A program made the translations under genes and the position numbers. 64,000 nt of DNA, from NCBI GenBank assembly GCA_001790445.1, contig MGCQ01000007.1, forward strand, positions 66,608 through 130,607, given 5' to 3'. The notes beneath the pieces are model-generated. The model was given only the letters and a program-made list of their open reading frames with translations. It did no database searches and had not been told where the DNA came from. How positions within the stretch are numbered: the first letter of the stretch is position 1; every line of letters begins with the position of its first letter. This DNA comes from Candidatus Saccharibacteria bacterium RIFCSPHIGHO2_12_FULL_41_12 (GTDB lineage Bacteria > Patescibacteriota > Saccharimonadia > Saccharimonadales > 2-12-FULL-41-12). Of the stretch, positions 1 to 64,000 are shown in pieces.

Positions 1-139
1 CGCTACTGATAGGGCTAACGACCAGATCAGGGATTATTTCAAACATGCTAGCATCATGTGAGTACTGCTCAAGTATATCTTGGTTGTCTTCGATCTCACC
101 TTTAAAGCCGGATTTTGCTATTATTTGTTTTGCGTTCAT
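1..139 (-). CDS. FAD-linked oxidase family protein, N-terminal fragment (gene continues beyond the window)
   Basis: My own translation of the minus strand from the ATG at 139..137 gives MNAKQIIAKSGFKGEIEDNQDILEQYSHDASMFEIIPDLVVSPISS. This is the typical N-terminus of GlcD-like FAD-binding oxidoreductases (YSxDAS...P..VV.P). Confidence 0.5.
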   Translation of the reverse strand, partial: MNAKQIIAKSGFKGEIEDNQDILEQYSHDASMFEIIPDLVVSPISS

Positions 140-211
140 GCTTATTATTTATGATATAATATTTAACGAAATAAACGAAATAAATATATTAACACAATAG
201 AAGGAAAACAG

Positions 212-1363
212 TTGAAAAAAGCAAAGTTAGTCATTGTAGGAGGAGGTTTTGCAGGAGTAAAATTGGCTCATGATCTGTCTGATGACGAAAGATTTGCTAT
301 TACTTTGATATCTTCCCGAGATTACTTTTGCTACTACCCATCTCTTTATCATGGTGCCCTGGGCGGGCTAAGCCGAGAGTCAATCATCCCTCTGCAGGAT
401 ATATTCGGCGACACACGAGTTACAGTAGTCCATAACAGAGTCACAAAATTAGACAAAAAGAGCAAAAAAATATTTTGCCGGAACAACCAATCATTTGAAT
501 ATGATTATCTTGTTTTGGCACTGGGGGTTTCAACTAATTACTTCGGCATAGAGGGTCTAGATAAATATTCTTATGGCATAAAGTCACGCGAAGAAGTCAA
601 AGAGCTAAACGCACACATAAAAGAAAAGATTACCAGCAGAGAAAAACAAGAGCATAACTATCTGATTGTAGGTGGAGGGCCAAGTGGAGTTGAGTTAGCA
701 GGTGCGATGCCGGGGTATATCCGTCATTTAAGTGAACAAACTGGTAAAAAAGTTGATTTTTCTGTCACGCTTGTAGAAGCAGCAGGTCGAGTGATGCCTC
801 GCTCAAGCAAGGCAATGAGTCGAAGCGTCAAAAGACGTCTGAAAAACCTCGGCGTAAAAGTCATGGTTAATGCCCATGTACAGGGAGAAGACGCCAGTCA
901 CCTGACTATAAATGGGCAAAATATTGTTTCGTCGTGTGTGGTTTGGACTGCAGGAATGGCGATTAGTACATTTTATAGTGAAAATAATTTTGAAATGCAC
1001 AACAGGCGTGTAGCGGTAAACGCCTATTTGGAAGCAGATGACGATATCTATGTGCTTGGCGATAATGCCGACACTCCTTATTCAGGTATGGCGCAGACTG
1101 CAATGCACGATGCCAAATTTGTCGGTCAAAATCTTGTCAGAAAAATCGAGGACAAAGACCCAAGAAGCTACAAAGCACAAAAACCGATTTGTGTTACGCC
1201 CGTTGGCCCAAGATGGGCGGCACTGCAATATGGCAAAGTTGAAATGTATGGTATTTTGCCGTGGTTTTTACGGCATGCCGCGACAACCCGGGCGCATATA
1301 GAACTAGAACCCATCTTGCAAGCAGCAAGAACTATCACCTCAGGTGTCAGAGCAGGGGACTAA
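212..1363 (+). CDS. ndh: type II NADH dehydrogenase-like FAD-dependent pyridine nucleotide-disulfide oxidoreductase
   Basis: Two Rossmann motifs (VIVGGGFAGV and LIVGGGPSGVE) plus a C-terminal YVLGDNA motif. TTG start with GAAGGA upstream. Confidence 0.85.
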   Translation: MKKAKLVIVGGGFAGVKLAHDLSDDERFAITLISSRDYFCYYPSLYHGALGGLSRESIIPLQDIFGDTRVTVVHNRVTKLDKKSKKIFCRNNQSFEYDYLVLALGVSTNYFGIEGLDKYSYGIKSREEVKELNAHIKEKITSREKQEHNYLIVGGGPSGVELAGAMPGYIRHLSEQTGKKVDFSVTLVEAAGRVMPRSSKAMSRSVKRRLKNLGVKVMVNAHVQGEDASHLTINGQNIVSSCVVWTAGMAISTFYSENNFEMHNRRVAVNAYLEADDDIYVLGDNADTPYSGMAQTAMHDAKFVGQNLVRKIEDKDPRSYKAQKPICVTPVGPRWAALQYGKVEMYGILPWFLRHAATTRAHIELEPILQAARTITSGVRAGD

Positions 1364-1424
1364 AGTTTATCTCTTTGTACAAAATCTTAAATTTGCATTG
1401 GAGTATGTGACGGACAAGTCTAAG

Positions 1425-2012
1425 TTAAGCTCTTGATCCTCTGTGTGGTCCGGTATATTCTTGTGGGTCTGGCGCAGGAGCTTCAACGGTTGGTTCAGGT
1501 AGTTTGATATCTGGGAATGTGATTAATTTAGTATCTGTATCTGTCTTTGCCAGGTCATCCTCAATTGCTGTGAAAAGATTTATCAAATTTGATGTTTCTT
1601 TTGGCCCAACGGGTACTCTGCCAGTCGTATTATGGAATTCTTCTGATTCTGGATTGAGAAATGCAACATTTTGCGAGTCGGGTGAACCCGTAACTATTTT
1701 GGGCCGTCTCGTAACTGGATTATCCTCGTTATTTTCTATCAACAAATTTATTTTGTCTCTTCCTGGGGTTGTAATAGTAACGTCGTAGTTAACCATTTGG
1801 CTTTCGCCGTGAACTCTGTTAGCGGCCATACTGACACTTCCTTCATTCAGAGGTATCTCAATAGAGGGAAATATATTATAATCAGTAGCTACTAACCCTT
1901 TTGATAAACGACTATATATCCCATTGACTAATTTAAACACATGAGACCTAGTCGCCTCTTCTTCCGGTAGAGGTAACTCTGGTTGTGGATTTAAATCGAT
2001 TACTTCGCCCAT
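1425..2012 (-). CDS. hypothetical protein
   Basis: 195-aa ORF overlapping the downstream PAP2-like gene by 13 nt (operon-like). No motif recognised. Confidence 0.45.
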   Translation of the reverse strand: MGEVIDLNPQPELPLPEEEATRSHVFKLVNGIYSRLSKGLVATDYNIFPSIEIPLNEGSVSMAANRVHGESQMVNYDVTITTPGRDKINLLIENNEDNPVTRRPKIVTGSPDSQNVAFLNPESEEFHNTTGRVPVGPKETSNLINLFTAIEDDLAKTDTDTKLITFPDIKLPEPTVEAPAPDPQEYTGPHRGSRA

Positions 2013-2959
2013 AATTTGACAGCTTTCAACTTATATATAATAGCGTATTTTAGAAAATTGTAAAGCTTATCATTTTGAGACAAAACGAAGAAGACTATTG
2101 CGTATAAGGCACCTATTATGACATCTATAACGTAGTGCTCACCCATATAAACAACACCGATCCACATGCTAATAGGGTATAGCAAAGACCAGACGCCTCG
2201 CTTAAACCCGACGATTTTAATAATAAATAGACTAATCAGCAGAGGATAGGCAGAATGTAGAGAAGGCACCGCCGCTACCGCGTTGGCTGGCAGGTGATGG
2301 TAGACCTCGGAGAAATTTTCTACCCCCATGGCGTACCAGATACTCGATGAAACTCGAGTAATCGGTTCGACAATATAGCCGAGTTCTTTAGCCATCCAGG
2401 GCGGAGCGGCAGGGTAAATTAGATAAGTCACGAATGCCCCAAAACTTAAAAGCACTAGAGCCAAAATGTAGCGCCAATACTGCTTGGAGTGAAATTTCCA
2501 AAGTATGACCGCAAAGACCAAAGGTGCTAAAAAATGCAACATATAAATAAAATAAAAATAAAAGTCATACCACTGGACCGTACCATGCCAGAGGTGCTGT
2601 TGAAGCCAAGCCGTTGGCAAAGCGCCACCACCTAGCCAGCGATCAAAGTTGATCATTTCAGTGTAGTGGACTTTGCCGTTAAGCCAGTCGGCAATACCCC
2701 TAAAAACCTCATAAATTAACAGAAGGCTAAATATTGGTAAAAATCGCTTAAGAAATTCTTTGGTCTGACTGAGACTGGCAAAAATGGCCAAAAAGAAGAT
2801 AAAGATCAGGTCAGGCGTCAAGAAGATATTTTTTATTAGCAGTGCATAAAGCAGGGCAAGTATCAGACAAGCTCTGGCAAGTCTTTGCCAACTGGTGTCA
2901 CGAACATACTTCGTGGTCGATCTGTGTAGTTTTATGACCTTTTTGCGCATGGATAACAT
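2000..2959 (-). CDS. PAP2-superfamily integral membrane protein (AUR1/phosphatase-like)
   Basis: Polytopic hydrophobic ORF. The PSLHSAYP and GEHYVIDV motifs resemble PAP2 C2/C3 motifs. Confidence 0.6.
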   Translation of the reverse strand: MLSMRKKVIKLHRSTTKYVRDTSWQRLARACLILALLYALLIKNIFLTPDLIFIFFLAIFASLSQTKEFLKRFLPIFSLLLIYEVFRGIADWLNGKVHYTEMINFDRWLGGGALPTAWLQQHLWHGTVQWYDFYFYFIYMLHFLAPLVFAVILWKFHSKQYWRYILALVLLSFGAFVTYLIYPAAPPWMAKELGYIVEPITRVSSSIWYAMGVENFSEVYHHLPANAVAAVPSLHSAYPLLISLFIIKIVGFKRGVWSLLYPISMWIGVVYMGEHYVIDVIIGALYAIVFFVLSQNDKLYNFLKYAIIYKLKAVKLWAK

Positions 2960-3125
2960 TAATTGTACATTAGATACTGATTATTCTTAATAAGCTTTAC
3001 TAAATAAAAGAAAGAAGTACTATACTGGACAAAAATGTATGTATTATTGACGATATGCTTTACATATTATATCGATTAGAGTATATATGAATTAGGATAA
3101 CATAAGCACGGAGAGGAGAAATATT

Positions 3126-3752
3126 ATGGCAAAAGAAGTAACTAATTATTCAGCACTTGGGGCGGAGTTTATCGCGACTTTTACGCTGACAATAGCCGTT
3201 TTAGCATCGACTGGGTCAGGTTTTAGTCTCGCCGGGCCTTTTGCTTTGGCAATAATGGTAGCAATTATTGGTCCAATTAGCGGTGGCCATGTTAATCCAG
3301 CCATAACTTTTGGGTTGTGGACCACCAGGCGCATAAAAGGCGCGGTAGCCGCGCAGTATATGATCGCTCAAGCTGTTGGAGCATTGCTCGCTATTGTAGC
3401 AGCAAGAATCGCAGAGGTATTACCAAGCCAATTCACCGTTGCTCAAAATTTTACTGATTCGTTTTCTCGGACTTTTTCGCTCGAAGCTCTGGGGATGGTC
3501 CTATTTGGTTTTGGTGTAGCCGCAGTTTTTAGTCAAAAAAAGCAAGGGTTGGAAGCCGGCGCCCTGGTTGGTGGATCTTTGATGCTCGGCTTGCTTTTTG
3601 CTAGTTTATTTGGTTATAGCGCCATGCTCAACCCAGCTGTTGCTCTGTCGAGCACTAGTTTTAGCTGGGTATATATTGTTGGTCCGTTCTTTGGTAGTGC
3701 AGTAGGATTTATGCTCTATGATCAGCTAGCAAACTCGCCAAAGAAAAAGTAA
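3126..3752 (+). CDS. MIP-family channel (aquaporin/glycerol facilitator-like)
   Basis: Two NPA boxes (GGHVNPAITFG and MLNPAVAL), about six hydrophobic segments, and a strong SD (GGAGAGGAG). Confidence 0.9.
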   Translation: MAKEVTNYSALGAEFIATFTLTIAVLASTGSGFSLAGPFALAIMVAIIGPISGGHVNPAITFGLWTTRRIKGAVAAQYMIAQAVGALLAIVAARIAEVLPSQFTVAQNFTDSFSRTFSLEALGMVLFGFGVAAVFSQKKQGLEAGALVGGSLMLGLLFASLFGYSAMLNPAVALSSTSFSWVYIVGPFFGSAVGFMLYDQLANSPKKK

Positions 3753-3762
3753 AAAATAGTTA

Positions 3763-6700
3763 TCAACGGTAGTAACTAGAAGGCTGTACTTCCTCAGTTA
3801 GTGATGTATTTTCTGAGAGACAGTCGAGAAGTATTCTGCCAGATTGGGCGTTGGTCAGGATTGGCACATGGTTGTCTATCGCAAGTCGGCGAATACGATA
3901 TGCATACGGAGTGCTTTCATCATTAGGAGATGGAACAGATATTACTAGAGATATTTCTCCTTTGTCAGTAAATGTTTTGATATTTGGTTCTTTATTTTCT
4001 TGGATTCTGTGTAGAAAAGAAACTTTTACATCATTTGATTTAAGAAAATCATGAGTTCCTCTGGTTGAGTATATTTTCCAGCCAGATTTAACAAGTTTTT
4101 TAGCCACTTCTAAAAACTTATATTTGTCTTTATTGGGGAGGCTAAGAAAAAGGTTTTTGCCTTTTATTTTTTCATCCGTTGCCATCCATGATCTGTAAAA
4201 TGCTTCGTTAACATTTCTGCCTAAGCACGCTACCTCACCAGTTGATGCCATTTCTACTCCCGCAACAGGGTCAGAGCCTTTGAGCCGATTGTACGAAAAT
4301 TGGGGACTTTTTATGCCAACATGATCAAGCTCCAAAGTCTTATACACTTGTTTATTGAGTTTCCCAATCATTGCCTTTGTGGCTATTTCAATGAAGTTAT
4401 AACCAGAAGTTTTTGATACAAATGGGAATGAACGTGAAGCACGAACATTGCATTCTATTACTTTGATTGCGCTATGTTTGGCAATAAATTGAATATTAAA
4501 TGGTCCTGTGATCTGAAGATTTTGGATAATTTCTTTAGTGATATTTTTCATTTCTCTAACAGTCTCGAGGTAAACTCTCTGAGCAGGATACATTATTGTT
4601 GCATCGCCTGAATGCACTCCAGCGTTTTCAATGTGTTCAGAAAATGCGTATACAACTAATTTGCCGTCTTTGGCAACACCATCGATTTCAAGTTCTTTCC
4701 CGTCAAGAATAAATTCCGATATAACAACAGGGTGGTCCGGAGAAAGTTTGGTTGCTTGACCTAGATATTCGCTCATCTCGGCGTCGCTATAAACAACGTT
4801 CATAGCTCCTCCAGAAAGAACGTATGACGGGCGAATTAAAAGAGGATAGCCAATCTTTTTTGCGAAGTCTTTAGCTTTTTTAAGTGACGCGGCTTCTGTC
4901 CATCTGGGTTGATCAATACCCAAACCCCCAAGCATACTGGAGAACTTCTGGCGATCTTCAGCGCGGTCAATATTTTTAGCACTGGTTCCAAGAATCGTAT
5001 ATCCTGAATTTTCAAGCTTTAGAGAAAGATTATTAGCAATTTGCCCCCCTACGGATACAACCACATCCTTTGAGTGCTCAAAGTCAATAATATCGGAAAC
5101 ACGCTCAAAAGTAAGTTCGTCAAAATATAGGCGATCTGATCTGTCAAAGTCTGTTGATACAGTTTCTGGGTTAGAGTTGATGATAATTGTTTTAATTTTG
5201 TTTTTGCGCAATGTTTTTGCACAGTTAACAGCGCACCAGTCAAATTCTACCGATGACCCAATGCAGTAAGGACCAGAACCTAGCACAACAGTTGATTTTT
5301 TGCCTAGCGGCTTGATGTCATTGGTCTCTCCGTGGTATGTCAAGTACAAATAATTAGTTGACGCGTCAAATTCACCGGCAAGCGTATCGATTAATTTGAT
5401 AACTGGTTTTACATTATGTTTAAGTCGAAGTTTTCTGATTTTTGATTCAGTTGTCTTGCGTAAGGTTGCAATAACTTTATCCGAAAAGCCCATTCGCTTT
5501 GCATCCAAGAGATTATCTCTTGTTAGTTTAGTTTTTGCGAGGCTTTGCTGTAAATCGACGATATCTTTTAAGTGATAAAGAAACCATTTGTTGATCCATG
5601 AGTCTTTATGTATAAGGTCGACAGATCTTCCGTTTTTCATTGCTTCGTATATTGCAAATATTCTTCTATCAGTTGCGGTTTTGATCTCTTCAACAGGATT
5701 TGTAAATTCGTAAGGATGTGACGATAAACCATCCGCGCCGATGTTAAGCATACGAATAGCCTTTTGCAAAACTTCTGGGAAAGATCGCCCAAGAGCCATG
5801 ACTTCTCCGACGCTTTTCATCTCTGAACCAATGTTGTGGTCGCTCGATTTTAGCTTTGCCAGATCCCAACGTGGCATCTTCAGAGCAATATAATCTAGTG
5901 CTGGTTCAAAAAAGGCTGAAGTGTCTTGGGTGACAGAATTTTTAATTTCATATAATTTGTAGCCAAGCATTAATTTTGCTGCAACAAATGCCAATGGATA
6001 GCCCGTCGCTTTTGAAGCAAGCGCACTTGACCGAGAAAGTCGGGCGTTAACCTCTATAACTCGATAATCTCCTGTTTTTGGGTTTAGCGCATATTGGATA
6101 TTGCATTCGCCAATAATTCCGAGGTGGTCGATAGTTCTAAGAGCAACTTCTCGAAGCATTTGGTATTCGTTGTTGGTTAATGTTTGGCTCGGAGCGACGA
6201 CAATACTTTCTCCAGTATGGATGCCCATAGGATCAAAATTTTCCATGTTGCATACTGCAATTGTGTTGCCGGCAATGTCTCTGACTATTTCATATTCAAT
6301 TTCTTTCCAGCCAGCCAAATATTCTTCTATGAGAATTTGTGGTACTGCGTTGAAAACCTCACGGGCTCTTTCAATTAGTTCTTTTTCGTTATCTATCCGC
6401 CCTGAGCCCAGGCCACCAAGACTATATCCAGATCTCATCATCACGGGATAACCAATAATTTTTGCTGCCTCACAAGCAGCGCTAACGTCACACGTGGCCA
6501 TGCTTTTTGCAGTATGAACGTCAATTTTTGCCAGAGCACTTTTAAATAGTTCTCTGTCTTCAGTAGCTTTAATGACATCTACTGGTGAGCCAAGAACTTT
6601 CACGTTAAGTTTCTTGAAAACACCCAGATCATAAAGCTCAAGCCCAAGACTTAGTGCTGTTTGTCCACCAAAGCTGAGTAAAATTGCATCTGGGCGTTCT

Positions 6701-6942
6701 TGCTCTAATATCTTCGTGACGACTTCCGGCTGCAAAGGTTGAAAGTAGACTTTGTCCGCCATGTCATCATCTGTCTGGACAGTAGCGATATTTGGATTGA
6801 CAAGAATTGTGTAGATACCTTCTTCTTTGAGGGCCTTGATTGCCTGTGATCCTGAGTAGTCAAATTCGCCAGCTTGCCCAATTCTAAGACCACCGGAGCC
6901 CAGTATCAGAGCTTTTTTAATGCCACGGGGTTTACTGTTCAT
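3763..6942 (-). CDS. carB: carbamoyl-phosphate synthase large subunit
   Basis: 1059 aa with duplicated ATP-grasp halves, an N-terminus KKALILGSGGLRIGQAGEFDYSG and an MGS-like C-terminus. Overlaps carA by 4 nt. Confidence 0.97.
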   Translation of the reverse strand: MNSKPRGIKKALILGSGGLRIGQAGEFDYSGSQAIKALKEEGIYTILVNPNIATVQTDDDMADKVYFQPLQPEVVTKILEQERPDAILLSFGGQTALSLGLELYDLGVFKKLNVKVLGSPVDVIKATEDRELFKSALAKIDVHTAKSMATCDVSAACEAAKIIGYPVMMRSGYSLGGLGSGRIDNEKELIERAREVFNAVPQILIEEYLAGWKEIEYEIVRDIAGNTIAVCNMENFDPMGIHTGESIVVAPSQTLTNNEYQMLREVALRTIDHLGIIGECNIQYALNPKTGDYRVIEVNARLSRSSALASKATGYPLAFVAAKLMLGYKLYEIKNSVTQDTSAFFEPALDYIALKMPRWDLAKLKSSDHNIGSEMKSVGEVMALGRSFPEVLQKAIRMLNIGADGLSSHPYEFTNPVEEIKTATDRRIFAIYEAMKNGRSVDLIHKDSWINKWFLYHLKDIVDLQQSLAKTKLTRDNLLDAKRMGFSDKVIATLRKTTESKIRKLRLKHNVKPVIKLIDTLAGEFDASTNYLYLTYHGETNDIKPLGKKSTVVLGSGPYCIGSSVEFDWCAVNCAKTLRKNKIKTIIINSNPETVSTDFDRSDRLYFDELTFERVSDIIDFEHSKDVVVSVGGQIANNLSLKLENSGYTILGTSAKNIDRAEDRQKFSSMLGGLGIDQPRWTEAASLKKAKDFAKKIGYPLLIRPSYVLSGGAMNVVYSDAEMSEYLGQATKLSPDHPVVISEFILDGKELEIDGVAKDGKLVVYAFSEHIENAGVHSGDATIMYPAQRVYLETVREMKNITKEIIQNLQITGPFNIQFIAKHSAIKVIECNVRASRSFPFVSKTSGYNFIEIATKAMIGKLNKQVYKTLELDHVGIKSPQFSYNRLKGSDPVAGVEMASTGEVACLGRNVNEAFYRSWMATDEKIKGKNLFLSLPNKDKYKFLEVAKKLVKSGWKIYSTRGTHDFLKSNDVKVSFLHRIQENKEPNIKTFTDKGEISLVISVPSPNDESTPYAYRIRRLAIDNHVPILTNAQSGRILLDCLSENTSLTEEVQPSSYYR

Positions 6943-7970
6943 AACGATTTTACAAACCTTTCAAATAGCCAAGCGGTATCCGTTGGGCCGGGTTTTGCTT
7001 CTGGGTGAAATTGTACAGAAAAAAACGGTTTGGTCTGATGCTCGATACCTTCTATAGAATTGTCGTTAAGGTTTCTAAAGAGCACTCGCCAACCTTTTGG
7101 TAATGTTTTTTCGTCAAGAGCATAGCCGTGGTTTTGGCTCGTAACGTAGCATCTATCGCTATTTTCTACTTTACAAGGTTGATTTTGGCCGCGATGCCCA
7201 AAGCGAAGCTTGTACGTTTTAGCCCCACTGCTAAGCCCCATAATTTGGCTACCTAAACATATACCAAAAATTGGTTTGTTATTTTTCAATGCTTTTTTGG
7301 TTATTTCAATAGTTGCTTGATAAGAAGTTGGATCTCCCGGACCGTTTGACAGAAGCACGCCGTCGTACGGCTGATTTGTGTAATCATAATCGTGGGGTAC
7401 CTGGATCACCTGCGCGTCATATTTGATGATAGATTTGATAATGTTTTCTTTGACGCCGCAGTCTACTAGAATTATTTTTTTCTTTGATTTTGGGTTATAG
7501 ATTTTTGGTTTCTGTGCGCTAATAAATTTGTGGCTTGGTTGGCTAACTGTCGGCTTATTGAGAGAGTTGGTTATCAGCCCAGCCATAACGCCTTTGCTTC
7601 TTAGGTGTAGGGTTAGTGCGCGCGTGTCGATATTGTACAGAATTGGAATGTTTTGTGATTTTAACCACTGACGTAGATTCACTGTAGAATCTTCGTGGCT
7701 GGGGTGAAGCGATATTTGACTCAAAATTACGCCTTTGACTTGAATTTTGCTTGACTCAAAATCCTTAATCTGGACGCCATAGTTGCCAATAAGTGGATAT
7801 GTAAAAACTAGAATTTGGTTGGAATAAGAGGGGTCAGTCAGGGATTCAACGTATCCTGCCATAGACGTATTGAATACAACTTCTCCCGTAACAAAGTGAT
7901 TATTCCAATTGAGTAAGTTGCCTGAGAAAATGTGTCCGTCGCTAAGATGAATATAACCTAGCTCAGCCAC
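6939..7970 (-). CDS. carA: carbamoyl-phosphate synthase small (glutamine amidotransferase) subunit
   Basis: Class-I GATase motifs (PIFGICLGSQ and VQFHPEA). Immediately upstream of carB. Confidence 0.95.
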   Translation of the reverse strand: MAELGYIHLSDGHIFSGNLLNWNNHFVTGEVVFNTSMAGYVESLTDPSYSNQILVFTYPLIGNYGVQIKDFESSKIQVKGVILSQISLHPSHEDSTVNLRQWLKSQNIPILYNIDTRALTLHLRSKGVMAGLITNSLNKPTVSQPSHKFISAQKPKIYNPKSKKKIILVDCGVKENIIKSIIKYDAQVIQVPHDYDYTNQPYDGVLLSNGPGDPTSYQATIEITKKALKNNKPIFGICLGSQIMGLSSGAKTYKLRFGHRGQNQPCKVENSDRCYVTSQNHGYALDEKTLPKGWRVLFRNLNDNSIEGIEHQTKPFFSVQFHPEAKPGPTDTAWLFERFVKSL

Positions 7971-8123
7971 GTTATTATCTATTTCTCATTTTAAACATCT
8001 TATTAATTCTATCAAAAATATGGTAATAGTGTTACATAAAAATATTGTAAAATTTATCAAAATTACTGATATAAATATCAAGTGTCTATCAGCTGTTTGG
8101 CGCTATCGTAGGATCAAATAAAT

Positions 8124-8543
8124 CTATAGCTGGGCTGGAGGTTGTGGAGATTGATCATTGCTGGTTTCTTCAGAATCAGCGGCTACAGTGGTTTCTGATG
8201 TCTCCTGTTGCGATGGAGCTGATGGGGTAGCTGAGCTTGGAGCTTCCGCCTCTCCGACAGAGTTAAATGAATCCTGAATGATAGCTGAACCAATTCCTCC
8301 GAGCAAGATTATGAGTAGAAATACCATAATCGGATCAAGTTTTTTAGTTACCAGACCAACACCCGCTGACCACTTCCAAAAGTACCAGTAGTTGACTAGA
8401 GGAATGATGATGAGCCATGTTGTTGGTATATCTGCGCCTTTTCGTACCATTTCTCCCCTGGTGCGGGCGGTCCAGACAATACCATAAATACCGAAGGTTA
8501 TTAATATTAGCAGAAAGACTGCAAGCGGGCTTTGTTTTCTCAT
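8124..8543 (-). CDS. small membrane protein, DUF4234-like, with Ser/Thr/Pro/Glu-rich tail
   Basis: Hydrophobic N-terminal two-thirds with FGIYGIVW, typical of DUF4234. Low-complexity C-terminus. Confidence 0.45.
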   Translation of the reverse strand: MRKQSPLAVFLLILITFGIYGIVWTARTRGEMVRKGADIPTTWLIIIPLVNYWYFWKWSAGVGLVTKKLDPIMVFLLIILLGGIGSAIIQDSFNSVGEAEAPSSATPSAPSQQETSETTVAADSEETSNDQSPQPPAQL

Positions 8544-8620
8544 TGTGTAATCCTTTTCATTGAATTAAATTAGTATCTTTTTTAATAGTACAACAATAAA
8601 ATTGATAATGCTACAGGTTA

Positions 8621-9295
8621 CTAGGCGAGAGGTTTAGAGCTGGTCAGTAATTTACTTTTGAAATATGGGTACATGGTGACCAAGCTACCATAATATACAA
8701 GATATGTTATTGGAAACAATACAGTAGAGACAAGATTCATAATCAGCAAGGAATTGAGGTTATTTTTTGCGATATCCCTAGATCGATTTGCTGTTTCTTT
8801 AGCTGGTAGGTTTTCGTCGAATAGCACTATTGGGGCGATAGTATATCGTAGACCAGCACGAATCCCCGGGACAATTAGCAGTAATAGTCCCCCGAGAACT
8901 CTAAAGAATATGATTATATTGAGCCACAAAATTGTCCAGAATTTATCCTGAGCAGCTTCAAATGCTTCTGAAATACTTGGTTTTTTATTTTTAATTGCTT
9001 GATAAACTGCGTAGCTAATCATTCCCTCAATTATTACCCCGATCGCTATAATAGCAAAGACAATGATAGTCCCGATGATAGCCACAGCTATAATCTCGCC
9101 ACTATTAAAAGGTGCATCTGGCTCACCAGTGGCGGGTTGAGCAGGGAGCAATGAATCAAAATTACTTAGGAATGTCAGTACGCTCAATACTATAAGAGTT
9201 ATTGATAGTTTTTTGTTAACTTTATGAAGTTTTTTAATTCCGTCTTGAATAAGTTCTAGGCGGCTTGGTGTTGATTTGACGTCTTGTTTATTCAT
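8621..9295 (-). CDS. integral membrane protein, unknown function
   Basis: 224-aa ORF with several hydrophobic segments. No enzymatic motif recognised. Confidence 0.45.
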   Translation of the reverse strand: MNKQDVKSTPSRLELIQDGIKKLHKVNKKLSITLIVLSVLTFLSNFDSLLPAQPATGEPDAPFNSGEIIAVAIIGTIIVFAIIAIGVIIEGMISYAVYQAIKNKKPSISEAFEAAQDKFWTILWLNIIIFFRVLGGLLLLIVPGIRAGLRYTIAPIVLFDENLPAKETANRSRDIAKNNLNSLLIMNLVSTVLFPITYLVYYGSLVTMYPYFKSKLLTSSKPLA

Positions 9296-9381
9296 AATTT
9301 ATCCCTAATCCTTGAGCATATATTCCCACATGACTTTAATATATATTTTCTAAAATGACAACAGTCATATATATTTAGAGT

Positions 9382-9627
9382 ATGACCAGCGTGGAGCCAA
9401 AGCCTCAGAATAAGTATTTTCAAGTACCCAATTTGCCGTTGATTGTTTGGTTTGTGGCGCTTCTTTTGGCCAGGGTGACGGCGGGACAGTGGCATGCATT
9501 ATTCTCTGTCGTATCTTTTGGCGCTTTGTTTACTTGGGCTTGGCTAGAAATATTTCATGGTACCAATATGTTTCGGAGAATTCTGGGAGTAGTTGTGATG
9601 TCACTGACGATAATCAATAAATTATGA
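9382..9627 (+). CDS. small membrane protein
   Basis: 81 aa with two or three hydrophobic helices. Its stop overlaps the start of the next gene (ATGA at 9624). Confidence 0.4.
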   Translation: MTSVEPKPQNKYFQVPNLPLIVWFVALLLARVTAGQWHALFSVVSFGALFTWAWLEIFHGTNMFRRILGVVVMSLTIINKL

Positions 9628-10250
9628 TCAGTATGAACCCACACGATTTAACCATAAAAACATACGACGACGGCGCCAGTCAATTTGATCAGCATTTTTT
9701 TGAATATTTTGGCAAAGGCCCACGAATTAGCGATATCGATCAGGGCCTAAAGCTAGCAGGAGTTGAAGTTGCTAAGGCTAAAGTCGTCGAAATAGGATGT
9801 GGCACAGGACGTGACGCAGAGGCAATGGTTAAAAGGGCTGACCGGTATGAGGGTTTTGATCCGTCAAAAGGATTGATTGAAGTAGCCAAAAATAAAGTTC
9901 CAAAAGCTTCTTTTGTGGTAGCCGACGCTCTCAGTTATAAGTATCCGAAAAATGTTGATGTAGTCTTTGCTTTTGCATCACTTTTACACATTAGTAAAGA
10001 CGACTTGAAAAAGGTATTTCCAAAAGTCCAAAGATCTTTGCGCAAGGGTGGTATTTTCTATATATCGTTGAAGCAAGCTGAAAAATACACAGGAACGTTA
10101 AAAACCGACCAATTTGGAGATAGAATGTTTTATTACTATAGTCCAGAGTTAATTCAGCAAATTGCCGGTAAATCGTTTATAACAGTTTTTCTAAATCGTC
10201 AAAAAATAGGCAAGACAGCTTGGTTCACTATTGCCCTAAAGAAAATTTAG
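9624..10250 (+). CDS. class I SAM-dependent methyltransferase
   Basis: Motif I VVEIGCGTGRDA, post-I acidic residue, and a motif II-like DVVFAFASLLHI. Confidence 0.8.
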   Translation: MISMNPHDLTIKTYDDGASQFDQHFFEYFGKGPRISDIDQGLKLAGVEVAKAKVVEIGCGTGRDAEAMVKRADRYEGFDPSKGLIEVAKNKVPKASFVVADALSYKYPKNVDVVFAFASLLHISKDDLKKVFPKVQRSLRKGGIFYISLKQAEKYTGTLKTDQFGDRMFYYYSPELIQQIAGKSFITVFLNRQKIGKTAWFTIALKKI

Positions 10251-10314
10251 ATATTTAACTAAAACAACAAAAAGGGTGTACAATTATTATAGATAACTAA
10301 GCATAAGGGATTAA

Positions 10315-10707
10315 ATGGCAGCAAAAGTACTACTGGTAGACGATGACATTTACATGCAACGTCTTTACCAGCGGACATTTCAACAAGCACATTACGATAT
10401 GTCTATTGCCAACGATGGGGTAGCTCTTGTAGATAGGGCAAAAGTCGAAATGCCAGATGTGATTATTATGGACGTAATGATGCCCAGACGTAATGGCATG
10501 GAGGCATTAGGAGATTTGATGGGTGATGAAGTTGCCAAAAACATACCAGTCATTATGCTCTCAGCCAACGAAGATGATCAATTAATGCTTGAAGCTTTGC
10601 AGCTGGGTGCAAAAAGATATTTGGTCAAAAGCATGATTGAACCAGAACAAATGATACAGATTGCTACAGAAGTTATTGCTGAATTATCAGATCAGGCAAA
10701 AACCTGA
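10315..10707 (+). CDS. single-domain response regulator (CheY-like receiver)
   Basis: VLLVDDD, phospho-acceptor context IIMDVMMP, and a conserved K in YLVKS. No output domain. Confidence 0.85.
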   Translation: MAAKVLLVDDDIYMQRLYQRTFQQAHYDMSIANDGVALVDRAKVEMPDVIIMDVMMPRRNGMEALGDLMGDEVAKNIPVIMLSANEDDQLMLEALQLGAKRYLVKSMIEPEQMIQIATEVIAELSDQAKT

Positions 10708-10773
10708 TTTGTATCACACGCTCAATCTATTTGTGGTGTACAATAAGCTCGATAAACCAAAAAGGAGCATCCT

Positions 10774-11214
10774 ATGGAAGATAAAATTCGTAACTATGCC
10801 CAAGAAATTGGGGCAGAACTAAAAGAAAAAAACGGTTTGTGGGAACTGTCAAAGCTTGTTGCAGAGCGTAAAGCGTTTTTAAGCAAGAAAAAGCTGACAT
10901 ACACAGCTAAATTTCGAATAAATAGTGATGAAAAAAAGGTAGTGCTGAGTGAATACTTAGCAGAAAAAGGCTCTGGATTGTCCTCTGGCGGTGGTGATTT
11001 TGGCAGTGACATGAGTCCTGGCTTTGGGTTTAAAACAACTTCTTATAAAACAGGGACTTCGGGCATTTCAGGGTCTATCCAAGAACAATCAGATTTGTTT
11101 GGCAAACAGTACACCTATGATTTCAAATACGAAGCAGTCCGCCAAAAGATTGAAACTCTGGCTCTAGAGGCAGGATTTGCATTTGAGTACAAGGTTCTCC
11201 CCGTTGGTCTTTAG
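10774..11214 (+). CDS. hypothetical protein
   Basis: 146-aa ORF with an SD (AAAGGAG) upstream. No motif recognised. Confidence 0.45.
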   Translation: MEDKIRNYAQEIGAELKEKNGLWELSKLVAERKAFLSKKKLTYTAKFRINSDEKKVVLSEYLAEKGSGLSSGGGDFGSDMSPGFGFKTTSYKTGTSGISGSIQEQSDLFGKQYTYDFKYEAVRQKIETLALEAGFAFEYKVLPVGL

Positions 11215-11341
11215 CAAAAACATTTAATACAAGAGTTTTTCATATAAATATATAATATTTCGTAGTGGATAACGCTTGCGTTTATATTGTTAATTTGATA
11301 CATTGCCTTATAGATAAAATTAAGAAAAAGGATTACAAAAA

Positions 11342-11887
11342 ATGGCAAAGAAAACAGATAGAAAAACAATAGACGTGACTTTTACGTTACTGGGGCTGGT
11401 GCTGGCAGTATTTTTATTTATCGCAGGATGTTTGGCGATGTACACCTATAAATTTACTACTACCACTGTTAGAGATGAACTAGTTGCCCAAAAAATATTT
11501 TTCCCACCAGCAGGTAGCGCTGGACTCAGCGCAAAAGAGTTCCCTGAACTCCAAAAATATGGTGGACAACAGGTAGACGACGGTATTAAAGCCAAAGCTT
11601 ATGCTAATGGTTTTATCGGTAGACACCTAGAAAAAGTCGCTGGTGGTAAAACTTACTCAGAAGTAAGTACATTGGCAAAGGCAGATCCAAAAAACACCAC
11701 ATTAGCAGCTCAGAAGCAGTCACTTTTCATGGGTGAAACACTTCGAGGTTTGTTGCTTGGCGATGGTTATGCCTATTGGACAATCGGTATAGTTGCGTAC
11801 TACGCAGCATTACTCGCATTTGTAAGTTCGGCTGTTATGCTGATACTCGTTCTTCTCGGATATCGTCAGGTCAAACAAGCTAAATAG
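11342..11887 (+). CDS. membrane-anchored hypothetical protein
   Basis: N-terminal and C-terminal TM helices flank a soluble domain. SD-like AAAGGA upstream. Confidence 0.45.
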   Translation: MAKKTDRKTIDVTFTLLGLVLAVFLFIAGCLAMYTYKFTTTTVRDELVAQKIFFPPAGSAGLSAKEFPELQKYGGQQVDDGIKAKAYANGFIGRHLEKVAGGKTYSEVSTLAKADPKNTTLAAQKQSLFMGETLRGLLLGDGYAYWTIGIVAYYAALLAFVSSAVMLILVLLGYRQVKQAK

Positions 11888-12027
11888 TACAGTTAATACA
11901 AAGCATATAAATGGGTCACAAATTGTGGCTCATTTTATGTTGTGACTTGTAGGTAAGGAAGCAAAGTCTCTGTTTAACGGCTTATCCAAAACACAAGCTT
12001 TGGGCAGAATTTGGTCCATGTTGCTTC

Positions 12028-12303
12028 GTGGCAAATCTTAAAAAGCTACAGCTACTACCTATTTCGGGTGAATTTTGCTCCAGTTTAGAGGTTTTTCAAC
12101 CAAGCGCAGAGACAATTGCCAGACATGCGCTCGCCAAAGCAAAACCAGGTGGGATAATAATTTTTCACGATGGCTATAATAATAAAAAAGCAGATAGGAC
12201 GCAAACAGTCAAAGCGGTAAAAATAGTCGTTGAGGAATTATCCCAAAAAGGTTATAAGTTTGTAACTGTCGATCAACTCCTAAATATTCCTGCCTATCGC
12301 TAA
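12028..12303 (+). pseudogene. polysaccharide deacetylase (NodB-type) C-terminal remnant
   Basis: Only about 90 codons. GGIIIFHDGYNN...TVKAVKIVVEELSQKGYKFVTVDQLL matches the C-terminal end of NodB-homology deacetylases. The N-terminal catalytic part is missing. GTG start, no SD. Confidence 0.5.
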
Positions 12304-12421
12304 GCCGGCTTTGATCATTTATTCTCCACAGTTTAACTGTTTTGGGCGAAAATTCTGTGCGCACATAAGTGATATTACATTATGTATTTTATGCCAATTA
12401 TAAGGTACAATAAGCATTAGC

Positions 12422-14767
12422 ATGAACGATAAGTTTGATTCGGTTAAATTGTATTTGCGTGCTGCAAATTATTTGACCGCAGCCCAAATATTTCTGCAGG
12501 ACAACTTTTTGATGGATCGTGATTTGACGTTTGATGACGTCAAACCTCGACTGTTGGGGCACTGGGGATCTGGTCCTGGAGTGAATTTTGCCTATGCCCA
12601 CCTGAGTCGCATGGCAAAACATCGCAATCAGGAGATACTGTTTGTACTTGGCCCTGGACATGCTTTCCCGGCTTTGCAGGCAAATTTGTTTTTGGAGGGG
12701 ACTTTGGGTAACTACTACCCCCAGGCCAAACAAAATCTTGACGGGATCAGCTACATTTGCCGCCAGTTTAGCTGGCCTTATGGTTTTCCTAGCCATAGTA
12801 ACCCAGGTACGCCAGGTGTCATTTTGGAAGGCGGTGAGCTTGGGTACGCTTTGTCAACCAGCTATGGTGCTGCACTAGATAATCCAAATCTTATAGTTGC
12901 GTGTTTAATTGGAGATGGGGAGGCCGAGACAGGCCCAACCGCTGGAGCTTGGCATCTTAACAAACTTATTAATCCAAAAACAGACGGCACGGTGCTACCA
13001 ATTTTGCATTTAAATGGTTATAAAATTTCCGCCCCAACTATTTATGGTCGAATGACTGACTATGAACTAATGGCGCTCTTTAGCGGTTATGGATATCATC
13101 CGAGAATTGTTGATGCAACCAAGAGCGATGATCCCCATAAAGCCATGAGTGATGCTGTGGAATGGGCCCATCGTCTAATAGAAAAAATTCGTTCCGGAGA
13201 AAAGAGCGCTGTTTTCCATACTCCAATGATTATTATGCGCACCCACAAAGGCTGGACTGGTGTTAAAGAGCTAGATGGTCAAAAGATTGAAGGCAACTGC
13301 CTTAGCCACCAAGTAGTCTTGACCGAGGCGAAGACTGATGAAAATCAGCTACGACTTTTGAATGAGTGGCTTCACTCGTACAATTTTGGTGAGCTATTTA
13401 GCGCTGAACATGGTTTTGGCGATTTTGTGCAAGATATTTTGCCAGAAGATAATTCCAAACGTATGGGGATGAGCAAATATGCTCATGGCGGAGATGGCGT
13501 CTACAAACCCCTAAATCTCCCCGATGTTTCGCTTTTTGCTGAAGATGCAACCGCACCAGGCACGATAGGTAGTAGTAGTATGCGCCGAGCAGGGTTATAT
13601 CTGACAGAGGTGTTCAAACTCAACAAAGACGCAAATAACTTTCGCATGATGTCTCCTGATGAGACTTATTCCAATAAGCTTGACCAAGTTTTTACTGAAA
13701 CATCTCGTGCTTGGCAATGGCCGATAGAGCCTTGGGATAAAGACCTTAGTCCTGATGGCCGAGTTATGGAAATGCTGAGTGAGCATAATCTCCAAGGTTT
13801 GACCCAAGGATATGTATTAACCGGACGACACGCGGTATTTGCGAGTTACGAGGCGTTTATCCAGGTCATAGCTAGTATGATGGATCAGTATGCCAAGTTC
13901 TTGAATCAATCGCGTGAGGTTGAGTGGCGTGGGGCAATTCCGTCTCTTAATTATATTCTAACCAGTTCTGGTTGGCGGCAGGATCACAATGGTTTTAGTC
14001 ACCAAAATCCTGGTTTTATTGATGACGTATTGCGCAGACAAGGTGATTTTGTCGATGTCTACTTCCCTGCAGATGGCAATACCACGTTGGTAGTGCTCGA
14101 GCAGATGCTCAGCGCAACGCGGCAAATTAATATTCTGGTGGCTGGAAAGACTTTGGAACCCCGTTGGTTGACTCCAGATATGGCTAAAAAACAACTTGAG
14201 TCAGGTATTATGACTTGGGACTTTGCCAGCGACGAAGATCCAGATGTTATTCTGGCCGGTATTGGTGACTACACTACTAAAGAAGTACTAGCGGCTATCA
14301 ACATGGCTAAAATAGTCTGGCCAGATATTCGGCTCAGATTTGTTAACATCTGCACTTTGACTAGTTGTGGATTGGGTCGGGGTGGCGCTTGTTTATCGCA
14401 CGAAGGTTTTGAGCATTATTTCACTGCCGACAAACCAGTCATCTGTAACTTCCACGGCTACCCGCAAACTCTGAAGTCAATTTTGTTTGACTATACGCAT
14501 AATCCAGATCGTTTTGACATTCGTGGCTACATCGAAAGCGGCTCTACAACTACGCCGTTTGATATGCACGTGCGTAACAAAACCAGTCGCTACCACTTGG
14601 TAATGGCTATCTTTGAAAAATTCGCAAAATCGGGGCGTATACCTTATGAAGAGTCACAGCATATTATTTCAATCTTCCAGGCAAAGATAGATGCGAACAC
14701 AGAATATATCAAAAAGAATGGTATTGATATGCCAGAGATTGATGAGTGGCAATGGCAAAATCATTAG
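12422..14767 (+). CDS. xfp: xylulose-5-P/fructose-6-P phosphoketolase
   Basis: 781 aa with the XFP signature EGGELGY and the TPP motif IGDGEAETGP. Followed by ackA. Confidence 0.95.
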   Translation: MNDKFDSVKLYLRAANYLTAAQIFLQDNFLMDRDLTFDDVKPRLLGHWGSGPGVNFAYAHLSRMAKHRNQEILFVLGPGHAFPALQANLFLEGTLGNYYPQAKQNLDGISYICRQFSWPYGFPSHSNPGTPGVILEGGELGYALSTSYGAALDNPNLIVACLIGDGEAETGPTAGAWHLNKLINPKTDGTVLPILHLNGYKISAPTIYGRMTDYELMALFSGYGYHPRIVDATKSDDPHKAMSDAVEWAHRLIEKIRSGEKSAVFHTPMIIMRTHKGWTGVKELDGQKIEGNCLSHQVVLTEAKTDENQLRLLNEWLHSYNFGELFSAEHGFGDFVQDILPEDNSKRMGMSKYAHGGDGVYKPLNLPDVSLFAEDATAPGTIGSSSMRRAGLYLTEVFKLNKDANNFRMMSPDETYSNKLDQVFTETSRAWQWPIEPWDKDLSPDGRVMEMLSEHNLQGLTQGYVLTGRHAVFASYEAFIQVIASMMDQYAKFLNQSREVEWRGAIPSLNYILTSSGWRQDHNGFSHQNPGFIDDVLRRQGDFVDVYFPADGNTTLVVLEQMLSATRQINILVAGKTLEPRWLTPDMAKKQLESGIMTWDFASDEDPDVILAGIGDYTTKEVLAAINMAKIVWPDIRLRFVNICTLTSCGLGRGGACLSHEGFEHYFTADKPVICNFHGYPQTLKSILFDYTHNPDRFDIRGYIESGSTTTPFDMHVRNKTSRYHLVMAIFEKFAKSGRIPYEESQHIISIFQAKIDANTEYIKKNGIDMPEIDEWQWQNH

Positions 14768-15936
14768 TATTAGTTTCTAATCCAGGCAGTGCCAGCAGAA
14801 AGTATGCGCTGTACGATGGAAATGTCTGCCGGGCTCGGCTTCATTTTGAATATGATAGAGGGCACGTTATTTGTACGATTATTGAAGATCAAGATAGAAA
14901 AACAGTTCAAACAGATTTACAAGATATTGCAGATGCTCCCTCTGCCACGGTTACTTTGCTTAATGAACATAATTTATTAGTTGACGATGAGCAGGTTGAT
15001 AGCGTCGGCCTGAGGATAGTTGCTCCAAGCAGTTATTTTTTGGAAGACAAGGAGTTAACCCACGAGGTGGTGGGTAAATTGGAACAATTGAAAATGTATG
15101 CCCCACTGCATATTACAGCTAGTTTGCAGGAACTTTACAAACTGCGTGAACACTTTGCGCATGCAAAGATGTACGGCGTCTCTGATAGCGCTTTTCACCA
15201 CACAAAACCTGACCGTGCTTGGAATTATGGTCTGCCACTTGAGGATGCGGATAGATTAGATATCAAGCGTTTTGGCTATCATGGTCTAGCAGTTGAATCA
15301 GCAATACATCAGTTGCGGGGAGTGGAAAAATTGACGCCCAAAGTTGTCGTGGTTCACCTAGGCAGTGGCGATAGTGTTTCTGCTGTATACCACGGAAAAA
15401 GCGTTGATAATACAATGGGCTATTCTCCGCTTGAGGGTCCAATTATGTCTACTCGGAGTGGTAGTCTTGATATATCAGCAGCTCAGGTCTTACAGGCTGA
15501 ACTTGGCTTTAGTAACGACCAGTTGGATGAGTATCTTAATCATTCGTGCGGTTTGCTTGGGCTCGGTGGGTCGTCAGATATTCGTGAACTACTGAGCCGT
15601 GAGGAGCTGGGTAATCACCAAGCGCGGTTAGCCTTGGATACCTACATATACGGAATTCAAAAAGCGATTGGGTCGATGTCTGCTACGCTAGGAGGAATCG
15701 ACCAGCTGGTCTTTACGGGTACTGTTGGCGAAAGGTCAGCAACTATACGAAAACGGATAGTGCACAGTCTTGCTTATCTTGATCTCGTTCTTGATAGTGC
15801 CACTAATAAACAATGTTTTGACCCCAAAGAGCTAACTCTAATTAGTCGCCTTACCCACTCCAAACCTATACATGTTGTCCCTATAGATGAGGACGCCGAA
15901 ATTGCCCATCATCTACATGTGGTAACTGCCATGTAA
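14746..15936 (+). CDS. ackA: acetate kinase
   Basis: N-terminal LVLVSNPGSASRKY (acetate/propionate kinase signature) and later VVVHLGSGDSVSA. Overlaps the xfp stop. The start could be GTG at 14746 or ATG at 14752. Confidence 0.92.
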   Translation: MAMAKSLVLVSNPGSASRKYALYDGNVCRARLHFEYDRGHVICTIIEDQDRKTVQTDLQDIADAPSATVTLLNEHNLLVDDEQVDSVGLRIVAPSSYFLEDKELTHEVVGKLEQLKMYAPLHITASLQELYKLREHFAHAKMYGVSDSAFHHTKPDRAWNYGLPLEDADRLDIKRFGYHGLAVESAIHQLRGVEKLTPKVVVVHLGSGDSVSAVYHGKSVDNTMGYSPLEGPIMSTRSGSLDISAAQVLQAELGFSNDQLDEYLNHSCGLLGLGGSSDIRELLSREELGNHQARLALDTYIYGIQKAIGSMSATLGGIDQLVFTGTVGERSATIRKRIVHSLAYLDLVLDSATNKQCFDPKELTLISRLTHSKPIHVVPIDEDAEIAHHLHVVTAM

Positions 15937-16094
15937 GATATCCTCAGCGGTCTGGGTGTGGCTAGTGCTCAGATCAAAACTGACTTTTCCCCGGATACGC
16001 TTGATAATCAATTGGCATTAGACATGGGGCATATTTTGATTTTTAAATATAGTAAACTTGTCTTTTAGCGTAAAAAAGTGCATCCTTATAGAGG

Positions 16095-17765
16095 ATGCGT
16101 AGAGTTTTTGCCATTATTATTTTTATATTGATCGCTGGTGGATTGTTCTACCTTACCACCCAAAAACACACAAAAGTTAACTTGCTGAGTTCCCAGGATT
16201 GGTCACATTTTGCTGGGGCAGAGACTACCGCCCAAGGTGTTCACATCAAGCCTGTCGGACGTGTGCTAACTCACAAAGATACTTCTACTGCGCAGCTAAA
16301 TCCATCGGTGAATGTCAGAGGTTCTCACTTAAAGGTTTCAGGTGATTTTTCGATCGAAATGGCAATATCGGGTGTAGATAATGGAGCTAGCTTGCAATTT
16401 TATGGTCAAGTGCCAGTTATTTACGATGAATGGCGCCAAGAGAGACAAAGCGTAAGGCTAGAGGTGACTACTAGCGGACTTATTGTGCAGATATGGGATG
16501 GGACTTCTGGCACTTCAATTGATGAAAGAATTTTCAAAATACACTTGAATAATGACGTGAATATTATGCTGAGTCATCAAGCCGACAGGATTATCATAAA
16601 AGTAGATGACAAGACGCTGGGTTCTATTCCAGACCATGATATTTTTGCCCAAAAAACTGTTTGGGTTGGGGCAAATGCAAATCTAGGGACAGACGGCTGG
16701 ACGCTCAGGTCGCTTACGGCAAGAGGCATCGGTCAAGGCCAGGTGGATATTGATTTGCCCCCTAACGTTGTCGAGGCTCATGATCAGCCAGATGCACTTC
16801 GAAATCTTGCATCTGCCAATCCACGGCATTTACCAATTGGTGCAGCCATCTCAGCTTATCCATTATTTACAGATGATCAATACAGAAAAACAGCTTTGGG
16901 GCAATTCAGTGCGATGACCCCAGAAAACAGCGTAAAACCACAGTTTATTCATCCACAGAAGAATTTGTATGCGTACCAAGATGCGGATAGTTTGGTAGAG
17001 GCAGCACTGCAAAATCAGATGTTAGTTCATGGTCACGCGTTGGTGCTTGGCAAGGCAAACCCCCAGTGGATGCAGAAGACCCCAGAGAGTGAGCGTAAAC
17101 AAGTTATGACAGATCATATCACCAATGTTGTCGGTCATTTCAAGGGCAAAATTACCGAGTGGGACGTGGTCAACGAACCTCTGTCAGAGGACGATATAGA
17201 CTATACCAATGAGCGGATGGGTCTGCGAAAGCAGATGTGGTTTGACGCCATGGGTGAGCAATATATTGACACGGCTTTTCAGGCTGCTCGGGCAGCTGAT
17301 CCATCTGCTAAACTTTATCTGAACGATTTTGGACTAGAAAAGGATGGCAAGCGTTGGGACGCTTTAGTTGCTTTAGTTAAAAGATTGCAGGCAAGGGGTG
17401 TGCCAATTGACGGTGTTGGGTTTGAATCACACGTTTATCATGAACCGGATGTTATAAATCCTGAAGTGCTTCATCAACACATACAAATTTTGGCAAGTCT
17501 GGGAATTGTATCCAGAATATCGGAGATAGATGTACTGGGTGATGATAAAGACGTTCAAGCAAATCAATATGCAGATATCCTGCGTGTTTGTTTGGATGAG
17601 CCTACTTGTACGTCTTATACCACTTGGGGAGTCAGTGACCGATACGGTTCGACTACTCTTTCAGACAGATATCCTATCAAGTTTGGTAAGAGCCTTCTGT
17701 GGGATGAAGATTTTGCTCCAAAATCTGCACTTAGTAGCTTGCAAAACGTTCTCAAACAACGATAA
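16095..17765 (+). CDS. GH10 endo-1,4-beta-xylanase with N-terminal TM anchor and about 230-aa unassigned domain
   Basis: GH10 catalytic motifs WDVVNEP (acid/base) and ISEIDV (nucleophile). The N-terminal region is beta-rich and lectin/CBM-like but unassigned. Confidence 0.85.
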   Translation: MRRVFAIIIFILIAGGLFYLTTQKHTKVNLLSSQDWSHFAGAETTAQGVHIKPVGRVLTHKDTSTAQLNPSVNVRGSHLKVSGDFSIEMAISGVDNGASLQFYGQVPVIYDEWRQERQSVRLEVTTSGLIVQIWDGTSGTSIDERIFKIHLNNDVNIMLSHQADRIIIKVDDKTLGSIPDHDIFAQKTVWVGANANLGTDGWTLRSLTARGIGQGQVDIDLPPNVVEAHDQPDALRNLASANPRHLPIGAAISAYPLFTDDQYRKTALGQFSAMTPENSVKPQFIHPQKNLYAYQDADSLVEAALQNQMLVHGHALVLGKANPQWMQKTPESERKQVMTDHITNVVGHFKGKITEWDVVNEPLSEDDIDYTNERMGLRKQMWFDAMGEQYIDTAFQAARAADPSAKLYLNDFGLEKDGKRWDALVALVKRLQARGVPIDGVGFESHVYHEPDVINPEVLHQHIQILASLGIVSRISEIDVLGDDKDVQANQYADILRVCLDEPTCTSYTTWGVSDRYGSTTLSDRYPIKFGKSLLWDEDFAPKSALSSLQNVLKQR

Positions 17766-17796
17766 TCTGGTTATATAATTTTAGTCTGGCAGTACC

Positions 17797-18585
17797 TTAG
17801 AGCTTGTAGCTCTGTCTAAAACTTTTATCAAGCGGTAGTGTTTTGCATAGGGTATCGATCTCAATTTTATCTAGTTCAGCATACGAATAGATGCCGTTTC
17901 TATCGGCGATATCTTCTGCATAAGGGCTTGCGACTACACTAATTCCGTAAAATTGAGTGTTGGGATCCGATCCAGATCTATCCACAGCCGCAAAAAAGAA
18001 TTGGTTCTCGTGAGCGCGAGCTTTCACCAGGTGCTCCATAATAGCTGCCTTATTGCGTCCCTCGTACCAATTAAAACCTGACAGCATGCACTCTACTCCA
18101 GCTTTTTTGTATGTCTCGAAAAGTCGAGGAAACCGTATGTCAAAACAAGTGCTTAGACCAAACTTCCATCCATCGAGTTCAAACGTAGTCAGTTCTTTGC
18201 CTGCGCAGTAAAGCTCTGGTTCGGCAGACTCTGTGAATAAGTGGTTTTTACTGTACTGCGCAATGAGCTTGCCGTTTTTCGACACCACAAACTGCGTGTT
18301 AAAAGGCTTTCCTTTGGGGTTGCGCTCAATAATTCCGCATACCAGCGCGACCTGATTTTCTTTCGCTATTTTTTGGATACCTCTCACACCATGACCGTCT
18401 AGGGGCTGTGCAATTTGGTCAAGACTGTCATCAACAATTGTACCCATAAGGCTTACTTCTGGGAACAATATTATTTGAGTTTTTGGCCACAACTTTATAA
18501 CTTTTTTTACGTGCTTGCTTGTAAGCTCAAGATTTTTGTCCACGTTTTTCCAAGATGTATTTGATGCAACTGTGGCGATGTTCAT
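17797..18585 (-). CDS. carbon-nitrogen hydrolase (nitrilase superfamily)
   Basis: Glu-Lys-Cys triad contexts: ILFPEVSL, YSKNHLF and LSTCFDIRFP. Confidence 0.85.
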   Translation of the reverse strand: MNIATVASNTSWKNVDKNLELTSKHVKKVIKLWPKTQIILFPEVSLMGTIVDDSLDQIAQPLDGHGVRGIQKIAKENQVALVCGIIERNPKGKPFNTQFVVSKNGKLIAQYSKNHLFTESAEPELYCAGKELTTFELDGWKFGLSTCFDIRFPRLFETYKKAGVECMLSGFNWYEGRNKAAIMEHLVKARAHENQFFFAAVDRSGSDPNTQFYGISVVASPYAEDIADRNGIYSYAELDKIEIDTLCKTLPLDKSFRQSYKL

Positions 18586-18625
18586 AATAGATTTACAACT
18601 CCTTACTTATCTTAAGTATATCGTT

Positions 18626-19033
18626 TTAGGCATGGGTGTTATTTTCAACGATTTCTATCCAAATCCCGTCTGGGTCTCGGATAAAGAAAAAGTCATATCC
18701 ACAGTCACCTATATCTGGCTCAGAGACCAGCTCGATCCCTTTGTTTGTGAGATCGACACGTGCTTCTTGCAGAGAATCGACCTTAAGAGCAAAGTGCTTT
18801 TGACCAACTTGTTTGACACTATTGCCCATTGTGTCTCTCGACTCAGGATGATCTTCAAAGTCAGCATACCAAAACAACTCAAGTTTCAAATTACCAAGGC
18901 TGAGCAGGGCGATCTTTTTTTGCTTTTCGGGCACGTCTCGTTTAATCAGGGTCTTAAATCCGAGGCGTTCATAAAATTCCAGCGACTTTTCAAAATCACT
19001 GGCTGTAACTGCCACGTGGTGTATAGAGTACAT
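18626..19033 (-). CDS. VOC-family protein (glyoxalase I-like)
   Basis: IHHVAVTASDFEKSLEFYERLGF and a C-terminal FFIRDPDGIWIEIVE, typical of the glyoxalase/bleomycin-resistance fold. Confidence 0.8.
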   Translation of the reverse strand: MYSIHHVAVTASDFEKSLEFYERLGFKTLIKRDVPEKQKKIALLSLGNLKLELFWYADFEDHPESRDTMGNSVKQVGQKHFALKVDSLQEARVDLTNKGIELVSEPDIGDCGYDFFFIRDPDGIWIEIVENNTHA

Positions 19034-19074
19034 ACATCAATAATACCAAGCCACTGACAAATTAAGTAGGGATT

Positions 19075-19545
19075 TTGTTAGCAATTATGAAAAAGCTGCA
19101 ACTTTACAATGTACGGCATGTCTCATATACTGATGTTAAGTCTATGAATTCTAAAACTCTTGCTGGTGTTACTCTTCGCTTTTCTGGCAATGGCAGAAAA
19201 CTGGGCTATCCCACCGCAAATATTACCGACAAAACTAATTTGGATGATGGCATATACTTTGGTTATGCAACTTTGGGTGTATATCGTCGCCATCCAGCCA
19301 TGATTTTTGTTGGTACTCCTGTGACAGTGGGGGATAGCACACGACGCGTCGAAGCACACCTGCTGGATATTGAGGACAAAGACATGTATGACCAAAATCT
19401 GCAGCTTGAGATTTTGCATTTTTATCGACCAAACAAAAAGTTTGCCACTGTTGGCGAACTAATAACCGCAATGCACACAGACGAGACAAGTGCGCGTGCT
19501 TGGTACAAAGAACATCCTCTAGCTTTAGAATCCGAGCGGGGTTAA
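19075..19545 (+). CDS. riboflavin kinase (stand-alone RibF C-terminal domain type); start uncertain (TTG 19075 or ATG 19087)
   Basis: GRKLGYPTANI, VEAHLLD and LEILHFYRPNKKFATVGELITAM match the riboflavin kinase domain. No FAD-synthetase domain. Confidence 0.75.
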   Translation: MLAIMKKLQLYNVRHVSYTDVKSMNSKTLAGVTLRFSGNGRKLGYPTANITDKTNLDDGIYFGYATLGVYRRHPAMIFVGTPVTVGDSTRRVEAHLLDIEDKDMYDQNLQLEILHFYRPNKKFATVGELITAMHTDETSARAWYKEHPLALESERG

Positions 19546-19549
19546 TCTA

Positions 19550-20155
19550 ATGTTCACTGGGATAATTACAGATACTGCTACCGTCAAATCTCATAAATTA
19601 AAAGACGGCATATTGACGATGACCTTTCAAAAGCCAAAAGACTGGAAAGATCTTGGGCTTGGCGAATCTGTTGCTACTGATGGTGCTTGTTTGACTGTGT
19701 CAGCTACGGGAAATGATGAATATGACTGTGACCTGATGGCAGAGACACTTAGTAAAACGTCATTTGGGGCAAATATCCCAAGGCGCGTCAATCTAGAACG
19801 AGCCCTGCAACTTAGCGACAGGCTCAGCGGTCACTTTGTACAAGGTCACGTTGACGGTATCGGAATAGTGGTCAAGATTAATCAGGGCACTGACCATAAG
19901 ATATCTATCGAATTTCCCGCTGAATTTGCTGATCTGGTAATTTACAAAGGCTCAATTGCCATCAACGGTGTCTCATTAACTGTTTGCGATGTCAGGCAAA
20001 ACATTTTAACCGTCGCTTTGATCCCTCACACATTAGAGCGAACAACGATCGGTTCTTTAAAGATCGGTGATGCTGTTAACTTAGAATTCGACATGATCGG
20101 TAAATATATCAGTAAAATAATTGAAAAGAGGCAATATGACGCAAATTCCAAATAA
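19550..20155 (+). CDS. ribE: riboflavin synthase alpha chain
   Basis: MFTGII start and two lumazine-binding repeats (GESVATDGACLTV and GSIAINGVSLTV). Confidence 0.9.
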   Translation: MFTGIITDTATVKSHKLKDGILTMTFQKPKDWKDLGLGESVATDGACLTVSATGNDEYDCDLMAETLSKTSFGANIPRRVNLERALQLSDRLSGHFVQGHVDGIGIVVKINQGTDHKISIEFPAEFADLVIYKGSIAINGVSLTVCDVRQNILTVALIPHTLERTTIGSLKIGDAVNLEFDMIGKYISKIIEKRQYDANSK

Positions 20156-20600
20156 ATCTAAGGTCTCAACTTTTGACGCTTCTGGTTGGAAGATCGGGAT
20201 CGTAGTCGCGCAGTTCAACAGTAATATCACTAAGCAGCTACTAAAAAATGTGCTTCAAAGAGCCAAAGACTACAAAATTAATAGATCAGATATCGAAGTT
20301 ATTCACGTTGCCGGATCCGTAGAAATACCATTGTTACTTCAAACTATGGCAAAAAAGGGGACTTATGACGCTTTGGTAGCGCTAGGATGCGTCGTAAAAG
20401 GTGAGACTGCTCATTTTGACTATGTCTGTAAATACGCGACAGAAGGTATTTTACGGGTACAGCTAGACCATTGTATGCCGATTGCCTTTGGTGTGCTTAT
20501 GTGCGACAATTTCGATCAGGCAGAATCTCGTACGCACTTGAGCGGGGAGCATCTTGACGCAGTACTGCATCAAGCCAAAGCCACAAAAAGCCTAAAATAG
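20136..20600 (+). CDS. ribH: 6,7-dimethyl-8-ribityllumazine synthase
   Basis: KIGIVVAQFN, HVAGSVEIP and GCVVKGETAHFDYV. I prefer the ATG at 20136 (AAGAGG 5 nt upstream) over the track start at 20121. Confidence 0.9.
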   Translation: MTQIPNKSKVSTFDASGWKIGIVVAQFNSNITKQLLKNVLQRAKDYKINRSDIEVIHVAGSVEIPLLLQTMAKKGTYDALVALGCVVKGETAHFDYVCKYATEGILRVQLDHCMPIAFGVLMCDNFDQAESRTHLSGEHLDAVLHQAKATKSLK

Positions 20601-21035
20601 TTAAGGTTTTCTTCTGAAGTGATAAGCGTATTCGTCAAAATCGAACGATTTGTAGAATTTGTGTGCGATAGGGCGATCTTTGCTAGAAGCTAAAAAGACG
20701 TATTGAAAATTATTTTCCTTGGCAAAATCCTTGGCATTTTGGAACAATTTGCGTTCGACGCCACCCCTTCTTTGGTCTGGTTTGACGTAGAATTCCTCTA
20801 CTTCCAAAATTGGGTTGGGGTAGCGGACAACTGATCTGGTGGAGTAGGTAATAAACCCAATAATTACACCGCCACTGGTAGCCAAATCTATATAAAAATT
20901 TGGGTCATCTATCGATTTTAGATACGAGTCATTGTCATGGTGACAATATCTATCTGGATCTTCGACAAAATCACCGAAAAGTTTTATCACCTCTTCGTAA
21001 TCATCCTTGTTCGCGTGCCTAATCTTAATATCCAT
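20601..21035 (-). CDS. GNAT-family N-acetyltransferase
   Basis: Acetyl-CoA motif VKPDQRRGGVERKLF and a C-terminal FYKSFDF. Confidence 0.8.
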   Translation of the reverse strand: MDIKIRHANKDDYEEVIKLFGDFVEDPDRYCHHDNDSYLKSIDDPNFYIDLATSGGVIIGFITYSTRSVVRYPNPILEVEEFYVKPDQRRGGVERKLFQNAKDFAKENNFQYVFLASSKDRPIAHKFYKSFDFDEYAYHFRRKP

Positions 21036-21078
21036 ATACAGTGATTATGTCAAAACCAATGCGTCACAGCGTACGAAG

Positions 21079-21741
21079 CTATTTTAAAATGTCTTCGTTG
21101 GCTGCTAAGAGGACAGTGTTAATTTTGCCGTTGCAATCAAATGAGAAGGCAATAACTTTTTTACCACCTGATTTTCCAACTACAGCAATGCTTGGGAAAT
21201 ACTTGCTGTAGCTACCTGCGCCATATGAGCTAAGTGTTGAAGCAGAAAGCGCAAAGTCCCACGTCGAAGTAGTTGGGTCGCCGATAAAATTCGTAATAGC
21301 GGTAACTGCTTGGGTTGGTGTATTGGCGGTTGGTGCGCCTGAACCAGCAATAGTTACATCCACATTTGTAGCCATGTAGCCCTCCAGTGCTGCTGTATTC
21401 CCGGAAGTTATAGAGGCCTTTATGTTCTCAATGACTGAAGCGGTGGGTGCCTTAGGGGTACAGGCTGTTTTGGCTGGCGCAGAGGTACTCTTTGCATTTT
21501 TGGCTTTCTCATCAGCCAATTGTTTCTTTAAGCTCTCCGTTGTTTGTTTCAAAGAGGCTATATCGGCAGCTTGTTGCTTTTGAAAATCTTTGGCGGTTTG
21601 TTCACGCCACCAGTAGGCTCCGCCCGCAGAAGCTCCCATTAAAATCAAAACCAGCAGTACCAATAGAGACTTTTTTCCTTTAGATTTTTTAATAGGCTCC
21701 TTTATCTGTTCTGTTGCAGTTGATTGTGTTTCTTCGTCCAT
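21079..21741 (-). CDS. membrane-anchored hypothetical protein with coiled-coil segment
   Basis: N-terminal TM (LLVLLVLILMGASAGG), a coiled-coil, and an extracytoplasmic C-domain. Confidence 0.45.
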   Translation of the reverse strand: MDEETQSTATEQIKEPIKKSKGKKSLLVLLVLILMGASAGGAYWWREQTAKDFQKQQAADIASLKQTTESLKKQLADEKAKNAKSTSAPAKTACTPKAPTASVIENIKASITSGNTAALEGYMATNVDVTIAGSGAPTANTPTQAVTAITNFIGDPTTSTWDFALSASTLSSYGAGSYSKYFPSIAVVGKSGGKKVIAFSFDCNGKINTVLLAANEDILK

Positions 21742-21845
21742 ATCTTCTCCTTTTCTATGGTATTAAAAGTATAACATTAAGCACAAGAATTATGTTGTTA
21801 TTTATACTTGCACCAGGTTAAAGTCACAAAATACAAAAAACATTA

Positions 21846-22214
21846 TCAGGCTAAAATTTTTTCTATGATTGCGATGATGCTTGGTATATCATGATCGCTT
21901 TTGATCAGATATTCAATCGCACCCTTATTTAACGCTCGCTGTGCGTCCTCTTTGTCGGCTAAGTTGGTTAGCATAACCACTTTATACCCTTTTGTCTGGG
22001 GGTCCTTTTTTAATTTTTCCAGAGCCTGCAATCCGTTGAGCACAGGCATCATGATATCAAGCAATATCAAGTCAGGTTTGAACGTTTTAGTTTTTTCATA
22101 TCCTTCCTGCCCGTTGCTAGCAGTCTCCACAGTGTAGCCTTCACAAGCAAGAACACGTCGGTACATTCTAACCATGAGATCGTCGTCTTCAACCAGTAAT
22201 ATTTTATGACTAAT
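21846..22214 (-). CDS. single-domain response regulator; probable ATT start at 22214
   Basis: Receiver motifs (LILLDIMMP and MLTNL). The conserved N-terminal KILLVEDDD lies upstream of the first ATG (22175). AGGAGG (22228..22223) sits 8 nt before ATT (22214..22212). Confidence 0.75.
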   Translation of the reverse strand: MSHKILLVEDDDLMVRMYRRVLACEGYTVETASNGQEGYEKTKTFKPDLILLDIMMPVLNGLQALEKLKKDPQTKGYKVVMLTNLADKEDAQRALNKGAIEYLIKSDHDIPSIIAIIEKILA

Positions 22215-23790
22215 TTGTCACTCCTCCTGGGTTCGAGGAAGTTTGGATTTTATCCTCATGTTCTTTGATCTGTGACTCTGTAGCCTTGGTAATAGTCAGG
22301 CTAAAAGTTGTGCCTTTGCCAACTTCTGATTTTTCGAGTACTACATCGCCACCCATACATTTAGCCATCATTTTTGAGATGTATAGCCCCAGACCAGTCC
22401 CATGGCTGACATCTCTCGTTAGTAAATCAGCCTGAGCTTGTTGGAATTTTCTGAATAATAAAGCCTGGGAATCTTCAGGTATACCTTCGCCGGTATCAGA
22501 TACGTAGATTTTTATCGCATTATCGAGCAAATCAAAAGAGATTTTGACTCCGCCTTTGCTAGTAAACTTGATTCCATTACCTAAAAGATTGCTGAGTATC
22601 TCGCGCGTGCGATCTCTGTCAGCATAAACGACCGGCAGAGGTAGCTCTGGTTTTATGATTTCCAGAAGTAGCTTTTTTCTCGATCCCGTAACGTCGTATT
22701 CTCTGATTATGTTTTCACATAGACCATATATGTCGAATACTTGTTTATGGTATTGTAATTTTCCTTGTTCCAATCTTGACATATCCAAAAAATCATTAAC
22801 AATACTAATGAGACGCAAGCTGGCATCATGTACATCTTGAATAATATTTATAACTTCAGTGTTTTTGATATCATCCAAAAAGTATGTCTGGATGAGAGAG
22901 GTGTTGCCGCGTATGGCTGTCAGCGGAGTTCTCAGTTCATGTGAAGCAATGGAGAAAAATTCATCTCGAGAACGTTCCATGATTTTTTGTTCAGTAATAT
23001 CTTCTATCAAAAGCACTGTTCCTAAAATATCTTTGGTTGTTTTATTAATTATCGGTGTAATGTGTAGGTTCAGACGCAAAATCTTATAAGATATGTCTTT
23101 GATGGAAATATTTTTTCTCTCTCGTCTTGATTCGTCTAGTTGTTTTACTAGATTTATTTTATCCCCAAGTGTTTCTTGTATAAAATCAAGATCGATTTTT
23201 ACCTTTATATCGCTAACGTCAATTGCCCGCGTCGCAGGATAAGCAGATGAGGTATCAAGTGTAAAAATTGCTTTAGCTGCCTTGTTGATGAGTAGCATCT
23301 CGTTGTCAGGACCTGTCATTATATAGCCAATAGATAAACTTTCAATAGAGGCTCTTAACCGCGTTTCCTCATCTTTGATTTCTTTTTCCATGGCCTTACG
23401 GCTCGTAATATCTTCAACAATCAGCAACAAGCGGGCTTGACCGGAAATACCTCTGTCTTGTATCGGTATCCCGCGGTAGTGGCGGATAGTTTTTTTGTTA
23501 GCAAGATGTGAATGATATTCTACTTCAGTCTCAAAGGCCTTCCCAGCAATACCCTTGATAAATAGCTTGTCAAGCCCAACATTTTTATAGCTTTTAAGAT
23601 GAAGAGCATTTAAGCCAACAGCATTTTCTGGTTTATTCCCAGAAAGTTCTGCCATTTTTGGGTTAAACGAAGTTATTACTCCGACGGCGTCTAAAGTATA
23701 AATTCCAAATGGTGCACTAAAAAATACGTCTTGATAAAGTAGCTCAGAAATAGGACTACTAGAAGATTCCATCGGTAGATACCTCAGCAA
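22210..23790 (-). CDS. PAS-domain sensor histidine kinase (cytoplasmic)
   Basis: H-box SHELRTPLTAI, N-box LGNGIKFT, G1 DTGEGI and G2 GTGLGL. Two PAS-like N-terminal modules. Confidence 0.9.
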   Translation of the reverse strand: MLRYLPMESSSSPISELLYQDVFFSAPFGIYTLDAVGVITSFNPKMAELSGNKPENAVGLNALHLKSYKNVGLDKLFIKGIAGKAFETEVEYHSHLANKKTIRHYRGIPIQDRGISGQARLLLIVEDITSRKAMEKEIKDEETRLRASIESLSIGYIMTGPDNEMLLINKAAKAIFTLDTSSAYPATRAIDVSDIKVKIDLDFIQETLGDKINLVKQLDESRRERKNISIKDISYKILRLNLHITPIINKTTKDILGTVLLIEDITEQKIMERSRDEFFSIASHELRTPLTAIRGNTSLIQTYFLDDIKNTEVINIIQDVHDASLRLISIVNDFLDMSRLEQGKLQYHKQVFDIYGLCENIIREYDVTGSRKKLLLEIIKPELPLPVVYADRDRTREILSNLLGNGIKFTSKGGVKISFDLLDNAIKIYVSDTGEGIPEDSQALLFRKFQQAQADLLTRDVSHGTGLGLYISKMMAKCMGGDVVLEKSEVGKGTTFSLTITKATESQIKEHEDKIQTSSNPGGVTN

Positions 23791-24449
23791 TCGTACGTTT
23801 GACCTGGTTCAAGTATGTGTACCTCCGTGTGCGAGTCAGCTTGCTTGGCAAAAAGTGAAGTATCGGCCTCTACAGGTGGCCATGTATCGTAGTGGATAGG
23901 TATTGTTACTTTAGGATTGAGATACTCGACTGCTAGTGCAGCGCCTTTTTCATCCATCGTATAGTGTCCGCCAATTGGCAACAGTGCCACGTCTATATCT
24001 CCGAAAAGTTTAGGTATAAGCTTCATATCACTAAACAGCGCAGTGTCTCCGGATTGGTATATATTTTTTCCATCAAGATGGATAACAAAACCTGAAGGGG
24101 TTCCGCCCCCGGCACTATGAATAGCGGGGGTAATACTAAAAGAAATGCCATCCTCTGAGTAAGTACCACCAATATTGGCCCCAACTGCAGTGATTCCTGC
24201 TTGCGATACGTCGTCGCGAACTGTCACTTCGTGAACAGCAAACAGCGTTGAACCATCACGTTTGGCTATCTGTAAAGCGTCTTCGCCAAAGTGATCAAAG
24301 TGATCATGAGTTACCAATATATAGTCTATTTTTGGTATTTCATCTATCTGCCGTGCGGCTTTGGGGTTATCGGTAATAAATGGATCTATAAGTATCGTTT
24401 TACTACCCTCAATTAATACTGTTGCGTGACCTAGTCGTGTAATTTTCAT
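23784..24449 (-). CDS. metallo-beta-lactamase-fold hydrolase (UPF0173-like)
   Basis: THDHFDH metal-binding motif in a 221-aa protein. Overlaps the kinase gene by 7 nt. Confidence 0.85.
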   Translation of the reverse strand: MKITRLGHATVLIEGSKTILIDPFITDNPKAARQIDEIPKIDYILVTHDHFDHFGEDALQIAKRDGSTLFAVHEVTVRDDVSQAGITAVGANIGGTYSEDGISFSITPAIHSAGGGTPSGFVIHLDGKNIYQSGDTALFSDMKLIPKLFGDIDVALLPIGGHYTMDEKGAALAVEYLNPKVTIPIHYDTWPPVEADTSLFAKQADSHTEVHILEPGQTYDC

Positions 24450-24499
24450 AATGGTTTTATGATAATGGTTATGTCATTCTCTTGTCAACATTTAGCTAT

Positions 24500-25006
24500 T
24501 CAAACTTCGGCTAAACCAATGACGTAATTTTTGCCATAGTGCTTGGCACATTTTGGGCATGTGGTATAAAAAAAGTAAAACTTTTTAATTTCGCGACCAA
24601 GCTCTTTTACATAATTTTGCGCGGCTTTGTGCCATTTGCCGGCGTCTTTGTATGGTCCTTCAAAGACTTGCGATATAAATGTTCCGTCTAGGACAACATT
24701 GTCCGCACCCTCAATTGGGCGACTAACACCATAAAGCTGCTCAGCCCTCCAGGGTGATAAATCTCGGCTGAGGATCATGACCTGCTCAGGGGGCAGGGTT
24801 GCATTTGCTTTTTCTGCCGTTTCGTTGAGCTGTTTCATGATTTTTGCCATGTTCAGAGGCATAAAAAAGAAGCTTTTGGTGTACATCCGAATAAAATGTT
24901 GATTTTCAGAAGTCATTTCCTTCTCATCCCACTCATTAATATTGGGTACTGCGCAACACCCGGTTTCGTTTTTGTCTGTATAAGTATTTGGTAAGCTCAT
25001 TTTCAC
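24500..25006 (-). CDS. hypothetical protein with C-terminal CxxC
   Basis: 168-aa ORF with TTCPKCAKHYG near the C-terminus. Family not recognised. Confidence 0.45.
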   Translation of the reverse strand: MKMSLPNTYTDKNETGCCAVPNINEWDEKEMTSENQHFIRMYTKSFFFMPLNMAKIMKQLNETAEKANATLPPEQVMILSRDLSPWRAEQLYGVSRPIEGADNVVLDGTFISQVFEGPYKDAGKWHKAAQNYVKELGREIKKFYFFYTTCPKCAKHYGKNYVIGLAEV

Positions 25007-25083
25007 TTCCTTGTACTTATATTATACTCCCGTAGATCAAGTCAGACCATCCGACTGGCAACGATTTGACTAGCATACAAGAG

Positions 25084-25089
25084 TATAAT
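25084..25089 (+). promoter_or_regulatory. TATAAT -10 box 7 nt upstream of the pcm ATG (candidate leaderless transcript)
   Basis: gagTATAATtagaggtATG, with the ATG at 25097. Confidence 0.4.
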
Positions 25090-25096
25090 TAGAGGT

Positions 25097-25666
25097 ATGG
25101 ACGCAATTGCCGAAGCTTTTAAATCAGTTCCCCGGGTGGATTTTGTGCCTGAATGGCTAAAAGATCATGTAAACGTAGACACTGCCTTACCCATTGGCGC
25201 TGGTCAGACTATTAGTCAGCCCAGCACTGTCCGGATGATGTTGGAGTGGCTTGGGGCACAACCAAGGGATAAAGTGCTCGATGTCGGGTCTGGGTCGGGC
25301 TGGACTTCAGCCTTGCTGTCTAATATCATCGGGTCAAAAGGCAAAGTATTTGCGGTTGAGAGGATACCCAAGTTGCTAGAACAAGGTAGAGAAAACTGCA
25401 AAAAAGTGGGCGCTTTGAACGTTCAATTTTTCCAAGCTGGCAAAAGCTTTGGTTTGCCCCTGCATGCGCCGTATGATCGGATACTGGTCAGTGCAGCAGC
25501 ACAAAAACTGCCTATAGAGCTACTGGATCAGCTAAAAGTCGGCGGCAAATTAGTCATCCCAATTGGACACGAAATATTAGAAATTAGTAAAATCTCTGAT
25601 AAAGATTATGAGACAAAATCACATCCAGGCTTTATATTCGTCCCTCTTAGTTTAGCCTGTCGTTAA
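25097..25666 (+). CDS. pcm: protein-L-isoaspartate O-methyltransferase
   Basis: TISQPSTVRMM, the SAM motif LDVGSGSGW, and a C-terminal FIFVPL. Confidence 0.9.
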   Translation: MDAIAEAFKSVPRVDFVPEWLKDHVNVDTALPIGAGQTISQPSTVRMMLEWLGAQPRDKVLDVGSGSGWTSALLSNIIGSKGKVFAVERIPKLLEQGRENCKKVGALNVQFFQAGKSFGLPLHAPYDRILVSAAAQKLPIELLDQLKVGGKLVIPIGHEILEISKISDKDYETKSHPGFIFVPLSLACR

Positions 25667-25694
25667 AAGACGGATCTTTTAGTTCTTTTTTATT
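25663..25694 (+). repeat. direct repeat copy 1: TAA stop plus hairpin plus T-tract module
   Basis: ttaaaagacggatcttttagttcttttttatt. The first 18 nt are identical to 28140-28157. AAAGA/TCTTT stem followed by T-rich tract. Confidence 0.7.
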
Positions 25695-25874
25695 CTGAGC
25701 GCTATGGTATGATTTCTTGTCTTGTATCTCATGAGGCTATATACTCGGAAGTAACATGAGTATAACGAATGAAGTAGACCGTATAACGGAAATTTTAGAA
25801 AACAGCATAATCGTAGTATTTGATTCCGTACTACGTACTACTTTATACGCATTACCGCAACCGGAGGTTGCCCG

Positions 25875-27101
25875 ATGAGTAGTTCTACCGACAAGCAAGA
25901 ACAAGTATACCGAAAAACAATTCGTGTTTTGGTGGGTTCACAACTTATGGCCGGTGCAGGGCTGGCAGCAGGGATATCTGTTGGGGCTTTGCTAGCTGAG
26001 GAAATGACTGGCTCGACTGGAGCAGCTGGTTTGCCAGCGGCACTATTTACTTTGGGCTCAGCTATCGCTGCGGGACTCGTTGGTCGTATTTCCCAAAGCC
26101 ATGGTAGACGGATCGGGTTAGGTATTGGTTACTCCGTAGGCGCTACAGGTGCAGCTGGCATTGTTCTGGCAGCCATACTAGGTAGTCTTCCTCTGCTGTT
26201 TGTCTCGTTACTCCTTTATGGCTCAGGCACAGCCACAAACCTGCAAGCTCGCTATGCTGGAGCAGACCTTGCCAAGCCGTCCAGAAGAGGCCGTGCAATA
26301 AGTACCGTTTTGGTTGCCACCACGCTGGGCGCGGTGCTCGGCCCAAATCTCATTGAGTTGACAGGATCAATTGCCGGATCACTTGGAGTCAGGGAGCTAG
26401 CCGGACCTTTCATGCTGGCTGTGCTTGCTTATGGGACTGCCGGCGTCGTAGTTTTTGTCTTTATGAGACCTGACCCTCTACTGATGGCTCGCGCCTTGGC
26501 ATCACGTGTTTCTCAGCAGACCAAAGACCAAAAGCAAACTACCAGCGACACTGATTCACGGCGCACAGTTAGGCTGGCAGCCGCCGCCATGATAATCACG
26601 CAAATGGTCATGATCGCAATAATGACCATGACACCGATACATATGAGATCACATGAGCACAGTTTGGCGGCCGTAGGATTGATAATTTCGATTCACATAG
26701 CAGCAATGTACCTGCCATCTCCTCTGACAGGGTTACTTGTCGATCGTTTTGGATATCGTCGTATTCTAGCTTCGGGTGGGCTAATTTTGCTCGCAACTGG
26801 AATCTTAGCCTCGGTCGCTCCCGCAAGTTCTATGATTCTACTGGGTGTTACGCTTGGTCTACTCGGGCTTGGTTGGAACTTTGGGCTCATCGCTGGAACT
26901 GCGGCTGTCACGCAGGCCACACCGCTTAGCCGGAGGGCCAGCACTCAGGGTTCGGTTGATCTAGCGGTTTCTCTGGCTGGCGCAACTGGTGGAATGGGAA
27001 GCGGCTTCATTATGGCTAGTAGTAGTTTTGCGATGCTAGGGCTGGTAGGAGGCTTGCTAGGGCTGGCAATTCTGCCACTGCTTATCGCTTATCGCGAGTA
27101 A
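25875..27101 (+). CDS. MFS transporter
   Basis: 408 aa with about 12 Gly/Ala-rich hydrophobic segments. Hand-counted lines give about 50-58% GC versus about 40% in flanking genes. Long antisense ORFs are consistent with high GC. Confidence 0.8.
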   Translation: MSSSTDKQEQVYRKTIRVLVGSQLMAGAGLAAGISVGALLAEEMTGSTGAAGLPAALFTLGSAIAAGLVGRISQSHGRRIGLGIGYSVGATGAAGIVLAAILGSLPLLFVSLLLYGSGTATNLQARYAGADLAKPSRRGRAISTVLVATTLGAVLGPNLIELTGSIAGSLGVRELAGPFMLAVLAYGTAGVVVFVFMRPDPLLMARALASRVSQQTKDQKQTTSDTDSRRTVRLAAAAMIITQMVMIAIMTMTPIHMRSHEHSLAAVGLIISIHIAAMYLPSPLTGLLVDRFGYRRILASGGLILLATGILASVAPASSMILLGVTLGLLGLGWNFGLIAGTAAVTQATPLSRRASTQGSVDLAVSLAGATGGMGSGFIMASSSFAMLGLVGGLLGLAILPLLIAYRE

Positions 27102-27145
27102 TGAATCCCAATTATCAACAAAGGTCAGTTCTTTAACAGATATCG

Positions 27146-28117
27146 CTAACTGTCTGTAGGCTGGCCGTTGTTAAAGTCGAGCGTATTGTATGGTGCTTCC
27201 GAGCAAAGATCACTAATTATGTTTGGCTTACTTGGGTTCACTACAACTTTCCCTAGCGCCTTAATTTTGTTTGCATCGTTGCTAGGGAACATGCCAAACC
27301 AACAGGATGCAAACCACTCATGGGATTGATACTGATTGTGTATGCCAGCCCATTTACTATTTTTAGAAATTTCGTTTCGACTACGGTAGTCATATACGCC
27401 AAAGTCGAATCCAAAATTCTTGGTAGCAGGGAAGCCAATGGCAGTAGCTACTACATCGCCTGACTTGAACTTTGTACGAGCGAAGGGAAGATTTGGATCT
27501 GTGCGAGTGTCGTCTTTCTTTGGCTCTGGAGTCGTATCGGCGATTTTCTGAAATGCAGGAGCCAAGGTGTATAAATGATCAAAGCGAAAGGCAATACCAC
27601 AGTCAGTCTCAAAGGTCAGCAAGTACTGCAAAGTTGAGGGGTTACCCTCATAATACCTAGTCAAGCTGACAAGTGTTGCATCGATTGGCATTTTTACTTC
27701 CACTTTGCCGTCAGGGCTGTTGTCTATTCTAAAACCACCATGTGGTTTGTAATTATAACCACGGTAAGATCCGGGCATGAGCAAGCTGGTTACTTGAGCT
27801 ATATCAACAGGTGTTTGGTCAAAGATAAAAGGATTTTTGCATTTTGTGGGTTTGCCACTTTGGGTAAACCACTGGAGCTCCTTTTCGTTGAAGGCCCATT
27901 TTACGGGGTCGCTATTTTTAGATTCGGAAGACGTAGGTTGACTACTTTGAGATGATTTGTCTTTGCTTTTATACACATTGAACCCAGCAAAACCAACTCC
28001 TGCAACAACAGCAAGGACAATAATGATCAGAAAAAGATGAGCAAAGCCTGATTCATGTGTTTGTTTTTGACACATACAATAACTATATGAAAAGTCTATT
28101 ATAATTACAACACCCAT
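27146..28117 (-). CDS. membrane-anchored/secreted hypothetical protein (start possibly Met15 at 28075)
   Basis: N-terminal TM (LFLIIIVLAVVAGVGFAGF), a Ser-rich linker, and an unassigned C-domain of about 250 aa. Confidence 0.5.
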   Translation of the reverse strand: MGVVIIIDFSYSYCMCQKQTHESGFAHLFLIIIVLAVVAGVGFAGFNVYKSKDKSSQSSQPTSSESKNSDPVKWAFNEKELQWFTQSGKPTKCKNPFIFDQTPVDIAQVTSLLMPGSYRGYNYKPHGGFRIDNSPDGKVEVKMPIDATLVSLTRYYEGNPSTLQYLLTFETDCGIAFRFDHLYTLAPAFQKIADTTPEPKKDDTRTDPNLPFARTKFKSGDVVATAIGFPATKNFGFDFGVYDYRSRNEISKNSKWAGIHNQYQSHEWFASCWFGMFPSNDANKIKALGKVVVNPSKPNIISDLCSEAPYNTLDFNNGQPTDS

Positions 28118-28122
28118 ATTTT

Positions 28123-28140
28123 TGGCTGGGGATGAGGGAT
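28123..28140. repeat. distal copy of the tRNA-Gln 3'-end core (outermost att-like site)
   Basis: Exact 18-mer, followed directly by TAAAAGACGGATCTTTT. Confidence 0.8.
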
Positions 28141-28268
28141 TAAAAGACGGATCTTTTTTGTTCTTTTTATTTATTTTTGAATATTAGATCAAATTTGTGT
28201 ATAGCTTGGGTTACAGTAAAGTAAGGGGGTAGACAAAGACGTATATTTATAGTAGAATATTAATAATT

Positions 28269-28784
28269 ATGTTACGAATTGCACCGTTTGAGCAGTGTAT
28301 TGTATATGAGGAGGCCAACAGCTGCGCTTTTGCAAAACAATGTAAAGCCCCCAAAAAATGCGTAGGTATTAGTATTGTGGTCGACGAAGATCATTTTCAA
28401 ACTGCTAAATCACTAGGTCTGAAACCTGAGATAGATCGGCTAATTCATTTTACGGGTAGTGATCCCGAGACAAATGTTACTAAAATTTCTTTGTGCGAGC
28501 CAGCACTTACTGACCCAAGAATTGTTGGAGGAGTAAAGTTACTTATGGCAGAAGTTGATGCAGATGCATTTGTTGAACCTTCTGAGCTGCCTGCTCTGCG
28601 AGAAGTTGAAGCAGTATACAGTGGACATCTAACAGATATTGATCAAGTTGCTACTGATAAAGGTTTGCAGGCAGTAGAGTTTGTAACAGGCTCGACTAGC
28701 AGTAGTTTCTATCCAACAGGGGACAGGCTTGCTGAAGAGGGTGGAAGACTAGTATTAGTGCCTATCTACGATTTCGAAAGATAG
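28269..28784 (+). CDS. hypothetical protein (between att-like copies 1 and 2)
   Basis: 171-aa ORF. No motif recognised. Confidence 0.45.
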   Translation: MLRIAPFEQCIVYEEANSCAFAKQCKAPKKCVGISIVVDEDHFQTAKSLGLKPEIDRLIHFTGSDPETNVTKISLCEPALTDPRIVGGVKLLMAEVDADAFVEPSELPALREVEAVYSGHLTDIDQVATDKGLQAVEFVTGSTSSSFYPTGDRLAEEGGRLVLVPIYDFER

Positions 28785-28800
28785 TCATTGATATTGTACT

Positions 28801-28818
28801 TGGCTGGGGATGAGGGAT
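28801..28818. repeat. second copy of the tRNA-Gln 3'-end core
   Basis: Exact 18-mer TGGCTGGGGATGAGGGAT. Confidence 0.8.
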
Positions 28819-28972
28819 ATCGGCTAAAGCCTCCTCCCTGCGGTGCTCGGAAAATGTGAAAGTAAACTTTCCCGCCTTCCTGCGCTCCTCGTCCACCGAA
28901 CCCCTTTTGGCGGTTCGTACACCTTATTCTCAATCAGTTTTAATCTTAGAACTAAAGCCCTAACATTAAAAC

Positions 28973-28994
28973 TGGCTGGGGATGAGGGATTCGA
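28973..28994. repeat. third copy of the tRNA-Gln 3'-end core (22 nt identical to the tRNA copy)
   Basis: TGGCTGGGGATGAGGGATTCGA is identical to 38679-38700. Confidence 0.8.
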
Positions 28995-29157
28995 CCTACC
29001 TTTGGCAGGCCCGAAACTTCGCGATTGCCAAACCAGTTGGCATCGGAAGGTTTCCTTGCAGACTGCCGACTGGCAGTCCTCACCCCGATCTTTTTCGGGG
29101 GTCAAACCCATTTCTCAACAAGTATTTTCTAAAACCCAAATGGGTTATAAAAAATAC

Positions 29158-29178
29158 TGGCTGGGGCTAGTGGATGAG
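29158..29178. repeat. degenerate core-like copy
   Basis: TGGCTGGGGctagtggATGAG matches 9 + 5 nt of the core around a 7-nt interruption. Confidence 0.35.
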
Positions 29179-29631
29179 TTTCAGGAAGATTTTAGACAGG
29201 TAACAGAGGTAGTGCGTCAAATAACCGGCTCTATCTATGCGTGAACGTACCTACCCCCCACTACATTATTGAAGGGGGATATACCTACTGTAATTTGCAT
29301 ATTTAGCTTATTAATGTTCTCACGGTTTGCGTTAACCTACAGGGGTAGAAGCCCAAAACACTTGCTCTGTGCGTAAAAAATGTTTCTACCGGGGGGGTCT
29401 AGATATTTCCAAGCGGATCAGGGCGTTGTACATTGTCGAATAATGTGCGATGACCCTGCTTGGAAGTAGTGTGTCGTACAAGAACATGTGCGACATATAT
29501 TGGCTTAGTAAAATCTAAAATCTCTAACAAACAATTCACGTCTTATCAAACATACCCCTACCTTCTCTTTTGCTCTTCTGTGTTCTGTATTCGGTTCGCG
29601 CGCAAAAAATATTTGATTTGGCACTATAATT

Positions 29632-32600
29632 ATGGATGTTATGGCTAAGAAAACCACCGCAGTACCAAATGAGCCGAATGATGACCAGTCTTTACCGCAA
29701 AAAGTAAACCTGATACTTTTGCGTATCTTAAATGATGCCGCACCAGAGTTGGGGGATTATTACTTAGGGGCTCTACACACTCTCGCAAACACGTCTAACC
29801 CCGATAGAATTGCCCAGTCCGCACATAGTCTGCGTGAGCTGATACAGCAACTTCCAAGGCGACATAAAAAAGCCGCTACAAAAGTTACTCCACCCGGATT
29901 GCTTTCGGGAGCTTCGAATATTTATAAGACCCGTGATGTATGGAATTCGCTAACCATTGATGACTTCAACACCCCTACTGTTCGTCCTACGGACGTACAG
30001 GCGGAAACTAAGTATTACCGCGAATCAAAAAAGTTATGGGAGTTTATAAACAAATACTACCCTACGAACGAAGAAGAACGGCTGAGAATGGAGGCTGGGA
30101 TCAGGAAAGACACGCCCTTACCACCTAAGCTTCAAAAAATGAGGATGCAAGAATGGAGTAGGTATTACGCAAAGTTTGCAGATATTTCTCATCATGGCTC
30201 AACACCAACCGATGATTTTGACCAATTAGTAGAGTCATTTGAAGATTTTTTAATCAGAGAACTAGACCCACAAACAACAAAGGATTTTGCTGAAGTAGCG
30301 AAACTGATTAAAGAAATCGAGCAAGGTGACCAAAAGAACCTAGAGAAGTTGATGAAATTGGTGCGCTCAAATCGCCCAAACTACGACCACTTCTTCAACA
30401 ATATATCAGCTTCAGTATGGCTTGAAATTTTAGAAGCAAATAAGCTTTTAGATCATATAGACGAGCCTTACCCTGCGGAAGAAGGTGGATTCTATATTTT
30501 GCCGTGGGTTCCGGCAAATTACTATCAAAAAATAGCTAGAGAAAAACCTGATAAAATTATCAAGATATTAAAAGCTGTTATCGGCACCGAAAACGTCCGT
30601 GCTCAAGACCAGATACTTGAGATTGCGAAAGAGTTACCAAGCGATTCACTTGGGTTTATAGTCGCTCAACTTTCAAAATGGCTTAAGGGTAGATATGCGA
30701 ACCGTGGCCTAGTACCGTTTAGGGTTGGCGACCTTATTGTATATTTATGCGAGTCAGGTTATTTCGAACAGTCTATGATTGCATTCAAAGCACTCTTCGA
30801 GCTATTAGAACCTGAAGATAACGAAAGAAGTAAGTACTTCAGACATCCAGACACGCTAACATCGGACAGTTCTTACAAGACTTTGCTCCAACAAGTTCTG
30901 CCGAGTTTAATGAAAGTAAACCCAACAGAAACTGTTAAAGAGCTGTCCATTTTATTGAATGACGGGTTAACCATTGAACGAGAATCAGGCAAAGAAATAG
31001 ACGGAATTATTTATGACGGCTCTACTATTTGGCGACCTGATATTAAAACAAAACAGTACGATCATGAACCCTGCGATATATTGGTTACAGTTATTTATAA
31101 ATACGTGCATGAAATTGTCTCCTCCGAAGAAGAACTGGAGCAAATAGTCATTGAGCTTAGGAAATATAAATTTGAAGTATTCCACCGAATAGCTGCAACT
31201 TTGCTTGACGATGCTAAATCAGAAAAACTTAAAGCAATTAGAAAAGAGATAGTAGATAAAATTGGCGACCCAAGTAAGAAAGACTTTATCGTCAGGGAAT
31301 CAAATGTTATCCCTGCAATAACCGTTGATGATCTCAAAGAGCTCTCTGTTAAACAAATAATTGAAAAATTTAACAGCTGGGATCCAAAAGAGGAACTTCC
31401 TGGTTTTGGTAGGTCAAAATCTGATATTGGATTCGAGTTAAATAAATATCTGGCTGATAAGCCTGATGATGCTTTGACGTTTCTCAAAAGCGAGCTACCA
31501 ATTAACGATGAATACTTAAGCCATATATTTAGGGGCATTAGACAAGCTTCCGATAATAAGAAAATTAATATCAAATGGGAAGAGTTCATAAAATATGCCC
31601 AGAAATATATTTCATCCGCTAACGTAAGAAGCTCTACAGGTAATGAGCGTCAGAATCTCTTTGATCTTATTAATTCAATAGATTCTGGAATTAACCATGA
31701 TCACATAAAAATTCAAGATGTTAAAACTTTTGAAGATTTAGTTGCTATTTTCAGCTCATTAACAGATCACGTTGAACCGAGTTTAGAAGATGAAGATAAA
31801 TATACCAAGAGTTCTAGATCGGAAGCGGTTACTCTTGCGATAAACACCGTGAGAGGTGAAGCTGTCGGTGCGCTAATAGATATACTCAAAAATATATCTA
31901 GAAACAACAAGGAAGCATCCGCCATACCTAAAGAAAAGAAAGATGCGGTGTACGCAAAGCTTAAGGAAAAGCTGGACATAAAAAAAGAACCTACCCTAGC
32001 GGTTCGAACTGTATTTTCAAGAGAATTGCCGTTTTTAGCCTACGATAATCCAGAATGGGTAGCACAGAATCTTGAGCTGATTTTTCCACTCGATGAATCT
32101 AAGGCTAAGTATTTTGAAAATGCTATGGAAACATTCATAACGTTTACCAAAGTATTCCCCGAAGTATTTCCAGTCATTAACCCCTACTTAGTTGAATATA
32201 TGGATAGAATCAAAAAAGACGAAATTAAAAACCCGGATGAGAATACTGTCAATCATGTAGTGGGTCAAATCTTACTTATGCATATTGATAACTTTGTAGA
32301 TTTCGAAAATCCGGCAATGAAGAAGTTATTTGAAATGCCTGATGCCTTTCTTGAAGAAGTCATGGATTTCTTTGGTCGAGGTATCAAACAAACTGACGGC
32401 GACAGGCAAAAATTAATAATACATAAAGCTAAGAAATACTGGGAACAAAGACTAGCTAGTAAAAACGTTAAGGAATCTGAATATGCAAAGTTCGGCTGGT
32501 GGATGCGTGCTAATGCTACTGATGACTGGATAATTAAGCATTTTATCGATGCACTTTCTCATTCAGCTAAAATGGACGCATTATATTTTGTGGCAGACGA

Positions 32601-32835
32601 ATTGATTGTATTAGCAGAGACAGACCAAAGTAAAGCATCGAAAATATTTCTGGAAGTTGTTACAACTCAAGACAAAGACAACTTAAATCATATGCTCTAC
32701 ACGCCAGAGCTCTCGACGATGCTTAAAGAAATGCTTGCAAATGGAGGTACTGAAACTAAAAAAAATGCAACAAGGACTATCGATAAGCTTTGTGATATGG
32801 GCTATTACAATTATCAAGAACTGATCAGCTCTTGA
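29632..32835 (+). CDS. large hypothetical protein (1067 aa), predicted helical-repeat-like, no recognisable catalytic motif
   Basis: Uninterrupted 3.2-kb ORF, Lys/Glu/Leu-rich with amphipathic-helix character. I found no P-loop, nuclease or protease motif by eye. TATAAT at 29625-29630 lies 1 nt before the first ATG. Confidence 0.6.
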   Translation: MDVMAKKTTAVPNEPNDDQSLPQKVNLILLRILNDAAPELGDYYLGALHTLANTSNPDRIAQSAHSLRELIQQLPRRHKKAATKVTPPGLLSGASNIYKTRDVWNSLTIDDFNTPTVRPTDVQAETKYYRESKKLWEFINKYYPTNEEERLRMEAGIRKDTPLPPKLQKMRMQEWSRYYAKFADISHHGSTPTDDFDQLVESFEDFLIRELDPQTTKDFAEVAKLIKEIEQGDQKNLEKLMKLVRSNRPNYDHFFNNISASVWLEILEANKLLDHIDEPYPAEEGGFYILPWVPANYYQKIAREKPDKIIKILKAVIGTENVRAQDQILEIAKELPSDSLGFIVAQLSKWLKGRYANRGLVPFRVGDLIVYLCESGYFEQSMIAFKALFELLEPEDNERSKYFRHPDTLTSDSSYKTLLQQVLPSLMKVNPTETVKELSILLNDGLTIERESGKEIDGIIYDGSTIWRPDIKTKQYDHEPCDILVTVIYKYVHEIVSSEEELEQIVIELRKYKFEVFHRIAATLLDDAKSEKLKAIRKEIVDKIGDPSKKDFIVRESNVIPAITVDDLKELSVKQIIEKFNSWDPKEELPGFGRSKSDIGFELNKYLADKPDDALTFLKSELPINDEYLSHIFRGIRQASDNKKINIKWEEFIKYAQKYISSANVRSSTGNERQNLFDLINSIDSGINHDHIKIQDVKTFEDLVAIFSSLTDHVEPSLEDEDKYTKSSRSEAVTLAINTVRGEAVGALIDILKNISRNNKEASAIPKEKKDAVYAKLKEKLDIKKEPTLAVRTVFSRELPFLAYDNPEWVAQNLELIFPLDESKAKYFENAMETFITFTKVFPEVFPVINPYLVEYMDRIKKDEIKNPDENTVNHVVGQILLMHIDNFVDFENPAMKKLFEMPDAFLEEVMDFFGRGIKQTDGDRQKLIIHKAKKYWEQRLASKNVKESEYAKFGWWMRANATDDWIIKHFIDALSHSAKMDALYFVADELIVLAETDQSKASKIFLEVVTTQDKDNLNHMLYTPELSTMLKEMLANGGTETKKNATRTIDKLCDMGYYNYQELISS

Positions 32836-32860
32836 TTAAATATCCCTTAGGCTATACCAC

Positions 32861-33289
32861 TTATAAACTTGGTGGGGTTTGTGCTGCAACATCCGCAGAT
32901 ACTTCAGCTCTAAAAGCTTCAACCTGGTCGGCAAATTCATCGCCAAACGCACCTCGTGCGAGCTGAGTTGCCTGATAAACAGAAAACATTCGATACATTA
33001 CTGGAGGGTAATTAAGAACACTCGCAGGCATTGGTTCACCACCGAAACCGCTTACCCCTTTATTACAGTCATAGGCTAGAAGTTCAGTAGCCATAACAAA
33101 GCCCATAGGAACTACACCACCTTTAATACGGTCAGCCAAAAGAGTGGCTAAATCAACAGTAAGCCGATAGTCGCTCGTACCAAGTTCATCGCCCTCAGTA
33201 GCAACACGCTCTTGCAAGTGCGCCAAAAGCTGTTCGCCTGTTCCAACTAATCGATCTTCTTGTTCGCCACCGTTTAAATGTTCTGACAT
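32861..33289 (-). CDS. acidic hypothetical protein (142 aa), downstream partner of the 557-aa ORF
   Basis: Starts 22 nt after the stop of the 557-aa gene with AGGAGA upstream. No motif recognised. Confidence 0.5.
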   Translation of the reverse strand: MSEHLNGGEQEDRLVGTGEQLLAHLQERVATEGDELGTSDYRLTVDLATLLADRIKGGVVPMGFVMATELLAYDCNKGVSGFGGEPMPASVLNYPPVMYRMFSVYQATQLARGAFGDEFADQVEAFRAEVSADVAAQTPPSL

Positions 33290-33311
33290 ATTATCTCCTA
33301 TAAATTACTAA

Positions 33312-34985
33312 TTAAGCTGCACTTTGTTCTAGACGACTCATGTAAGTTCTAACAACAACGTCAGTTCTTTGAGTAGTAGCTTCATCAAATGGATCGCCAA
33401 CTGGTTCAACAACTATTCTGATTTTTGGTGTGTTTTTCTTACTATCGCTTGTACGTCTTACTTCTTTTGGTAGTGGACCCCAAACAGATGTACCATCATG
33501 ACCAAAGAAATTATCCAGATCAGCACTTGAGTCATAATCACGTCGTTCGGTTTCTAATATCACGCTTACGCCCGTAGCTTCGTCCTGCCATATTGCAGGT
33601 TGGCGACTACCATACTTACTGTATCGCTGATATTTTGCTTTTGGTGCATCGTCCTTATCACCTAAATAGTCTTCTAAGTAATCAGCAACGTCCTGTTCAC
33701 TCACAGGAATGCCTAATTTATCGCAAACTGCTTTTACATCTACAAAGAAGTAGCCATCGCGTTCGGTTTGGTTGACCGGAATCTCAATTGTAGCATTACG
33801 CAAACCACGCTTCATGCCTAGGGCACTAGCTAGTTGATCTTCAACTTGATCGCCTGCATAAGCAGCAGAAAGGGTTAATCCAACACCGTCTTTGGTAATT
33901 TCTACCTCGCCATTGGTTTTATGGAAGTGTCCAGCACCATCGTAGTCAAAACCAAAGTGGACGCTTTCACTGGTAGCTTTGGCTCTTTTCTTTTGTAGTT
34001 GGTTCCATTTGTCCTGAACCTTGCTAGTAATTCTATTACTAACGAACTCACGCATATCACCGCTACGAGCCGCTAACGAGAATAATGCTCCGCCTAGGCT
34101 GCCGTGTGCGTCTGCAAATGCTTTATCATTGTATTCAAGAGCGGTTTCGCCACCAGGCGTAGGGTAAGAACCGTCGCCATACATAACAAGTGCGTGCTCA
34201 AGTTGTTCAGGGTGAGCAAAGAGGATACCTTTTCTGTACTCCGAAACGTTAAAGTCGGTAATTTCCAGTTCTTTCGGGTCTAACTGCTCACGAGTTAAGG
34301 CAGAAATGCCATTCGGATTAGTCATAAGCCATTCTTCATAATTAGCCAAGTCAACAGTCATAGGTTCGCTGTCTTCACCTTGTACTTTCTGTGTACGAGT
34401 CATTTTGGCAGGAGTCTTACGACCTGCTTCATCTACTGTGTACTCAAAACGATCAGTTATTGTTGGCTCAATGTAGCCCCAAGTTAGGCGTTCTGTTAAA
34501 TAGCCTTCATTATCATAAGTAAGAAACTCTTGGTAGCGTGGGCGGTGTCTGTTGTACGAGTGTTCACCTTCAATAAGTTCAAACTTTACCATTCGTCCGT
34601 TAGCATCAAATTGATAGTTAATCCCGTCATAAAGTGGTGTGCTACCTTTAGCGTCAGTTTGTCCTTCATACGCACCAGTTGTGTATGTAAGACCTTCGCC
34701 ATCTTCCTTATAATGCCAAGGTAATCGACGTTTGTGTGGATTAGTAGCAAATATGTCGTGTATCTGGTTTTTTGTGGCTGGTTTGATAGGTTCTGAAAGA
34801 GCAGTAACGAGTTCAGGAAGAACTTCTGCCACAACTGCTTTGGTAGCCTCATCATGAAGCCTTAGAGGCCACATAGTATCACGAGGCATATTTATTTGAG
34901 GAAAGCGAGATTGAAGCGTAATAGCCTCGTCTACAAACTCACCGCCTTGAGGAAAACCTTCTGGATTTACACCTGATGTAGTCAT
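33312..34985 (-). CDS. hypothetical protein (557 aa) with a short YD-repeat-like segment
   Basis: Residues about 118-190 contain YQFDANGRMV, LTYDNEGYLTERL and FEYTVDEAGRKT, which resemble RHS/YD repeats. The rest is unassigned. No signal peptide. Confidence 0.5.
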   Translation of the reverse strand: MTTSGVNPEGFPQGGEFVDEAITLQSRFPQINMPRDTMWPLRLHDEATKAVVAEVLPELVTALSEPIKPATKNQIHDIFATNPHKRRLPWHYKEDGEGLTYTTGAYEGQTDAKGSTPLYDGINYQFDANGRMVKFELIEGEHSYNRHRPRYQEFLTYDNEGYLTERLTWGYIEPTITDRFEYTVDEAGRKTPAKMTRTQKVQGEDSEPMTVDLANYEEWLMTNPNGISALTREQLDPKELEITDFNVSEYRKGILFAHPEQLEHALVMYGDGSYPTPGGETALEYNDKAFADAHGSLGGALFSLAARSGDMREFVSNRITSKVQDKWNQLQKKRAKATSESVHFGFDYDGAGHFHKTNGEVEITKDGVGLTLSAAYAGDQVEDQLASALGMKRGLRNATIEIPVNQTERDGYFFVDVKAVCDKLGIPVSEQDVADYLEDYLGDKDDAPKAKYQRYSKYGSRQPAIWQDEATGVSVILETERRDYDSSADLDNFFGHDGTSVWGPLPKEVRRTSDSKKNTPKIRIVVEPVGDPFDEATTQRTDVVVRTYMSRLEQSAA

Positions 34986-35079
34986 AAGCGCATATAATAC
35001 TACAATATTAGATATTAGTCAATGATTTTTAGAAGTTATTTTTTGCGTTTAACAGTAGTCAAAAACGAAGTTCGGTTTT

Positions 35080-35271
35080 TTACTTCTGTTTTATATTCCT
35101 AACAGCAGCGATTGGGTCAAACTGTCCGCTTTGTACGGCGATTATATATTCGCGAGCAAGTCCACTAAGCTGGTCGATAAGTTCATCAACTTCCTCGTCT
35201 GTCATGTCTTTGGCTTCTTCGCCCATGATCTTACGAGCTTCTTCGACTGTAATTCTTGAATTAGAGTCCAT
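35080..35271 (-). CDS. small acidic hypothetical protein
   Basis: 63 aa. Overlaps the upstream DUF805-like gene by 11 nt. Confidence 0.35.
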   Translation of the reverse strand: MDSNSRITVEEARKIMGEEAKDMTDEEVDELIDQLSGLAREYIIAVQSGQFDPIAAVRNIKQK

Positions 35272-35668
35272 CGCTAAGAAAAGTTATAAATAAACCTGTT
35301 AGGTATGTCAGAAGAATAGCGATTACAACGATCAAGCCAATCCGCCATCCCTTAGCGCGAATGCCGAACATGTAGAATGCTTTGCTTGCATGTTCCGGCT
35401 TGCTAGGAGCAAAAAGGGCGTATGGCAGTAACAGGATTGTCGTCGGTGGAATTAACGCGAGTGTCCACCAACCGCTATGTCCGGTGTTTCGCAGTCGCCG
35501 AGCCGTCCAGATTATGATCGGAATAACGAGTATGAGGCTCAGTGGTTTTGCAAAGCCAGCAATAAACTCATCACTTCCGGCAACAGTATTGCAGAGCGCA
35601 AATGTTGGAAAAACAAACAGCATGGACGCTGTATATGATTTTGCATTCATGGTTGATACTTTTTTCAT
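35261..35668 (-). CDS. DUF805-like inner membrane protein
   Basis: ARRLRNTGHSGWW matches the DUF805 signature (RRLHD.G.SGWW). Three or four TM helices. AGGAGG SD. Confidence 0.6.
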   Translation of the reverse strand: MKKVSTMNAKSYTASMLFVFPTFALCNTVAGSDEFIAGFAKPLSLILVIPIIIWTARRLRNTGHSGWWTLALIPPTTILLLPYALFAPSKPEHASKAFYMFGIRAKGWRIGLIVVIAILLTYLTGLFITFLSDGL

Positions 35669-35915
35669 TCGGCCTCCTACTTGTTAAAAAGAGGCCAATT
35701 AAAAAAGGACAACCTCTCTAGATTGTCTAGACCAACACAGGTTGTAACCTATGCTTTCGAGAAGTTGCCCATTTTTGGTTACAACCAATCGAATATGATT
35801 GGGCTTTACAAGCCGTGTTGATCTAGACCCCTTAATCATATCAAGAAATGCTGTGAAAAAGGACTACTGTTATGAAATAACTGGACGAAAAACTATAATC
35901 ATTAACAGGTAAGTT

Positions 35916-36419
35916 ATGTCAAAACAGCATATATCTGATGAGGTGAAGATAGTTGAGATGCCGCAACAAGTGGCAGAAGCTCTACATGCTCAAATAATTG
36001 AAACAAAAAACATAGCTCTTGATTTAAAGAATCAGCTCGAGAAGATGCAAAACGATTTAAATACCGTAAAGAATATTGTCAAATCGACAAGTATTAGCAG
36101 GTCGGCATGGGTAAGGCTTAGGTATAATAAACGGCTTAGCGAGATAGTTGTTTCTGGGTATTATATTATGAAGTTCGAGAGTACCTTAGAGGGCGAACTA
36201 CTCCGTTACATGTTCACTAAGCGTGGCAAACCTTTAGATGACCGTTTTCAGTACTCCGAATTCATCAAGGAATTCAAGATAGCAGGCATAGAAAAATTAC
36301 ATAGTGCCAGAGCAATCAGTAAGATCGCATACAATTTAAGAGATCGATTCAGGAAAGAACTTGGGTACGATCAGCTACATGTTGACGCAAAAGAGTTCTA
36401 CTGGTTAAACGTACGCTAA
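35916..36419 (+). CDS. putative transcriptional regulator with C-terminal OmpR/CadC-like winged helix
   Basis: Coiled-coil N-terminus. The C-terminal pattern GELLRYMF..GKPL...ISKIAYNLRDRFRKEL...FYWLN resembles trans_reg_C wHTH domains. Confidence 0.45.
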   Translation: MSKQHISDEVKIVEMPQQVAEALHAQIIETKNIALDLKNQLEKMQNDLNTVKNIVKSTSISRSAWVRLRYNKRLSEIVVSGYYIMKFESTLEGELLRYMFTKRGKPLDDRFQYSEFIKEFKIAGIEKLHSARAISKIAYNLRDRFRKELGYDQLHVDAKEFYWLNVR

Positions 36420-36565
36420 CAGATGTAATTCTTGTCTGTATCTAATTCAGACAATGCTTTTGCTTTAATGCGTTTATGCAGGACAAGCCAAGTCAATTAA
36501 GCAAGTCAGAACTAGAGGCACTAGTTCAATTTTCCTGCTACTTGCAGAAATTGAAAGGTATGTAG

Positions 36566-37105
36566 ATGACATCTAGAAAATCAAATCAAACTAAAGGATT
36601 GCGACCAATGCAGCTCCGCTTTTTTAGTATGTTAGGAATGGAGAAGCCGAAGCCGATCCCGCCACAGCTAGCCCTAATATATGGATTTCCCCTAGCAGGG
36701 ATTATTTCTCAGCTACTATTTTGGTGGGGTTTAGAAAAAAGAGATGACGGGTTCATCTTCAAGACTGAAAAGGATTTTATATCAGAGCTCGGCATCACAT
36801 CAGCTCAGCAAAGGTTAGCAATAAAAAAAGGTAAAAAGCATGGTTTCCTTACTGTTAAGAGAATGGGCGTACCAGCAAAGAGGCATTACAAAATAGATTT
36901 TGATCTATTGGTCAAAACTACAATAAAAGAGGCTGCTGAAAAGAAAGTCACTTTGTCTATTAGCCATTACAATAACCGCGAAAAGGCCATGTCGCCTAAC
37001 GGTCAAAATAGCAGAACTACTACAGAAAGCACTCCAGAAAGCACGACTAGAAAAGGAAGTACTTTATCCACAGCCGACATAATAGCTAAGAAAATGGTAG
37101 AATGA
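36566..37105 (+). CDS. hypothetical protein, possible wHTH/replication-organiser-like
   Basis: FKTEKDFISELGITSAQQRLAIKKGKKHGFL looks like an HTH. Ser/Thr-rich tail. Assignment is weak. Confidence 0.4.
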   Translation: MTSRKSNQTKGLRPMQLRFFSMLGMEKPKPIPPQLALIYGFPLAGIISQLLFWWGLEKRDDGFIFKTEKDFISELGITSAQQRLAIKKGKKHGFLTVKRMGVPAKRHYKIDFDLLVKTTIKEAAEKKVTLSISHYNNREKAMSPNGQNSRTTTESTPESTTRKGSTLSTADIIAKKMVE

Positions 37106-37241
37106 AAAAGCTTTTCCGGTTTAAAACTATATCGCAGCGATTTTTTATTTCTGCTCTTAATGGGCGGTTGTGTTCAGAAAGACGCTGCAAAGTTGTTGGA
37201 CTGGAAAAGCCACAACCGTCCATTTTTAGTTAAGGAGTTTC

Positions 37242-38765
37242 ATGAAGGCAATAATATTGGCGAGAGTATCGACCAAAGACCAAGAGGATAACAACTCTAT
37301 ACCATCTCAAACACGCCGTCTTCATGAGTACGCTGAAAAGTTCGAACTTATTGTTCTCGAGACTTATCAACTCGTAGAATCCTCGACTAAAGCAAACCGC
37401 CGAAAGTTTAACGAGCTTATTAATCGAATAAGAGAATCTGATGAGAAAATAGCACTTATCGTAGATACGATTGATCGCTTGCAAAGAGATTTTCGCGAGT
37501 CGGTCATGTTAAATGAGCTACGACTTGAGGGCAAAATTGAGCTTCACTTTGTAAGAGAGAATCTGATTATCAATCAGGTATCGAACAGTGCGGATATTCT
37601 CCGTTGGGATATGGGGGTAATGTTTGCAAAAAGCTATGTAACCCAGCTAAGTGATAACGTCCGCCGTAGTTTTGAGCAAAAGCTGAAGAATGGCGAGTGG
37701 CTGGGAAGAGCACCGTTTGGCTATAGTAACGAAGACACGCCCGAGGGTAAAAAATCGATTGTGCCTGAACCAACACAGGCAAAGATAGTGGGAAGCATGT
37801 ACCAATGGTACGCAACTAGCTCATATTCTATGAAAGAGATTCGCAAGAAACTTATTGAAGATTACGGTCTAATCAAGTCTGTTAGCAATATAGATAAGAT
37901 CTTAAAGAATCCCTTTTACTATGGCGAGATGAAAATAAAGAATGAGTTGTACCCTCATAAGTACGAGCCTGTAATTACCCGAGGTATCTTCGATCAAGTC
38001 CAAGCTGTAAAAATCGGATTCAACAAGAAAGCTTTTAAGTATGCTGGAATCCCTTATTACTATCGAGGCCTAATGCAATGCGGCGATTGTGCTTGCAGTA
38101 TTACGCCAGAAAAGAGCAAAGGGCATACTTATTATCATTGTACGCAGTATAAGGGCAAGCACGGGGCTGCATATTTGCGAGAGGAAGACCTAACCGAGCA
38201 GTTGATGGTTGCTTTTGAGGCTATCAAGCTAACACCAGAACAATATGATGAAGTAACGACAGTTCTAAAAACCGTACATAAGGATAAGGTTAAATACAAA
38301 GCCCAGCATGTGGGGCATTTGCAAACAGAGCTAACGAAGTATCAGCAACGCCTTGAGAAATTATATGAATCGCACCTTGATAATGATATAGACCCAGAAT
38401 TCTATAAACGAAAGGCTATTGAATACAGGTCTACTCGTGATGCTATCAAGACAAAGCTAGATGCCACCGATAGAGCCGATGACGATTTCTATTTTGCAGT
38501 TGATGGGCTAATTCGAATGGCTCAAAGAGCACCTGAATTACTGGCACGTTCTGAAATGGAGCATAGGAGACGGCTTATTAACTTGGTACTTCAGAACCTT
38601 ACGGTCAAAGACAGAGAACTTCGGTGGGAGTACAGAAAACCGTTCGATACATTGTACCGAACGGCTAAAACTTCAAATTGGCTGGGGATGAGGGATTCGA
38701 ACCCCCGATGGCGGAACCAGAATCCGCTGCCTTACCACTTGGCCAATCCCCATCGACAAGAGTAA
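37242..38765 (+). CDS. large serine recombinase (integrase); the integrated form has its 3' end extended through the antisense of the tRNA
   Basis: Resolvase catalytic N-terminus AIILARVSTKDQ, a recombinase domain, a Cys-rich zinc ribbon (CGDCACS...YYHCTQY), and a coiled-coil region. The last 29 codons are antisense of tRNA-Gln. Confidence 0.9.
   Translation: MKAIILARVSTKDQEDNNSIPSQTRRLHEYAEKFELIVLETYQLVESSTKANRRKFNELINRIRESDEKIALIVDTIDRLQRDFRESVMLNELRLEGKIELHFVRENLIINQVSNSADILRWDMGVMFAKSYVTQLSDNVRRSFEQKLKNGEWLGRAPFGYSNEDTPEGKKSIVPEPTQAKIVGSMYQWYATSSYSMKEIRKKLIEDYGLIKSVSNIDKILKNPFYYGEMKIKNELYPHKYEPVITRGIFDQVQAVKIGFNKKAFKYAGIPYYYRGLMQCGDCACSITPEKSKGHTYYHCTQYKGKHGAAYLREEDLTEQLMVAFEAIKLTPEQYDEVTTVLKTVHKDKVKYKAQHVGHLQTELTKYQQRLEKLYESHLDNDIDPEFYKRKAIEYRSTRDAIKTKLDATDRADDDFYFAVDGLIRMAQRAPELLARSEMEHRRRLINLVLQNLTVKDRELRWEYRKPFDTLYRTAKTSNWLGMRDSNPRWRNQNPLPYHLANPHRQE
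38679..38752 (-). tRNA. tRNA-Gln (anticodon CUG), CCA encoded
   Basis: Hand-folded minus-strand sequence: TGGGGAT TG GCCAAGTGGTAAGGC A GCGGA TTCTGGT TCCGC CATC GGGGG TTCGAAT CCCTC ATCCCCA G CCA. It has a 7-bp acceptor with U1-A72 (typical of bacterial tRNA-Gln) and a TTCGAAT T-loop. Confidence 0.9.
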
Positions 38766-38812
38766 TTATATCAAAGAATGAGCCACATGGTACAATAAAT
38801 GCATTAACAATT

Positions 38813-38951
38813 AAAGTATCAAGAGTGTAGAGAGGGATCTAGCCCGACGACCTACCAGCAACCCTTTCAGTTGGGTGCTAAATCTAGTCCTGCATGCAGG
38901 AAAGATATGAAGAACTCAAATCCTTTCTTGCAAACCCAGGAGGAAGGATAT
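38813..38951 (+). promoter_or_regulatory. SAM-I (S-box) riboswitch with SD-sequestering hairpin, controlling metK
   Basis: UAUCAAGAG...GAGGGA...GCCCGACGA...GCAACC...GGUGCUAAAUC...AAAGAUA matches the SAM-I core. ATCCTTTCTT (38920-38929) can pair with GAGGAAGGAT (38940-38949), covering the metK SD. Confidence 0.85.
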
Positions 38952-38955
38952 TTTT

Positions 38956-40065
38956 ATGCCAACAATAACAAAGAAAACCAGCGAATCTGTCTGTGCGGGG
39001 CACCCAGACAAGATCGCTGACCAAATCAGCGACGCCATAGTCGACGAGGTGCTTAAGCGTGACCCAAATGGTCGCACAGCCGTGGAGACTCTAGTTGCCA
39101 GAGACAGAGTAGTCCTAGCGGGGGAGGTCAATACAACTGCAAAGGTAGATTTTGTATCCGTAGCACGTGAGCAGATCAAAAGACTTGGTTACACAGATCC
39201 ATCGTGGGGCTTCTCTGATGAATCTGTAATAGATAATCATATCCACGCTCAATCACCAGAAATATCCGTCGGTGTCGATGATTTCGGAGCAGGCGATCAA
39301 GGCATAATCTACGGCTACGCTACTAACGAGACAGACAAATATTTGCCCACGCCGATAGCCATTGCCCACGACTTGACCAGAGCTATAGACACCGCCCGCG
39401 AATCTGGTGTAATGCCACATCTACGGCCAGACGGCAAAGCGCAGGTAGTGATCAAATATATTGATAACAAACCATCCAAAGTAGATCACGTGACTGTCGC
39501 CGTGCCACACGATCCGCGTCTGTCACTGGCCAAAATCCAAGAAGATTTACTCAAGCATGTGATTACACCAATCTTGGGGAAGTATGGTTTTAACGTGCCA
39601 AAAAACGGGTTAGTGGTCAATGGCACAGGTGTCTGGCATACCCCTGGCCCTAAAAGTGATGCGGGGCTGACCGGTCGCAAGATTGTGGTTGATGGCTATG
39701 GGGGATTAGCCCATGTTGGCGGTGGAGCCTTTAGTGGCAAAGACCCCAGCAAAGTCGACAGATCAGCAGCCTATGGTGCGCGTTATATTGCCAAAAACAT
39801 CGTTGCCAAAGGGCTGGCGGACGAAGTGGAGATAGGGCTGTCGTATTTTATCGGAGCCAAAGAGCCAGTGCAATTTTCTATTGATACATTTGGCACTAAC
39901 AAAGTTCCAACCGACAAAATCCGCGCATTTGCAGTCAAATTACTCAATCCATCAGTTAAAAACATCGTTGAAACCCTAGATCTCAAAAGACCAATTTATT
40001 TGCAAACCGCCTCCTACGGCCACTTTGGTAGAGAAGAATTTCCTTGGGAAGTAATAAAAAAATAG
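38956..40065 (+). CDS. metK: S-adenosylmethionine synthetase
   Basis: GHPDKIADQISDAI, GAGDQGI and GGGAFSGKDPSKVDRSAAY signatures. Confidence 0.97.
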   Translation: MPTITKKTSESVCAGHPDKIADQISDAIVDEVLKRDPNGRTAVETLVARDRVVLAGEVNTTAKVDFVSVAREQIKRLGYTDPSWGFSDESVIDNHIHAQSPEISVGVDDFGAGDQGIIYGYATNETDKYLPTPIAIAHDLTRAIDTARESGVMPHLRPDGKAQVVIKYIDNKPSKVDHVTVAVPHDPRLSLAKIQEDLLKHVITPILGKYGFNVPKNGLVVNGTGVWHTPGPKSDAGLTGRKIVVDGYGGLAHVGGGAFSGKDPSKVDRSAAYGARYIAKNIVAKGLADEVEIGLSYFIGAKEPVQFSIDTFGTNKVPTDKIRAFAVKLLNPSVKNIVETLDLKRPIYLQTASYGHFGREEFPWEVIKK

Positions 40066-40099
40066 CTTCTTTTCGTCGGCACTAAAGTGCCTTGCACGA

Positions 40100-40129
40100 C
40101 ATACTTTCTTGTGTTGACAAGAAAGTATG
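40100..40129. repeat. 13-bp perfect palindromic hairpin (copy 1), shared with 63972-64000
   Basis: CATACTTTCTTGT-gttg-ACAAGAAAGTATG. The same stems with a different loop (gcta) occur at the window end. Confidence 0.7.
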
Positions 40130-40191
40130 CAAAGAAACAACAGGCTGTTTGAAAAATACATATTAATCCAAACAAACCAAAAGCCCTGTTT

Positions 40192-40451
40192 TTCCGGGAC
40201 TCCCTCTGGTCGGGTCTAAAGACCTAGTCCTCAAAACAAGGAGCTTTTGTTCTGCTCGTCTCATCTGTTTTTCAAAGAGCCTGACCACAAGCAGTTAGGT
40301 CTTAATAATCTGTGTTTTCTGAAGAAAACACAGTAATAAAAGACTTTAGTCTGCTTATTAACCCCTCAACTAAAAACTCCTTGGAGTAGATAATTACAGA
40401 CAGATTATTCTGAGGACCAGGGCTTGTCCCCGACTGGAAGGAGTCCCGGAA
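40192..40451. other. about 260-nt extended imperfect hairpin (candidate structured RNA or MITE-like element)
   Basis: The arms at 40192-40232 and 40412-40451 are imperfect reverse complements (ttccgggactccctctggtcggg / cccgactggaaggagtcccggaa). A perfect 10-bp hairpin sits at the centre (40310-40333). AAGCAG/CTGCTT and GTCTT/AAGAC pair in between. Confidence 0.5.
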
Positions 40452-40794
40452 GAATAGTCTTGTCAGGAATTATCTGGTTCATGGATTGTTCTTTAGTTCC
40501 GGGGTGGCACTTTTTGCTTACTTTTTCTTGCTACTGAGAAAAAGTAAGGTGATAAAAAGCCTGGAAGGCTTTAGCGCAATGAAGTTATTTTCATAGATAA
40601 TATAGTGATTTCAAAGCCGAGGGCTTTAGTCTCAATTAAGCTGAATTGAGCATAAGCGTTTGACCAACAAACAATACTATGCTAATATATATGTAATTGT
40701 TTGATGAATCCATAGAATCTGTTACTAGTTTTTACTTAGGAATTGTCAAGGAACAACCAAGTAATACTAAATAATAGAATAGGATTCATTTTTT

Positions 40795-42039
40795 ATGTCC
40801 TCATATACTAATACTAATTCCAATAATAGATATCGTTCAGGTCCCAGTCGTCCAGGCTCAAGATCAAACTTTCGGTCAGGCTCTGGTGGTCGAAGCTTTT
40901 CGCGCCGACCAAATGGTGGCAACAAAAGACGCGGTCAATACATCGACCCAGCTCGATTCGTCAAGGCTGCCTGCCCAGTAGACGCAGACGAATACACTCC
41001 AACGCATACATTTCAAGATTTTAATGTCGCAGACAAGATCAAGCAAAACCTCAGCGCAATAGGTTACACCGTCCCAACACCAATTCAGGATCAGACTATT
41101 TCTATAGCTCTAACCGGTACCGATATTATCGGTATTGCAGATACTGGAACAGGCAAGACGGCAGCTTTTGCTGTGCCAATACTGTCACGACTACTAGCCA
41201 ATCCGCGTAGCAAGGCGTTGATTGTTGCCCCAACCCGTGAACTTGCCCAACAAATCGAGCAAGAATGCCAGAAAATCGGCAGAAACACCGGACTTTTCGG
41301 TGCAGTGCTGATCGGTGGATCATCTATGAGCTACCAACTGCGTGATCTCAAGCGAAACCCACGGATTGTTATTGGAACCCCAGGACGAATCGGTGACCAC
41401 GTAGAGCGTGGCACTCTTAAACTCCAGAATTTCGATATTGTAACTCTCGACGAGGTTGATAGAATGCTAGATATGGGGTTCATCAACGATGTTCGGGCGA
41501 TTCTCGACAAACTAGCTCCTCAAAGACAGTCATATTTCTTCTCTGCAACGCTTGATCCAAAAGTTAGAAGTCTTATCCAATCGTTCTCAAATGAACCACG
41601 GACAATTATGCTCAAAAACGCTCAGGCTAGCGAAAACGTCAACCAAAACGTCGTCAAATACAGCGGAAACTCAGAAAAAATGAACAAACTCCACGATATT
41701 TTAAATGACATTGAAGTCAAAAAGGTGATCGTTTTTGACGAAACACAGCGCGGCGTAGAACGACTAAGCAAAGATTTGGTCGCCAAAGGGTTTAAAGCTG
41801 ACAATATCCACGGCGGTAAGAGCCAGGGACAGCGTCAACGAGCTCTAGCTCGCTTTAAAAGAAGTGAATCAAAAATTTTGATCGCAACTGATGTGGCTGC
41901 CAGGGGTATTGACGTAAAAGATATCACTCACGTGATTAATTATTCTGTTCCTCAGTCATACGACGACTATGTGCACCGAGTTGGCCGAGCAGGCCGAATG
42001 GGTCGGGTTGGACACGCCCTAACATTTGTATCCCATTAA
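40795..42039 (+). CDS. DEAD-box ATP-dependent RNA helicase with N-terminal Arg/Ser/Gly-rich tail
   Basis: Q motif PTPIQ, I ADTGTGKT, Ia PTRELA, II DEVD, III SAT, VI HRVGRAGR. Confidence 0.93.
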   Translation: MSSYTNTNSNNRYRSGPSRPGSRSNFRSGSGGRSFSRRPNGGNKRRGQYIDPARFVKAACPVDADEYTPTHTFQDFNVADKIKQNLSAIGYTVPTPIQDQTISIALTGTDIIGIADTGTGKTAAFAVPILSRLLANPRSKALIVAPTRELAQQIEQECQKIGRNTGLFGAVLIGGSSMSYQLRDLKRNPRIVIGTPGRIGDHVERGTLKLQNFDIVTLDEVDRMLDMGFINDVRAILDKLAPQRQSYFFSATLDPKVRSLIQSFSNEPRTIMLKNAQASENVNQNVVKYSGNSEKMNKLHDILNDIEVKKVIVFDETQRGVERLSKDLVAKGFKADNIHGGKSQGQRQRALARFKRSESKILIATDVAARGIDVKDITHVINYSVPQSYDDYVHRVGRAGRMGRVGHALTFVSH

Positions 42040-42050
42040 CCATCACAACG

Positions 42051-42204
42051 CCTTGTCCTGCTTTCTGGCATAGCCAGAAACTCTGACAAGTCTCTTGGCA
42101 TAGAATAACTTTTTCTTCTGCGGTATTCACCTACACGGTACCATATGTACGGCTTGCTCCATTCCTCAAAGAGAAAAGTTATTCTATACTCAAGTGTGAA
42201 GGTT
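42051..42204 (+). repeat. about 150-bp structured intergenic repeat, copy 1 (after the helicase gene)
   Basis: Mostly identical to 47018-47169 outside a divergent centre, by manual alignment. Internal hairpins are TTCTGGC/GCCAGAA and a stem of about 20 bp (catagaataacttttt / aaaagttattctat). Confidence 0.8.
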
Positions 42205-42219
42205 AATATAAATAAGGGG

Positions 42220-42225
42220 TATAAT
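42220..42225 (+). promoter_or_regulatory. TATAAT -10 box 6 nt upstream of the esterase ATG (candidate leaderless transcript)
   Basis: gggTATAATgactggATG, with the ATG at 42232. Confidence 0.4.
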
Positions 42226-42231
42226 GACTGG

Positions 42232-42984
42232 ATGACGATAGTTTATAGAGATATTGAATATGGTTCCCACGAGAGGCAAAAACTGGATATTTATTTGCCC
42301 AAACATGTGCCAAAATCAACCATAATTTTTTGGCACGGTGGGTCGTGGCTGTCTGGCGACAAATCTAGTTATAATTTGTTTGCAAAATCTTTGACCAAAC
42401 TTGGCGTGGCTGTTGTGGCAACAAATTATCGACTGTTCCCAGACGCACGCTGGAATACCATTATTGAAGATGGAGCCAGAGCAACGGCCTGGGTCCAAAA
42501 TAACATCCAAGATTACGGCGTAGAAACTCAAAATATTATCGCCATGGGTCATTCAGCTGGTGCATACATCGCTGCAATGCTGGTTCTCGAAAAAACTTAT
42601 CTCAGCAAAGCAAAGGTAAAGAGTAACAATATAAAAGGCTTTATTGGGTTGTCTGGACCGTATGATTTTGACCCGCGCAAAAAACTAAGACCAATATTTG
42701 ACATAAAAGACAAGCTAAAGAAGTGGTTACCAATCAGTTATCCTGGGCAAATACATATTCCTGTTTTACTTTTGCATGGACGATTTGATAGATTTGTGCC
42801 TCCAAGGAACTCAAAGCGACTGGCCAAAGCACTTGAACAAAACGGCTGCAAAGTAGTACTCAAGATTTATCCGACTCTAGAGCACTTGATGATTTTACCC
42901 GCCGTAGTTCGAGGTTTTCGTTGGCTTGCACCCGTCCGTAGGGACATAAAGAGATTCCTAGTTGATAACAATCTGGTACAATAG
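42232..42984 (+). CDS. alpha/beta hydrolase (esterase/lipase)
   Basis: HGGSW oxyanion motif, GHSAG nucleophile elbow, and a C-terminal His in LEH. The track start at 42145 lies inside the intergenic repeat, so I prefer Met30 (42232). Confidence 0.8.
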   Translation: MTIVYRDIEYGSHERQKLDIYLPKHVPKSTIIFWHGGSWLSGDKSSYNLFAKSLTKLGVAVVATNYRLFPDARWNTIIEDGARATAWVQNNIQDYGVETQNIIAMGHSAGAYIAAMLVLEKTYLSKAKVKSNNIKGFIGLSGPYDFDPRKKLRPIFDIKDKLKKWLPISYPGQIHIPVLLLHGRFDRFVPPRNSKRLAKALEQNGCKVVLKIYPTLEHLMILPAVVRGFRWLAPVRRDIKRFLVDNNLVQ

Positions 42985-42989
42985 GGATT

Positions 42990-43916
42990 ATGATTACACA
43001 TTATTTCAGTGCTGCACGTTCCAGAAAAATGCAGATTCTTGATGCCAAAAAAGCTGGCAGTTGGTGTCACGCTGTCACGCCAACAGATTCAGATATAGAA
43101 TATCTTGCCGAAACTTTTGGACTGGATCGAAATATTTTGAACGATGCGACGGATATTTACGAAGCACCGCGTGTAGAAACGGATGAAAACGCTACATATG
43201 TTTTCACCAGATTTTGCCACCCAGATGGAGAAAATACATCTACGGAGCCACTTTTGGTTATTTACACAGATACTAATATTGTGACGGTTATGCGCACCCA
43301 GGACCAAGTGCTGGATAATTTGATCAACAATACGATCGATATTCTGACTACTCAAAAGACTAAGATTTTTCTGCATATCCTAGACGAGATCAACAAATCT
43401 TATCGTGGACAACTGAACTTGGTATCCAAGCAAATTCTCAAATTTCGATCTCAAATGAGACATACAGATATCAACAGTGAACAAATTCTCAAATTTATTG
43501 AACTAGAAGAAGATTTGTATGAATTTCTGTCTGCACTGCAACCGCAAGCGCTGGTTTTGACTGCGCTAGAAAGTGGCAAATACATGCAACTTTATGAAGA
43601 CGATCGTGACATGGTCGAGGACATCATGCTTAGCACCAGCGAGCTGATTGAACTGTCCAAATCCAGGGTCAGAACAGTTAGCAATATTAGGCAGGCCTAT
43701 GACGTTATTGCCACCAACAACCTTAACCGAACATTCCGTCGTTTGACTTCAATTGCTATTTTTATGGCCATTCCGACTGTTATTGGTGGACTTTGGGGGA
43801 TGAACGTCGCTGTTCCTTTCCACGCTTATCCGCACGCATTTAGTGTTGTCATGGTTATCATAGGCATTTCTGTACTTGGAGCTGTCGGAATTTTTCGTAG
43901 CAAAAGGTGGATCTAG
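42990..43916 (+). CDS. corA: CorA-family magnesium/cobalt transporter
   Basis: GMN motif (GLWGMNV) between two C-terminal TM helices, with a soluble N-domain. Confidence 0.85.
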   Translation: MITHYFSAARSRKMQILDAKKAGSWCHAVTPTDSDIEYLAETFGLDRNILNDATDIYEAPRVETDENATYVFTRFCHPDGENTSTEPLLVIYTDTNIVTVMRTQDQVLDNLINNTIDILTTQKTKIFLHILDEINKSYRGQLNLVSKQILKFRSQMRHTDINSEQILKFIELEEDLYEFLSALQPQALVLTALESGKYMQLYEDDRDMVEDIMLSTSELIELSKSRVRTVSNIRQAYDVIATNNLNRTFRRLTSIAIFMAIPTVIGGLWGMNVAVPFHAYPHAFSVVMVIIGISVLGAVGIFRSKRWI

Positions 43917-43938
43917 CATCCCAAGAATCTAGCAATTG

Positions 43939-43965
43939 TTGACTTGCTAATATATGCTGTATAAT
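43939..43965 (+). promoter_or_regulatory. candidate sigma70-type promoter (TTGACT-15 nt-TATAAT, TG-extended)
   Basis: TTGACTtgctaatatatgcTGTATAAT upstream of the 44003 gene, which has an AAAGGAGAG SD. Confidence 0.45.
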
Positions 43966-44002
43966 CGTAAGCGTTAACGATATTAAAAGGAGAGATAATT
44001 AT

Positions 44003-44293
44003 ATGTCAATAAACGAAAAAGGATTTGCCGCGGTAGGGGTTGCTCTGTTGTCGGTTGTGGTCATCGTTTTGGCTGGGTTGACGGTTTTTGTAGTCAAGCA
44101 AAATCATCAATCTATAGCCAACAATCAAGTTCAAACAGCAACTGCTCCAAAAGGAGTAGAAGGAATTACAAATAAGGGACTCGAGGAAGAACTAAAGATA
44201 GAAGATCAGCAGGCAACTAAAGATGCGAGTTCCGCAACAGATGAGATAAACGCGTCAGGAGATTTGGAGGGTGCATATGAAGGTTCTTTTTAG
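44003..44293 (+). CDS. small membrane-anchored protein
   Basis: 96 aa with an N-terminal TM (AAVGVALLSVVVIVLAGLTVFVV) and a good SD. Confidence 0.45.
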   Translation: MSINEKGFAAVGVALLSVVVIVLAGLTVFVVKQNHQSIANNQVQTATAPKGVEGITNKGLEEELKIEDQQATKDASSATDEINASGDLEGAYEGSF

Positions 44294-45098
44294 TCTAATA
44301 ATTACGATTTTCGCATTAACTTTGATCAGTCCAACGGCACTTGCTGTTCAAGGCAGTGGTGAGCAAGCTCAGCGCATAGAAGAGCAAAAAACGGCAAAAT
44401 TAGAGCAACAAAAAGCCAAGCAGGACGAGAAAAAGGCTCAAAACCAACTCAAGGTTTGTTCTTCAATAGATCAAACTGCTAGTAAAATTTCTGGAGAAAT
44501 TAACAAAAGAAACTCAAAATATTCTAAAAAAACAAACTCAAACACAGAGGAAAGAGCCAAAAAATCTGCAGAAAATCGAGCAGAGCTTGTTGCTAAGCGA
44601 GCCGAGTGGGACAAAAAGAGAGAAGCCAGCTTTACCGCCCTAAGGGCAAAGGCTACAACAGATGAGCAAAAACAAGCAGTAGAGGAATACGTCGCAACAG
44701 TAAAAGTTGCTATCCAGACTCGACGGGCAGCTAACGATGCAGCTTTTGCTGAATTTCACGCGGGTTTGAAAAGTTTGCTTGATTCATATCGGACCAATTA
44801 CCAGAACATGAATGATCAAAGCAAAGCAAAATTTGACCAAGCTGTGGCTCAAGCCAAGGCGGACTGTGCTGCCGGGGTTGATCCAAACACCGTCAAACAA
44901 AATCTAAAAAATCAGATAAAGTCCGTAAAGTCAGATATTAAGCAGTCCAAATTAGAAAATAAAAAAGCAGAAATCAATGCATTGGTAGAAAAGCGAAAAG
45001 CTGCAATAAAGGCTAATAACGAAGCATTCAAGGTCAGCATGAAGCAAGCCAGAGAAAAACTACTAGCTGTCGTACAACAAGCCAAACCAGAACTTTGA
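44271..45098 (+). CDS. secreted Lys/Ala/Glu-rich coiled-coil protein
   Basis: Signal-like N-terminus (LFSLIITIFALTLISPTALA) and low-complexity KAQ/EKK repeats. Confidence 0.5.
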   Translation: MHMKVLFSLIITIFALTLISPTALAVQGSGEQAQRIEEQKTAKLEQQKAKQDEKKAQNQLKVCSSIDQTASKISGEINKRNSKYSKKTNSNTEERAKKSAENRAELVAKRAEWDKKREASFTALRAKATTDEQKQAVEEYVATVKVAIQTRRAANDAAFAEFHAGLKSLLDSYRTNYQNMNDQSKAKFDQAVAQAKADCAAGVDPNTVKQNLKNQIKSVKSDIKQSKLENKKAEINALVEKRKAAIKANNEAFKVSMKQAREKLLAVVQQAKPEL

Positions 45099-45169
45099 TT
45101 GAAAAACATAAGTATTTATGTTAAAATAGGATAGAAATATTCATTAGTTAAGCCTGTAAGGAAGCAAGT

Positions 45170-46999
45170 ATGCGTGCCACTCAGGATCCATCAAAGATCC
45201 GTAATATTGCTGTTATTGCCCATGTCGATCATGGAAAGACTACATTAGTTGATGGTCTGCTTAAACAGAGCCAGACGTTTCGTGATAATCAGGCAGAAAT
45301 GAAGCAAGATTTGATCATGGATAGTGGTGATCAAGAAAAAGAGCGGGGGATCACCATCACCGCTAAAGTAACTGCTGTGCAACGCGGTGAACACAGAATA
45401 AATATCATTGATACTCCTGGACACGCTGATTTTAGCGGTGAAGTAGAGCGGACGCTTAATCTTGCAGATGGTTGTCTGCTGATTGTAGATGCTCAAGAAG
45501 GCCCAATGCCACAGACCAAATTTGTACTGGGCAAGGCCCTAGCTGCAGAGCTAAAGCCAATAGTTGTTATCAACAAAATTGACAAACCTGGATCAAGGAT
45601 CAAAGAAGTTGAAGACGAACTGGCCGATCTATTCCTAGAACTTGCCGTCCATGAAGATCAACTACATTACCCTGTTTACTACGGTGTTGGTAGAGAAGGC
45701 AAGGCCTGGAGCGAATTCCCAGAAGACCCAGACACAGACGCAGATTTATCTCCCATATTTGAAGCAATTGTTGATAAAGTCCCAGCACCAAAGGTAGAGC
45801 TCGACAAACCGTTTCAGATGTTAGTTACTGCACTGACGTGGGATAATTTCAAGGGAAAATATGCCATTGGCCGAATAACCAGAGGACGAATTAACGCAGG
45901 TGCGCCCGTTGCCCTTTGCAAAAAGGCCGGCACTGTTCAAAAAACAAAAGTTGATCAAGTATTCATGAGTCACGGTGTTAGTAAATTCGAAGTTCCAGAA
46001 GGCGTGGCTGGCGATATCGTCCAATTGACAGGAATTGCAGACGCACAAATTGGCGAGACTGTTGCGGACGTAGATAATCCAGATGCTCTGCCAGTAATTG
46101 AGGTAGAGGCACCAACTCTAAAAATATATCTGGGGCCAAATACCAGCCCGCTTAAAGGCACAGAAGGTGAATTTAACACGTCCAGACAGATCAAAAATCG
46201 ACTAGCCAAAGAGTTAGAAATTAACGTTGGTTTGCGGGTAGAGGACAGCGGGATTGGCTTTTTGGTATCCGGACGTGGTGAGTTGCACTTGAGCGTACTA
46301 ATAGAAACTATGCGACGTGAAGGCTATGAATTTGAAGTTGGACGTCCACAAGTTGTGACTATAGAAAAAGACGGGCTGACGCTGGAACCCATCGAAGAAG
46401 TTATTATAGAGGTACCAGCAGAGCATGTCGGTACAATTCAGATGGAATTCGGCTCACGCAGAGCAACTTTTAAAGAACAATTTACCAATGTAAACGGCGT
46501 CACAAAATTGATTTATGATATTCCCACGCGGGCTCTTTTGGGTGCCAAAGGAATTTTGCTGACCAATACAAAGGGGACGATCATCATGCATACTCTTGCG
46601 GCCGGACATCAACCGCTTGGGCAGCAACTGCAACAGCTCAGAAGTGGTGTATTGATCGCCCACGAGGCAGGCACAACTACCCCTTACGCATTGCAAAATG
46701 TTGAAGCTCGCGGAGTATGTTTTGTTGGTGCGGGAGTTACAGTTTACGGCGGTCAGATAATCGGGCTCAACACTCGATCTGATGATATGGAAATTAACGT
46801 TTGCAGAGAAAAGCAATTGACTAATATGCGTAGTAGCAGTAGTGACGGTGTGGTTCAGCTAACTCCACCTGTGGTGTTTAGTCTGGAAGAGTGTCTGGAT
46901 TTTCTAGAAAACGACGAATTGCTAGAAGTCACTCCAAAGAATCTACGGTTACGCAAAAAAATTCTTGACCACAACCTCCGCAAACGCGCCAACAAGTAA
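45170..46999 (+). CDS. typA: translational GTPase TypA/BipA
   Basis: G1 AHVDHGKTT, G3 DTPGHADF, G4 NKIDK. 609 aa, with a BipA-type C-terminus. Confidence 0.95.
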   Translation: MRATQDPSKIRNIAVIAHVDHGKTTLVDGLLKQSQTFRDNQAEMKQDLIMDSGDQEKERGITITAKVTAVQRGEHRINIIDTPGHADFSGEVERTLNLADGCLLIVDAQEGPMPQTKFVLGKALAAELKPIVVINKIDKPGSRIKEVEDELADLFLELAVHEDQLHYPVYYGVGREGKAWSEFPEDPDTDADLSPIFEAIVDKVPAPKVELDKPFQMLVTALTWDNFKGKYAIGRITRGRINAGAPVALCKKAGTVQKTKVDQVFMSHGVSKFEVPEGVAGDIVQLTGIADAQIGETVADVDNPDALPVIEVEAPTLKIYLGPNTSPLKGTEGEFNTSRQIKNRLAKELEINVGLRVEDSGIGFLVSGRGELHLSVLIETMRREGYEFEVGRPQVVTIEKDGLTLEPIEEVIIEVPAEHVGTIQMEFGSRRATFKEQFTNVNGVTKLIYDIPTRALLGAKGILLTNTKGTIIMHTLAAGHQPLGQQLQQLRSGVLIAHEAGTTTPYALQNVEARGVCFVGAGVTVYGGQIIGLNTRSDDMEINVCREKQLTNMRSSSSDGVVQLTPPVVFSLEECLDFLENDELLEVTPKNLRLRKKILDHNLRKRANK

Positions 47000-47017
47000 C
47001 CCAAAATCTCCACACCA

Positions 47018-47169
47018 CCTTGCCTGACTTCTGGCAGAGCCAGAAACTCTGACAAGGCTCTTGGCATACAATAACTTTTTCTTCTGCGGTATTCACTTCA
47101 CCGTATTGTAGATACGGCTTGCTCCATTCCTCAAAGAGAAAAGCTATTCTATGCTCAAGTGTGAAGGTT
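47018..47169 (+). repeat. about 150-bp structured intergenic repeat, copy 2 (after typA)
   Basis: See 42051-42204. Same orientation, and it begins 19 nt after the typA stop. Confidence 0.8.
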
Positions 47170-47192
47170 GTGTAGTCGCAGGACTTAGAGCC

Positions 47193-47618
47193 CTAGGATA
47201 TTTTATTGCAATTTCTGCATATGCCTTCGAGTTCGAAGTTGTGGCTTGTTATCTCAACTTCAAATTCTTTGCCTAGTTTATCGATGTATTCGTCGATAAA
47301 CTTCGGTTCTTCAAATCCGAAAGTCTTGCCACATTTTGTACAGTAAACATGGTGGTGGTGAGGTTGGAAGATTTCACCAAGTTCAATTTTATATTTGAAC
47401 CCAACATAAACTTTTTTAACTATCTCAAGCTTTTCGAACAAGTCAATCGTACGGTAGACGCTGGCACGGTCAATCATATTGCCAAGTGGTAGGGTGATCT
47501 CCTGTATAGAGAGCGGTTCTTTGCTATTACCGAGCAGTTCAAATACAAGTCTTCTTGGTCTAGTAAGGCTTAGCTGATTCTTCTTTAATAGTTTTAACAG
47601 ATTGGATGTATTTGTCAT
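47193..47618 (-). CDS. Fur-family metalloregulator (Zur-like)
   Basis: wHTH N-domain, HHHHVYCTKCGK and CRNC metal-site motifs. Divergent from a ZIP transporter gene. Confidence 0.85.
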   Translation of the reverse strand: MTNTSNLLKLLKKNQLSLTRPRRLVFELLGNSKEPLSIQEITLPLGNMIDRASVYRTIDLFEKLEIVKKVYVGFKYKIELGEIFQPHHHHVYCTKCGKTFGFEEPKFIDEYIDKLGKEFEVEITSHNFELEGICRNCNKIS

Positions 47619-47637
47619 ATTGCAATAATTATATCAA

Positions 47638-47656
47638 ATTGCGACAAATTTGCAAT
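47638..47656. promoter_or_regulatory. candidate Fur/Zur operator (19-bp ATTGC-N9-GCAAT palindrome)
   Basis: ATTGCGACAAATTTGCAAT in the 66-bp divergent zur/ZIP intergenic region. A second ATTGCAAT palindrome lies at 47619-47626. Confidence 0.3.
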
Positions 47657-47684
47657 AAACATATTTAATAATTATGATGTTGAT

Positions 47685-48413
47685 ATGTTAGCTTTACTTT
47701 TTGCAATTATGAGTGCTATTTCTGCCGAGCTTGGTGGATTTTTAGCTATATCTAGACAAAAAAAGCTCAATTATATTTTAGGATTTACAGCTGGTGCGCT
47801 TATTGGTTTGGTGGCTTTTGATCTGTTGCCAGAGATATTCGAACTTACGAATAGTAACAACATGGATATAACTTGGCCTATGGTTGCACTTGTAACTGGT
47901 TTTTTGCTGTTCCACGTAGTCGAAAAATTTATTTTGGTTCACCAATCTCACGAAAAGGAGTATACAGTTCATACTCACCCATATGTTGGCATTGCTGGAG
48001 CATCAGCACTCATCGGGCATAGCTTACTTGATGGAATTAGTATTGGCCTAGCTTTTCAAGTAAGTGACTCTGTGGGTTTGGCAGTAGCTATTGCTGTTAT
48101 TGGACACCGTTTTGCTGATGGGTTTAACGGAGTTAATTTGATGCTTCGACACAAAAATAAAAGAAACATGACTATGAAAGTGTTAGCACTTGTCGCCGTA
48201 GCGCCAATAATCGGAGCTTTGTCTACATTATTTTACAGTTTCTCAGAAGCGTTTTTGGTGATTTACCTAGGCTTTTTTGCAGGGTTTATCTTATACATTG
48301 GTTCTAGTGATATTTTGCCACAAGCACATAGCAAAGACTCATCACGCGTAACGATAGGATTAACTATTCTTGGTGCTGTGTTCATCTTTGCCCTAACTCG
48401 CTTAACCTCATAA
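47685..48413 (+). CDS. ZIP-family zinc transporter (ZupT-like)
   Basis: Eight hydrophobic segments, with the HSLLDGISIG and IGHRFADG metal-binding helices. Confidence 0.85.
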   Translation: MLALLFAIMSAISAELGGFLAISRQKKLNYILGFTAGALIGLVAFDLLPEIFELTNSNNMDITWPMVALVTGFLLFHVVEKFILVHQSHEKEYTVHTHPYVGIAGASALIGHSLLDGISIGLAFQVSDSVGLAVAIAVIGHRFADGFNGVNLMLRHKNKRNMTMKVLALVAVAPIIGALSTLFYSFSEAFLVIYLGFFAGFILYIGSSDILPQAHSKDSSRVTIGLTILGAVFIFALTRLTS

Positions 48414-48470
48414 AAAACAAGGGCGACTATTTTAAGAAGTAACGCTGTAATCAACACATTTTCTTCATCT

Positions 48471-48502
48471 GGTGCAAGGACGGACCTTGCACCAATTTGT
48501 TT
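48471..48502 (+). terminator. rho-independent terminator after the ZIP transporter gene
   Basis: GGTGCAAGG-acgga-CCTTGCACC (9-bp perfect stem) followed by aatttgtttt. Confidence 0.7.
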
Positions 48503-48551
48503 TGGATGGATATTATATAATTTGGTGATGGTGTTGATGATTCAAGTCGAG

Positions 48552-48557
48552 TATAAT
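48552..48557 (+). promoter_or_regulatory. TATAAT -10 box 7 nt upstream of the rmuC ATG (candidate leaderless transcript)
   Basis: gagTATAATtgaattaATG, with the ATG at 48565. Confidence 0.4.
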
Positions 48558-48564
48558 TGAATTA

Positions 48565-49638
48565 ATGAATATCGCGCTTTTGGTTGTATTAATCGGCTTG
48601 GTGCTGGTGCTTATATGGTTAGTTGGATTTAAAAAAAGCCAGCCTCAAAATGATGTCGCTCAGTTATTAAAAGCTGATCTGGACAATCTCCAAAAAGGCG
48701 TGGTTGACCTCAAATCTAGTTTGCATGAGAACATCAACGAAAAGTTGAGTAAGAATCAGACTACACTTAACAATTCTATCCAGAAGCAATTCGAGCAAAG
48801 CGCCAAAATTATCGCAGAAGTTTCGACTCGTTTGACTAAACTAGATGAAACCAACCGCGAAGTCAAAGACGTCGCGACGGAGCTAAAGACTTTGCAAAAT
48901 GTTTTATCTAATCCGAAGCAACGCGGTGTTTTGGGCGAGTATTACCTCAATCAAGTGCTGGAAAATGTTTTTCCACCTGACAGATTTGCTTTGCAGTACA
49001 AGTTCAAAAACGGAGAAATCGTTGACGCAGTGATATTTCTAGAAAAAGGCAAGATTCTGCCGATTGACTCAAAGTTTAGCCTGGAAAACTATAATCGACT
49101 GATTGATGAAAAAGATAAGACAAAAAAAGATCAATTTGTAGCCGAATTTAAAAAAGATCTGAAGCTTCGGATTGATGAAACAGCCAAGTATATTCGGCCA
49201 AATGAAAATACGATGGACTTTGCCTTTATGTTCATTCCAAGCGAGGCGATTTATTACGATTTGTTAATTAACAAAGTCGGTGTCAGTGGAGCCAACGCCC
49301 GGGACCTGATGGAATATGCCTTTGTAGAGAAAAAGGTTATTATTGTCAGTCCAACTAGCTTCATGGCGTACTTACAGACGGTACTTCAGGGACTGCGCAG
49401 CTTGCAAATAGAAGAGCAAGCCAAAGATATTCAAATTAGAGTAGGACAACTGGGCAAACATATCTCTGCCTATGATCAGTTAATGGCAAAACTTGGCGGG
49501 TCACTTGGCACAACAGTCAACCACTACAATAGCGCCCACAAGGAACTCAAAAAAATAGATAAAGATGTGGTCAAAATAGCAGATACAAATCCAAGTGTGG
49601 AACCGCTGTTAATAGATAAGCCACTTCAAGATGACTAG
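48565..49638 (+). CDS. rmuC: DNA recombination protein RmuC
   Basis: N-terminal TM, coiled-coil, and an RmuC C-domain (DAVIFLEKGKILPIDSKF...FMFIPSEAIY). Confidence 0.88.
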   Translation: MNIALLVVLIGLVLVLIWLVGFKKSQPQNDVAQLLKADLDNLQKGVVDLKSSLHENINEKLSKNQTTLNNSIQKQFEQSAKIIAEVSTRLTKLDETNREVKDVATELKTLQNVLSNPKQRGVLGEYYLNQVLENVFPPDRFALQYKFKNGEIVDAVIFLEKGKILPIDSKFSLENYNRLIDEKDKTKKDQFVAEFKKDLKLRIDETAKYIRPNENTMDFAFMFIPSEAIYYDLLINKVGVSGANARDLMEYAFVEKKVIIVSPTSFMAYLQTVLQGLRSLQIEEQAKDIQIRVGQLGKHISAYDQLMAKLGGSLGTTVNHYNSAHKELKKIDKDVVKIADTNPSVEPLLIDKPLQDD

Positions 49639-50140
49639 GTGGATTTATTGCCCTCAGTGCAAGTTAGAGCTTGATCAATCTGGCAAATATCCTAAGTGCC
49701 CTAGTGGTCACTTCATAAAATATCCTAATCCAGTGGCTTCAGCTTTTGTTTTTATAAGTTTTCACAGTAAGTATCTATTTCTTAGGAGAAACTATGAACC
49801 AAAATTTGGCTCATGGAATGTTCCGGGTGGTTTTGTAGAATACGGCGAATCAGCAGAACAAGCGCTTGCTAGAGAGGTTAAAGAAGAAACACAGCTGACA
49901 ATAGACATATCAAAACTTAAATACCTAGGGTCTTTTTATCAGGAATACGGAGACAAAAATGGTACAAAAAACCTGGGGATCGCTTTTTGCTTAGAGCTTG
50001 AAACTAGACCAGAAATTGTGCTGAACCAAGAACATTCAGAATATATTTGGCGAACATTAGAAGAAAGTCCAGAAATTGAATCTACAGATATTAGTAATGC
50101 GCTAGAATTTTTAAAAAAGATCAACGACATTAATAATTAG
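49631..50140 (+). CDS. NUDIX hydrolase with N-terminal zinc-ribbon
   Basis: CPQC...CPSGH ribbon and the Nudix box GGFVEYGESAEQALAREVKEETQL. Confidence 0.85.
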   Translation: MTRWIYCPQCKLELDQSGKYPKCPSGHFIKYPNPVASAFVFISFHSKYLFLRRNYEPKFGSWNVPGGFVEYGESAEQALAREVKEETQLTIDISKLKYLGSFYQEYGDKNGTKNLGIAFCLELETRPEIVLNQEHSEYIWRTLEESPEIESTDISNALEFLKKINDINN

Positions 50141-50144
50141 CTGA

Positions 50145-50150
50145 TATAAT
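50145..50150 (+). promoter_or_regulatory. TATAAT -10 box 6 nt upstream of the ATG at 50157 (candidate leaderless transcript)
   Basis: ctgaTATAATcactttATG. Confidence 0.4.
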
Positions 50151-50156
50151 CACTTT

Positions 50157-50423
50157 ATGGAAGAACAAAAGAAAAAACCAACCATTAAAAATCCTAAAGA
50201 GGTAGCAAAAGCTCTTGAGGTACTGTTCGCCAGTGATTATATTGATGTTAAGCGGTTACACTGGGAGAACTTTGTCAGAGGCATGTTCTTTGGCGCAGGT
50301 GGCGTGATCGGCGCCACAATATTTATAGCAATAATTATCTGGTTCTTGTCTATTTTTGACTCGGTGCCAGTTATTGGCCCAATATTTGAAGATGCCAAAA
50401 CAACTATAGAAACCAAACAGTAG
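50157..50423 (+). CDS. small membrane protein
   Basis: 88 aa with a central Gly-rich TM hairpin (FFGAGGVIGATIFIAIIIWFLSIF). Confidence 0.5.
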   Translation: MEEQKKKPTIKNPKEVAKALEVLFASDYIDVKRLHWENFVRGMFFGAGGVIGATIFIAIIIWFLSIFDSVPVIGPIFEDAKTTIETKQ

Positions 50424-50472
50424 TACTTACTTAATTAAAGACAAAGACAGGTAGTCTGCACTTCGCGAAGAT

Positions 50473-51090
50473 TTACCTCAGACCGAGTTTGCTAGAACAC
50501 GCGGGCCATGGGTTCCAGCCACGTGAGGCTTGAGTCTCTCTGGCTTTTGCATCTTGAACAGCAGCAGGCGCTAAGTCAGCACGAGCGTAACCACCATAGT
50601 TATTCCAGGTACCATTGTTGTACTGGTATGCACCATAGTAGCCATTACCTGTATTGATATTGTAGTTTCCACCAGATTCACAGGCTCTTAGTTTTGCCCA
50701 AGCGTCATCGCCAGCTGGTTGCTGAGTGGCAACATTAGCAGTAGTTCTGCGAGCTGTGGTTGTTCGCTTGGTGTATGAGCTCTTCTGGTAGCTAACAGGT
50801 GCTGACGACACTACGCCGTATCCACCAGGAAGCTCTCTTGGGGCAACTGCTTCTTTGCTTGGTATTACTAAAATTTGACCAACATTTAGCTGATCTGGGT
50901 TGTCCAAGCTTGGGTTTGCGTCCCAGACTAATTTCCAGTTTGGCAAACTGTGTTTTGTCGCAACTAGCGACAATGAGTCTCCAGCTACTACGCTGTAACT
51001 CGGATTAGGCTCTGCGGCTTTTGCACCACTTGGCAGTAAAACCAAAAGTCCAAACAACCCCAAAACAAATATTAATATTCTTAATTTCAA
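50473..51090 (-). CDS. secreted LysM plus Rpf-like (transglycosylase-like) muralytic protein
   Basis: TTG start with a GAGGGAG SD. Signal peptide, LysM (YSVVAGDSLSLVATKH...GQILVIP), and a C-terminal WAKLRACESGGNYNINTGNGYYGAYQY motif of resuscitation-promoting-factor-type domains. Confidence 0.8.
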   Translation of the reverse strand: MKLRILIFVLGLFGLLVLLPSGAKAAEPNPSYSVVAGDSLSLVATKHSLPNWKLVWDANPSLDNPDQLNVGQILVIPSKEAVAPRELPGGYGVVSSAPVSYQKSSYTKRTTTARRTTANVATQQPAGDDAWAKLRACESGGNYNINTGNGYYGAYQYNNGTWNNYGGYARADLAPAAVQDAKARETQASRGWNPWPACSSKLGLR

Positions 51091-51370
51091 AACTTATCTC
51101 CCTCTTATTTACTCTTCTTACCTACATATTCCCGCCCAAAAATTCACATTATTTTTTGAGCGACGAAATGATACAGTATCAAAAGCAAACTAGGCGTGTC
51201 AACAACATTTAACAAAATTCAGTGCCTGAATATAGGCAAACTCATCAGTTAAACAAGTAAAATTTCTTACAATTTTGAAGCTGTGTATAATGGTTGTGGC
51301 TAATACATCAAATCAAGGATTTCCCAGCGCGCAGACGCTCTCTTTTTGGATGTTGATGCGATTTTATAGA

Positions 51371-51865
51371 TTATCGAAAGTTGGTAAATTCGACAGGGAA
51401 ATCAAAGTCTGTTGTTTTGATAATTTGCATGGCAGATTGCAATTCATCCTTTTTTTGGCTGGTGACACGGATTTCTTCACCTTGAATTTGAGTTTTTACT
51501 TTAGGTAGTCTGTCGCGAATTAATTTGGTAATTTTTTTAGCGTTTTCTTGATTCAAGCCCTTTTTAAAAGTAATGGTCCAGGTTGTTTTGAGGTTAGAGG
51601 TTATTGGTTCACTCGAAATATCGAGTATTTTTTGGCTTACGCCAGCGCCTGCTAATCTTTTTCGAAGAATTTCGATGATACTATCTAGATGGAACTGGCT
51701 GTCGCCAGTGATTTTGACGCCTTTTTTGTCATCAATAAACTCAAGCTTTGCAGAAGTACCTTTAAAATCATAGCGATTGCTCATGTCCCGCTGAGCCTGC
51801 TCAACCGCGTTAGTAACCTTTGCTAGGTCGTAATCGCTTACCACATCAAAACTAAAATTCGCCAT
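51371..51865 (-). CDS. yajQ: YajQ-family nucleotide-binding protein (UPF0234)
   Basis: SFDVVSDYDLAKVTNAVEQAQRDMSNRYDFKG is the canonical YajQ N-terminus. 164 aa. Confidence 0.9.
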   Translation of the reverse strand: MANFSFDVVSDYDLAKVTNAVEQAQRDMSNRYDFKGTSAKLEFIDDKKGVKITGDSQFHLDSIIEILRKRLAGAGVSQKILDISSEPITSNLKTTWTITFKKGLNQENAKKITKLIRDRLPKVKTQIQGEEIRVTSQKKDELQSAMQIIKTTDFDFPVEFTNFR

Positions 51866-51890
51866 ATAATGTATTCTAACACAAACTCAA

Positions 51891-51915
51891 CTGTACAAGA
51901 ACGTTCCTTGTACAG
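51891..51915. repeat. REP-like palindromic hairpin upstream of the RAYT gene
   Basis: CTGTACAAG-aacgttc-CTTGTACAG. Confidence 0.7.
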
Positions 51916-51927
51916 TAAAATAATGAT

Positions 51928-52581
51928 ATGCCTGGCAGAAACGTAATAAAACAATTTGAACCAGATGCTGCCTATCATATATATAACAGAGGTGTCGATA
52001 AGAAGATAATTTTTCTAGATGAGCGCGACTATGCTGTTTTTTTAAGTTTGCTCAAGTATACTATTATCCAAAAAGATGATCAATTCGATAATTCGTTAGT
52101 CTCAGAGGCCCAGCGATATAATTTTCGTCGCCTCAACTTGGCTGAGTCGGTTGATCTTCTTGCATACTGTTTAATGCCTAATCATTTTCACCTGTTAGTA
52201 TATCAGCACAGTGAAGACGGTATAACTAAAATGATGCGTTCTGTAGCCACGGCGTACAGCATGTATTTCAACAAAAGATATAAGCGCTCCGGAGCATTAT
52301 TCCAAGGTCGTTATAAAGCAAGTCGAATTCATAGTGACAGTTACTGGCAACATATAAGTAGATATATCCACCTTAATCCACTTGATGTAGGCGATAATTA
52401 CAAGTCATATCCTTATGGAAGTTTTAAAGCATATTCCGGCGAAATAAGTGTTGAATGGCTGAATACTGACATGATTCTCGGTAATTTTAGTAGTGTCAAA
52501 GAATACGTTAAATTTCACGATGACTACATCCCACGCAGAAAAGAGCTTCTTGATGTTAAAGAAATGCTAGCAAATTTTTAA
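51928..52581 (+). CDS. IS200-like Y1 (HUH) transposase, REP-associated tyrosine transposase (RAYT) type
   Basis: YHIYNRG, the HUH motif MPNHFHLL, and catalytic Tyr context SRYIHLNPL. No TnpB partner. Flanked by related hairpins. Confidence 0.85.
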   Translation: MPGRNVIKQFEPDAAYHIYNRGVDKKIIFLDERDYAVFLSLLKYTIIQKDDQFDNSLVSEAQRYNFRRLNLAESVDLLAYCLMPNHFHLLVYQHSEDGITKMMRSVATAYSMYFNKRYKRSGALFQGRYKASRIHSDSYWQHISRYIHLNPLDVGDNYKSYPYGSFKAYSGEISVEWLNTDMILGNFSSVKEYVKFHDDYIPRRKELLDVKEMLANF

Positions 52582-52592
52582 CGAAACATCAT

Positions 52593-52613
52593 GTACAAGG
52601 ACGTTCCTTGTAC
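52593..52613. repeat. REP-like palindromic hairpin downstream of the RAYT gene
   Basis: GTACAAGGA-cgt-TCCTTGTAC shares the GTACAAG...CTTGTAC core with 51891-51915. Confidence 0.7.
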
Positions 52614-52675
52614 GTGGAGATGTTGGGTGTTTACGCTTATTTATGGATCATAAATACTGTATAATATAGACCAAG

Positions 52676-53695
52676 ATGAATGATAGTAAAATTAAAGAGG
52701 TAAAAGATCTGTTGATCGTCCGTTTTGAGAAAGACAAAAATGTAAATATTTTGCGTGCAAAAGAGCTTAAAGAACTTTATGGTATTTTGCCTACTCTACC
52801 AGAAGATCAGAGAGCCGCTTTTGGTCAATCAATCAATAAGTTAAAAAATGAGTTAAAGGAATTAATCAGCAATACCCAAAACAAAGCAGAAGAAAAACCG
52901 CTAATTGACGTAACTGCACCGATTGATGTAAATGCCCAAAAACCAGAGGTTTTATCAGCAACTATTGGATCTGTTCACCCGATAATGCGAGAAATTGCCA
53001 AGATCAATGATATTTTTTCAAAAATGGGCTTCGAAATCTGGGAGAGTCGTTATATTGATGATGATTACCATATGTTCACTAGTCTGAATTTTCCAGAAGA
53101 CCACCCAGCACGCGATGATTACGACACATTTATAACAGAGGAAGGCTTGATAGCCCCAGCGCACACTAGTACTATGCAAAATAGGATATACAAAGCCAGG
53201 AAAAAGCAGCTTGAATCAGGTCAGCCGATTGCTGCTATAGTTACAGATAGAGTGTTCCGCAACGAAGATCTGGATGCTAGGCACGAGCACACTTTTTACC
53301 AGTGTGAAGGTGTCTATGTAGCAAAAAATGTCAATGTCGGTAATCTAATAGCCACATTAGAAGAGTTTTTATCCAGTTATTTTGGTAAAAAGGTAGAGAG
53401 TCGAGTTAATCCATTCTATTTCCCTTTTACCGAGCCAAGTTTTGAATTTTCACTGAGCTGCCCATTTTGCGACAAAAAGGGTTGTCATATCTGTTCACAG
53501 GCTGGTTGGATTGAGTTGCTGGGTTGCGGCATGATCCATCCGAATGTTTTGAGTGAAGGCGGAATAGACCCATTAGTTTATAGCGGATTTGCATGGGGGC
53601 TTGGCATAGAGCGGCTGATTATGATGAAGTATGGCATAGAGGAAATTCGTCATTTTCATAGTGCAAAATTAGATTTCTTGAGGCAATTCGCATGA
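52676..53695 (+). CDS. pheS: phenylalanine--tRNA ligase alpha subunit
   Basis: Class II motifs FRNEDLDARHEHTFYQCEG and GFAWGLGIERL. Confidence 0.95.
   Translation: MNDSKIKEVKDLLIVRFEKDKNVNILRAKELKELYGILPTLPEDQRAAFGQSINKLKNELKELISNTQNKAEEKPLIDVTAPIDVNAQKPEVLSATIGSVHPIMREIAKINDIFSKMGFEIWESRYIDDDYHMFTSLNFPEDHPARDDYDTFITEEGLIAPAHTSTMQNRIYKARKKQLESGQPIAAIVTDRVFRNEDLDARHEHTFYQCEGVYVAKNVNVGNLIATLEEFLSSYFGKKVESRVNPFYFPFTEPSFEFSLSCPFCDKKGCHICSQAGWIELLGCGMIHPNVLSEGGIDPLVYSGFAWGLGIERLIMMKYGIEEIRHFHSAKLDFLRQFA
53660..53695 (+). repeat. pheS 3'-end / ATGA junction sequence, copy 1 (native)
   Basis: agtgcaaaattagatttcttgaggcaattcgcATGA. The last 23 nt are identical to 54173-54195. Confidence 0.85.
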
Positions 53696-54195
53696 CAAAA
53701 AATATTCAAATTGTTGATGACGTTGACGAGCTTATAGGGCATAAGAAACGTGATGAAATTGATTACACCAAAGATACTTATCGCTCAAGTGCATTGTGGA
53801 TTATAAATTCTCGGGGCGAAGTACTGATAGCCCAAAGAAAGACAACAAGAGACAAAGATCCCGGGAAATGGGGTCCGTCCGCAGCGGGGACAGTAGAAGA
53901 AGGTGAAACCTACGACACTAACGTGTACAAAGAGGCAAAAGAGGAAATTGGGCTTAGTGGCTACACATTCAAGAAACTAAAAAAAGAAAAAATAGATAAG
54001 CCCCGATCGCAATTTGTTCAATGGTATGGGGCTGTTGTTGATGAACCAATAGAATATTTTACTGCTCAGCTAGACGAAGTAGAACAACTAAGCTGGGTCA
54101 AAGAAGAAGAGTTGCTCGATGATGTTTCAAAAAATCCAGACAAATATGTATTTCTTATGATCAGTGCACTAAATTTCTTGAGGCAATTCGCATGA
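53692..54195 (+). CDS. NUDIX hydrolase (inserted between pheS and pheT); C-terminus encoded by a copy of the pheS 3' end
   Basis: Nudix box GTVEEGETYDTNVYKEAKEEIGL. Ends SALNFLRQFA versus SAKLDFLRQFA for pheS. Confidence 0.8.
   Translation: MTKNIQIVDDVDELIGHKKRDEIDYTKDTYRSSALWIINSRGEVLIAQRKTTRDKDPGKWGPSAAGTVEEGETYDTNVYKEAKEEIGLSGYTFKKLKKEKIDKPRSQFVQWYGAVVDEPIEYFTAQLDEVEQLSWVKEEELLDDVSKNPDKYVFLMISALNFLRQFA
54163..54195 (+). repeat. pheS 3'-end / ATGA junction sequence, copy 2
   Basis: agtgcactaaatttcttgaggcaattcgcATGA. Confidence 0.85.
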
Positions 54196-54635
54196 AAAAT
54201 GCAAAGAAGATTGTGATTGCAGGTGATCATTATGCTGTTGAACTGGTTGCAAAAATAGAAGACTACCTGGCACAAAAAGAAATAGAATTTGAAAATATGG
54301 GATCGCATTCGTCTGACCAAAAGCTTGCTTTGCAAGAAATGATCCCGTCTGTAGTAAACAAAGTTTCTAGTGAGGCGGATGGTATTTTAGTGTGCGGAAC
54401 AGGCGTTGGTATTGAGATTGGCGCGAATCGATTTAAAGGTGTTAGGGCGTCACTTTGTGTTTCTCCAAGGACAGCCGAAAATGCTCGAAAATACGATAAT
54501 GCGAATGTACTGTGTCTAAGTGCGTGGGAAACAAATAATCCAGAAGACATTCTAGATGCCTGGTTTGATTCTGAGTATGATGGCAACACAAAACGTCTTG
54601 AAATGCTCGAAGAATTCGATAGGTGGGCAAAATGA
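54192..54635 (+). CDS. rpiB: ribose-5-phosphate isomerase B (RpiB/LacAB family)
   Basis: GILVCGTGVGIEIGANRFKGVRA and NVLCLSAW match RpiB. Confidence 0.85.
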   Translation: MKNAKKIVIAGDHYAVELVAKIEDYLAQKEIEFENMGSHSSDQKLALQEMIPSVVNKVSSEADGILVCGTGVGIEIGANRFKGVRASLCVSPRTAENARKYDNANVLCLSAWETNNPEDILDAWFDSEYDGNTKRLEMLEEFDRWAK

Positions 54636-54673
54636 AGTTAAGTGCAGAAATTATATTGAGGCAATTCACATGA
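54632..54673 (+). repeat. chimeric junction: pheT 5' codons (ATGAAGTTAAGT) fused to pheS 3'-end copy 3; forms a 13-codon linker ORF
   Basis: atg aag tta agt gca gaa att ata ttg agg caa ttc aca tga translates to MKLSAEIILRQFT*. Its first 12 nt are identical to the pheT start (55330-55341). Its tail is 18/19 identical to the pheS end. Confidence 0.8.
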
Positions 54674-55011
54674 AACAAGTTACAAAAATATCAGTTGACG
54701 AACTCAAAGACATGGCCAAGAGAATGTATGCGCCAATTGTCAAAGCAGTCGTCGACGTAAATAATGGATGCGTTGTTATTGACGCAGAAATGCATGTGGA
54801 CGAGGAGCAATATCAACTCGAACAAGGCTCACAACAAGTAGATTTATGGGGGATCAATCTGCATCCGCATGAATATGGTACAGACAATTTTATTGAATAC
54901 GATTCTATGATAAACATTCGCCCAAGTCAGAATAATCCATCCCGCAGCGTCCATGATGAGAAAATTCGGCAACGTGTAGATGAAATTATTGCAGGGGTTG
55001 TCTATGAATAA
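54670..55011 (+). CDS. hypothetical protein (113 aa)
   Basis: I prefer the ATG at 54670 (an ATGA overlap with the linker ORF). The track start at 54556 lies inside rpiB. Confidence 0.5.
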   Translation: MKQVTKISVDELKDMAKRMYAPIVKAVVDVNNGCVVIDAEMHVDEEQYQLEQGSQQVDLWGINLHPHEYGTDNFIEYDSMINIRPSQNNPSRSVHDEKIRQRVDEIIAGVVYE

Positions 55012-55333
55012 TTATAAAATTGACCGCAGGCGATGGGCAAAGATGGACATTCAGAACCAAATGGGCAATATTGGCTCGGAGGTTGGCAGAGCAATTATTG
55101 CAAAGCGTGAGGGCAACGAAGAACGTTTTGAAGGGGCACTACGTAGGGCATTGGACCTATTTAGTGCGACTACGGAAGTTTTGATTGAGCAAAAATCCCC
55201 CCGAGCCCGAGAAGTTTTGCGAGCAAAAGACCAATTCCTGCGACTATTTTTTGATGGAAAGTTTGAAAGCGATGCAGATAATATCGATAGGTACTTCTAC
55301 CAGTTTGCACTAGCAGCGAGGTCCAAAAAATGA
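55004..55333 (+). CDS. hypothetical protein (109 aa)
   Basis: ATG at 55004 with AGGGG 7 nt upstream. It overlaps the previous stop (ATGAATAA), and its own stop overlaps the pheT start (ATGA). Confidence 0.5.
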   Translation: MNNYKIDRRRWAKMDIQNQMGNIGSEVGRAIIAKREGNEERFEGALRRALDLFSATTEVLIEQKSPRAREVLRAKDQFLRLFFDGKFESDADNIDRYFYQFALAARSKK

Positions 55334-57780
55334 AGTTAAGTCTTAATATTTGTCAAGAATTTAGTAGTGTTGATCTTAAAACGCTTTCAAAAGATCAATT
55401 AATTGAAAAGATCAATCAACAGATTGGAGCAACTGAGGAAGTTATTGATCTCGGTGCACAGTACCAAGGCGTTTTAGTAGCTAAAATTGTGTCCTGCGAG
55501 AAACATCCAGATGCTGACAAACTAAGTCTATGCAAAATAGATGATGGCGGAGCCAACAAGCAGGTTGCACGAGATGCCAGTGGCTATGTGCAGGTAGTTT
55601 GCGGAGCGCCAAATGCCCGCGAAGGCCTGATTGTAGCTTGGATCCCGCCTGGGGTAGTTGTGCCAAGTACTGTCAACAAAGATCCTTTGACTTTGGAAGC
55701 TAGAGAAATACGTGGACAAGTCAGCGGTGGCATGCTTGCTAGTGAGAGTGAGCTGGATATTAGTGGTGAGCACACAGGCTTGTTAGAAATTAATGCTAGC
55801 GACGAAGGCGAGGAATTAATCCATCCTGGTACTGAATTTAAAAAACTCTACGGACTTGATGATCTTGTTTTTGATGTAGAAAACAAGATGTTCACCCATC
55901 GCCCTGATCTTTTTGGACAATTGGGGCTAGCGCGAGAACTGGCAGGAATTCAGGGACTAAAATTCAATTCCCCAACCTGGTATACAGAAAATGTTAAATT
56001 CAAAGACGCCGAGAATTCGCTTGTCGTAGAAAATCAAATCCCCAAGCTCTGCGCCCGATACATGGCTGTTGCGCTGGACGGTATCAAAGTCGGTCCTAGC
56101 CCTACCTGGCTGAAAAGCAATCTACACAGACTAGGTATTCGACCAATCAATAACGTAGTAGATATCACCAACTATATGATGATTCTGACCGGTCAGCCCA
56201 TGCACGCATTCGACGCAGACAAAATATCTGGCAAGATTATCATCAGAAACCCCAAAAAGGGTGAAAAAATGACCCTGCTTGATGGCAAAGAGATAACGCT
56301 TGACACTGGGTCCATCTTGATTGCGGATGAGCAAAAACCAATAGCTCTTGGTGGTGTGATGGGGGCAAAAAACTCTGAAGTCAGCAAATCTACAACTAGA
56401 ATAATCGTTGAATGCGCTAATTTTGACATGTTTAACATTCGACGTAGCTCAATGCATTACGGGATTTTTAGTGACTCTGTGACGAGATTTACAAAAGGCC
56501 AGTCTCCCCGTCAGTGTGCAGCCGTGCTGTCTCAATCTCTCGGACTTTTTGAACAACTAACCGGTGGCAAACAAGCCAGTGATATTTGTGATGAATATGT
56601 AGTGCCAGCCAAACCAGCAAATATCGACGTAAAATTAGTTAATGAGTCGCTTGGCACAGATTTGTCGGATACAGACGTCGCCACAATACTCAATAATGTA
56701 GAAATCAATGTAGCCGCAGGGGGCAGGGGGCAACAAGTTCAGCCGCCATTTTGGCGCACAGATCTAGAAATTTATCAGGATATTATCGAGGAAGTCGGTC
56801 GGCTTTATGGATTTAACAAATTGCCAAAATCTCTACCAAGCAGAACCACCACGCCACCGATAACCAACAAAGAAGTTGAGCTTAAAAAGAATCTGAGACA
56901 AGCATTGGCGAGCTTCGGTGCAAACGAAGTTCTAACATATAATTTTGTCCATGGAAACTTACTGACCAAGGCAGGGCAGACACCGGAAAATTCATACAAA
57001 CTTCGCAATGCACTGTCCCCCGATCTAGAATATTATCGTCAGACAATTACCCCAAGTTTGTTGGACAAAGTTCACCCAAATATCAAATCCGGACACGACG
57101 AATTTGCCCTGTTCGAAATAGGCAAATCTCATAACAAAGTACATAGCAAAAAAGATGAAGTACCCCAAGAGCTTGATATGCTGGCTATGGTTTATGCTAA
57201 TAAAAAGCCAGCAAAAACAGATGGATCAGCATACTTTCAAGCCAGAAATTATCTTGATCAATTAATGGCTTCGTTTGGGCTCACCCTAGAGTACAAAACA
57301 GTCGGTGACGACATGATATTTCCCGTAACTGCTCCTTTTGATTTTAAAAGATCAGCACTGGTAACTACCAAAGAAACTAAGACGTTTATTGGCATTGTCG
57401 GTGAGTACAAACAAGAAGTTGCCAATGGCTTTAAGCTCCCAGATGTCTCAGCAGGATTTGAAATTGGCACTGCTCATATTTTAGAAGCGCTAGGCAAAAA
57501 AACCGACAGTGGTTACAAACCGCTTGGTCGTTATCCTTCCACGACGCAAGATATAACCACCAACGTTGCTGGCGGCATAAGTTACCGCGAAGTATTTGAA
57601 ACGATTAATGCCAAACTAACAGCGTCTGACTATGACTACCAGATATCACTGGTCGGTATTTATCAACCTAACAAAACTAGTCAAAAAAACATCACCTTCA
57701 AAATCACATTGTCGCGACCGGACAGAACCCTAACCACAGAAGAAGTGAACATATTGACACAATCCCTAGTTGACTATTAG
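55330..57780 (+). CDS. pheT: phenylalanine--tRNA ligase beta subunit
   Basis: 816 aa with an N-terminal tRNA-binding (OB) domain, B3/4, B5 and a C-terminal FDX-ACB-like domain. Confidence 0.95.
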   Translation: MKLSLNICQEFSSVDLKTLSKDQLIEKINQQIGATEEVIDLGAQYQGVLVAKIVSCEKHPDADKLSLCKIDDGGANKQVARDASGYVQVVCGAPNAREGLIVAWIPPGVVVPSTVNKDPLTLEAREIRGQVSGGMLASESELDISGEHTGLLEINASDEGEELIHPGTEFKKLYGLDDLVFDVENKMFTHRPDLFGQLGLARELAGIQGLKFNSPTWYTENVKFKDAENSLVVENQIPKLCARYMAVALDGIKVGPSPTWLKSNLHRLGIRPINNVVDITNYMMILTGQPMHAFDADKISGKIIIRNPKKGEKMTLLDGKEITLDTGSILIADEQKPIALGGVMGAKNSEVSKSTTRIIVECANFDMFNIRRSSMHYGIFSDSVTRFTKGQSPRQCAAVLSQSLGLFEQLTGGKQASDICDEYVVPAKPANIDVKLVNESLGTDLSDTDVATILNNVEINVAAGGRGQQVQPPFWRTDLEIYQDIIEEVGRLYGFNKLPKSLPSRTTTPPITNKEVELKKNLRQALASFGANEVLTYNFVHGNLLTKAGQTPENSYKLRNALSPDLEYYRQTITPSLLDKVHPNIKSGHDEFALFEIGKSHNKVHSKKDEVPQELDMLAMVYANKKPAKTDGSAYFQARNYLDQLMASFGLTLEYKTVGDDMIFPVTAPFDFKRSALVTTKETKTFIGIVGEYKQEVANGFKLPDVSAGFEIGTAHILEALGKKTDSGYKPLGRYPSTTQDITTNVAGGISYREVFETINAKLTASDYDYQISLVGIYQPNKTSQKNITFKITLSRPDRTLTTEEVNILTQSLVDY

Positions 57781-57806
57781 CCCAAATGGGTTTAAAATAA
57801 TAAAAC

Positions 57807-59036
57807 GTGCTACAAAAACAAAAACACACAACTATTCATGATATAAATACCGCCGATGTCGATTTGGCTCTGAGGTATATTAATGCCAAATGGGATGATT
57901 TAGTGCGATTTTACCCCGAAGACAATGACACCTTGATTGGCTTGCCTCGTCCGTACGTTATACCAAGCACAAAAAATTCATCAGGCTTTGCATTTGAGGA
58001 AATATATTACTGGGATAGTTATTTTATTGCTCAGGGACTAATCAGGTCTGGCAGGCCAGAACTAGCAGAAGGTATGCTTGAGGATTTATTGTATTTGGCC
58101 GATAGATTTGGCTCAATACCAAACGGCAGTAGATATTATTTGACAGGGAGATCACACCCGCCATTTTTGACCAGCTATATTCTTGACATCTACAAAATAA
58201 ATAATGACAAAAAATGGCTAAAAAAAGCTAAAAAAGTTGCAGAAGACGAATATGAACATGTTTGGATGAGCGACTTGCATCCAAATTGGCGGAACGTGTT
58301 CCACGGACTTAGTCGGTACTACGATATCAACGTACTGGACAAGCTTGCAGAGTGTGAAAGTGGTTGGGATATGACCACTAGGTTTAACGACGAATGTCTG
58401 AGCTACATCCCGATTGACCTGAATTGTCTGCTATACAAATACGAAATGGATTTTGCCGAAATAGCAGGGATTTTAGGGGAAGTAGCAGAGGCAGAAGTTT
58501 GGAAAATGAGGGCAAAGAACCGCACAGCAAAAGTTAGTTATTACCTTTGGGATGAAAAAAAGGGATTCTTTTTTGACTATAACTACAAAACAGATAAATT
58601 GTCAGATGTCTGGTCTTTGGCCAGCTATTATGCTTTGTGGTCCGGTCTTGCTAGCAAAGAGCAAGCAGAAAGATTAGTTGATAATCTGGACAAATTTATT
58701 TGCAAAGGAGGGCTTTCTGCAACCTCAGAACATAGCCATAGTCCATTGCCAGCTGGTCATTACCAGTGGGCTTATCCAAATGGTTGGGCGCCTTTGCACT
58801 GGATCGTTATCAGGGGGCTGGAAAAATACGGCTACAATGTTATGGCGGAGTACATCGCCACGAAGTGGATTGATACAAACACTCAATATTTTGCCGATAA
58901 TGGAATTTTCCGGGAAGCCTACAATGTTATTGATCCGGCGGCCAAGCCAGAAGAGGGGCTTTACCCACCACAAGAAGGTTATGGCTGGACAAACGCCGTC
59001 TATATTGACCTAGTAAAAGATTATCTCGACCTATAG
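57807..59036 (+). CDS. GH37 alpha,alpha-trehalase
   Basis: ECESGWDMTTRF, YQWAYPNGWAPLHW and QEGYGWTNAVY motifs. GTG start. Confidence 0.85.
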   Translation: MLQKQKHTTIHDINTADVDLALRYINAKWDDLVRFYPEDNDTLIGLPRPYVIPSTKNSSGFAFEEIYYWDSYFIAQGLIRSGRPELAEGMLEDLLYLADRFGSIPNGSRYYLTGRSHPPFLTSYILDIYKINNDKKWLKKAKKVAEDEYEHVWMSDLHPNWRNVFHGLSRYYDINVLDKLAECESGWDMTTRFNDECLSYIPIDLNCLLYKYEMDFAEIAGILGEVAEAEVWKMRAKNRTAKVSYYLWDEKKGFFFDYNYKTDKLSDVWSLASYYALWSGLASKEQAERLVDNLDKFICKGGLSATSEHSHSPLPAGHYQWAYPNGWAPLHWIVIRGLEKYGYNVMAEYIATKWIDTNTQYFADNGIFREAYNVIDPAAKPEEGLYPPQEGYGWTNAVYIDLVKDYLDL

Positions 59037-59116
59037 ATTTGTTGTAAAATATTTGATTTTTGTGTTTTGAGCAATCGAACTTGCTATAATATATTGAACT
59101 TAAGTTTGAGGGGGAT

Positions 59117-59695
59117 ATGTCAAAGGTAAAAGCAAATAGTACTAGAATATTTATTTTGGTGATGGTTGTGGCTTTTGCTGTTTCGTCGCTTTCACTGAGC
59201 GGTTTTGTTATCTGGGATATAGCAAAAGGTGGTGGCAAGAAGAAGTCGGCAACAGATAATCTGCCAGCAGAGGTCCAACAAAAATTAAACGAGCAAAAAG
59301 CTGCTCAAGCAGCAGGAGGTAATAAATTGCAAGGAACACAACTAACAGGCTTTACGCCAATAGCAAAAGTTGACAGTCTACAATCAATCGATACACAGGT
59401 CGGAACAGGAGCAGAAGTAAAGGCAGGAGGCAAGGTTACTGCGCATTACACAGGTGCTATTGCCAGCACTGGCAAGATATTCCAGAGTAGTTTAGACTCC
59501 GGACAACCATTTACTGCGTCGCTTGACGGAGTGATTAAAGGTTGGCAACAGGGCATACCTGGCATGAAAGCTGGTGGCAAAAGACGAGTGATTATTCCGG
59601 CAAGTTTGGCTTACGGGGACCAATCTCCTAGTCCTGATATCCCTGCAAATTCTGATCTAGTATTCGATATTGAACTTATTGACGTACCACAGTAG
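59117..59695 (+). CDS. membrane-anchored FKBP-type peptidyl-prolyl cis-trans isomerase
   Basis: N-terminal TM, then VTAHYTG...GKIFQSS...GVIKGWQQGIPGMKAGGKRRVIIPASLAYG...LVFDIELI. Confidence 0.9.
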   Translation: MSKVKANSTRIFILVMVVAFAVSSLSLSGFVIWDIAKGGGKKKSATDNLPAEVQQKLNEQKAAQAAGGNKLQGTQLTGFTPIAKVDSLQSIDTQVGTGAEVKAGGKVTAHYTGAIASTGKIFQSSLDSGQPFTASLDGVIKGWQQGIPGMKAGGKRRVIIPASLAYGDQSPSPDIPANSDLVFDIELIDVPQ

Positions 59696-59713
59696 TCCCC
59701 ACATGTAGCGTGC

Positions 59714-59742
59714 TTGACAATACTGTGCACACCACATATAAT
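59714..59742 (+). promoter_or_regulatory. consensus sigma70-type promoter (TTGACA-17 nt-TATAAT)
   Basis: TTGACAatactgtgcacaccacaTATAAT, 42 nt upstream of the glutaredoxin-like gene. Confidence 0.7.
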
Positions 59743-59783
59743 GTAACTAGCTAAAAAGTAAATAAAAAGAAGGGCAAAAAAAG

Positions 59784-60032
59784 ATGGCAAAAGACATCAC
59801 AATCTATACAACTAACACCTGCGCATATTGCGTTATGGTGAAAAAATGGCTAACTGCCAAAGGCAAGCCCTACCAAGAAGTCAACTTAGATGAGACACCA
59901 GAAAGAGCTGAAGAAGCTTATAAAATCAGCGGGCAACTTGCTGTGCCCGTCACAGTAGTCACAAAAGATGACGATCAAAAAGAAGTAATTATAGGATACA
60001 ACTTAGCCAAACTAGCACCAGCAGTTTCTTAG
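59784..60032 (+). CDS. glutaredoxin-like protein (NrdH/YruB type)
   Basis: 82 aa with a CAYC redox motif after the first beta strand, VPVT, and a thioredoxin fold size. Confidence 0.8.
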   Translation: MAKDITIYTTNTCAYCVMVKKWLTAKGKPYQEVNLDETPERAEEAYKISGQLAVPVTVVTKDDDQKEVIIGYNLAKLAPAVS

Positions 60033-60147
60033 CTGAAGTATGGCGAATGTTGCTTCGTCAACTCCTGTGTGCTTCGTAAGATGTACTTTTAGTACACCTT
60101 ACTGCAGTACTCGGCAGTTTTCTTGCATCACCCTGCCATATTCAGCT
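60031..60147. other. about 117-nt imperfect hairpin between the glutaredoxin-like gene and trxB
   Basis: Outer stem AGCTGAA(g)TATGGC / GCCATATTCAGCT. Inner stem GTAAGATGTACT-ttt-AGTACACCTTAC. Confidence 0.5.
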
Positions 60148-60175
60148 AAGATAAATTAAGTAGATCGGAGTAATA

Positions 60176-61114
60176 ATGAGTGAGACAGAGGATATTTGGG
60201 ATGTGTTAATGGTTGGAGCGGGACCGGCCTCGCTGTCATCTGCTATTTATACAACGCGCGAGGACCTTTCGACCGTTATTTATGAAAAGGGTGTGATAGG
60301 CGGTTTGGCATCTACGACAGATTGGATTGATAATTATCCTGGGTTTGCTGAAGGAGTGTCTGGGCTCGAGCTCGGAGAGCAATTGCAACAACAAGCCGAA
60401 CGATTTGGTGCGAAGATAGAGCTTGGTGAAGTGTTGGGCATCAAAGACGTGGGAAAATACAAAATTATCTCAACCACAGACGGAGACGTCAAAGCCAGGG
60501 CAGTACTGATCTCTACAGGTAGTGATTACAAAAGGCTTGGTATTCCAGGAGAAGCAGAATATTACGCTAAAGGTGTGCATTACTGTGCGACATGTGATGG
60601 AGCATTTTACCGCGAGAAAAGACTTGTTGTTGTTGGTGGAGGGAACTCCGCGGTGCAAGAAGCTATGTTTTTGACTAAATACGCGATTCATATCGATTTA
60701 ATAATTCGTGGCGACAAATTCAGAGCCAGCGAGGTGCTAATCCATGAACTAGACAAATTCCCCATGATAAAGGTCCATATGAACACCACAACAGATGAGA
60801 TAGTAGGCAGCGACGGTAAAGTGACAAAAGTAGTCGGAACGAATAAAAAGACAGGCAAAAAAGTCGATTTCCCTACTGATGGAGTATTTATATTCATAGG
60901 GCTTCTACCCAATACAGGGTTTTTAAAAGATACCGGGATTGAGCTTGATGAAATCGGGCTGATAAAAACAGATGAGAACTTAGAGACCAACATACCAGGG
61001 GTCTTCTGTGCAGGAGATGTACGTAGCGGTGCAACCATGCAAATAGCCAGCGCTACAGGAGAAGGAGCCACGGCTGCTCTGAAAATCCGAAAATATTTAG
61101 AAAAAAATAGCTGA
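60176..61114 (+). CDS. trxB: thioredoxin-disulfide reductase
   Basis: VGAGPAS FAD motif, redox-active CATCDG, and GGGNSAVQEA NADPH motif. Confidence 0.93.
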   Translation: MSETEDIWDVLMVGAGPASLSSAIYTTREDLSTVIYEKGVIGGLASTTDWIDNYPGFAEGVSGLELGEQLQQQAERFGAKIELGEVLGIKDVGKYKIISTTDGDVKARAVLISTGSDYKRLGIPGEAEYYAKGVHYCATCDGAFYREKRLVVVGGGNSAVQEAMFLTKYAIHIDLIIRGDKFRASEVLIHELDKFPMIKVHMNTTTDEIVGSDGKVTKVVGTNKKTGKKVDFPTDGVFIFIGLLPNTGFLKDTGIELDEIGLIKTDENLETNIPGVFCAGDVRSGATMQIASATGEGATAALKIRKYLEKNS

Positions 61115-61178
61115 AACTTGATTGACGGCGATTGATCTTACCGCTGATTAGTGGTAAGATTATTGGAATAATAAAAAT

Positions 61179-62192
61179 ATGAGTAATCCTAAAACTTACA
61201 GTATAGTTACCTTAGGTAGTCATTCAGCACTACAGATTCTTAAGGGGGCAAAAGACGAAGGGTTTAAAACGATCGCTGTGGTCAAAAAGGGCTTTGAGGA
61301 ACCTTATAGTTCTTTTAAGGTCGCAGACGAAATTATCAGCATCGATGAATACCCTGATTTTAGCAAGCTAGAGCAACAATTAATCGACAAAAACGCCATT
61401 TTGATTCCACATGGGACGCTTTTTGCGGCTTGTTCTGTAGACCAGCTAAAAGATAACAAAATGCTGTATTTTGGCGACAAAGAAGTTCTGGCTTGGGAAG
61501 AAAGTCGTATAAAACAGAGGCAGTGGCTTTTAGGGTCTGGACTGACAATGCCAAAAATATATGCTAATCCAGAAGATATTGACGAGCCAGCAATAATAAA
61601 GTTCAATGGCGCCGGTGGTGGCAAAGGATATTTCTTGGCTAAGAATAAGGTGGAATTTGAAGAAAAAATTGCTCTGCACAAAGATACAACGTACATAATT
61701 CAGCAATATATTATTGGTAATCCTATCTATATTCATTATTTTTACTCGCCACTAAATGATGAGCTAGAGATCATGAGTATGGATAAAAGATATGAGACCA
61801 ATGTTGACTCTATCGGTCGAATTAGCGCTTCTGATCAACTGGATTTGAACCTACAAACTTCATATAACATTATTGGTAATATCCCGATAGTGGCGCGTGA
61901 GTCAATGTTGGCTGAGTTCTTCAAAATGGGACGAGCCGTTGTTGACAAGTCAAAAGAGTTGACGAGCAAGGGAATGTTTGGACCATTTTGTCTGGAGATG
62001 GTAATTACACCGGATATGGAATATTTTGTGTTTGAGATTTCTGCAAGAATTGTCGCTGGATCAAATCCGTATATTGACGGGTCGCCATACACAGCTCTCC
62101 GCTACCCAGAACCGATGAGTACAGGTCGCCGTATTGCCAGAGAGATCAAAAATGCTATTGAGCAGAATAAGCTTGACAAGGTTTTAGGATGA
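61179..62192 (+). CDS. purP: archaeal-type PurP-family ATP-grasp protein (formate-dependent FAICAR synthetase-like), copy 1
   Basis: IVTLGSHSALQILKGAKDEGF, HYFYSPLNDELEIMSMDKRYETN, GNIPIVARESML and MSTGRRIAREIK align with my recollection of Methanocaldococcus PurP. Confidence 0.85.
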   Translation: MSNPKTYSIVTLGSHSALQILKGAKDEGFKTIAVVKKGFEEPYSSFKVADEIISIDEYPDFSKLEQQLIDKNAILIPHGTLFAACSVDQLKDNKMLYFGDKEVLAWEESRIKQRQWLLGSGLTMPKIYANPEDIDEPAIIKFNGAGGGKGYFLAKNKVEFEEKIALHKDTTYIIQQYIIGNPIYIHYFYSPLNDELEIMSMDKRYETNVDSIGRISASDQLDLNLQTSYNIIGNIPIVARESMLAEFFKMGRAVVDKSKELTSKGMFGPFCLEMVITPDMEYFVFEISARIVAGSNPYIDGSPYTALRYPEPMSTGRRIAREIKNAIEQNKLDKVLG

Positions 62193-63304
62193 TCACAAAA
62201 CAAGACATTTCAGCAGTACTGAGCAAATATAACAAAAATGAAATAACAATAGCTACGCTTGGCGGGCACAGTGCGCTGGATGTTTGCCGTGGGGCTCATG
62301 ACCAAGGTTTTAGAACACTTGTTGTGGCTCAGAGAGGACGCCACGAAGTCTACGAAAAGCATTACAAAACTAACGGAGATTTAGGCTGTGTTGACGAAGT
62401 ATTAGTTGTTGATAATTTTAAAGATGTGACTAGCGAGTCTGTCCAAAAAGAATTAGTTGCCCGGAATGCAATATTCATCCACAGCAGATATTTCTGGGTC
62501 TATTGTGATTATGATCAGGTAGAAAGTAACTTTTTGGTACCGATATTTGGCAACAGAATTTTGGTCAAAAAGGAAGAACGAGATGAAACGCAAAATCAAT
62601 ATTATTTGCTAGAAAAAGCTGGGATCAAGTTACCAAAGCAATTCGCTAACTACAAAGATATTGATACTTTAGTGATTGTAAAGGCGAACGAGAAAGAGCG
62701 AAGTTACGAAAGAGATTTCTTTCTAGTTGGTAGTCCACAGGAATACGAGTCGGAGATGATTAAACGCTTTGGAAACACATTTATTGAACATTCTCCAGTT
62801 ATAGAAGAATTTGTAGTTGGTCCAATGGTCAACTTGAATTTCTTTTATTCTGGTGTTGAAAAACGTCTTGAGCTGATGGGTACAGACATAAGGCGTCAGA
62901 CAAACATCGACGGACTTTTGCGACTAACAGCTCCAGAGCAAGAAAAAGTATTACAAAAAGTCCAACCAAAATATATTGAGAACGGACATATTGCAGTGAC
63001 GGTCAAAGAGTCATTGCTTGGTAAAATTTATGAACTTGGTGAGCAATTTGTAAAGGCTGTGGACGAGGTCTATCCTCCTGGGATGATCGGCCCGTTTGCA
63101 CTGCAAGGTGCGGTTACTGCAGGACCACCGACGGAAGAAATCTATATTTTTGACGTAAGTATGCGAATCCCGGGAAGTCCGGGCACAATGTTTACCCCAT
63201 ATTCAGGGTACATGCATGGTCAGCCCATGAGCTACGGCAAAAGAATAGCCGTTGAAATAAAAGAAGCCATTAATCAAAACAAATTAGAAGAAATAGTAAC
63301 ATAA
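62189..63304 (+). CDS. purP: PurP-family ATP-grasp protein, copy 2 (tandem paralog)
   Basis: ITIATLGGHSALDVCRGAHDQGF, FLVPIFGNRILVKKEER, GMIGPFALQG and MSYGKRIAVEIKEAI. ATGA overlap with copy 1. Confidence 0.85.
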   Translation: MITKQDISAVLSKYNKNEITIATLGGHSALDVCRGAHDQGFRTLVVAQRGRHEVYEKHYKTNGDLGCVDEVLVVDNFKDVTSESVQKELVARNAIFIHSRYFWVYCDYDQVESNFLVPIFGNRILVKKEERDETQNQYYLLEKAGIKLPKQFANYKDIDTLVIVKANEKERSYERDFFLVGSPQEYESEMIKRFGNTFIEHSPVIEEFVVGPMVNLNFFYSGVEKRLELMGTDIRRQTNIDGLLRLTAPEQEKVLQKVQPKYIENGHIAVTVKESLLGKIYELGEQFVKAVDEVYPPGMIGPFALQGAVTAGPPTEEIYIFDVSMRIPGSPGTMFTPYSGYMHGQPMSYGKRIAVEIKEAINQNKLEEIVT

Positions 63305-63339
63305 AATTTTAGTTTATTTTATCGATGAGGTAGAGTTTT

Positions 63340-63768
63340 TTAGTTGTGTACGTTGGCAGTTATACCTTGCTCTAACAAGGTTAATGTCTCTATTTCTTCT
63401 TCGTTTAAAGGGGGGAATGTTGCAATATCTCCGCTTAATAGTCCGTCAATAACATCTAAAGTTTGATGTGGCTCTAATTCGGCAGCTCCAGCGGTAGTGT
63501 TAACGGTGACTGACTCACCTTCTGCTAAGAGAATTGCGTGAGACGCTAGAGTTACTTTATCAGGATCATTTGATACAACAAGTTCTTTTGGCACTCTCAA
63601 AACCAAGGTTCCATCAGCAGATGACAAAACACGAACTTCATCTGTCCCAAATCCTGCATTGTCCAATACGCCAAATGCACCACAAATATCTTGATATGTG
63701 GGGGGTTTCTCAGCTTTTGCTGCAATTGTTCTTCTTGTCATAACCAACCTCCTCAAGTAATTAATCAC
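63340..63768 (-). CDS. hypothetical protein (start possibly Met10 at 63741)
   Basis: 142-aa ORF inside the segment bounded by duplicated purP 3' ends. No motif recognised. Confidence 0.4.
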   Translation of the reverse strand: MINYLRRLVMTRRTIAAKAEKPPTYQDICGAFGVLDNAGFGTDEVRVLSSADGTLVLRVPKELVVSNDPDKVTLASHAILLAEGESVTVNTTAGAAELEPHQTLDVIDGLLSGDIATFPPLNEEEIETLTLLEQGITANVHN

Positions 63769-63820
63769 TATTATAGTAAAATACTATAAATTTGTCAATT
63801 TGATGACTTGGTTACGGTTT

Positions 63821-63929
63821 GGGCACGATGGTTACCCCATATTCAGGGTACATGCATGGTCAGCCCATGAGCTACGGTAGTAGAATCGCCATAGAAATGA
63901 AATCAGCGATTGACCAAATTGTAACGTAA
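63821..63929 (+). pseudogene. displaced 3'-terminal fragment of purP copy 2
   Basis: 63821-63877 matches 63181-63237 at 55/57 nt. The continuation is a diverged homolog (SRIAIEMKSAIDQIVT* versus KRIAVEIKEAINQNKLEEIVT*). No upstream ORF body. Confidence 0.75.
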
Positions 63930-63971
63930 CCTAGCTCCCTTGCGTTAAAGCCTTGCAGGCTTTTTAATCAC

Positions 63972-64000
63972 CATACTTTCTTGTGCTAACAAGAAAGTAT
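63972..64000. repeat. palindromic hairpin copy 2 (cut by the window end)
   Basis: CATACTTTCTTGT-gcta-ACAAGAAAGTAT. Stems are identical to 40100-40129. Confidence 0.65.

Follow-up and report, generated by a model that had tools for sequence, protein, structure and literature searches.

Copies of the pheS 3' end among variable small genes between pheS and pheT in Saccharibacteria

Horizontal-transfer hotspots are sites of variable gene content between two core genes. The interval between pheS and pheT of Saccharibacteria resembles them in that close relatives differ in what lies between the same two core genes. However, the site is no intergenic region but the 4 nt by which two genes of an operon overlap, and the inserts are all co-oriented, promoterless and chained by overlapping stop and start codons. 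Many small variable segments have short flanking direct repeats of <30 bp, for which illegitimate or homology-assisted recombination has been invoked (PMC2884548), and short border repeats are found here as well.

Displacement ('orphan') arrays (Rhs, CdiA, T6SS effector-immunity) also comprise a constant upstream gene followed by variable modules; new modules arrive by recombination in the conserved part, older ones are pushed downstream, and short 3' remnants of the conserved gene precede the displaced modules. In contrast with those arrays, the constant genes here code for both subunits of an essential aminoacyl-tRNA synthetase; pheT, on the downstream side, is likewise essential and conserved. 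Ordinary small enzymes take the place of toxin-immunity pairs as modules, and the remnants are only 17-36 nt long, apparently kept as predicted translation-coupling signals. Integron cassette arrays likewise consist of ordered, promoterless, co-oriented small genes expressed from an upstream platform, with a short repeat at cassette boundaries. The present locus differs from them by the lack of IntI integrase, attC hairpins and intergenic attC space, by an insertion order that is not directional and by a repeat consisting of a piece of a protein-coding gene.

Integrative elements that target the 3' ends of tRNA or protein genes are flanked by a direct repeat of the target 3' end, and the window (the whole 64-kb stretch of DNA analysed) holds an example at a tRNA-Gln site. 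Those elements carry their own recombinase and fixed att sites, whereas the inserts described here have no recombinase gene, their repeat limits vary and each is a single gene. The likeness to tRNA-Gln drawn in an earlier note on this DNA is thus superficial only: a serine recombinase gene adjoins tRNA-Gln, whereas the pheS tails have neither a recombinase beside them nor a hairpin.

In compact operons, termination-reinitiation relies on overlapping ATGA stop/start codons, with the Shine-Dalgarno sequence inside the upstream coding sequence. The arrangement is similar here: a Shine-Dalgarno sequence in the upstream gene precedes, by about 8 nt, an ATG overlapping the TGA. It departs from ordinary ATGA coupling in that gene insertions were accompanied by copying of the coupling element itself, which at two or three loci is carried by a relic mini-ORF whose sole apparent, putative role is to hand on the ribosome.

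Gene order and chimeric joints in the window

Four small genes separate the genes of the two subunits of the essential tRNA synthetase (Table 1). Unk2 had no match in Pfam, NCBIfam, PHROGs, PADLOC or PDB. Both termini of the RpiB cassette are native; its closest homologues (61-66%) adjoin ychF, not pheS, and end in EEFD(K/G)WAK*. The earlier note had described an unbroken chain of ATGA overlaps from pheS to pheT. Five junctions are indeed 4-nt ATGA overlaps, but that between DUF5674 and unk2 is an 8-nt overlap, ATGAATAA. Across the window, about 5 of 48 same-strand junctions are ATGA overlaps, three of them in the pheS-pheT interval, and they are uncommon elsewhere. No terminator-like site was found on the + strand from the pheS start to the last 150 nt of pheT.

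Table 1. Features of the pheS-pheT locus and related elements in the window
Feature	Position	Strand	Evidence or remark
Large serine recombinase gene beside tRNA-Gln site	37242-38765		
IS200-like Y1 transposase ORF, directly upstream of pheS	51928-52581	+	Pfam Y1_Tnp, E=4.8e-12
pheS, phenylalanine--tRNA ligase alpha subunit	52676-53695	+	TIGR00468 257.9 bits, above cut-off; Pfam tRNA-synt_2d
Tail 1, native pheS 3' tail AGTGCAAAATTAGATTTCTTGAGGCAATTCGCATGA	53660-53695	+	encodes SAKLDFLRQFA*
NUDIX hydrolase cassette	53692-54195	+	Pfam NUDIX, E=1.3e-14
Tail 2, exact 23-nt pheS-tail copy	54173-54195	+	0 mismatches
RpiB (ribose-5-phosphate isomerase B) cassette	54192-54635	+	Pfam LacAB_rpiB, E=8.7e-31
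pheT start-region copy AAAATGAAGTTAAGT	54629-54643	+	pheT codons 1-4; AGT is the joint with tail 3
13-codon linker mini-ORF, MKLSAEIILRQFT*	54632-54673	+	
Tail 3, diverged 33-nt pheS-tail copy AGTGCAGAAATTATATTGAGGCAATTCACATGA	54641-54673	+	
DUF5674 gene, first half of DUF5674+unk2 unit	54670-55011	+	Pfam DUF5674, E=2e-31
unk2, unnamed gene, 109-aa protein	55004-55333	+	
pheT, phenylalanine--tRNA ligase beta subunit	55330-57780	+	Pfam B3_4, tRNA_synthFbeta, B5, tRNA_bind, FDX-ACB

The native pheS tail, which is conserved at the nucleotide level in relatives, recurs downstream as the earlier note had claimed. ATTTCTTGAGGCAATTCGCATGA, with its ATGA, has two exact occurrences, at 53673-53695 and in tail 2 at the NUDIX end (0 expected, 100 shuffles), and TTGAGGCAATTCRCATGA has three, the third at 54656-54673 (expectation 0.10; no shuffle reached three). 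Tail 3 begins at 54641 with AGTGCA and is set apart from the pheS tail by a net 3-nt indel. The pheT start region copied in front of it is identical to 55327-55341 at 15/15 nt. The linker mini-ORF is therefore chimeric, as proposed, and fuses pheT codons 1-4 to the last ~10 pheS codons; it overlaps the rpiB stop with its start codon and the DUF5674 start with its stop codon. Similar scars are present in L015 (MKHGKQNSLRQFS*) and L008 (MRQFS*). No further pheS-tail copies were found elsewhere in the 64-kb window.

Tail 2 provides the stop of NUDIX together with the Shine-Dalgarno sequence and ATGA start of rpiB. Close NUDIX homologues end in PDKYVxSMxxALxFL followed by a few variable residues. 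By this comparison, only the last ~6 codons of the NUDIX gene (FLRQFA*, ~23 nt) come from pheS; SALN, which the earlier note had set against the pheS end, is native. The NUDIX/pheS crossover would have lain in the common F-L codons, native NUDIX having ALxFL and PheS having KLDFL; the same joint was seen again in L188 (ALEFLRKFV*, TTTTTGAGGAAGTTCGTATGA). The joints with tail copies show microhomology of 3-7 nt. The other joint in the window is at AGT, shared by pheT codon 4 and a pheS Ser codon, and in L002, L008, L011 and L118 it is at TGA(G), shared by the ATGA junction and the tail TTGAGG, giving ATGAGGCAATTC. Neither a hairpin (folding z-scores above 0) nor an inverted repeat is present in the pheS tails.

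That the tail repeats are an assembly artefact of collapsed or chimeric reads is extremely improbable. Two contigs do terminate within tail copies, L084 at 53694 and L082 at 54189, but the L082/L087 break is a 141-nt overlap, the k-mer length, where two strains diverge. Contigs matching the window across the locus with ≥99.2% identity come from nine samples (ERZ4903070, ERZ27254756, ERZ27254767, JGI 3300025323, ERZ28563803, SRR2090157, ERZ27254752, ERZ4903055 and ERZ27254845). L081 and L083 are single contigs that run from pheS through pheT with all three tail copies, L088 extends from NUDIX to pheT with copies 2 and 3, and L087 and five shorter contigs link RpiB via the linker to unk2 or pheT. 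The structure is identical across independent studies and assemblers, which argues against an artefact.

Cassette turnover among relatives

We surveyed 145 Saccharibacteria loci for the distance between pheS and pheT and considered those with >150 nt between the two genes as occupied. Fifty-one of the 145 intervals are occupied, by at least 15 gene families in varying order; for instance, the order is F1-DUF5674-unk2 in L003 and DUF5674-unk2-F1 in L118. The compared close relatives share yajQ upstream, and L182 also has trehalase downstream. Their contents differ nevertheless. At 84% PheS identity, L182 has the order pheS-Ser_hydrolase-pheT and L095 has a PNPOx-like gene after pheS; in L184 (81%) and L185 (77%) pheS and pheT are adjacent with nothing between; and in L001, L186 and L187 (75-76%) a reverse transcriptase gene follows pheS. 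These differences in cassette presence, identity and order bear out the view that the pheS-pheT junction is reused for gene acquisition. The earlier reading that junction duplicates mark the joins is also supported.

DUF5674 is paired with unk2 in L003, L005, L008, L011, L015, L045, L098, L099 and L118, and unk2 is always accompanied by DUF5674. Judging from this pairing, the two move as one unit, so that the four genes counted earlier are all present but two of them form a single insert. In eight relatives the pair lies directly 3' of the pheS tail with the same tail-ATGA-MKQV junction as at tail 3 (pheS tail-ATGA-AACA(A/G)GT, then DUF5674 directly). Tail 3 would therefore be an old pheS/DUF5674 junction displaced downstream, rather than another insertion scar of the same type as had been thought. 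Not all multi-cassette loci carry tail copies: L021, L073, L125 and L045 have clean ATGA joints without them, and tail duplication is therefore not obligatory.

Every assembly of the window's species has one fixed arrangement, and no donor allele of the type pheS-RpiB-pheT or pheS-NUDIX-pheT was found in its lineage. Between the window and a co-occurring strain there are 16 differing sites within 54190-54311, a cluster that begins in tail 2; past it, the two sequences are the same for 4.7 kb. Further blocks of clustered differences are found in pheT and unk2. Such clustering suggests that recombination is ongoing within the population.

Confinement of the tail copies and predicted coupling

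Copies of the pheS tail, detected at no fewer than eight loci, are almost confined to the pheS-pheT interval. When each locus was searched with its own 17-nt tail (≤2 mismatches), seven matches were found 3' of pheS, six within pheS-pheT intervals (37 kb) and one in L002, whose contig stops before pheT. Outside the interval, a single low-complexity match was obtained in ~3.3 Mb. Among 1,990 ORF tails tested for recurrence within 3 kb downstream, the positives were pheS tails in five loci, the NUDIX tail that stems from pheS, and a single unrelated gene. Only 3 of 3,805 non-pheS ORFs end in a pheS-type tail, all three in the pheS-pheT interval. The copies usually match the resident pheS tail, including its lineage-specific variants (~80 distinct tails): there is no mismatch in the window, L008 or L002, and a 1-nt difference in L003 and L015. 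This match points to a local or within-lineage origin of the copies, but gene conversion (concerted evolution) could also have produced it.

Like the native pheS tail, each retained tail copy places GAGG 8 nt before the next ATG, in an ATGA stop/start overlap. The C-terminal AAR(S/R) codons of unk2 supply GAGG for the next gene, and those of DUF5674 likewise double as a GAGG motif. With GAGG and ATGA in each tail copy, the cassettes and the essential pheT are predicted to stay translationally coupled.

Possible origins of the joints

The mechanism that we favour, by which small genes would be acquired, exchanged and strung together, starts from pheS-X-pheT alleles with different X. Ordinary homologous recombination within the conserved flanks would allow these alleles to be exchanged. 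Now and then, one end of such an event would be illegitimate, joining the 3' end of X or the first pheT codons to the last 17-36 nt of another allele's pheS at 3-7 nt of microhomology. The product would be pheS-tail-X-(pheT head)-tail-Y-pheT; in the window, NUDIX and RpiB would have been placed upstream of the resident DUF5674+unk2 unit. A candidate route is homology-facilitated illegitimate recombination after natural transformation. Saccharibacteria are naturally competent, as documented for cultivated members (PMC10633639), and this type of recombination has been proposed for T6SS effector-immunity gene arrays and Rhs arrays (PMC5361080). Equivalently, a circularised fragment might integrate by a Campbell-like single crossover, which duplicates the region of homology (PMC3240628). 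Joins that break coupling would be lost and only those that preserve it would survive, leaving as scar a C-terminal fusion (NUDIX), an in-frame ATGA-to-ATGA mini-ORF or a very short spacer. For a gene that had never been next to pheS, such as RpiB with its usual place beside ychF, initial capture would need joints at both ends, with ATGA as the only available homology, a purely conjectural step. What we observe directly are the repeats and the chimeric joint, the differences between relatives, the restriction of tail copies to this interval and the microhomologies; the recombination pathway, the order of events and the operation of coupling are what we infer from them.

In an unlikely alternative, a tandem duplication of the junction came first. 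A unit of ~42 nt that starts at AGTGCA of the pheS tail and runs up to pheT codon 3 would have been duplicated by slippage or unequal exchange to give pheS-tail-miniORF-tail-pheT, and cassettes would later have been inserted precisely at each ATGA; the mini-ORF would then be older than the cassettes and would not mark the union of two alleles. A tandem duplication would create precisely this new joint, with a pheT head in front of a pheS tail; the pheT-head copy is identical over 15 nt and the tail copies match the resident tail. The AGT Ser codon of all three window copies, which is AGC in the 84% relatives, also indicates an event within the genome or lineage. Nevertheless, several more insertions are needed, each exactly at an ATGA, and this scenario leaves unexplained both DUF5674 directly after the pheS tail without a mini-ORF in eight relatives and the NUDIX-tail fusion at F-L codons with its counterpart in L188. 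No relative has the empty duplicated junction, pheS-miniORF-pheT.

Somewhat less probable still is a dedicated, unrecognised site-specific system with the pheS tail as attachment site for circular cassettes, be it integron-like, based on a trans-acting tyrosine or serine recombinase, or driven by the Y1 transposase nearby. The same short sequence does lie beside cassettes in several lineages, all cassettes have one orientation, and a large serine recombinase is encoded elsewhere in the window. However, the left limits of the copies vary from 17 to 36 nt with joints at differing microhomologies, the tail lacks a hairpin or inverted repeat, there is no intergenic room for attC-like sites, cassette order has no directionality, and the tail is absent elsewhere in the window and, the low-complexity match aside, in 3.3 Mb of related loci. 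As for the Y1 ORF, its position directly upstream of pheS makes the earlier statement that no recombinase is nearby literally incorrect, although the pattern needs no dedicated one. It is followed by a perfect hairpin (52593-52613). The gene is missing between yajQ and pheS in L182-L186, and no relative examined has it. We regard it as an insertion specific to this lineage that has no evident part in the cassette joints, nothing about which fits Y1 transposition. We consider it very improbable that the locus is an old multi-gene operon reduced by loss, with gene ends made similar by the need for Shine-Dalgarno and ATGA motifs, even if PNPOx-like, Ser_hydrolase, NUDIX and DUF5674+unk2 genes recur at the locus in distant clades and the ends of unk2 and DUF5674 double as GAGG motifs. 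Exact identity over 23 nt, unconstrained positions included, cannot be convergence; nor does such an operon account for the exact first four pheT codons in mid-array, the replaced NUDIX C-terminus or RpiB homologues at another conserved locus. Among relatives with 75-84% PheS identity, no fewer than five states occur, empty included, and the patchy cassette distribution points toward gene trees in conflict with the PheS/PheT tree.

Exchange between pheS-X-pheT alleles with occasional illegitimate ends thus remains our preferred reading. We propose that the tail copies have been retained for the signals they bring to the next gene, a Shine-Dalgarno sequence and an ATGA restart; they probably keep the downstream genes translated. 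On balance, the pheS-pheT junction is reasonably likely to be a recombinase-independent hotspot of microhomology-mediated illegitimate recombination for promoterless small genes in Saccharibacteria.

Gene order and tail copies between pheS and pheT

Genes for a NUDIX protein, RpiB, a DUF5674 protein and an unnamed 109-residue protein (unk2), together with a 13-codon linker ORF, separate pheS from pheT in the window (see table). The window's PheS is the protein recorded under Candidatus Saccharibacteria bacterium RIFCSPHIGHO2_12_FULL_41. The earlier note had described three copies of the pheS 3'-tail with its stop/start overlap, and both the repeat counts and independent contigs confirmed this structure. 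Two exact occurrences of the 23-mer ATTTCTTGAGGCAATTCGCATGA were counted, at 53673 and 54173, where chance predicts none; the core TTGAGGCAATTCRCATGA is found three times versus 0.1 expected, and AAAATGAAGTTAAGT, at 54629 and 55327, is a 15-nt identity. Each tail harbours GAGG 8 nt ahead of an ATG. As tail 3 can be traced back to AGTGCA (54641), the linker ORF consists of pheT codons 1 to 4 and the last ~10 pheS codons, joined at AGT. Based on a reading of the region and the ORF listing, five junctions have a 4-nt ATGA overlap. The DUF5674/unk2 junction is ATGAATAA, and the chain of ATGA couplings proposed from pheS to pheT thus holds everywhere else.

Positions of the features discussed, in window coordinates
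Feature	Position	Strand	Basis or remark
pheS	52676-53695	+	Pfam/NCBIfam
NUDIX gene	53692-54195	+	Pfam/NCBIfam
rpiB	54192-54635	+	Pfam/NCBIfam
13-codon linker ORF	54632-54673	+	ORF listing; product MKLSAEIILRQFT*
DUF5674 gene	54670-55011	+	Pfam/NCBIfam
unk2	55004-55333	+	ORF listing
pheT	55330-57780	+	Pfam/NCBIfam
pheS tail, copy 1	53660-53695		
pheS tail, copy 2	54173-54195		
pheS tail, copy 3	54641-54673		
IS200-like Y1 transposase ORF (217 aa), including hairpin	51928-52613		between yajQ and pheS
tRNA-Gln	38679-38752	-	
Partial tRNA-Gln 3'-end copies	28794-28834; 28966-29006		~10 kb from tRNA-Gln
Large serine recombinase ORF (507 aa)	37242-38765	+	Resolvase, Recombinase and Zn_ribbon_recom domains; overlaps tRNA-Gln
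SAM riboswitch	38813-38911	+	Rfam RF00162, 49.1 bits, exceeds gathering score; upstream of ORF 38956-40065
29-nt palindrome CATACTTTCTTGTGTTGACAAGAAAGTAT	40100-40128; 63972-64000		two copies, 24 kb apart, 93% identity
~150-nt direct repeat	42057-42204; 47023-47169		88-93% identical, 5 kb apart; second copy between BipA-like GTPase gene and fur
98-nt direct repeat	63181-63278; 63821-63918		86% identity, 640 nt apart

In the pheS-pheT region, nine samples yielded contigs with an identity to the window of 99.2% or higher. Two of these contigs (L081 and L083) cover pheS to pheT, a third (L088) runs from NUDIX to pheT, and the others from RpiB to unk2 or pheT. Because several independent assemblies agree on the same structure, an assembly artefact was ruled out. 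Some contigs break inside a tail: the L082/L087 break is a strain bubble with a 141-nt overlap, and the L084/L088 break is probably a short-k-mer repeat collapse at low coverage.

Copy 1, the native pheS tail, is nearly nucleotide-identical across relatives because it encodes the conserved PheS end, ...L(D/E)FLRQF(A/S), and also places GAGG 8 nt ahead of the following start codon. Copy 3 with the DUF5674 start (TTGAGGCAATTCACATGAAACAAGT) is the junction found between pheS itself and DUF5674 in eight relatives, which argues that DUF5674 and unk2 form one unit that once directly followed pheS. Copy 3 thus appears to be an old pheS/DUF5674 junction, displaced downstream with 12 nt of pheT ahead of it. 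The proposal that the copies are repeated insertion scars therefore fits the presence of junction copies at the joins but not copy 3, an older junction. That the DUF5674-unk2 unit is ancestral in the window's lineage is disfavoured, as the closest relatives lack it, and the unit is better seen as already resident when NUDIX and RpiB arrived. Searches of PHROGs, PADLOC and PDB sequences for a function of DUF5674 and unk2 gave no match.

The homologues of the NUDIX protein (57-67% identity) terminate in ...PDKYVxSMxxALxFL followed by 2-5 variable residues. Hence, ...SALNFL in the window is native NUDIX sequence, and the pheS-derived part is limited to about FLRQFA*, which corresponds to the 23-nt exact repeat. 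The pheS-derived NUDIX C-terminus proposed earlier is thus retained in a shorter form, and AGTGCA was dropped as the left boundary of tail 2, since ...S/K-A-L-x-F-L is native to the homologues. The crossover between NUDIX and the pheS tail probably took place within fortuitously similar F-L codons. Reading ATGATC of tail 2 as a decayed pheT head was rejected, as this would require an additional frameshift, a deletion and a substitution. The NUDIX::pheS-tail fusion recurs in a second clade. There, the NUDIX gene of locus L188 (66% identical) terminates in ...ALEFLRKFV*, its DNA (TTTTTGAGGAAGTTCGTATGA) has at most one mismatch to the pheS tails of that clade, and it is followed by a HIT gene and then pheT.

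RpiB has native ends; its closest homologues terminate in ...EEFD(K/G)WAK* and adjoin ychF. The first four pheT codons right after the RpiB sequence point to an earlier state with rpiB immediately ahead of pheT. In Saccharibacteria with the closest RpiB, rpiB is divergent beside ychF (L175 4001-4441, L178 1379-1819, L179 2752-3192), which indicates that the rpiB gene of the window was either moved or re-acquired into the pheST operon. We looked for ychF in the window as a test of relocation within the genome, and it is not present. Neither a pheS-RpiB-pheT nor a pheS-NUDIX-pheT donor allele was found among the loci fetched or by exact-protein look-ups.

Variable gene content at the junction

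We fetched 80 loci from species-representative genomes, 80 from metagenomes and the contigs encoding the closest PheS proteins, and computed interval statistics on the 145 loci with both pheS and pheT. The two genes overlap or nearly so in 94 of them, usually via the same ATGA, and in the other 51, found phylum-wide, 215 to 3,795 nt lie between them. The intervening ORFs belong to at least 15 families, with PNPOx-like proteins the commonest. The others include Ser_hydrolase, NUDIX, DUF5674 with unk2, HIT, ASCH/DUF3850 and PemK-like proteins, a four-helix protein resembling the 23S-rRNA intervening-sequence protein, a 79-residue membrane protein and reverse transcriptases.

The distribution of these cassettes is patchy on the PheS tree. 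The nearest relatives share yajQ upstream, and L182 also shares the downstream trehalase gene. Relatives at 75-84% PheS identity show five interval states, among them a Ser_hydrolase gene in L182 and a PNPOx-like gene in L095 (both 84%), an empty interval in L184 (81%) and L185 (77%), and a reverse transcriptase gene in L001, L186 and L187 (75-76%). Among the loci fetched, the four-gene set of the window was found in its own species only. Even the order can be reversed, as the family F1 cassette precedes DUF5674-unk2 in L003 and follows it in L118. The presence, identity and order of cassettes thus all vary, in support of the earlier proposal that the junction is reused for gene acquisition. 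With differing gene content at one core-gene junction in close relatives, it is a hotspot.

The reverse transcriptase genes directly follow pheS (L001 7982-8540, L186 6012-6594, L036 7996-8955, and L187). The L036 copy harbours an IGNLTSQ motif, typical of diversity-generating retroelements. The L001 and L186 genes run into a (CAGT)n or (CAGA)n microsatellite where the contigs end, and in those genomes pheS stops with TAA or TAG instead of the ATGA overlap.

Copies of the pheS tail are found at cassette boundaries in L118, L188 and the window. In other relatives, the copy forms the C-terminus of the PNPOx-like protein (...MRQFS* or ...LRQFV* in L002 and L003), the end of unk2 (...AARMRQFK* in L011) or part of a relic ORF, of five codons in L008 (MRQFS*) and of 13 codons in L015 (MKHGKQNSLRQFS*), where it spans one ATGA to the next. 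A search with the 17-nt pheS tail of each locus yielded seven matches downstream of pheS, six of them within the 37 kb of pheS-pheT intervals and the seventh in L002, whose contig stops before pheT; elsewhere in ~3.3 Mb, there was a single, low-complexity match. As a control, we looked for copies at most 3 kb downstream of 1,990 ORF tails in ~1.7 Mb centred on pheS. Such copies were confined to the pheS tails of five loci, the NUDIX tail that comes from pheS, and a single unrelated gene; pheS-pheT is thus nearly unique in this sample. The unrelated gene, in L061 (1733-1749 and 1979-1995), is the sole non-pheS gene tested whose last 17 nt recur exactly in that range. Conversely, a pheS-type tail ends three of 3,805 non-pheS ORFs, all three within the pheS-pheT interval. 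The copies usually share the variant that the resident pheS tail has in that lineage, which indicates that they arise locally and not with distant-donor DNA.

Joints, recombination tracts and known systems

The joints involve short microhomologies: AGT (3 nt) between pheT codon 4 and a pheS Ser codon in the window; TGA(G) (3-4 nt), where the junction ATGA meets the tail TTGAGG to give ATGAGGCAATTC, in L002, L008, L011 and L118; and the F-L codons (about 7 nt), on two occasions, in NUDIX. The left limits of the tail copies vary among loci, with lengths of 17-36 nt. The tails fold no better than shuffled sequences (z +0.5 to +1.6), with no hairpin potential, and a search for inverted repeats at the junctions revealed none. 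Together, these features argue for illegitimate, microhomology-mediated joining rather than a site-specific enzyme. As in homology-facilitated illegitimate or Campbell-type recombination, the pheS (or pheT) flank provides extended homology and the other border is a microhomology joint.

Co-occurring strains show mosaic tracts of 9-13% divergence, evidence that recombination is still under way. In sample ERZ27254756, a contig matching the window stops at 54189, within copy 2. A second contig overlaps the first by 141 nt, equal to the k141 in the contig names, differs from the window at 54190, 54191 and 14 more sites up to 54311, and is then identical for 4.7 kb. The 54190-54311 block is a recombination tract whose donor was about 13% divergent, with its left edge in the tail. 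Comparison with L088 and L093, from co-occurring strains otherwise identical to the window, shows clustered substitutions: 25 in 278 nt of pheT (55820-56097) and six in 14 nt of unk2 (55110-55123). These clusters are similar mosaic tracts, from donors about 10% divergent. The tracts, and the natural competence shown in cultivated Saccharibacteria (PMC10633639), lend indirect support to DNA uptake and RecA-dependent recombination in this organism.

An integron would have an IntI-type tyrosine recombinase gene adjoining the array, attC hairpins between cassettes and directional insertion at attI, newest first. The only Pfam domains between 51.9 and 57.8 kb are Y1_Tnp, PheS, NUDIX, RpiB, DUF5674 and PheT, no integrase is annotated beside pheS in the related loci examined, and the overlapping genes leave no spacer for an attC-type site. 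Given the lack of integrase, attC and directional order, with families in either order in L003 and L118, integron identity was ruled out. The site resembles an integrase-borne island in having direct repeats of the target gene's 3' end, here the pheS tail (23 nt exact, 33 nt diverged). However, such islands carry a recombinase, whereas NUDIX, RpiB, DUF5674 and unk2 have no recombinase match in Pfam, NCBIfam, PHROGs or PADLOC, and the repeat limits vary among loci. The earlier comparison with tRNA-Gln is therefore apt for the 3'-end repeat of the target gene but not for the machinery, as the tRNA-Gln region has a serine recombinase. That region (28794-38765) is probably an integrated element of ~10 kb; it also holds a 1067-residue ORF that weakly matches a pPIWI-associated nuclease, and a SAM riboswitch adjoins it. 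The statement that no recombinase lies nearby is correct for the inserted genes, but a Y1 transposase ORF is present upstream of pheS, followed by a perfect 9-bp hairpin (GTACAAGGA-CGT-TCCTTGTAC). It is missing at that position in L182-L186, which makes it a lineage-specific insertion. IS200/IS605 elements have subterminal hairpins and insert beside a short target with no target duplication. Their transposition was rejected here: the cassette ends have no hairpins, duplications of 17-36 nt are present, and Y1 is absent from cassette-bearing relatives. Elsewhere in the window, the 29-nt palindrome resembles REP elements, with a possible relation to the Y1 transposase-family gene, and the 98-nt direct repeat probably represents two paralogous coding segments.

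The closest analogues are the displacement arrays of Rhs, CdiA and type VI secretion (T6SS) effector-immunity modules, in which recombination within a conserved upstream gene brings in new modules, shifts older ones downstream and leaves remnants of the conserved 3' region. Hotspots between core genes and small variable segments with flanking repeats of <30 bp (PMC2884548) are also similar. Unusual features of pheS-pheT are its location at a 4-nt overlap in an essential synthetase operon, its cargo of ordinary small enzymes, and remnants that double as predicted translation-coupling modules, some of which persist as relic mini-ORFs. We found no earlier description of this pattern in the set of papers searched in full text.

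A possible route of cassette exchange

On balance, the best explanation is probably that cassette alleles are joined through microhomology at a hotspot that needs no recombinase. This refines the serial, junction-duplicating acquisition of the earlier note, which the relatives and the joints support in part. Alleles of the pheS-X-pheT type might be swapped via ordinary recombination in the conserved flanks, which would by itself be enough for a hotspot. In occasional exchanges, one side would be joined by homology and the other illegitimately; another possibility is that a fragment circularised at a microhomology integrates by single crossover in the tail, and such crossovers duplicate the homologous segment (PMC3240628). 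Either route would yield pheS-tail-X-(pheT head)-tail-Y-pheT, the structure of the window. The first capture of a gene never beside pheS, such as rpiB, would require two joints sharing only ATGA.

Since pheT is essential, selection would act on the products, and surviving joins should keep a Shine-Dalgarno sequence as well as an uninterrupted series of stop/start overlaps. Such selection would explain the types of scars (C-terminal fusion, in-frame mini-ORF or very short spacer) and the intact reading frame of copy 3 despite internal indels. ATGA overlaps are otherwise uncommon in the genome (~5 of 48 same-strand junctions, three of these at pheS-pheT). No terminator-like site was detected on the + strand from the pheS start to the last 150 nt of pheT, and Rfam revealed no T-box or other leader RNA at pheS. 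With stop/start overlaps, Shine-Dalgarno sequences in the upstream coding sequence and no internal terminator-like site, the pheST region is predicted to be a translationally coupled operon.

These observations indicate gene gain and shuffling in very small, operon-dense genomes without mobile-element machinery, with genes spliced in where two essential genes overlap and are coupled in translation, and with the coupling signal duplicated along the way. More speculatively, and less likely than not, the 4-nt overlap might be an integrase-free cassette platform in Saccharibacteria and possibly in small-genome Patescibacteria, with the highly conserved pheS tail providing both the microhomology by which promoterless genes are captured and shuffled and a portable Shine-Dalgarno/ATGA restart module copied at each capture. 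If so, accessory genes would be expressed by riding an essential operon, relic mini-ORFs would purely be ribosome relays, and the site would do the work of an integron with nothing but general recombination plus selection for coupled translation. If general, a copy of the upstream gene's tail, sometimes with a relic mini-ORF, would be a simple sequence signature for gene flow in uncultivated Patescibacteria. The pattern also accounts for some unusual C-terminal extensions and very small ORFs annotated in these bacteria. For those Saccharibacteria that are now genetically tractable, pheS-pheT would offer a natural site for foreign-gene expression.

Follow-up and report, generated by a model that had tools for sequence, protein, structure and literature searches.

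The locus described here raises the question of how the 3' end of a purine gene came to be present twice in the same place, with a small gene on the opposite strand enclosed between the two copies. The window that was analyzed, a stretch of DNA of 64,000 nucleotides, belongs to a genome that database records name as Candidatus Saccharibacteria, from the Rifle aquifer. A tandem pair of purP genes precedes the duplication, purP1 (61179-62192) and purP2 (62189-63304), both of which encode the domains DUF1246 and DUF1297. The second gene of the pair, on the forward strand, is full length (371 aa; Pfam DUF1246, E = 5e-39; DUF1297, E = 3e-59), and its length and C-terminal pattern are the same as in all relatives. 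The architecture of PurP (FAICAR synthetase), comprising DUF1246 together with the DUF1297 ATP-grasp domain, is present in purP2, and the name of its product at NCBI is FAICAR synthetase. Past the end of the window at position 64000, an identical contig of 124.6 kb was used, of which a 21-kb stretch around the locus is referred to as L001 (window position = L001 position + 52188). In this stretch, ~570 nt of non-coding DNA are followed by purA on the reverse strand and then by a small PaaX_M/Cas2-like gene, guaA, purB, and purC, such that purP2 and purA are convergent; both are intact. The GC content is 0.40-0.46 across the region and uninformative on foreign DNA, and a search of the whole window for known RNA families returned a tRNA and a SAM riboswitch only. 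An end-duplication was also sought around the extra PaaX-like gene beside purA, where just a short palindrome repeat was seen.

The duplication of the purP2 3' end, which had been proposed in a first-pass annotation of the window, is real. Positions 63181-63278 align without gaps to 63821-63918 (84 of 98 positions identical; blastn E = 3e-24), and the first 57 nt of the two copies agree at 55 positions, as had been claimed. The first copy (63181-63304, forward strand; hereafter tail 1) is the 3' end that purP2 uses. The second (63821-63929, forward strand; tail 2) is a displaced and chimeric purP 3' end, in that its first 57 nt are of the window type and its remainder appears to be that of a separate allele. 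This remainder is homologous but diverged and 15 nt shorter, again as annotated, and the missing nucleotides correspond to an in-frame deletion of five codons flanked by CAAA. Translated in frame, tail 2 reads GTMVTPYSGYMHGQPMSYGSRIAIEMKSAIDQIVT and terminates at a TAA stop codon (63927-63929). The longest run between the tails that is free of mismatches is a block of 46 nt (63192-63237, forward strand, identical to 63832-63877), for which P = 7.8e-4 when the 14 mismatches are placed at random, and the sequence on either side of this block is diverged (mismatches at 2 of 11 positions to the left and at 12 of 41, or ~29%, to the right). A block of identity amid such divergence fits the pattern of a homologous exchange or conversion tract, of which it is the likely footprint. 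A third purP paralog, to which the second copy would belong and which would continue upstream, is not present: tblastn matched PurP2 residues 332-363 at tail 2 and detected no purP homology upstream of it. Further, contigs of at least six assemblies share a 1.1-kb region that includes both copies, with an identity of 99.9-100%; among them are two JGI assemblies, k141 contigs of ENA/MGnify, and ANAN16 scaffolds that stem from two biosamples. Several independent assemblies read on into purA.

A second direct repeat escaped the first-pass annotation because the window stops at position 64000. Its two copies, each of 24 nt, are found at 63799-63822 and at the 3' end of the working purA, about 520 nt past the window; they agree at 22 of 24 positions, where the chance expectation for such a match is 0. 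The copy at 63799-63822 is part of a purA 3'-end relic (63784-63822, reverse strand) whose reading closes with PNRNQVIKLTNL and a stop codon and whose gene body is absent. In tblastn, PurA residues 400-407 match the relic back to back with the PurP2 match, with one common boundary, and the homology of the relic reaches KLT when the purA genes of relatives are compared. Moreover, the segment 63742-63826 aligns with the last purA codons, stop codon, promoter, ribosome-binding site, and ORF start of these relatives. The purA and purP relics meet at 63821-63822, where GG belongs to both repeats; with GGC as the Gly codon of the lost purA, as in the relatives L013 and L034, the shared sequence would lengthen to as many as 4 nt (GGGC). 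This joint between a purA end and a purP end, with 2-4 nt of common sequence, is an illegitimate join.

With both repeats in place, the locus resolves into two head-to-tail units that have homologous ends and unrelated interiors. Unit 1 (63181-63822) is composed of a purP2 3' end, a gene with a promoter of its own (ORF133), and ~13 codons from the end of a purA gene, and it matches the chromosomal arrangement of the nearest relatives. Unit 2, which extends from 63821 to about 64530 and lies mostly past the window, is composed of a purP2 3' end, a repeat element of ~550 nt, and the working purA 3' end. No similarity was detected between the two interiors (496 nt vs 579 nt), and ORF133 has no second match by tblastn. 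A decayed ORF133 or another coding remnant in unit 2 was considered and rejected, given no similarity and no ORF of at least 50 aa.

Between the purP copies, one reverse-strand ORF of 142 aa had been annotated. It is indeed the single credible gene, but a form of 133 aa starting at the ATG at 63741 is favored (ORF133; 63340-63741, reverse strand). Both the gene callers and the ribosome-binding site support the shorter form, and the 142-aa form, with its GTG start, would begin within its own promoter. The ribosome-binding site GGAGG (63748-63752, reverse strand) is located 6 nt upstream of the ATG at a position that is conserved in relatives, and the promoter predicted from the sequence, TTGACA-17-TATAAT (63770-63798, reverse strand), agrees with the consensus at 12 of 12 positions. 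It is collinear with TTGACA-17-TATAGT in L034-L036, in which the -35 hexamer falls within the last purA codons (K-L-T-D-stop). Retention of the purA stub, and with it of the -35 region, is what has left ORF133 with a promoter. A word-indexed search for relatives of ORF133 recovered the self-match only; relatives emerged just by exhaustive phmmer, which identified P0002 (E = 2.5e-22; 44% identity) and P0003 (E = 3e-13; 32% identity). A third, partial homolog was seen in L053. The homologs occupy the same slot in the same orientation in L034, L035, L036, and L053, with purA followed by ~45 nt, the ORF, and the convergent purP2. ORF133 is in this respect a gene of the slot and not a cargo orphan. 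The encoded protein is small and acidic (pI 4.3; family range 4.3-4.5), and none of Pfam, PHROGs, PADLOC, NCBIfam, PDB, and BFVD yielded a relative. An AlphaFold2 model, built from three sequences only, has an alpha/beta fold and is confident (pLDDT 80, pTM 0.72). Given the extreme divergence between alleles, one may guess at roles in immunity, host interaction, or anti-defense.

When the same position is compared across relatives, the slot between purP2 and purA is evidently a fast-turnover hot spot. Within the sister clade it is empty in L068-L070, where the stop codons of the two genes overlap; in L071 its 105 nt include a mini hairpin-plus-box akin to the ends of the repeat element, in L013 and L072 it contains an unrelated ORF of 82 aa, and in L034-L036 and L053 a gene of the ORF133 family. 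In more distant relatives, purP2 and purA either abut or enclose other ORFans. Relative to the window, the sister clade is ~80% identical in PurA and 77-78% identical in purP2 DNA, and within that clade purP2 is 83-92% identical. The ORF alleles are only 27-42% identical, as opposed to 76-98% for the flanks. For example, the flanking proteins of L034 and L036 are 90-98% identical and their ORFs merely 27%, and the L034 allele is nearer to ORF133 of the window (42%) than to its counterpart in L036. This incongruence between the phylogeny of the ORF and that of its flanks suggests allele exchange. A search for close relatives (>90% identity) with a single-unit version found none, and neither parent allele has therefore been observed; the best identities were 80% for PurA and 85-88% for PurP2, and PurA, PurP2, and ORF133 all form singleton clusters.

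The history of the two tails can be followed in the same relatives. Identity to the sister clade is 75-79% over the last 67 nt of tail 1, as compared with 77.7% for the whole of purP2, and a mosaic break within purP2 with respect to the sister clade was rejected, as these last 67 nt behave like the remaining gene. The first 57 nt of tail 2, so close to tail 1, match the sister clade and two more distant relatives at 39-43 of 57 positions. Its remaining part matches tail 1 at 38 of 52 positions and the sister clade at 42-45 of 52. At the 14 sites that differ between the 3' parts of the tails, outgroups agree with tail 1 at 3-6 sites and with tail 2 at 4-8, and the derived changes are split about equally between the two. 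By our reading of the alignment, about five of the seven codon changes derived in tail 2 leave the amino acid unaltered, and 36 codons of the tail can be read without a stop. The about equal numbers of derived changes, the mostly synonymous changes in tail 2, and the open frame together imply that tail 2 was probably coding until recently. It looks like a separate, once-coding allele and not like an old, decaying copy of tail 1, in agreement with the earlier proposal that the tails are separate alleles and not recent copies of one another, one purP 3' end being in use and a diverged second one displaced. Today tail 2 is most likely inert: it has neither a promoter nor a start codon, and a hairpin with a T-run follows next. 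The 46-nt repeat could nevertheless permit the 640-bp unit to pop out, after which purP2 would close with the shorter end of tail 2.

The interior of unit 2 is a structured repeat element (I2) of ~550 nt. Its left end is located at 63933-64000 (forward strand), where it is cut by the end of the window, and the element in full spans 11745-12296 of L001, ending 13 nt from the purA stop codon. It includes a hairpin with a T-run (63947-63965) and a palindromic box of 30 nt (63972-64001). The element is non-coding, with no ORF of at least 50 aa, and its fold has z = -8.5 against shuffled sequence. Two further copies are present, one at 18518-19012 of L001 in the gap between purC and purE and the other at 40066-40600 of the window, after metK. 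All three copies are intergenic, share 76-89% identity over aligned segments, and carry the hairpin with compensatory changes, as would be expected of a MITE- or REPIN-like family; hairpin-plus-box modules at the ends in inverted orientation occur in copy 3 only. A Y1 transposase gene is located ~11 kb upstream, without a sequence link to I2. No known RNA family was detected in unit 2 at E <= 1, and a search of viral contigs for a viral origin of I2 returned no exact motif matches. A repeat of ~550 nt whose interior may be invertible, this element might, speculatively, represent either a structured RNA of a new type or a new kind of mobile non-coding element of CPR bacteria.

The explanation that best accounts for the locus is, in our judgment, a recombination scar in which two alternative versions of the purP2-purA slot lie head to tail, the second having been added beside the first (a probability of roughly 0.6). 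Same-locus DNA of another Saccharibacteria lineage would have been added next to the resident version, with neither version replaced, by one illegitimate join (purA stub to purP stub) plus one homologous exchange in the purP tail. Such an event would leave purP2 and purA intact, with tail 2 and the purA stub as its non-functional leftovers. The fusion of the purA relic to the displaced purP tail points to general recombination, both homologous and illegitimate, between allelic chromosome segments. The locus contains a novel junction with few-nt microhomology (GG, up to GGGC), and a donor/recipient mosaic is found at the putative exchange point in the form of the chimeric tail 2 and the 46-nt block. 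Possible parental types occur elsewhere, namely the ORF-type slot of relatives and the mini hairpin-plus-box slot of L071, with the exact alleles found in no close relative. Counting against the stacking of two alleles is that the tail comparisons are based on 52-57 nt, that the certain microhomology of 2 nt falls short of the length known for homology-facilitated illegitimate recombination, and that the 46-nt block could stem from later gene conversion between the repeats and not from the founding event. Natural transformation is a plausible entry route. Saccharibacteria are naturally competent in a comEC-dependent manner, as shown in a cultured Saccharibacterium (PMC10633639), and homology-facilitated illegitimate recombination joins DNA at microhomologies of 3-10 bp in other competent bacteria (PMC6382021).

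Two variants of this stacking of alleles may be envisaged. In one, a circularized fragment of 646 bp would have entered the purP tail by a single (Campbell-type) crossover, making the ORF133 unit the newcomer. In the other, linear DNA would have been incorporated by homology-facilitated illegitimate recombination, which could have proceeded in either direction. The first-pass annotation had taken as its simplest reading that incoming DNA with its own purP 3' end displaced the resident end, or the reverse. With ORF133 as part of the incoming DNA, this is a live version of the present explanation, but the reverse direction is equally possible, and the newcomer could be tail 2 together with the repeat element and the purA end. 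We lean slightly toward the ORF133 unit as the newcomer, because one event would cover both the junction and the chimeric tails, because the family of the repeat element is native to the genome, and because the phylogeny of the ORF alleles departs from that of their flanks. An argument against the circular route is that transformation imports single-stranded DNA, so that a double-stranded circle of 646 bp is not an expected intermediate.

The alternative to which we give most weight after this one, while considering it doubtful, is a duplication in place, in which a tandem copy arose at the GG, the second copy of the ORF was lost or overwritten by the native repeat element, the tails drifted apart, and conversion kept 46 nt alike. 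The head-to-tail junction is exactly as such a duplication would produce it, and the native origin of the repeat family is in keeping with the overwriting step. In addition, the working purA end has GATTAA in common with the K-L-T-D-stop type, and this end, AAA AAA GAT TAA, could be a decayed K-L-T-D-stop end, which would fit duplication in place. A simple tandem duplication would yield units that are homologous over their whole length, however, and the two units are not; their interiors lack similarity, and no trace of ORF133 is present in unit 2. Under this scenario tail 2 should also have decayed faster than tail 1, which is under selection, yet the derived changes are about equal in number and, by our reading of the alignment, those of tail 2 are mostly synonymous with the frame intact. 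Moreover, at least three events would be needed.

Far less probable is the view closest to the original annotation, which likened the segment to elements that target gene 3' ends. The locus would then be the remnant of a site-specific integrative element at the purP 3' end, with an att core of 46-57 nt, a substitute gene end, and an integrase that has since been lost. Near-identical direct repeats of 46-57 nt on both sides of a small segment, a full-length purP2 that would owe its intact state to a substitute 3' end, and an identity that is sharp at one end of the repeat are all features that such an element could explain. Against it stands the content of the segment, in and beside which no integrase or other recombinase was found, the sole credible gene (ORF133) fitting no family and the neighbors being purine genes. 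The supposed cargo is the normal neighbor of purP2 in relatives (L034-L036 and L053), complete with purA end and embedded promoter; the purA-end repeat that is fused to the purP tail has no place in an att model; and no matches were obtained in viral contigs or phage protein families. The least credible of the explanations, to the point of being nearly negligible, is an assembly artifact in which the slot alleles of two co-existing strains were stitched into one contig. The source is derived from a metagenome, and the NCBI genome scaffold breaks within the repeat element, both of which might invite such an error. The junction between the purA and purP relics has no common k-mer to mislead an assembler, however, the block of 46 identical nt falls far below the k = 141 of the contigs, and both copies and the junction recur at near-complete identity in assemblies of different samples and from different pipelines.

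The addition of a second allele beside the first resembles several known processes without coinciding with any of them. In Campbell-type single-crossover integration, as in the insertion of suicide plasmids, direct repeats that are chimeric at the crossover flank the insert, which may pop out again. Homologous direct repeats around an insert, chimeric at the crossover point, are likewise found here, but the process would require a 646-bp circle formed from a fragment of a relative's chromosome, and the locus lacks any replicon or plasmid sequence. Integrase-driven islands insert into the 3' ends of tRNA, tmRNA, or protein genes and bring a substitute end with them. The locus shares with them a duplicated 3' end, one displaced copy, and an intact target gene; it differs in that it has no integrase, the piece is syntenic chromosomal DNA, and the displaced tail is joined directly to a relic of purA. 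Variable or replacement islands lie between conserved flanking genes and are exchanged by homologous recombination. Similarly, the slot has a fixed position, contents that are unrelated or diverged among close relatives, and an allele phylogeny that is incongruent with the flanks. Unlike such islands, it has a size of 0-1.2 kb with single ORFan genes, and an aberrant exchange would have stacked two alleles. In homology-facilitated illegitimate recombination, described in Acinetobacter, S. pneumoniae, and P. stutzeri (PMC6382021), homology anchors the incoming DNA on one side, and a tiny microhomology suffices for the join on the other, as appears to be the case here. Foreign or allelic DNA is in both cases added without an element-encoded enzyme, and the host group is naturally competent (PMC10633639). 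The differences are that the certain microhomology amounts to 2 nt (possibly 4) in place of 3-10 bp and that both alleles would have been kept as a duplication, with no deletion of recipient DNA.

A broader and decidedly tentative idea is that the purP2-purA slot might serve as a dedicated exchange site, at which very divergent alleles of a small acidic protein, carried as cassettes with purine-gene ends and a promoter, would be spread between lineages by transformation under diversifying or frequency-dependent selection, the window having caught such an exchange half-way. Patescibacteria have tiny genomes in which gene gain is poorly documented, and this locus provides sequence-level evidence for one route. 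Ordinary recombination appears to have brought in allelic DNA of a related lineage at a place where two convergent genes leave a neutral site, with the gene-end stubs as a record of the event, and such a route agrees with the transformability of Saccharibacteria in the laboratory. The locus also draws attention to a fast-changing slot, and to a protein family linked with the slot and a structured repeat, both of them unannotated. The mechanism would be of a known kind, and the value of the locus lies in documenting a natural case of allele acquisition by a CPR bacterium.

A non-coding, strongly structured repeat family of about 500-570 nt occurs in three copies within 73 kb. One copy lies in the purP/purA gap, where it forms the interior of the second of the two stacked units, between the displaced purP tail and purA; it starts at window 63933-64000 and runs on in the 21-kb stretch of the same contig taken around this locus (L001 11745-12296; window coordinates equal L001 coordinates plus 52188). 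Another occupies the purC/purE gap (L001 18518-19012), and a further copy is found at window 40066-40600. The ends of the repeat carry a hairpin and a 30-nt palindromic box, CATACTTTCTTGTGYTRACAAGAAAGTATG. At these ends the purP/purA and purC/purE copies share the same orientation, whereas the entire interior of about 400 nt is inverted between them. The repeat contains a 49-pair hairpin module, 12 pairs of which are compensatory in the third copy, and a scaffold break of the NCBI genome falls inside the repeat element. Searches against Rfam and viral sequences returned no match to the family; it may be a novel RNA or an element of the MITE/REPIN-like kind. Around the stacked purP2-purA region a single mobile-element enzyme was seen: a Y1 transposase (IS200/IS605- or RAYT-type, PF01797), encoded about 11 kb upstream (window about 51928-52581; L001 1-393). 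No sequence link was detected between this gene and the repeat family.

A separate direct repeat of about 150 nt is present at window 42057-42204 and 47023-47169, with copies that are 88-93% identical and spaced 4966 nt apart. Between them lie corA, bipA, a gene for a hydrolase and a 275-aa ORF of no assigned function. At its annotated start, the hydrolase ORF overlaps the first copy; the second copy has lost the ATG. This pair may be a further scar left by stacking or duplication, or else a regulatory or RNA element that recurs. Other features of the window include a reverse-strand tRNA-Gln(CTG) (38679-38752) and a SAM riboswitch (38813-38911) upstream of an ORF (38956-40065) that is read, from its C-terminal sequence, as metK. 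Additionally, an identical 18-nt motif, TTGAGGCAATTCRCATGA, spans the start codons of three successive genes (NUDIX, rpiB, and DUF5674; 53678-53695, 54178-54195, and 54656-54673), two of which overlap the gene before them; the motif resembles a ribosome-binding-site and start-codon context that has been used repeatedly.

Past the window end, the guaA/purA interval holds, in this lineage only, a gene encoding a 164-aa PaaX_M/Cas2-like protein (L001 13651-14145); in sister genomes, guaA overlaps purA. The palindrome TCACGATCGTG is present in both intergenic regions flanking this gene (L001 13606-13625 and 14162-14181) and is a candidate operator.

The purP2-purA slot was compared across contigs of relatives (L013, L034-L036, L053, and L068-L072), where it ranges in size from overlapping stop codons up to 1.2 kb and where close relatives carry different ORFans. 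Slot content co-varies with the last codons of purA: when a gene of the family of ORF133, the 133-aa reverse-strand slot gene, is present, purA always ends in K-L-T-D-stop, with a -35 TTGACA within those codons. In Saccharibacteria, this slot, flanked by the convergent purP2 and purA genes, is a hot spot of gene gain.
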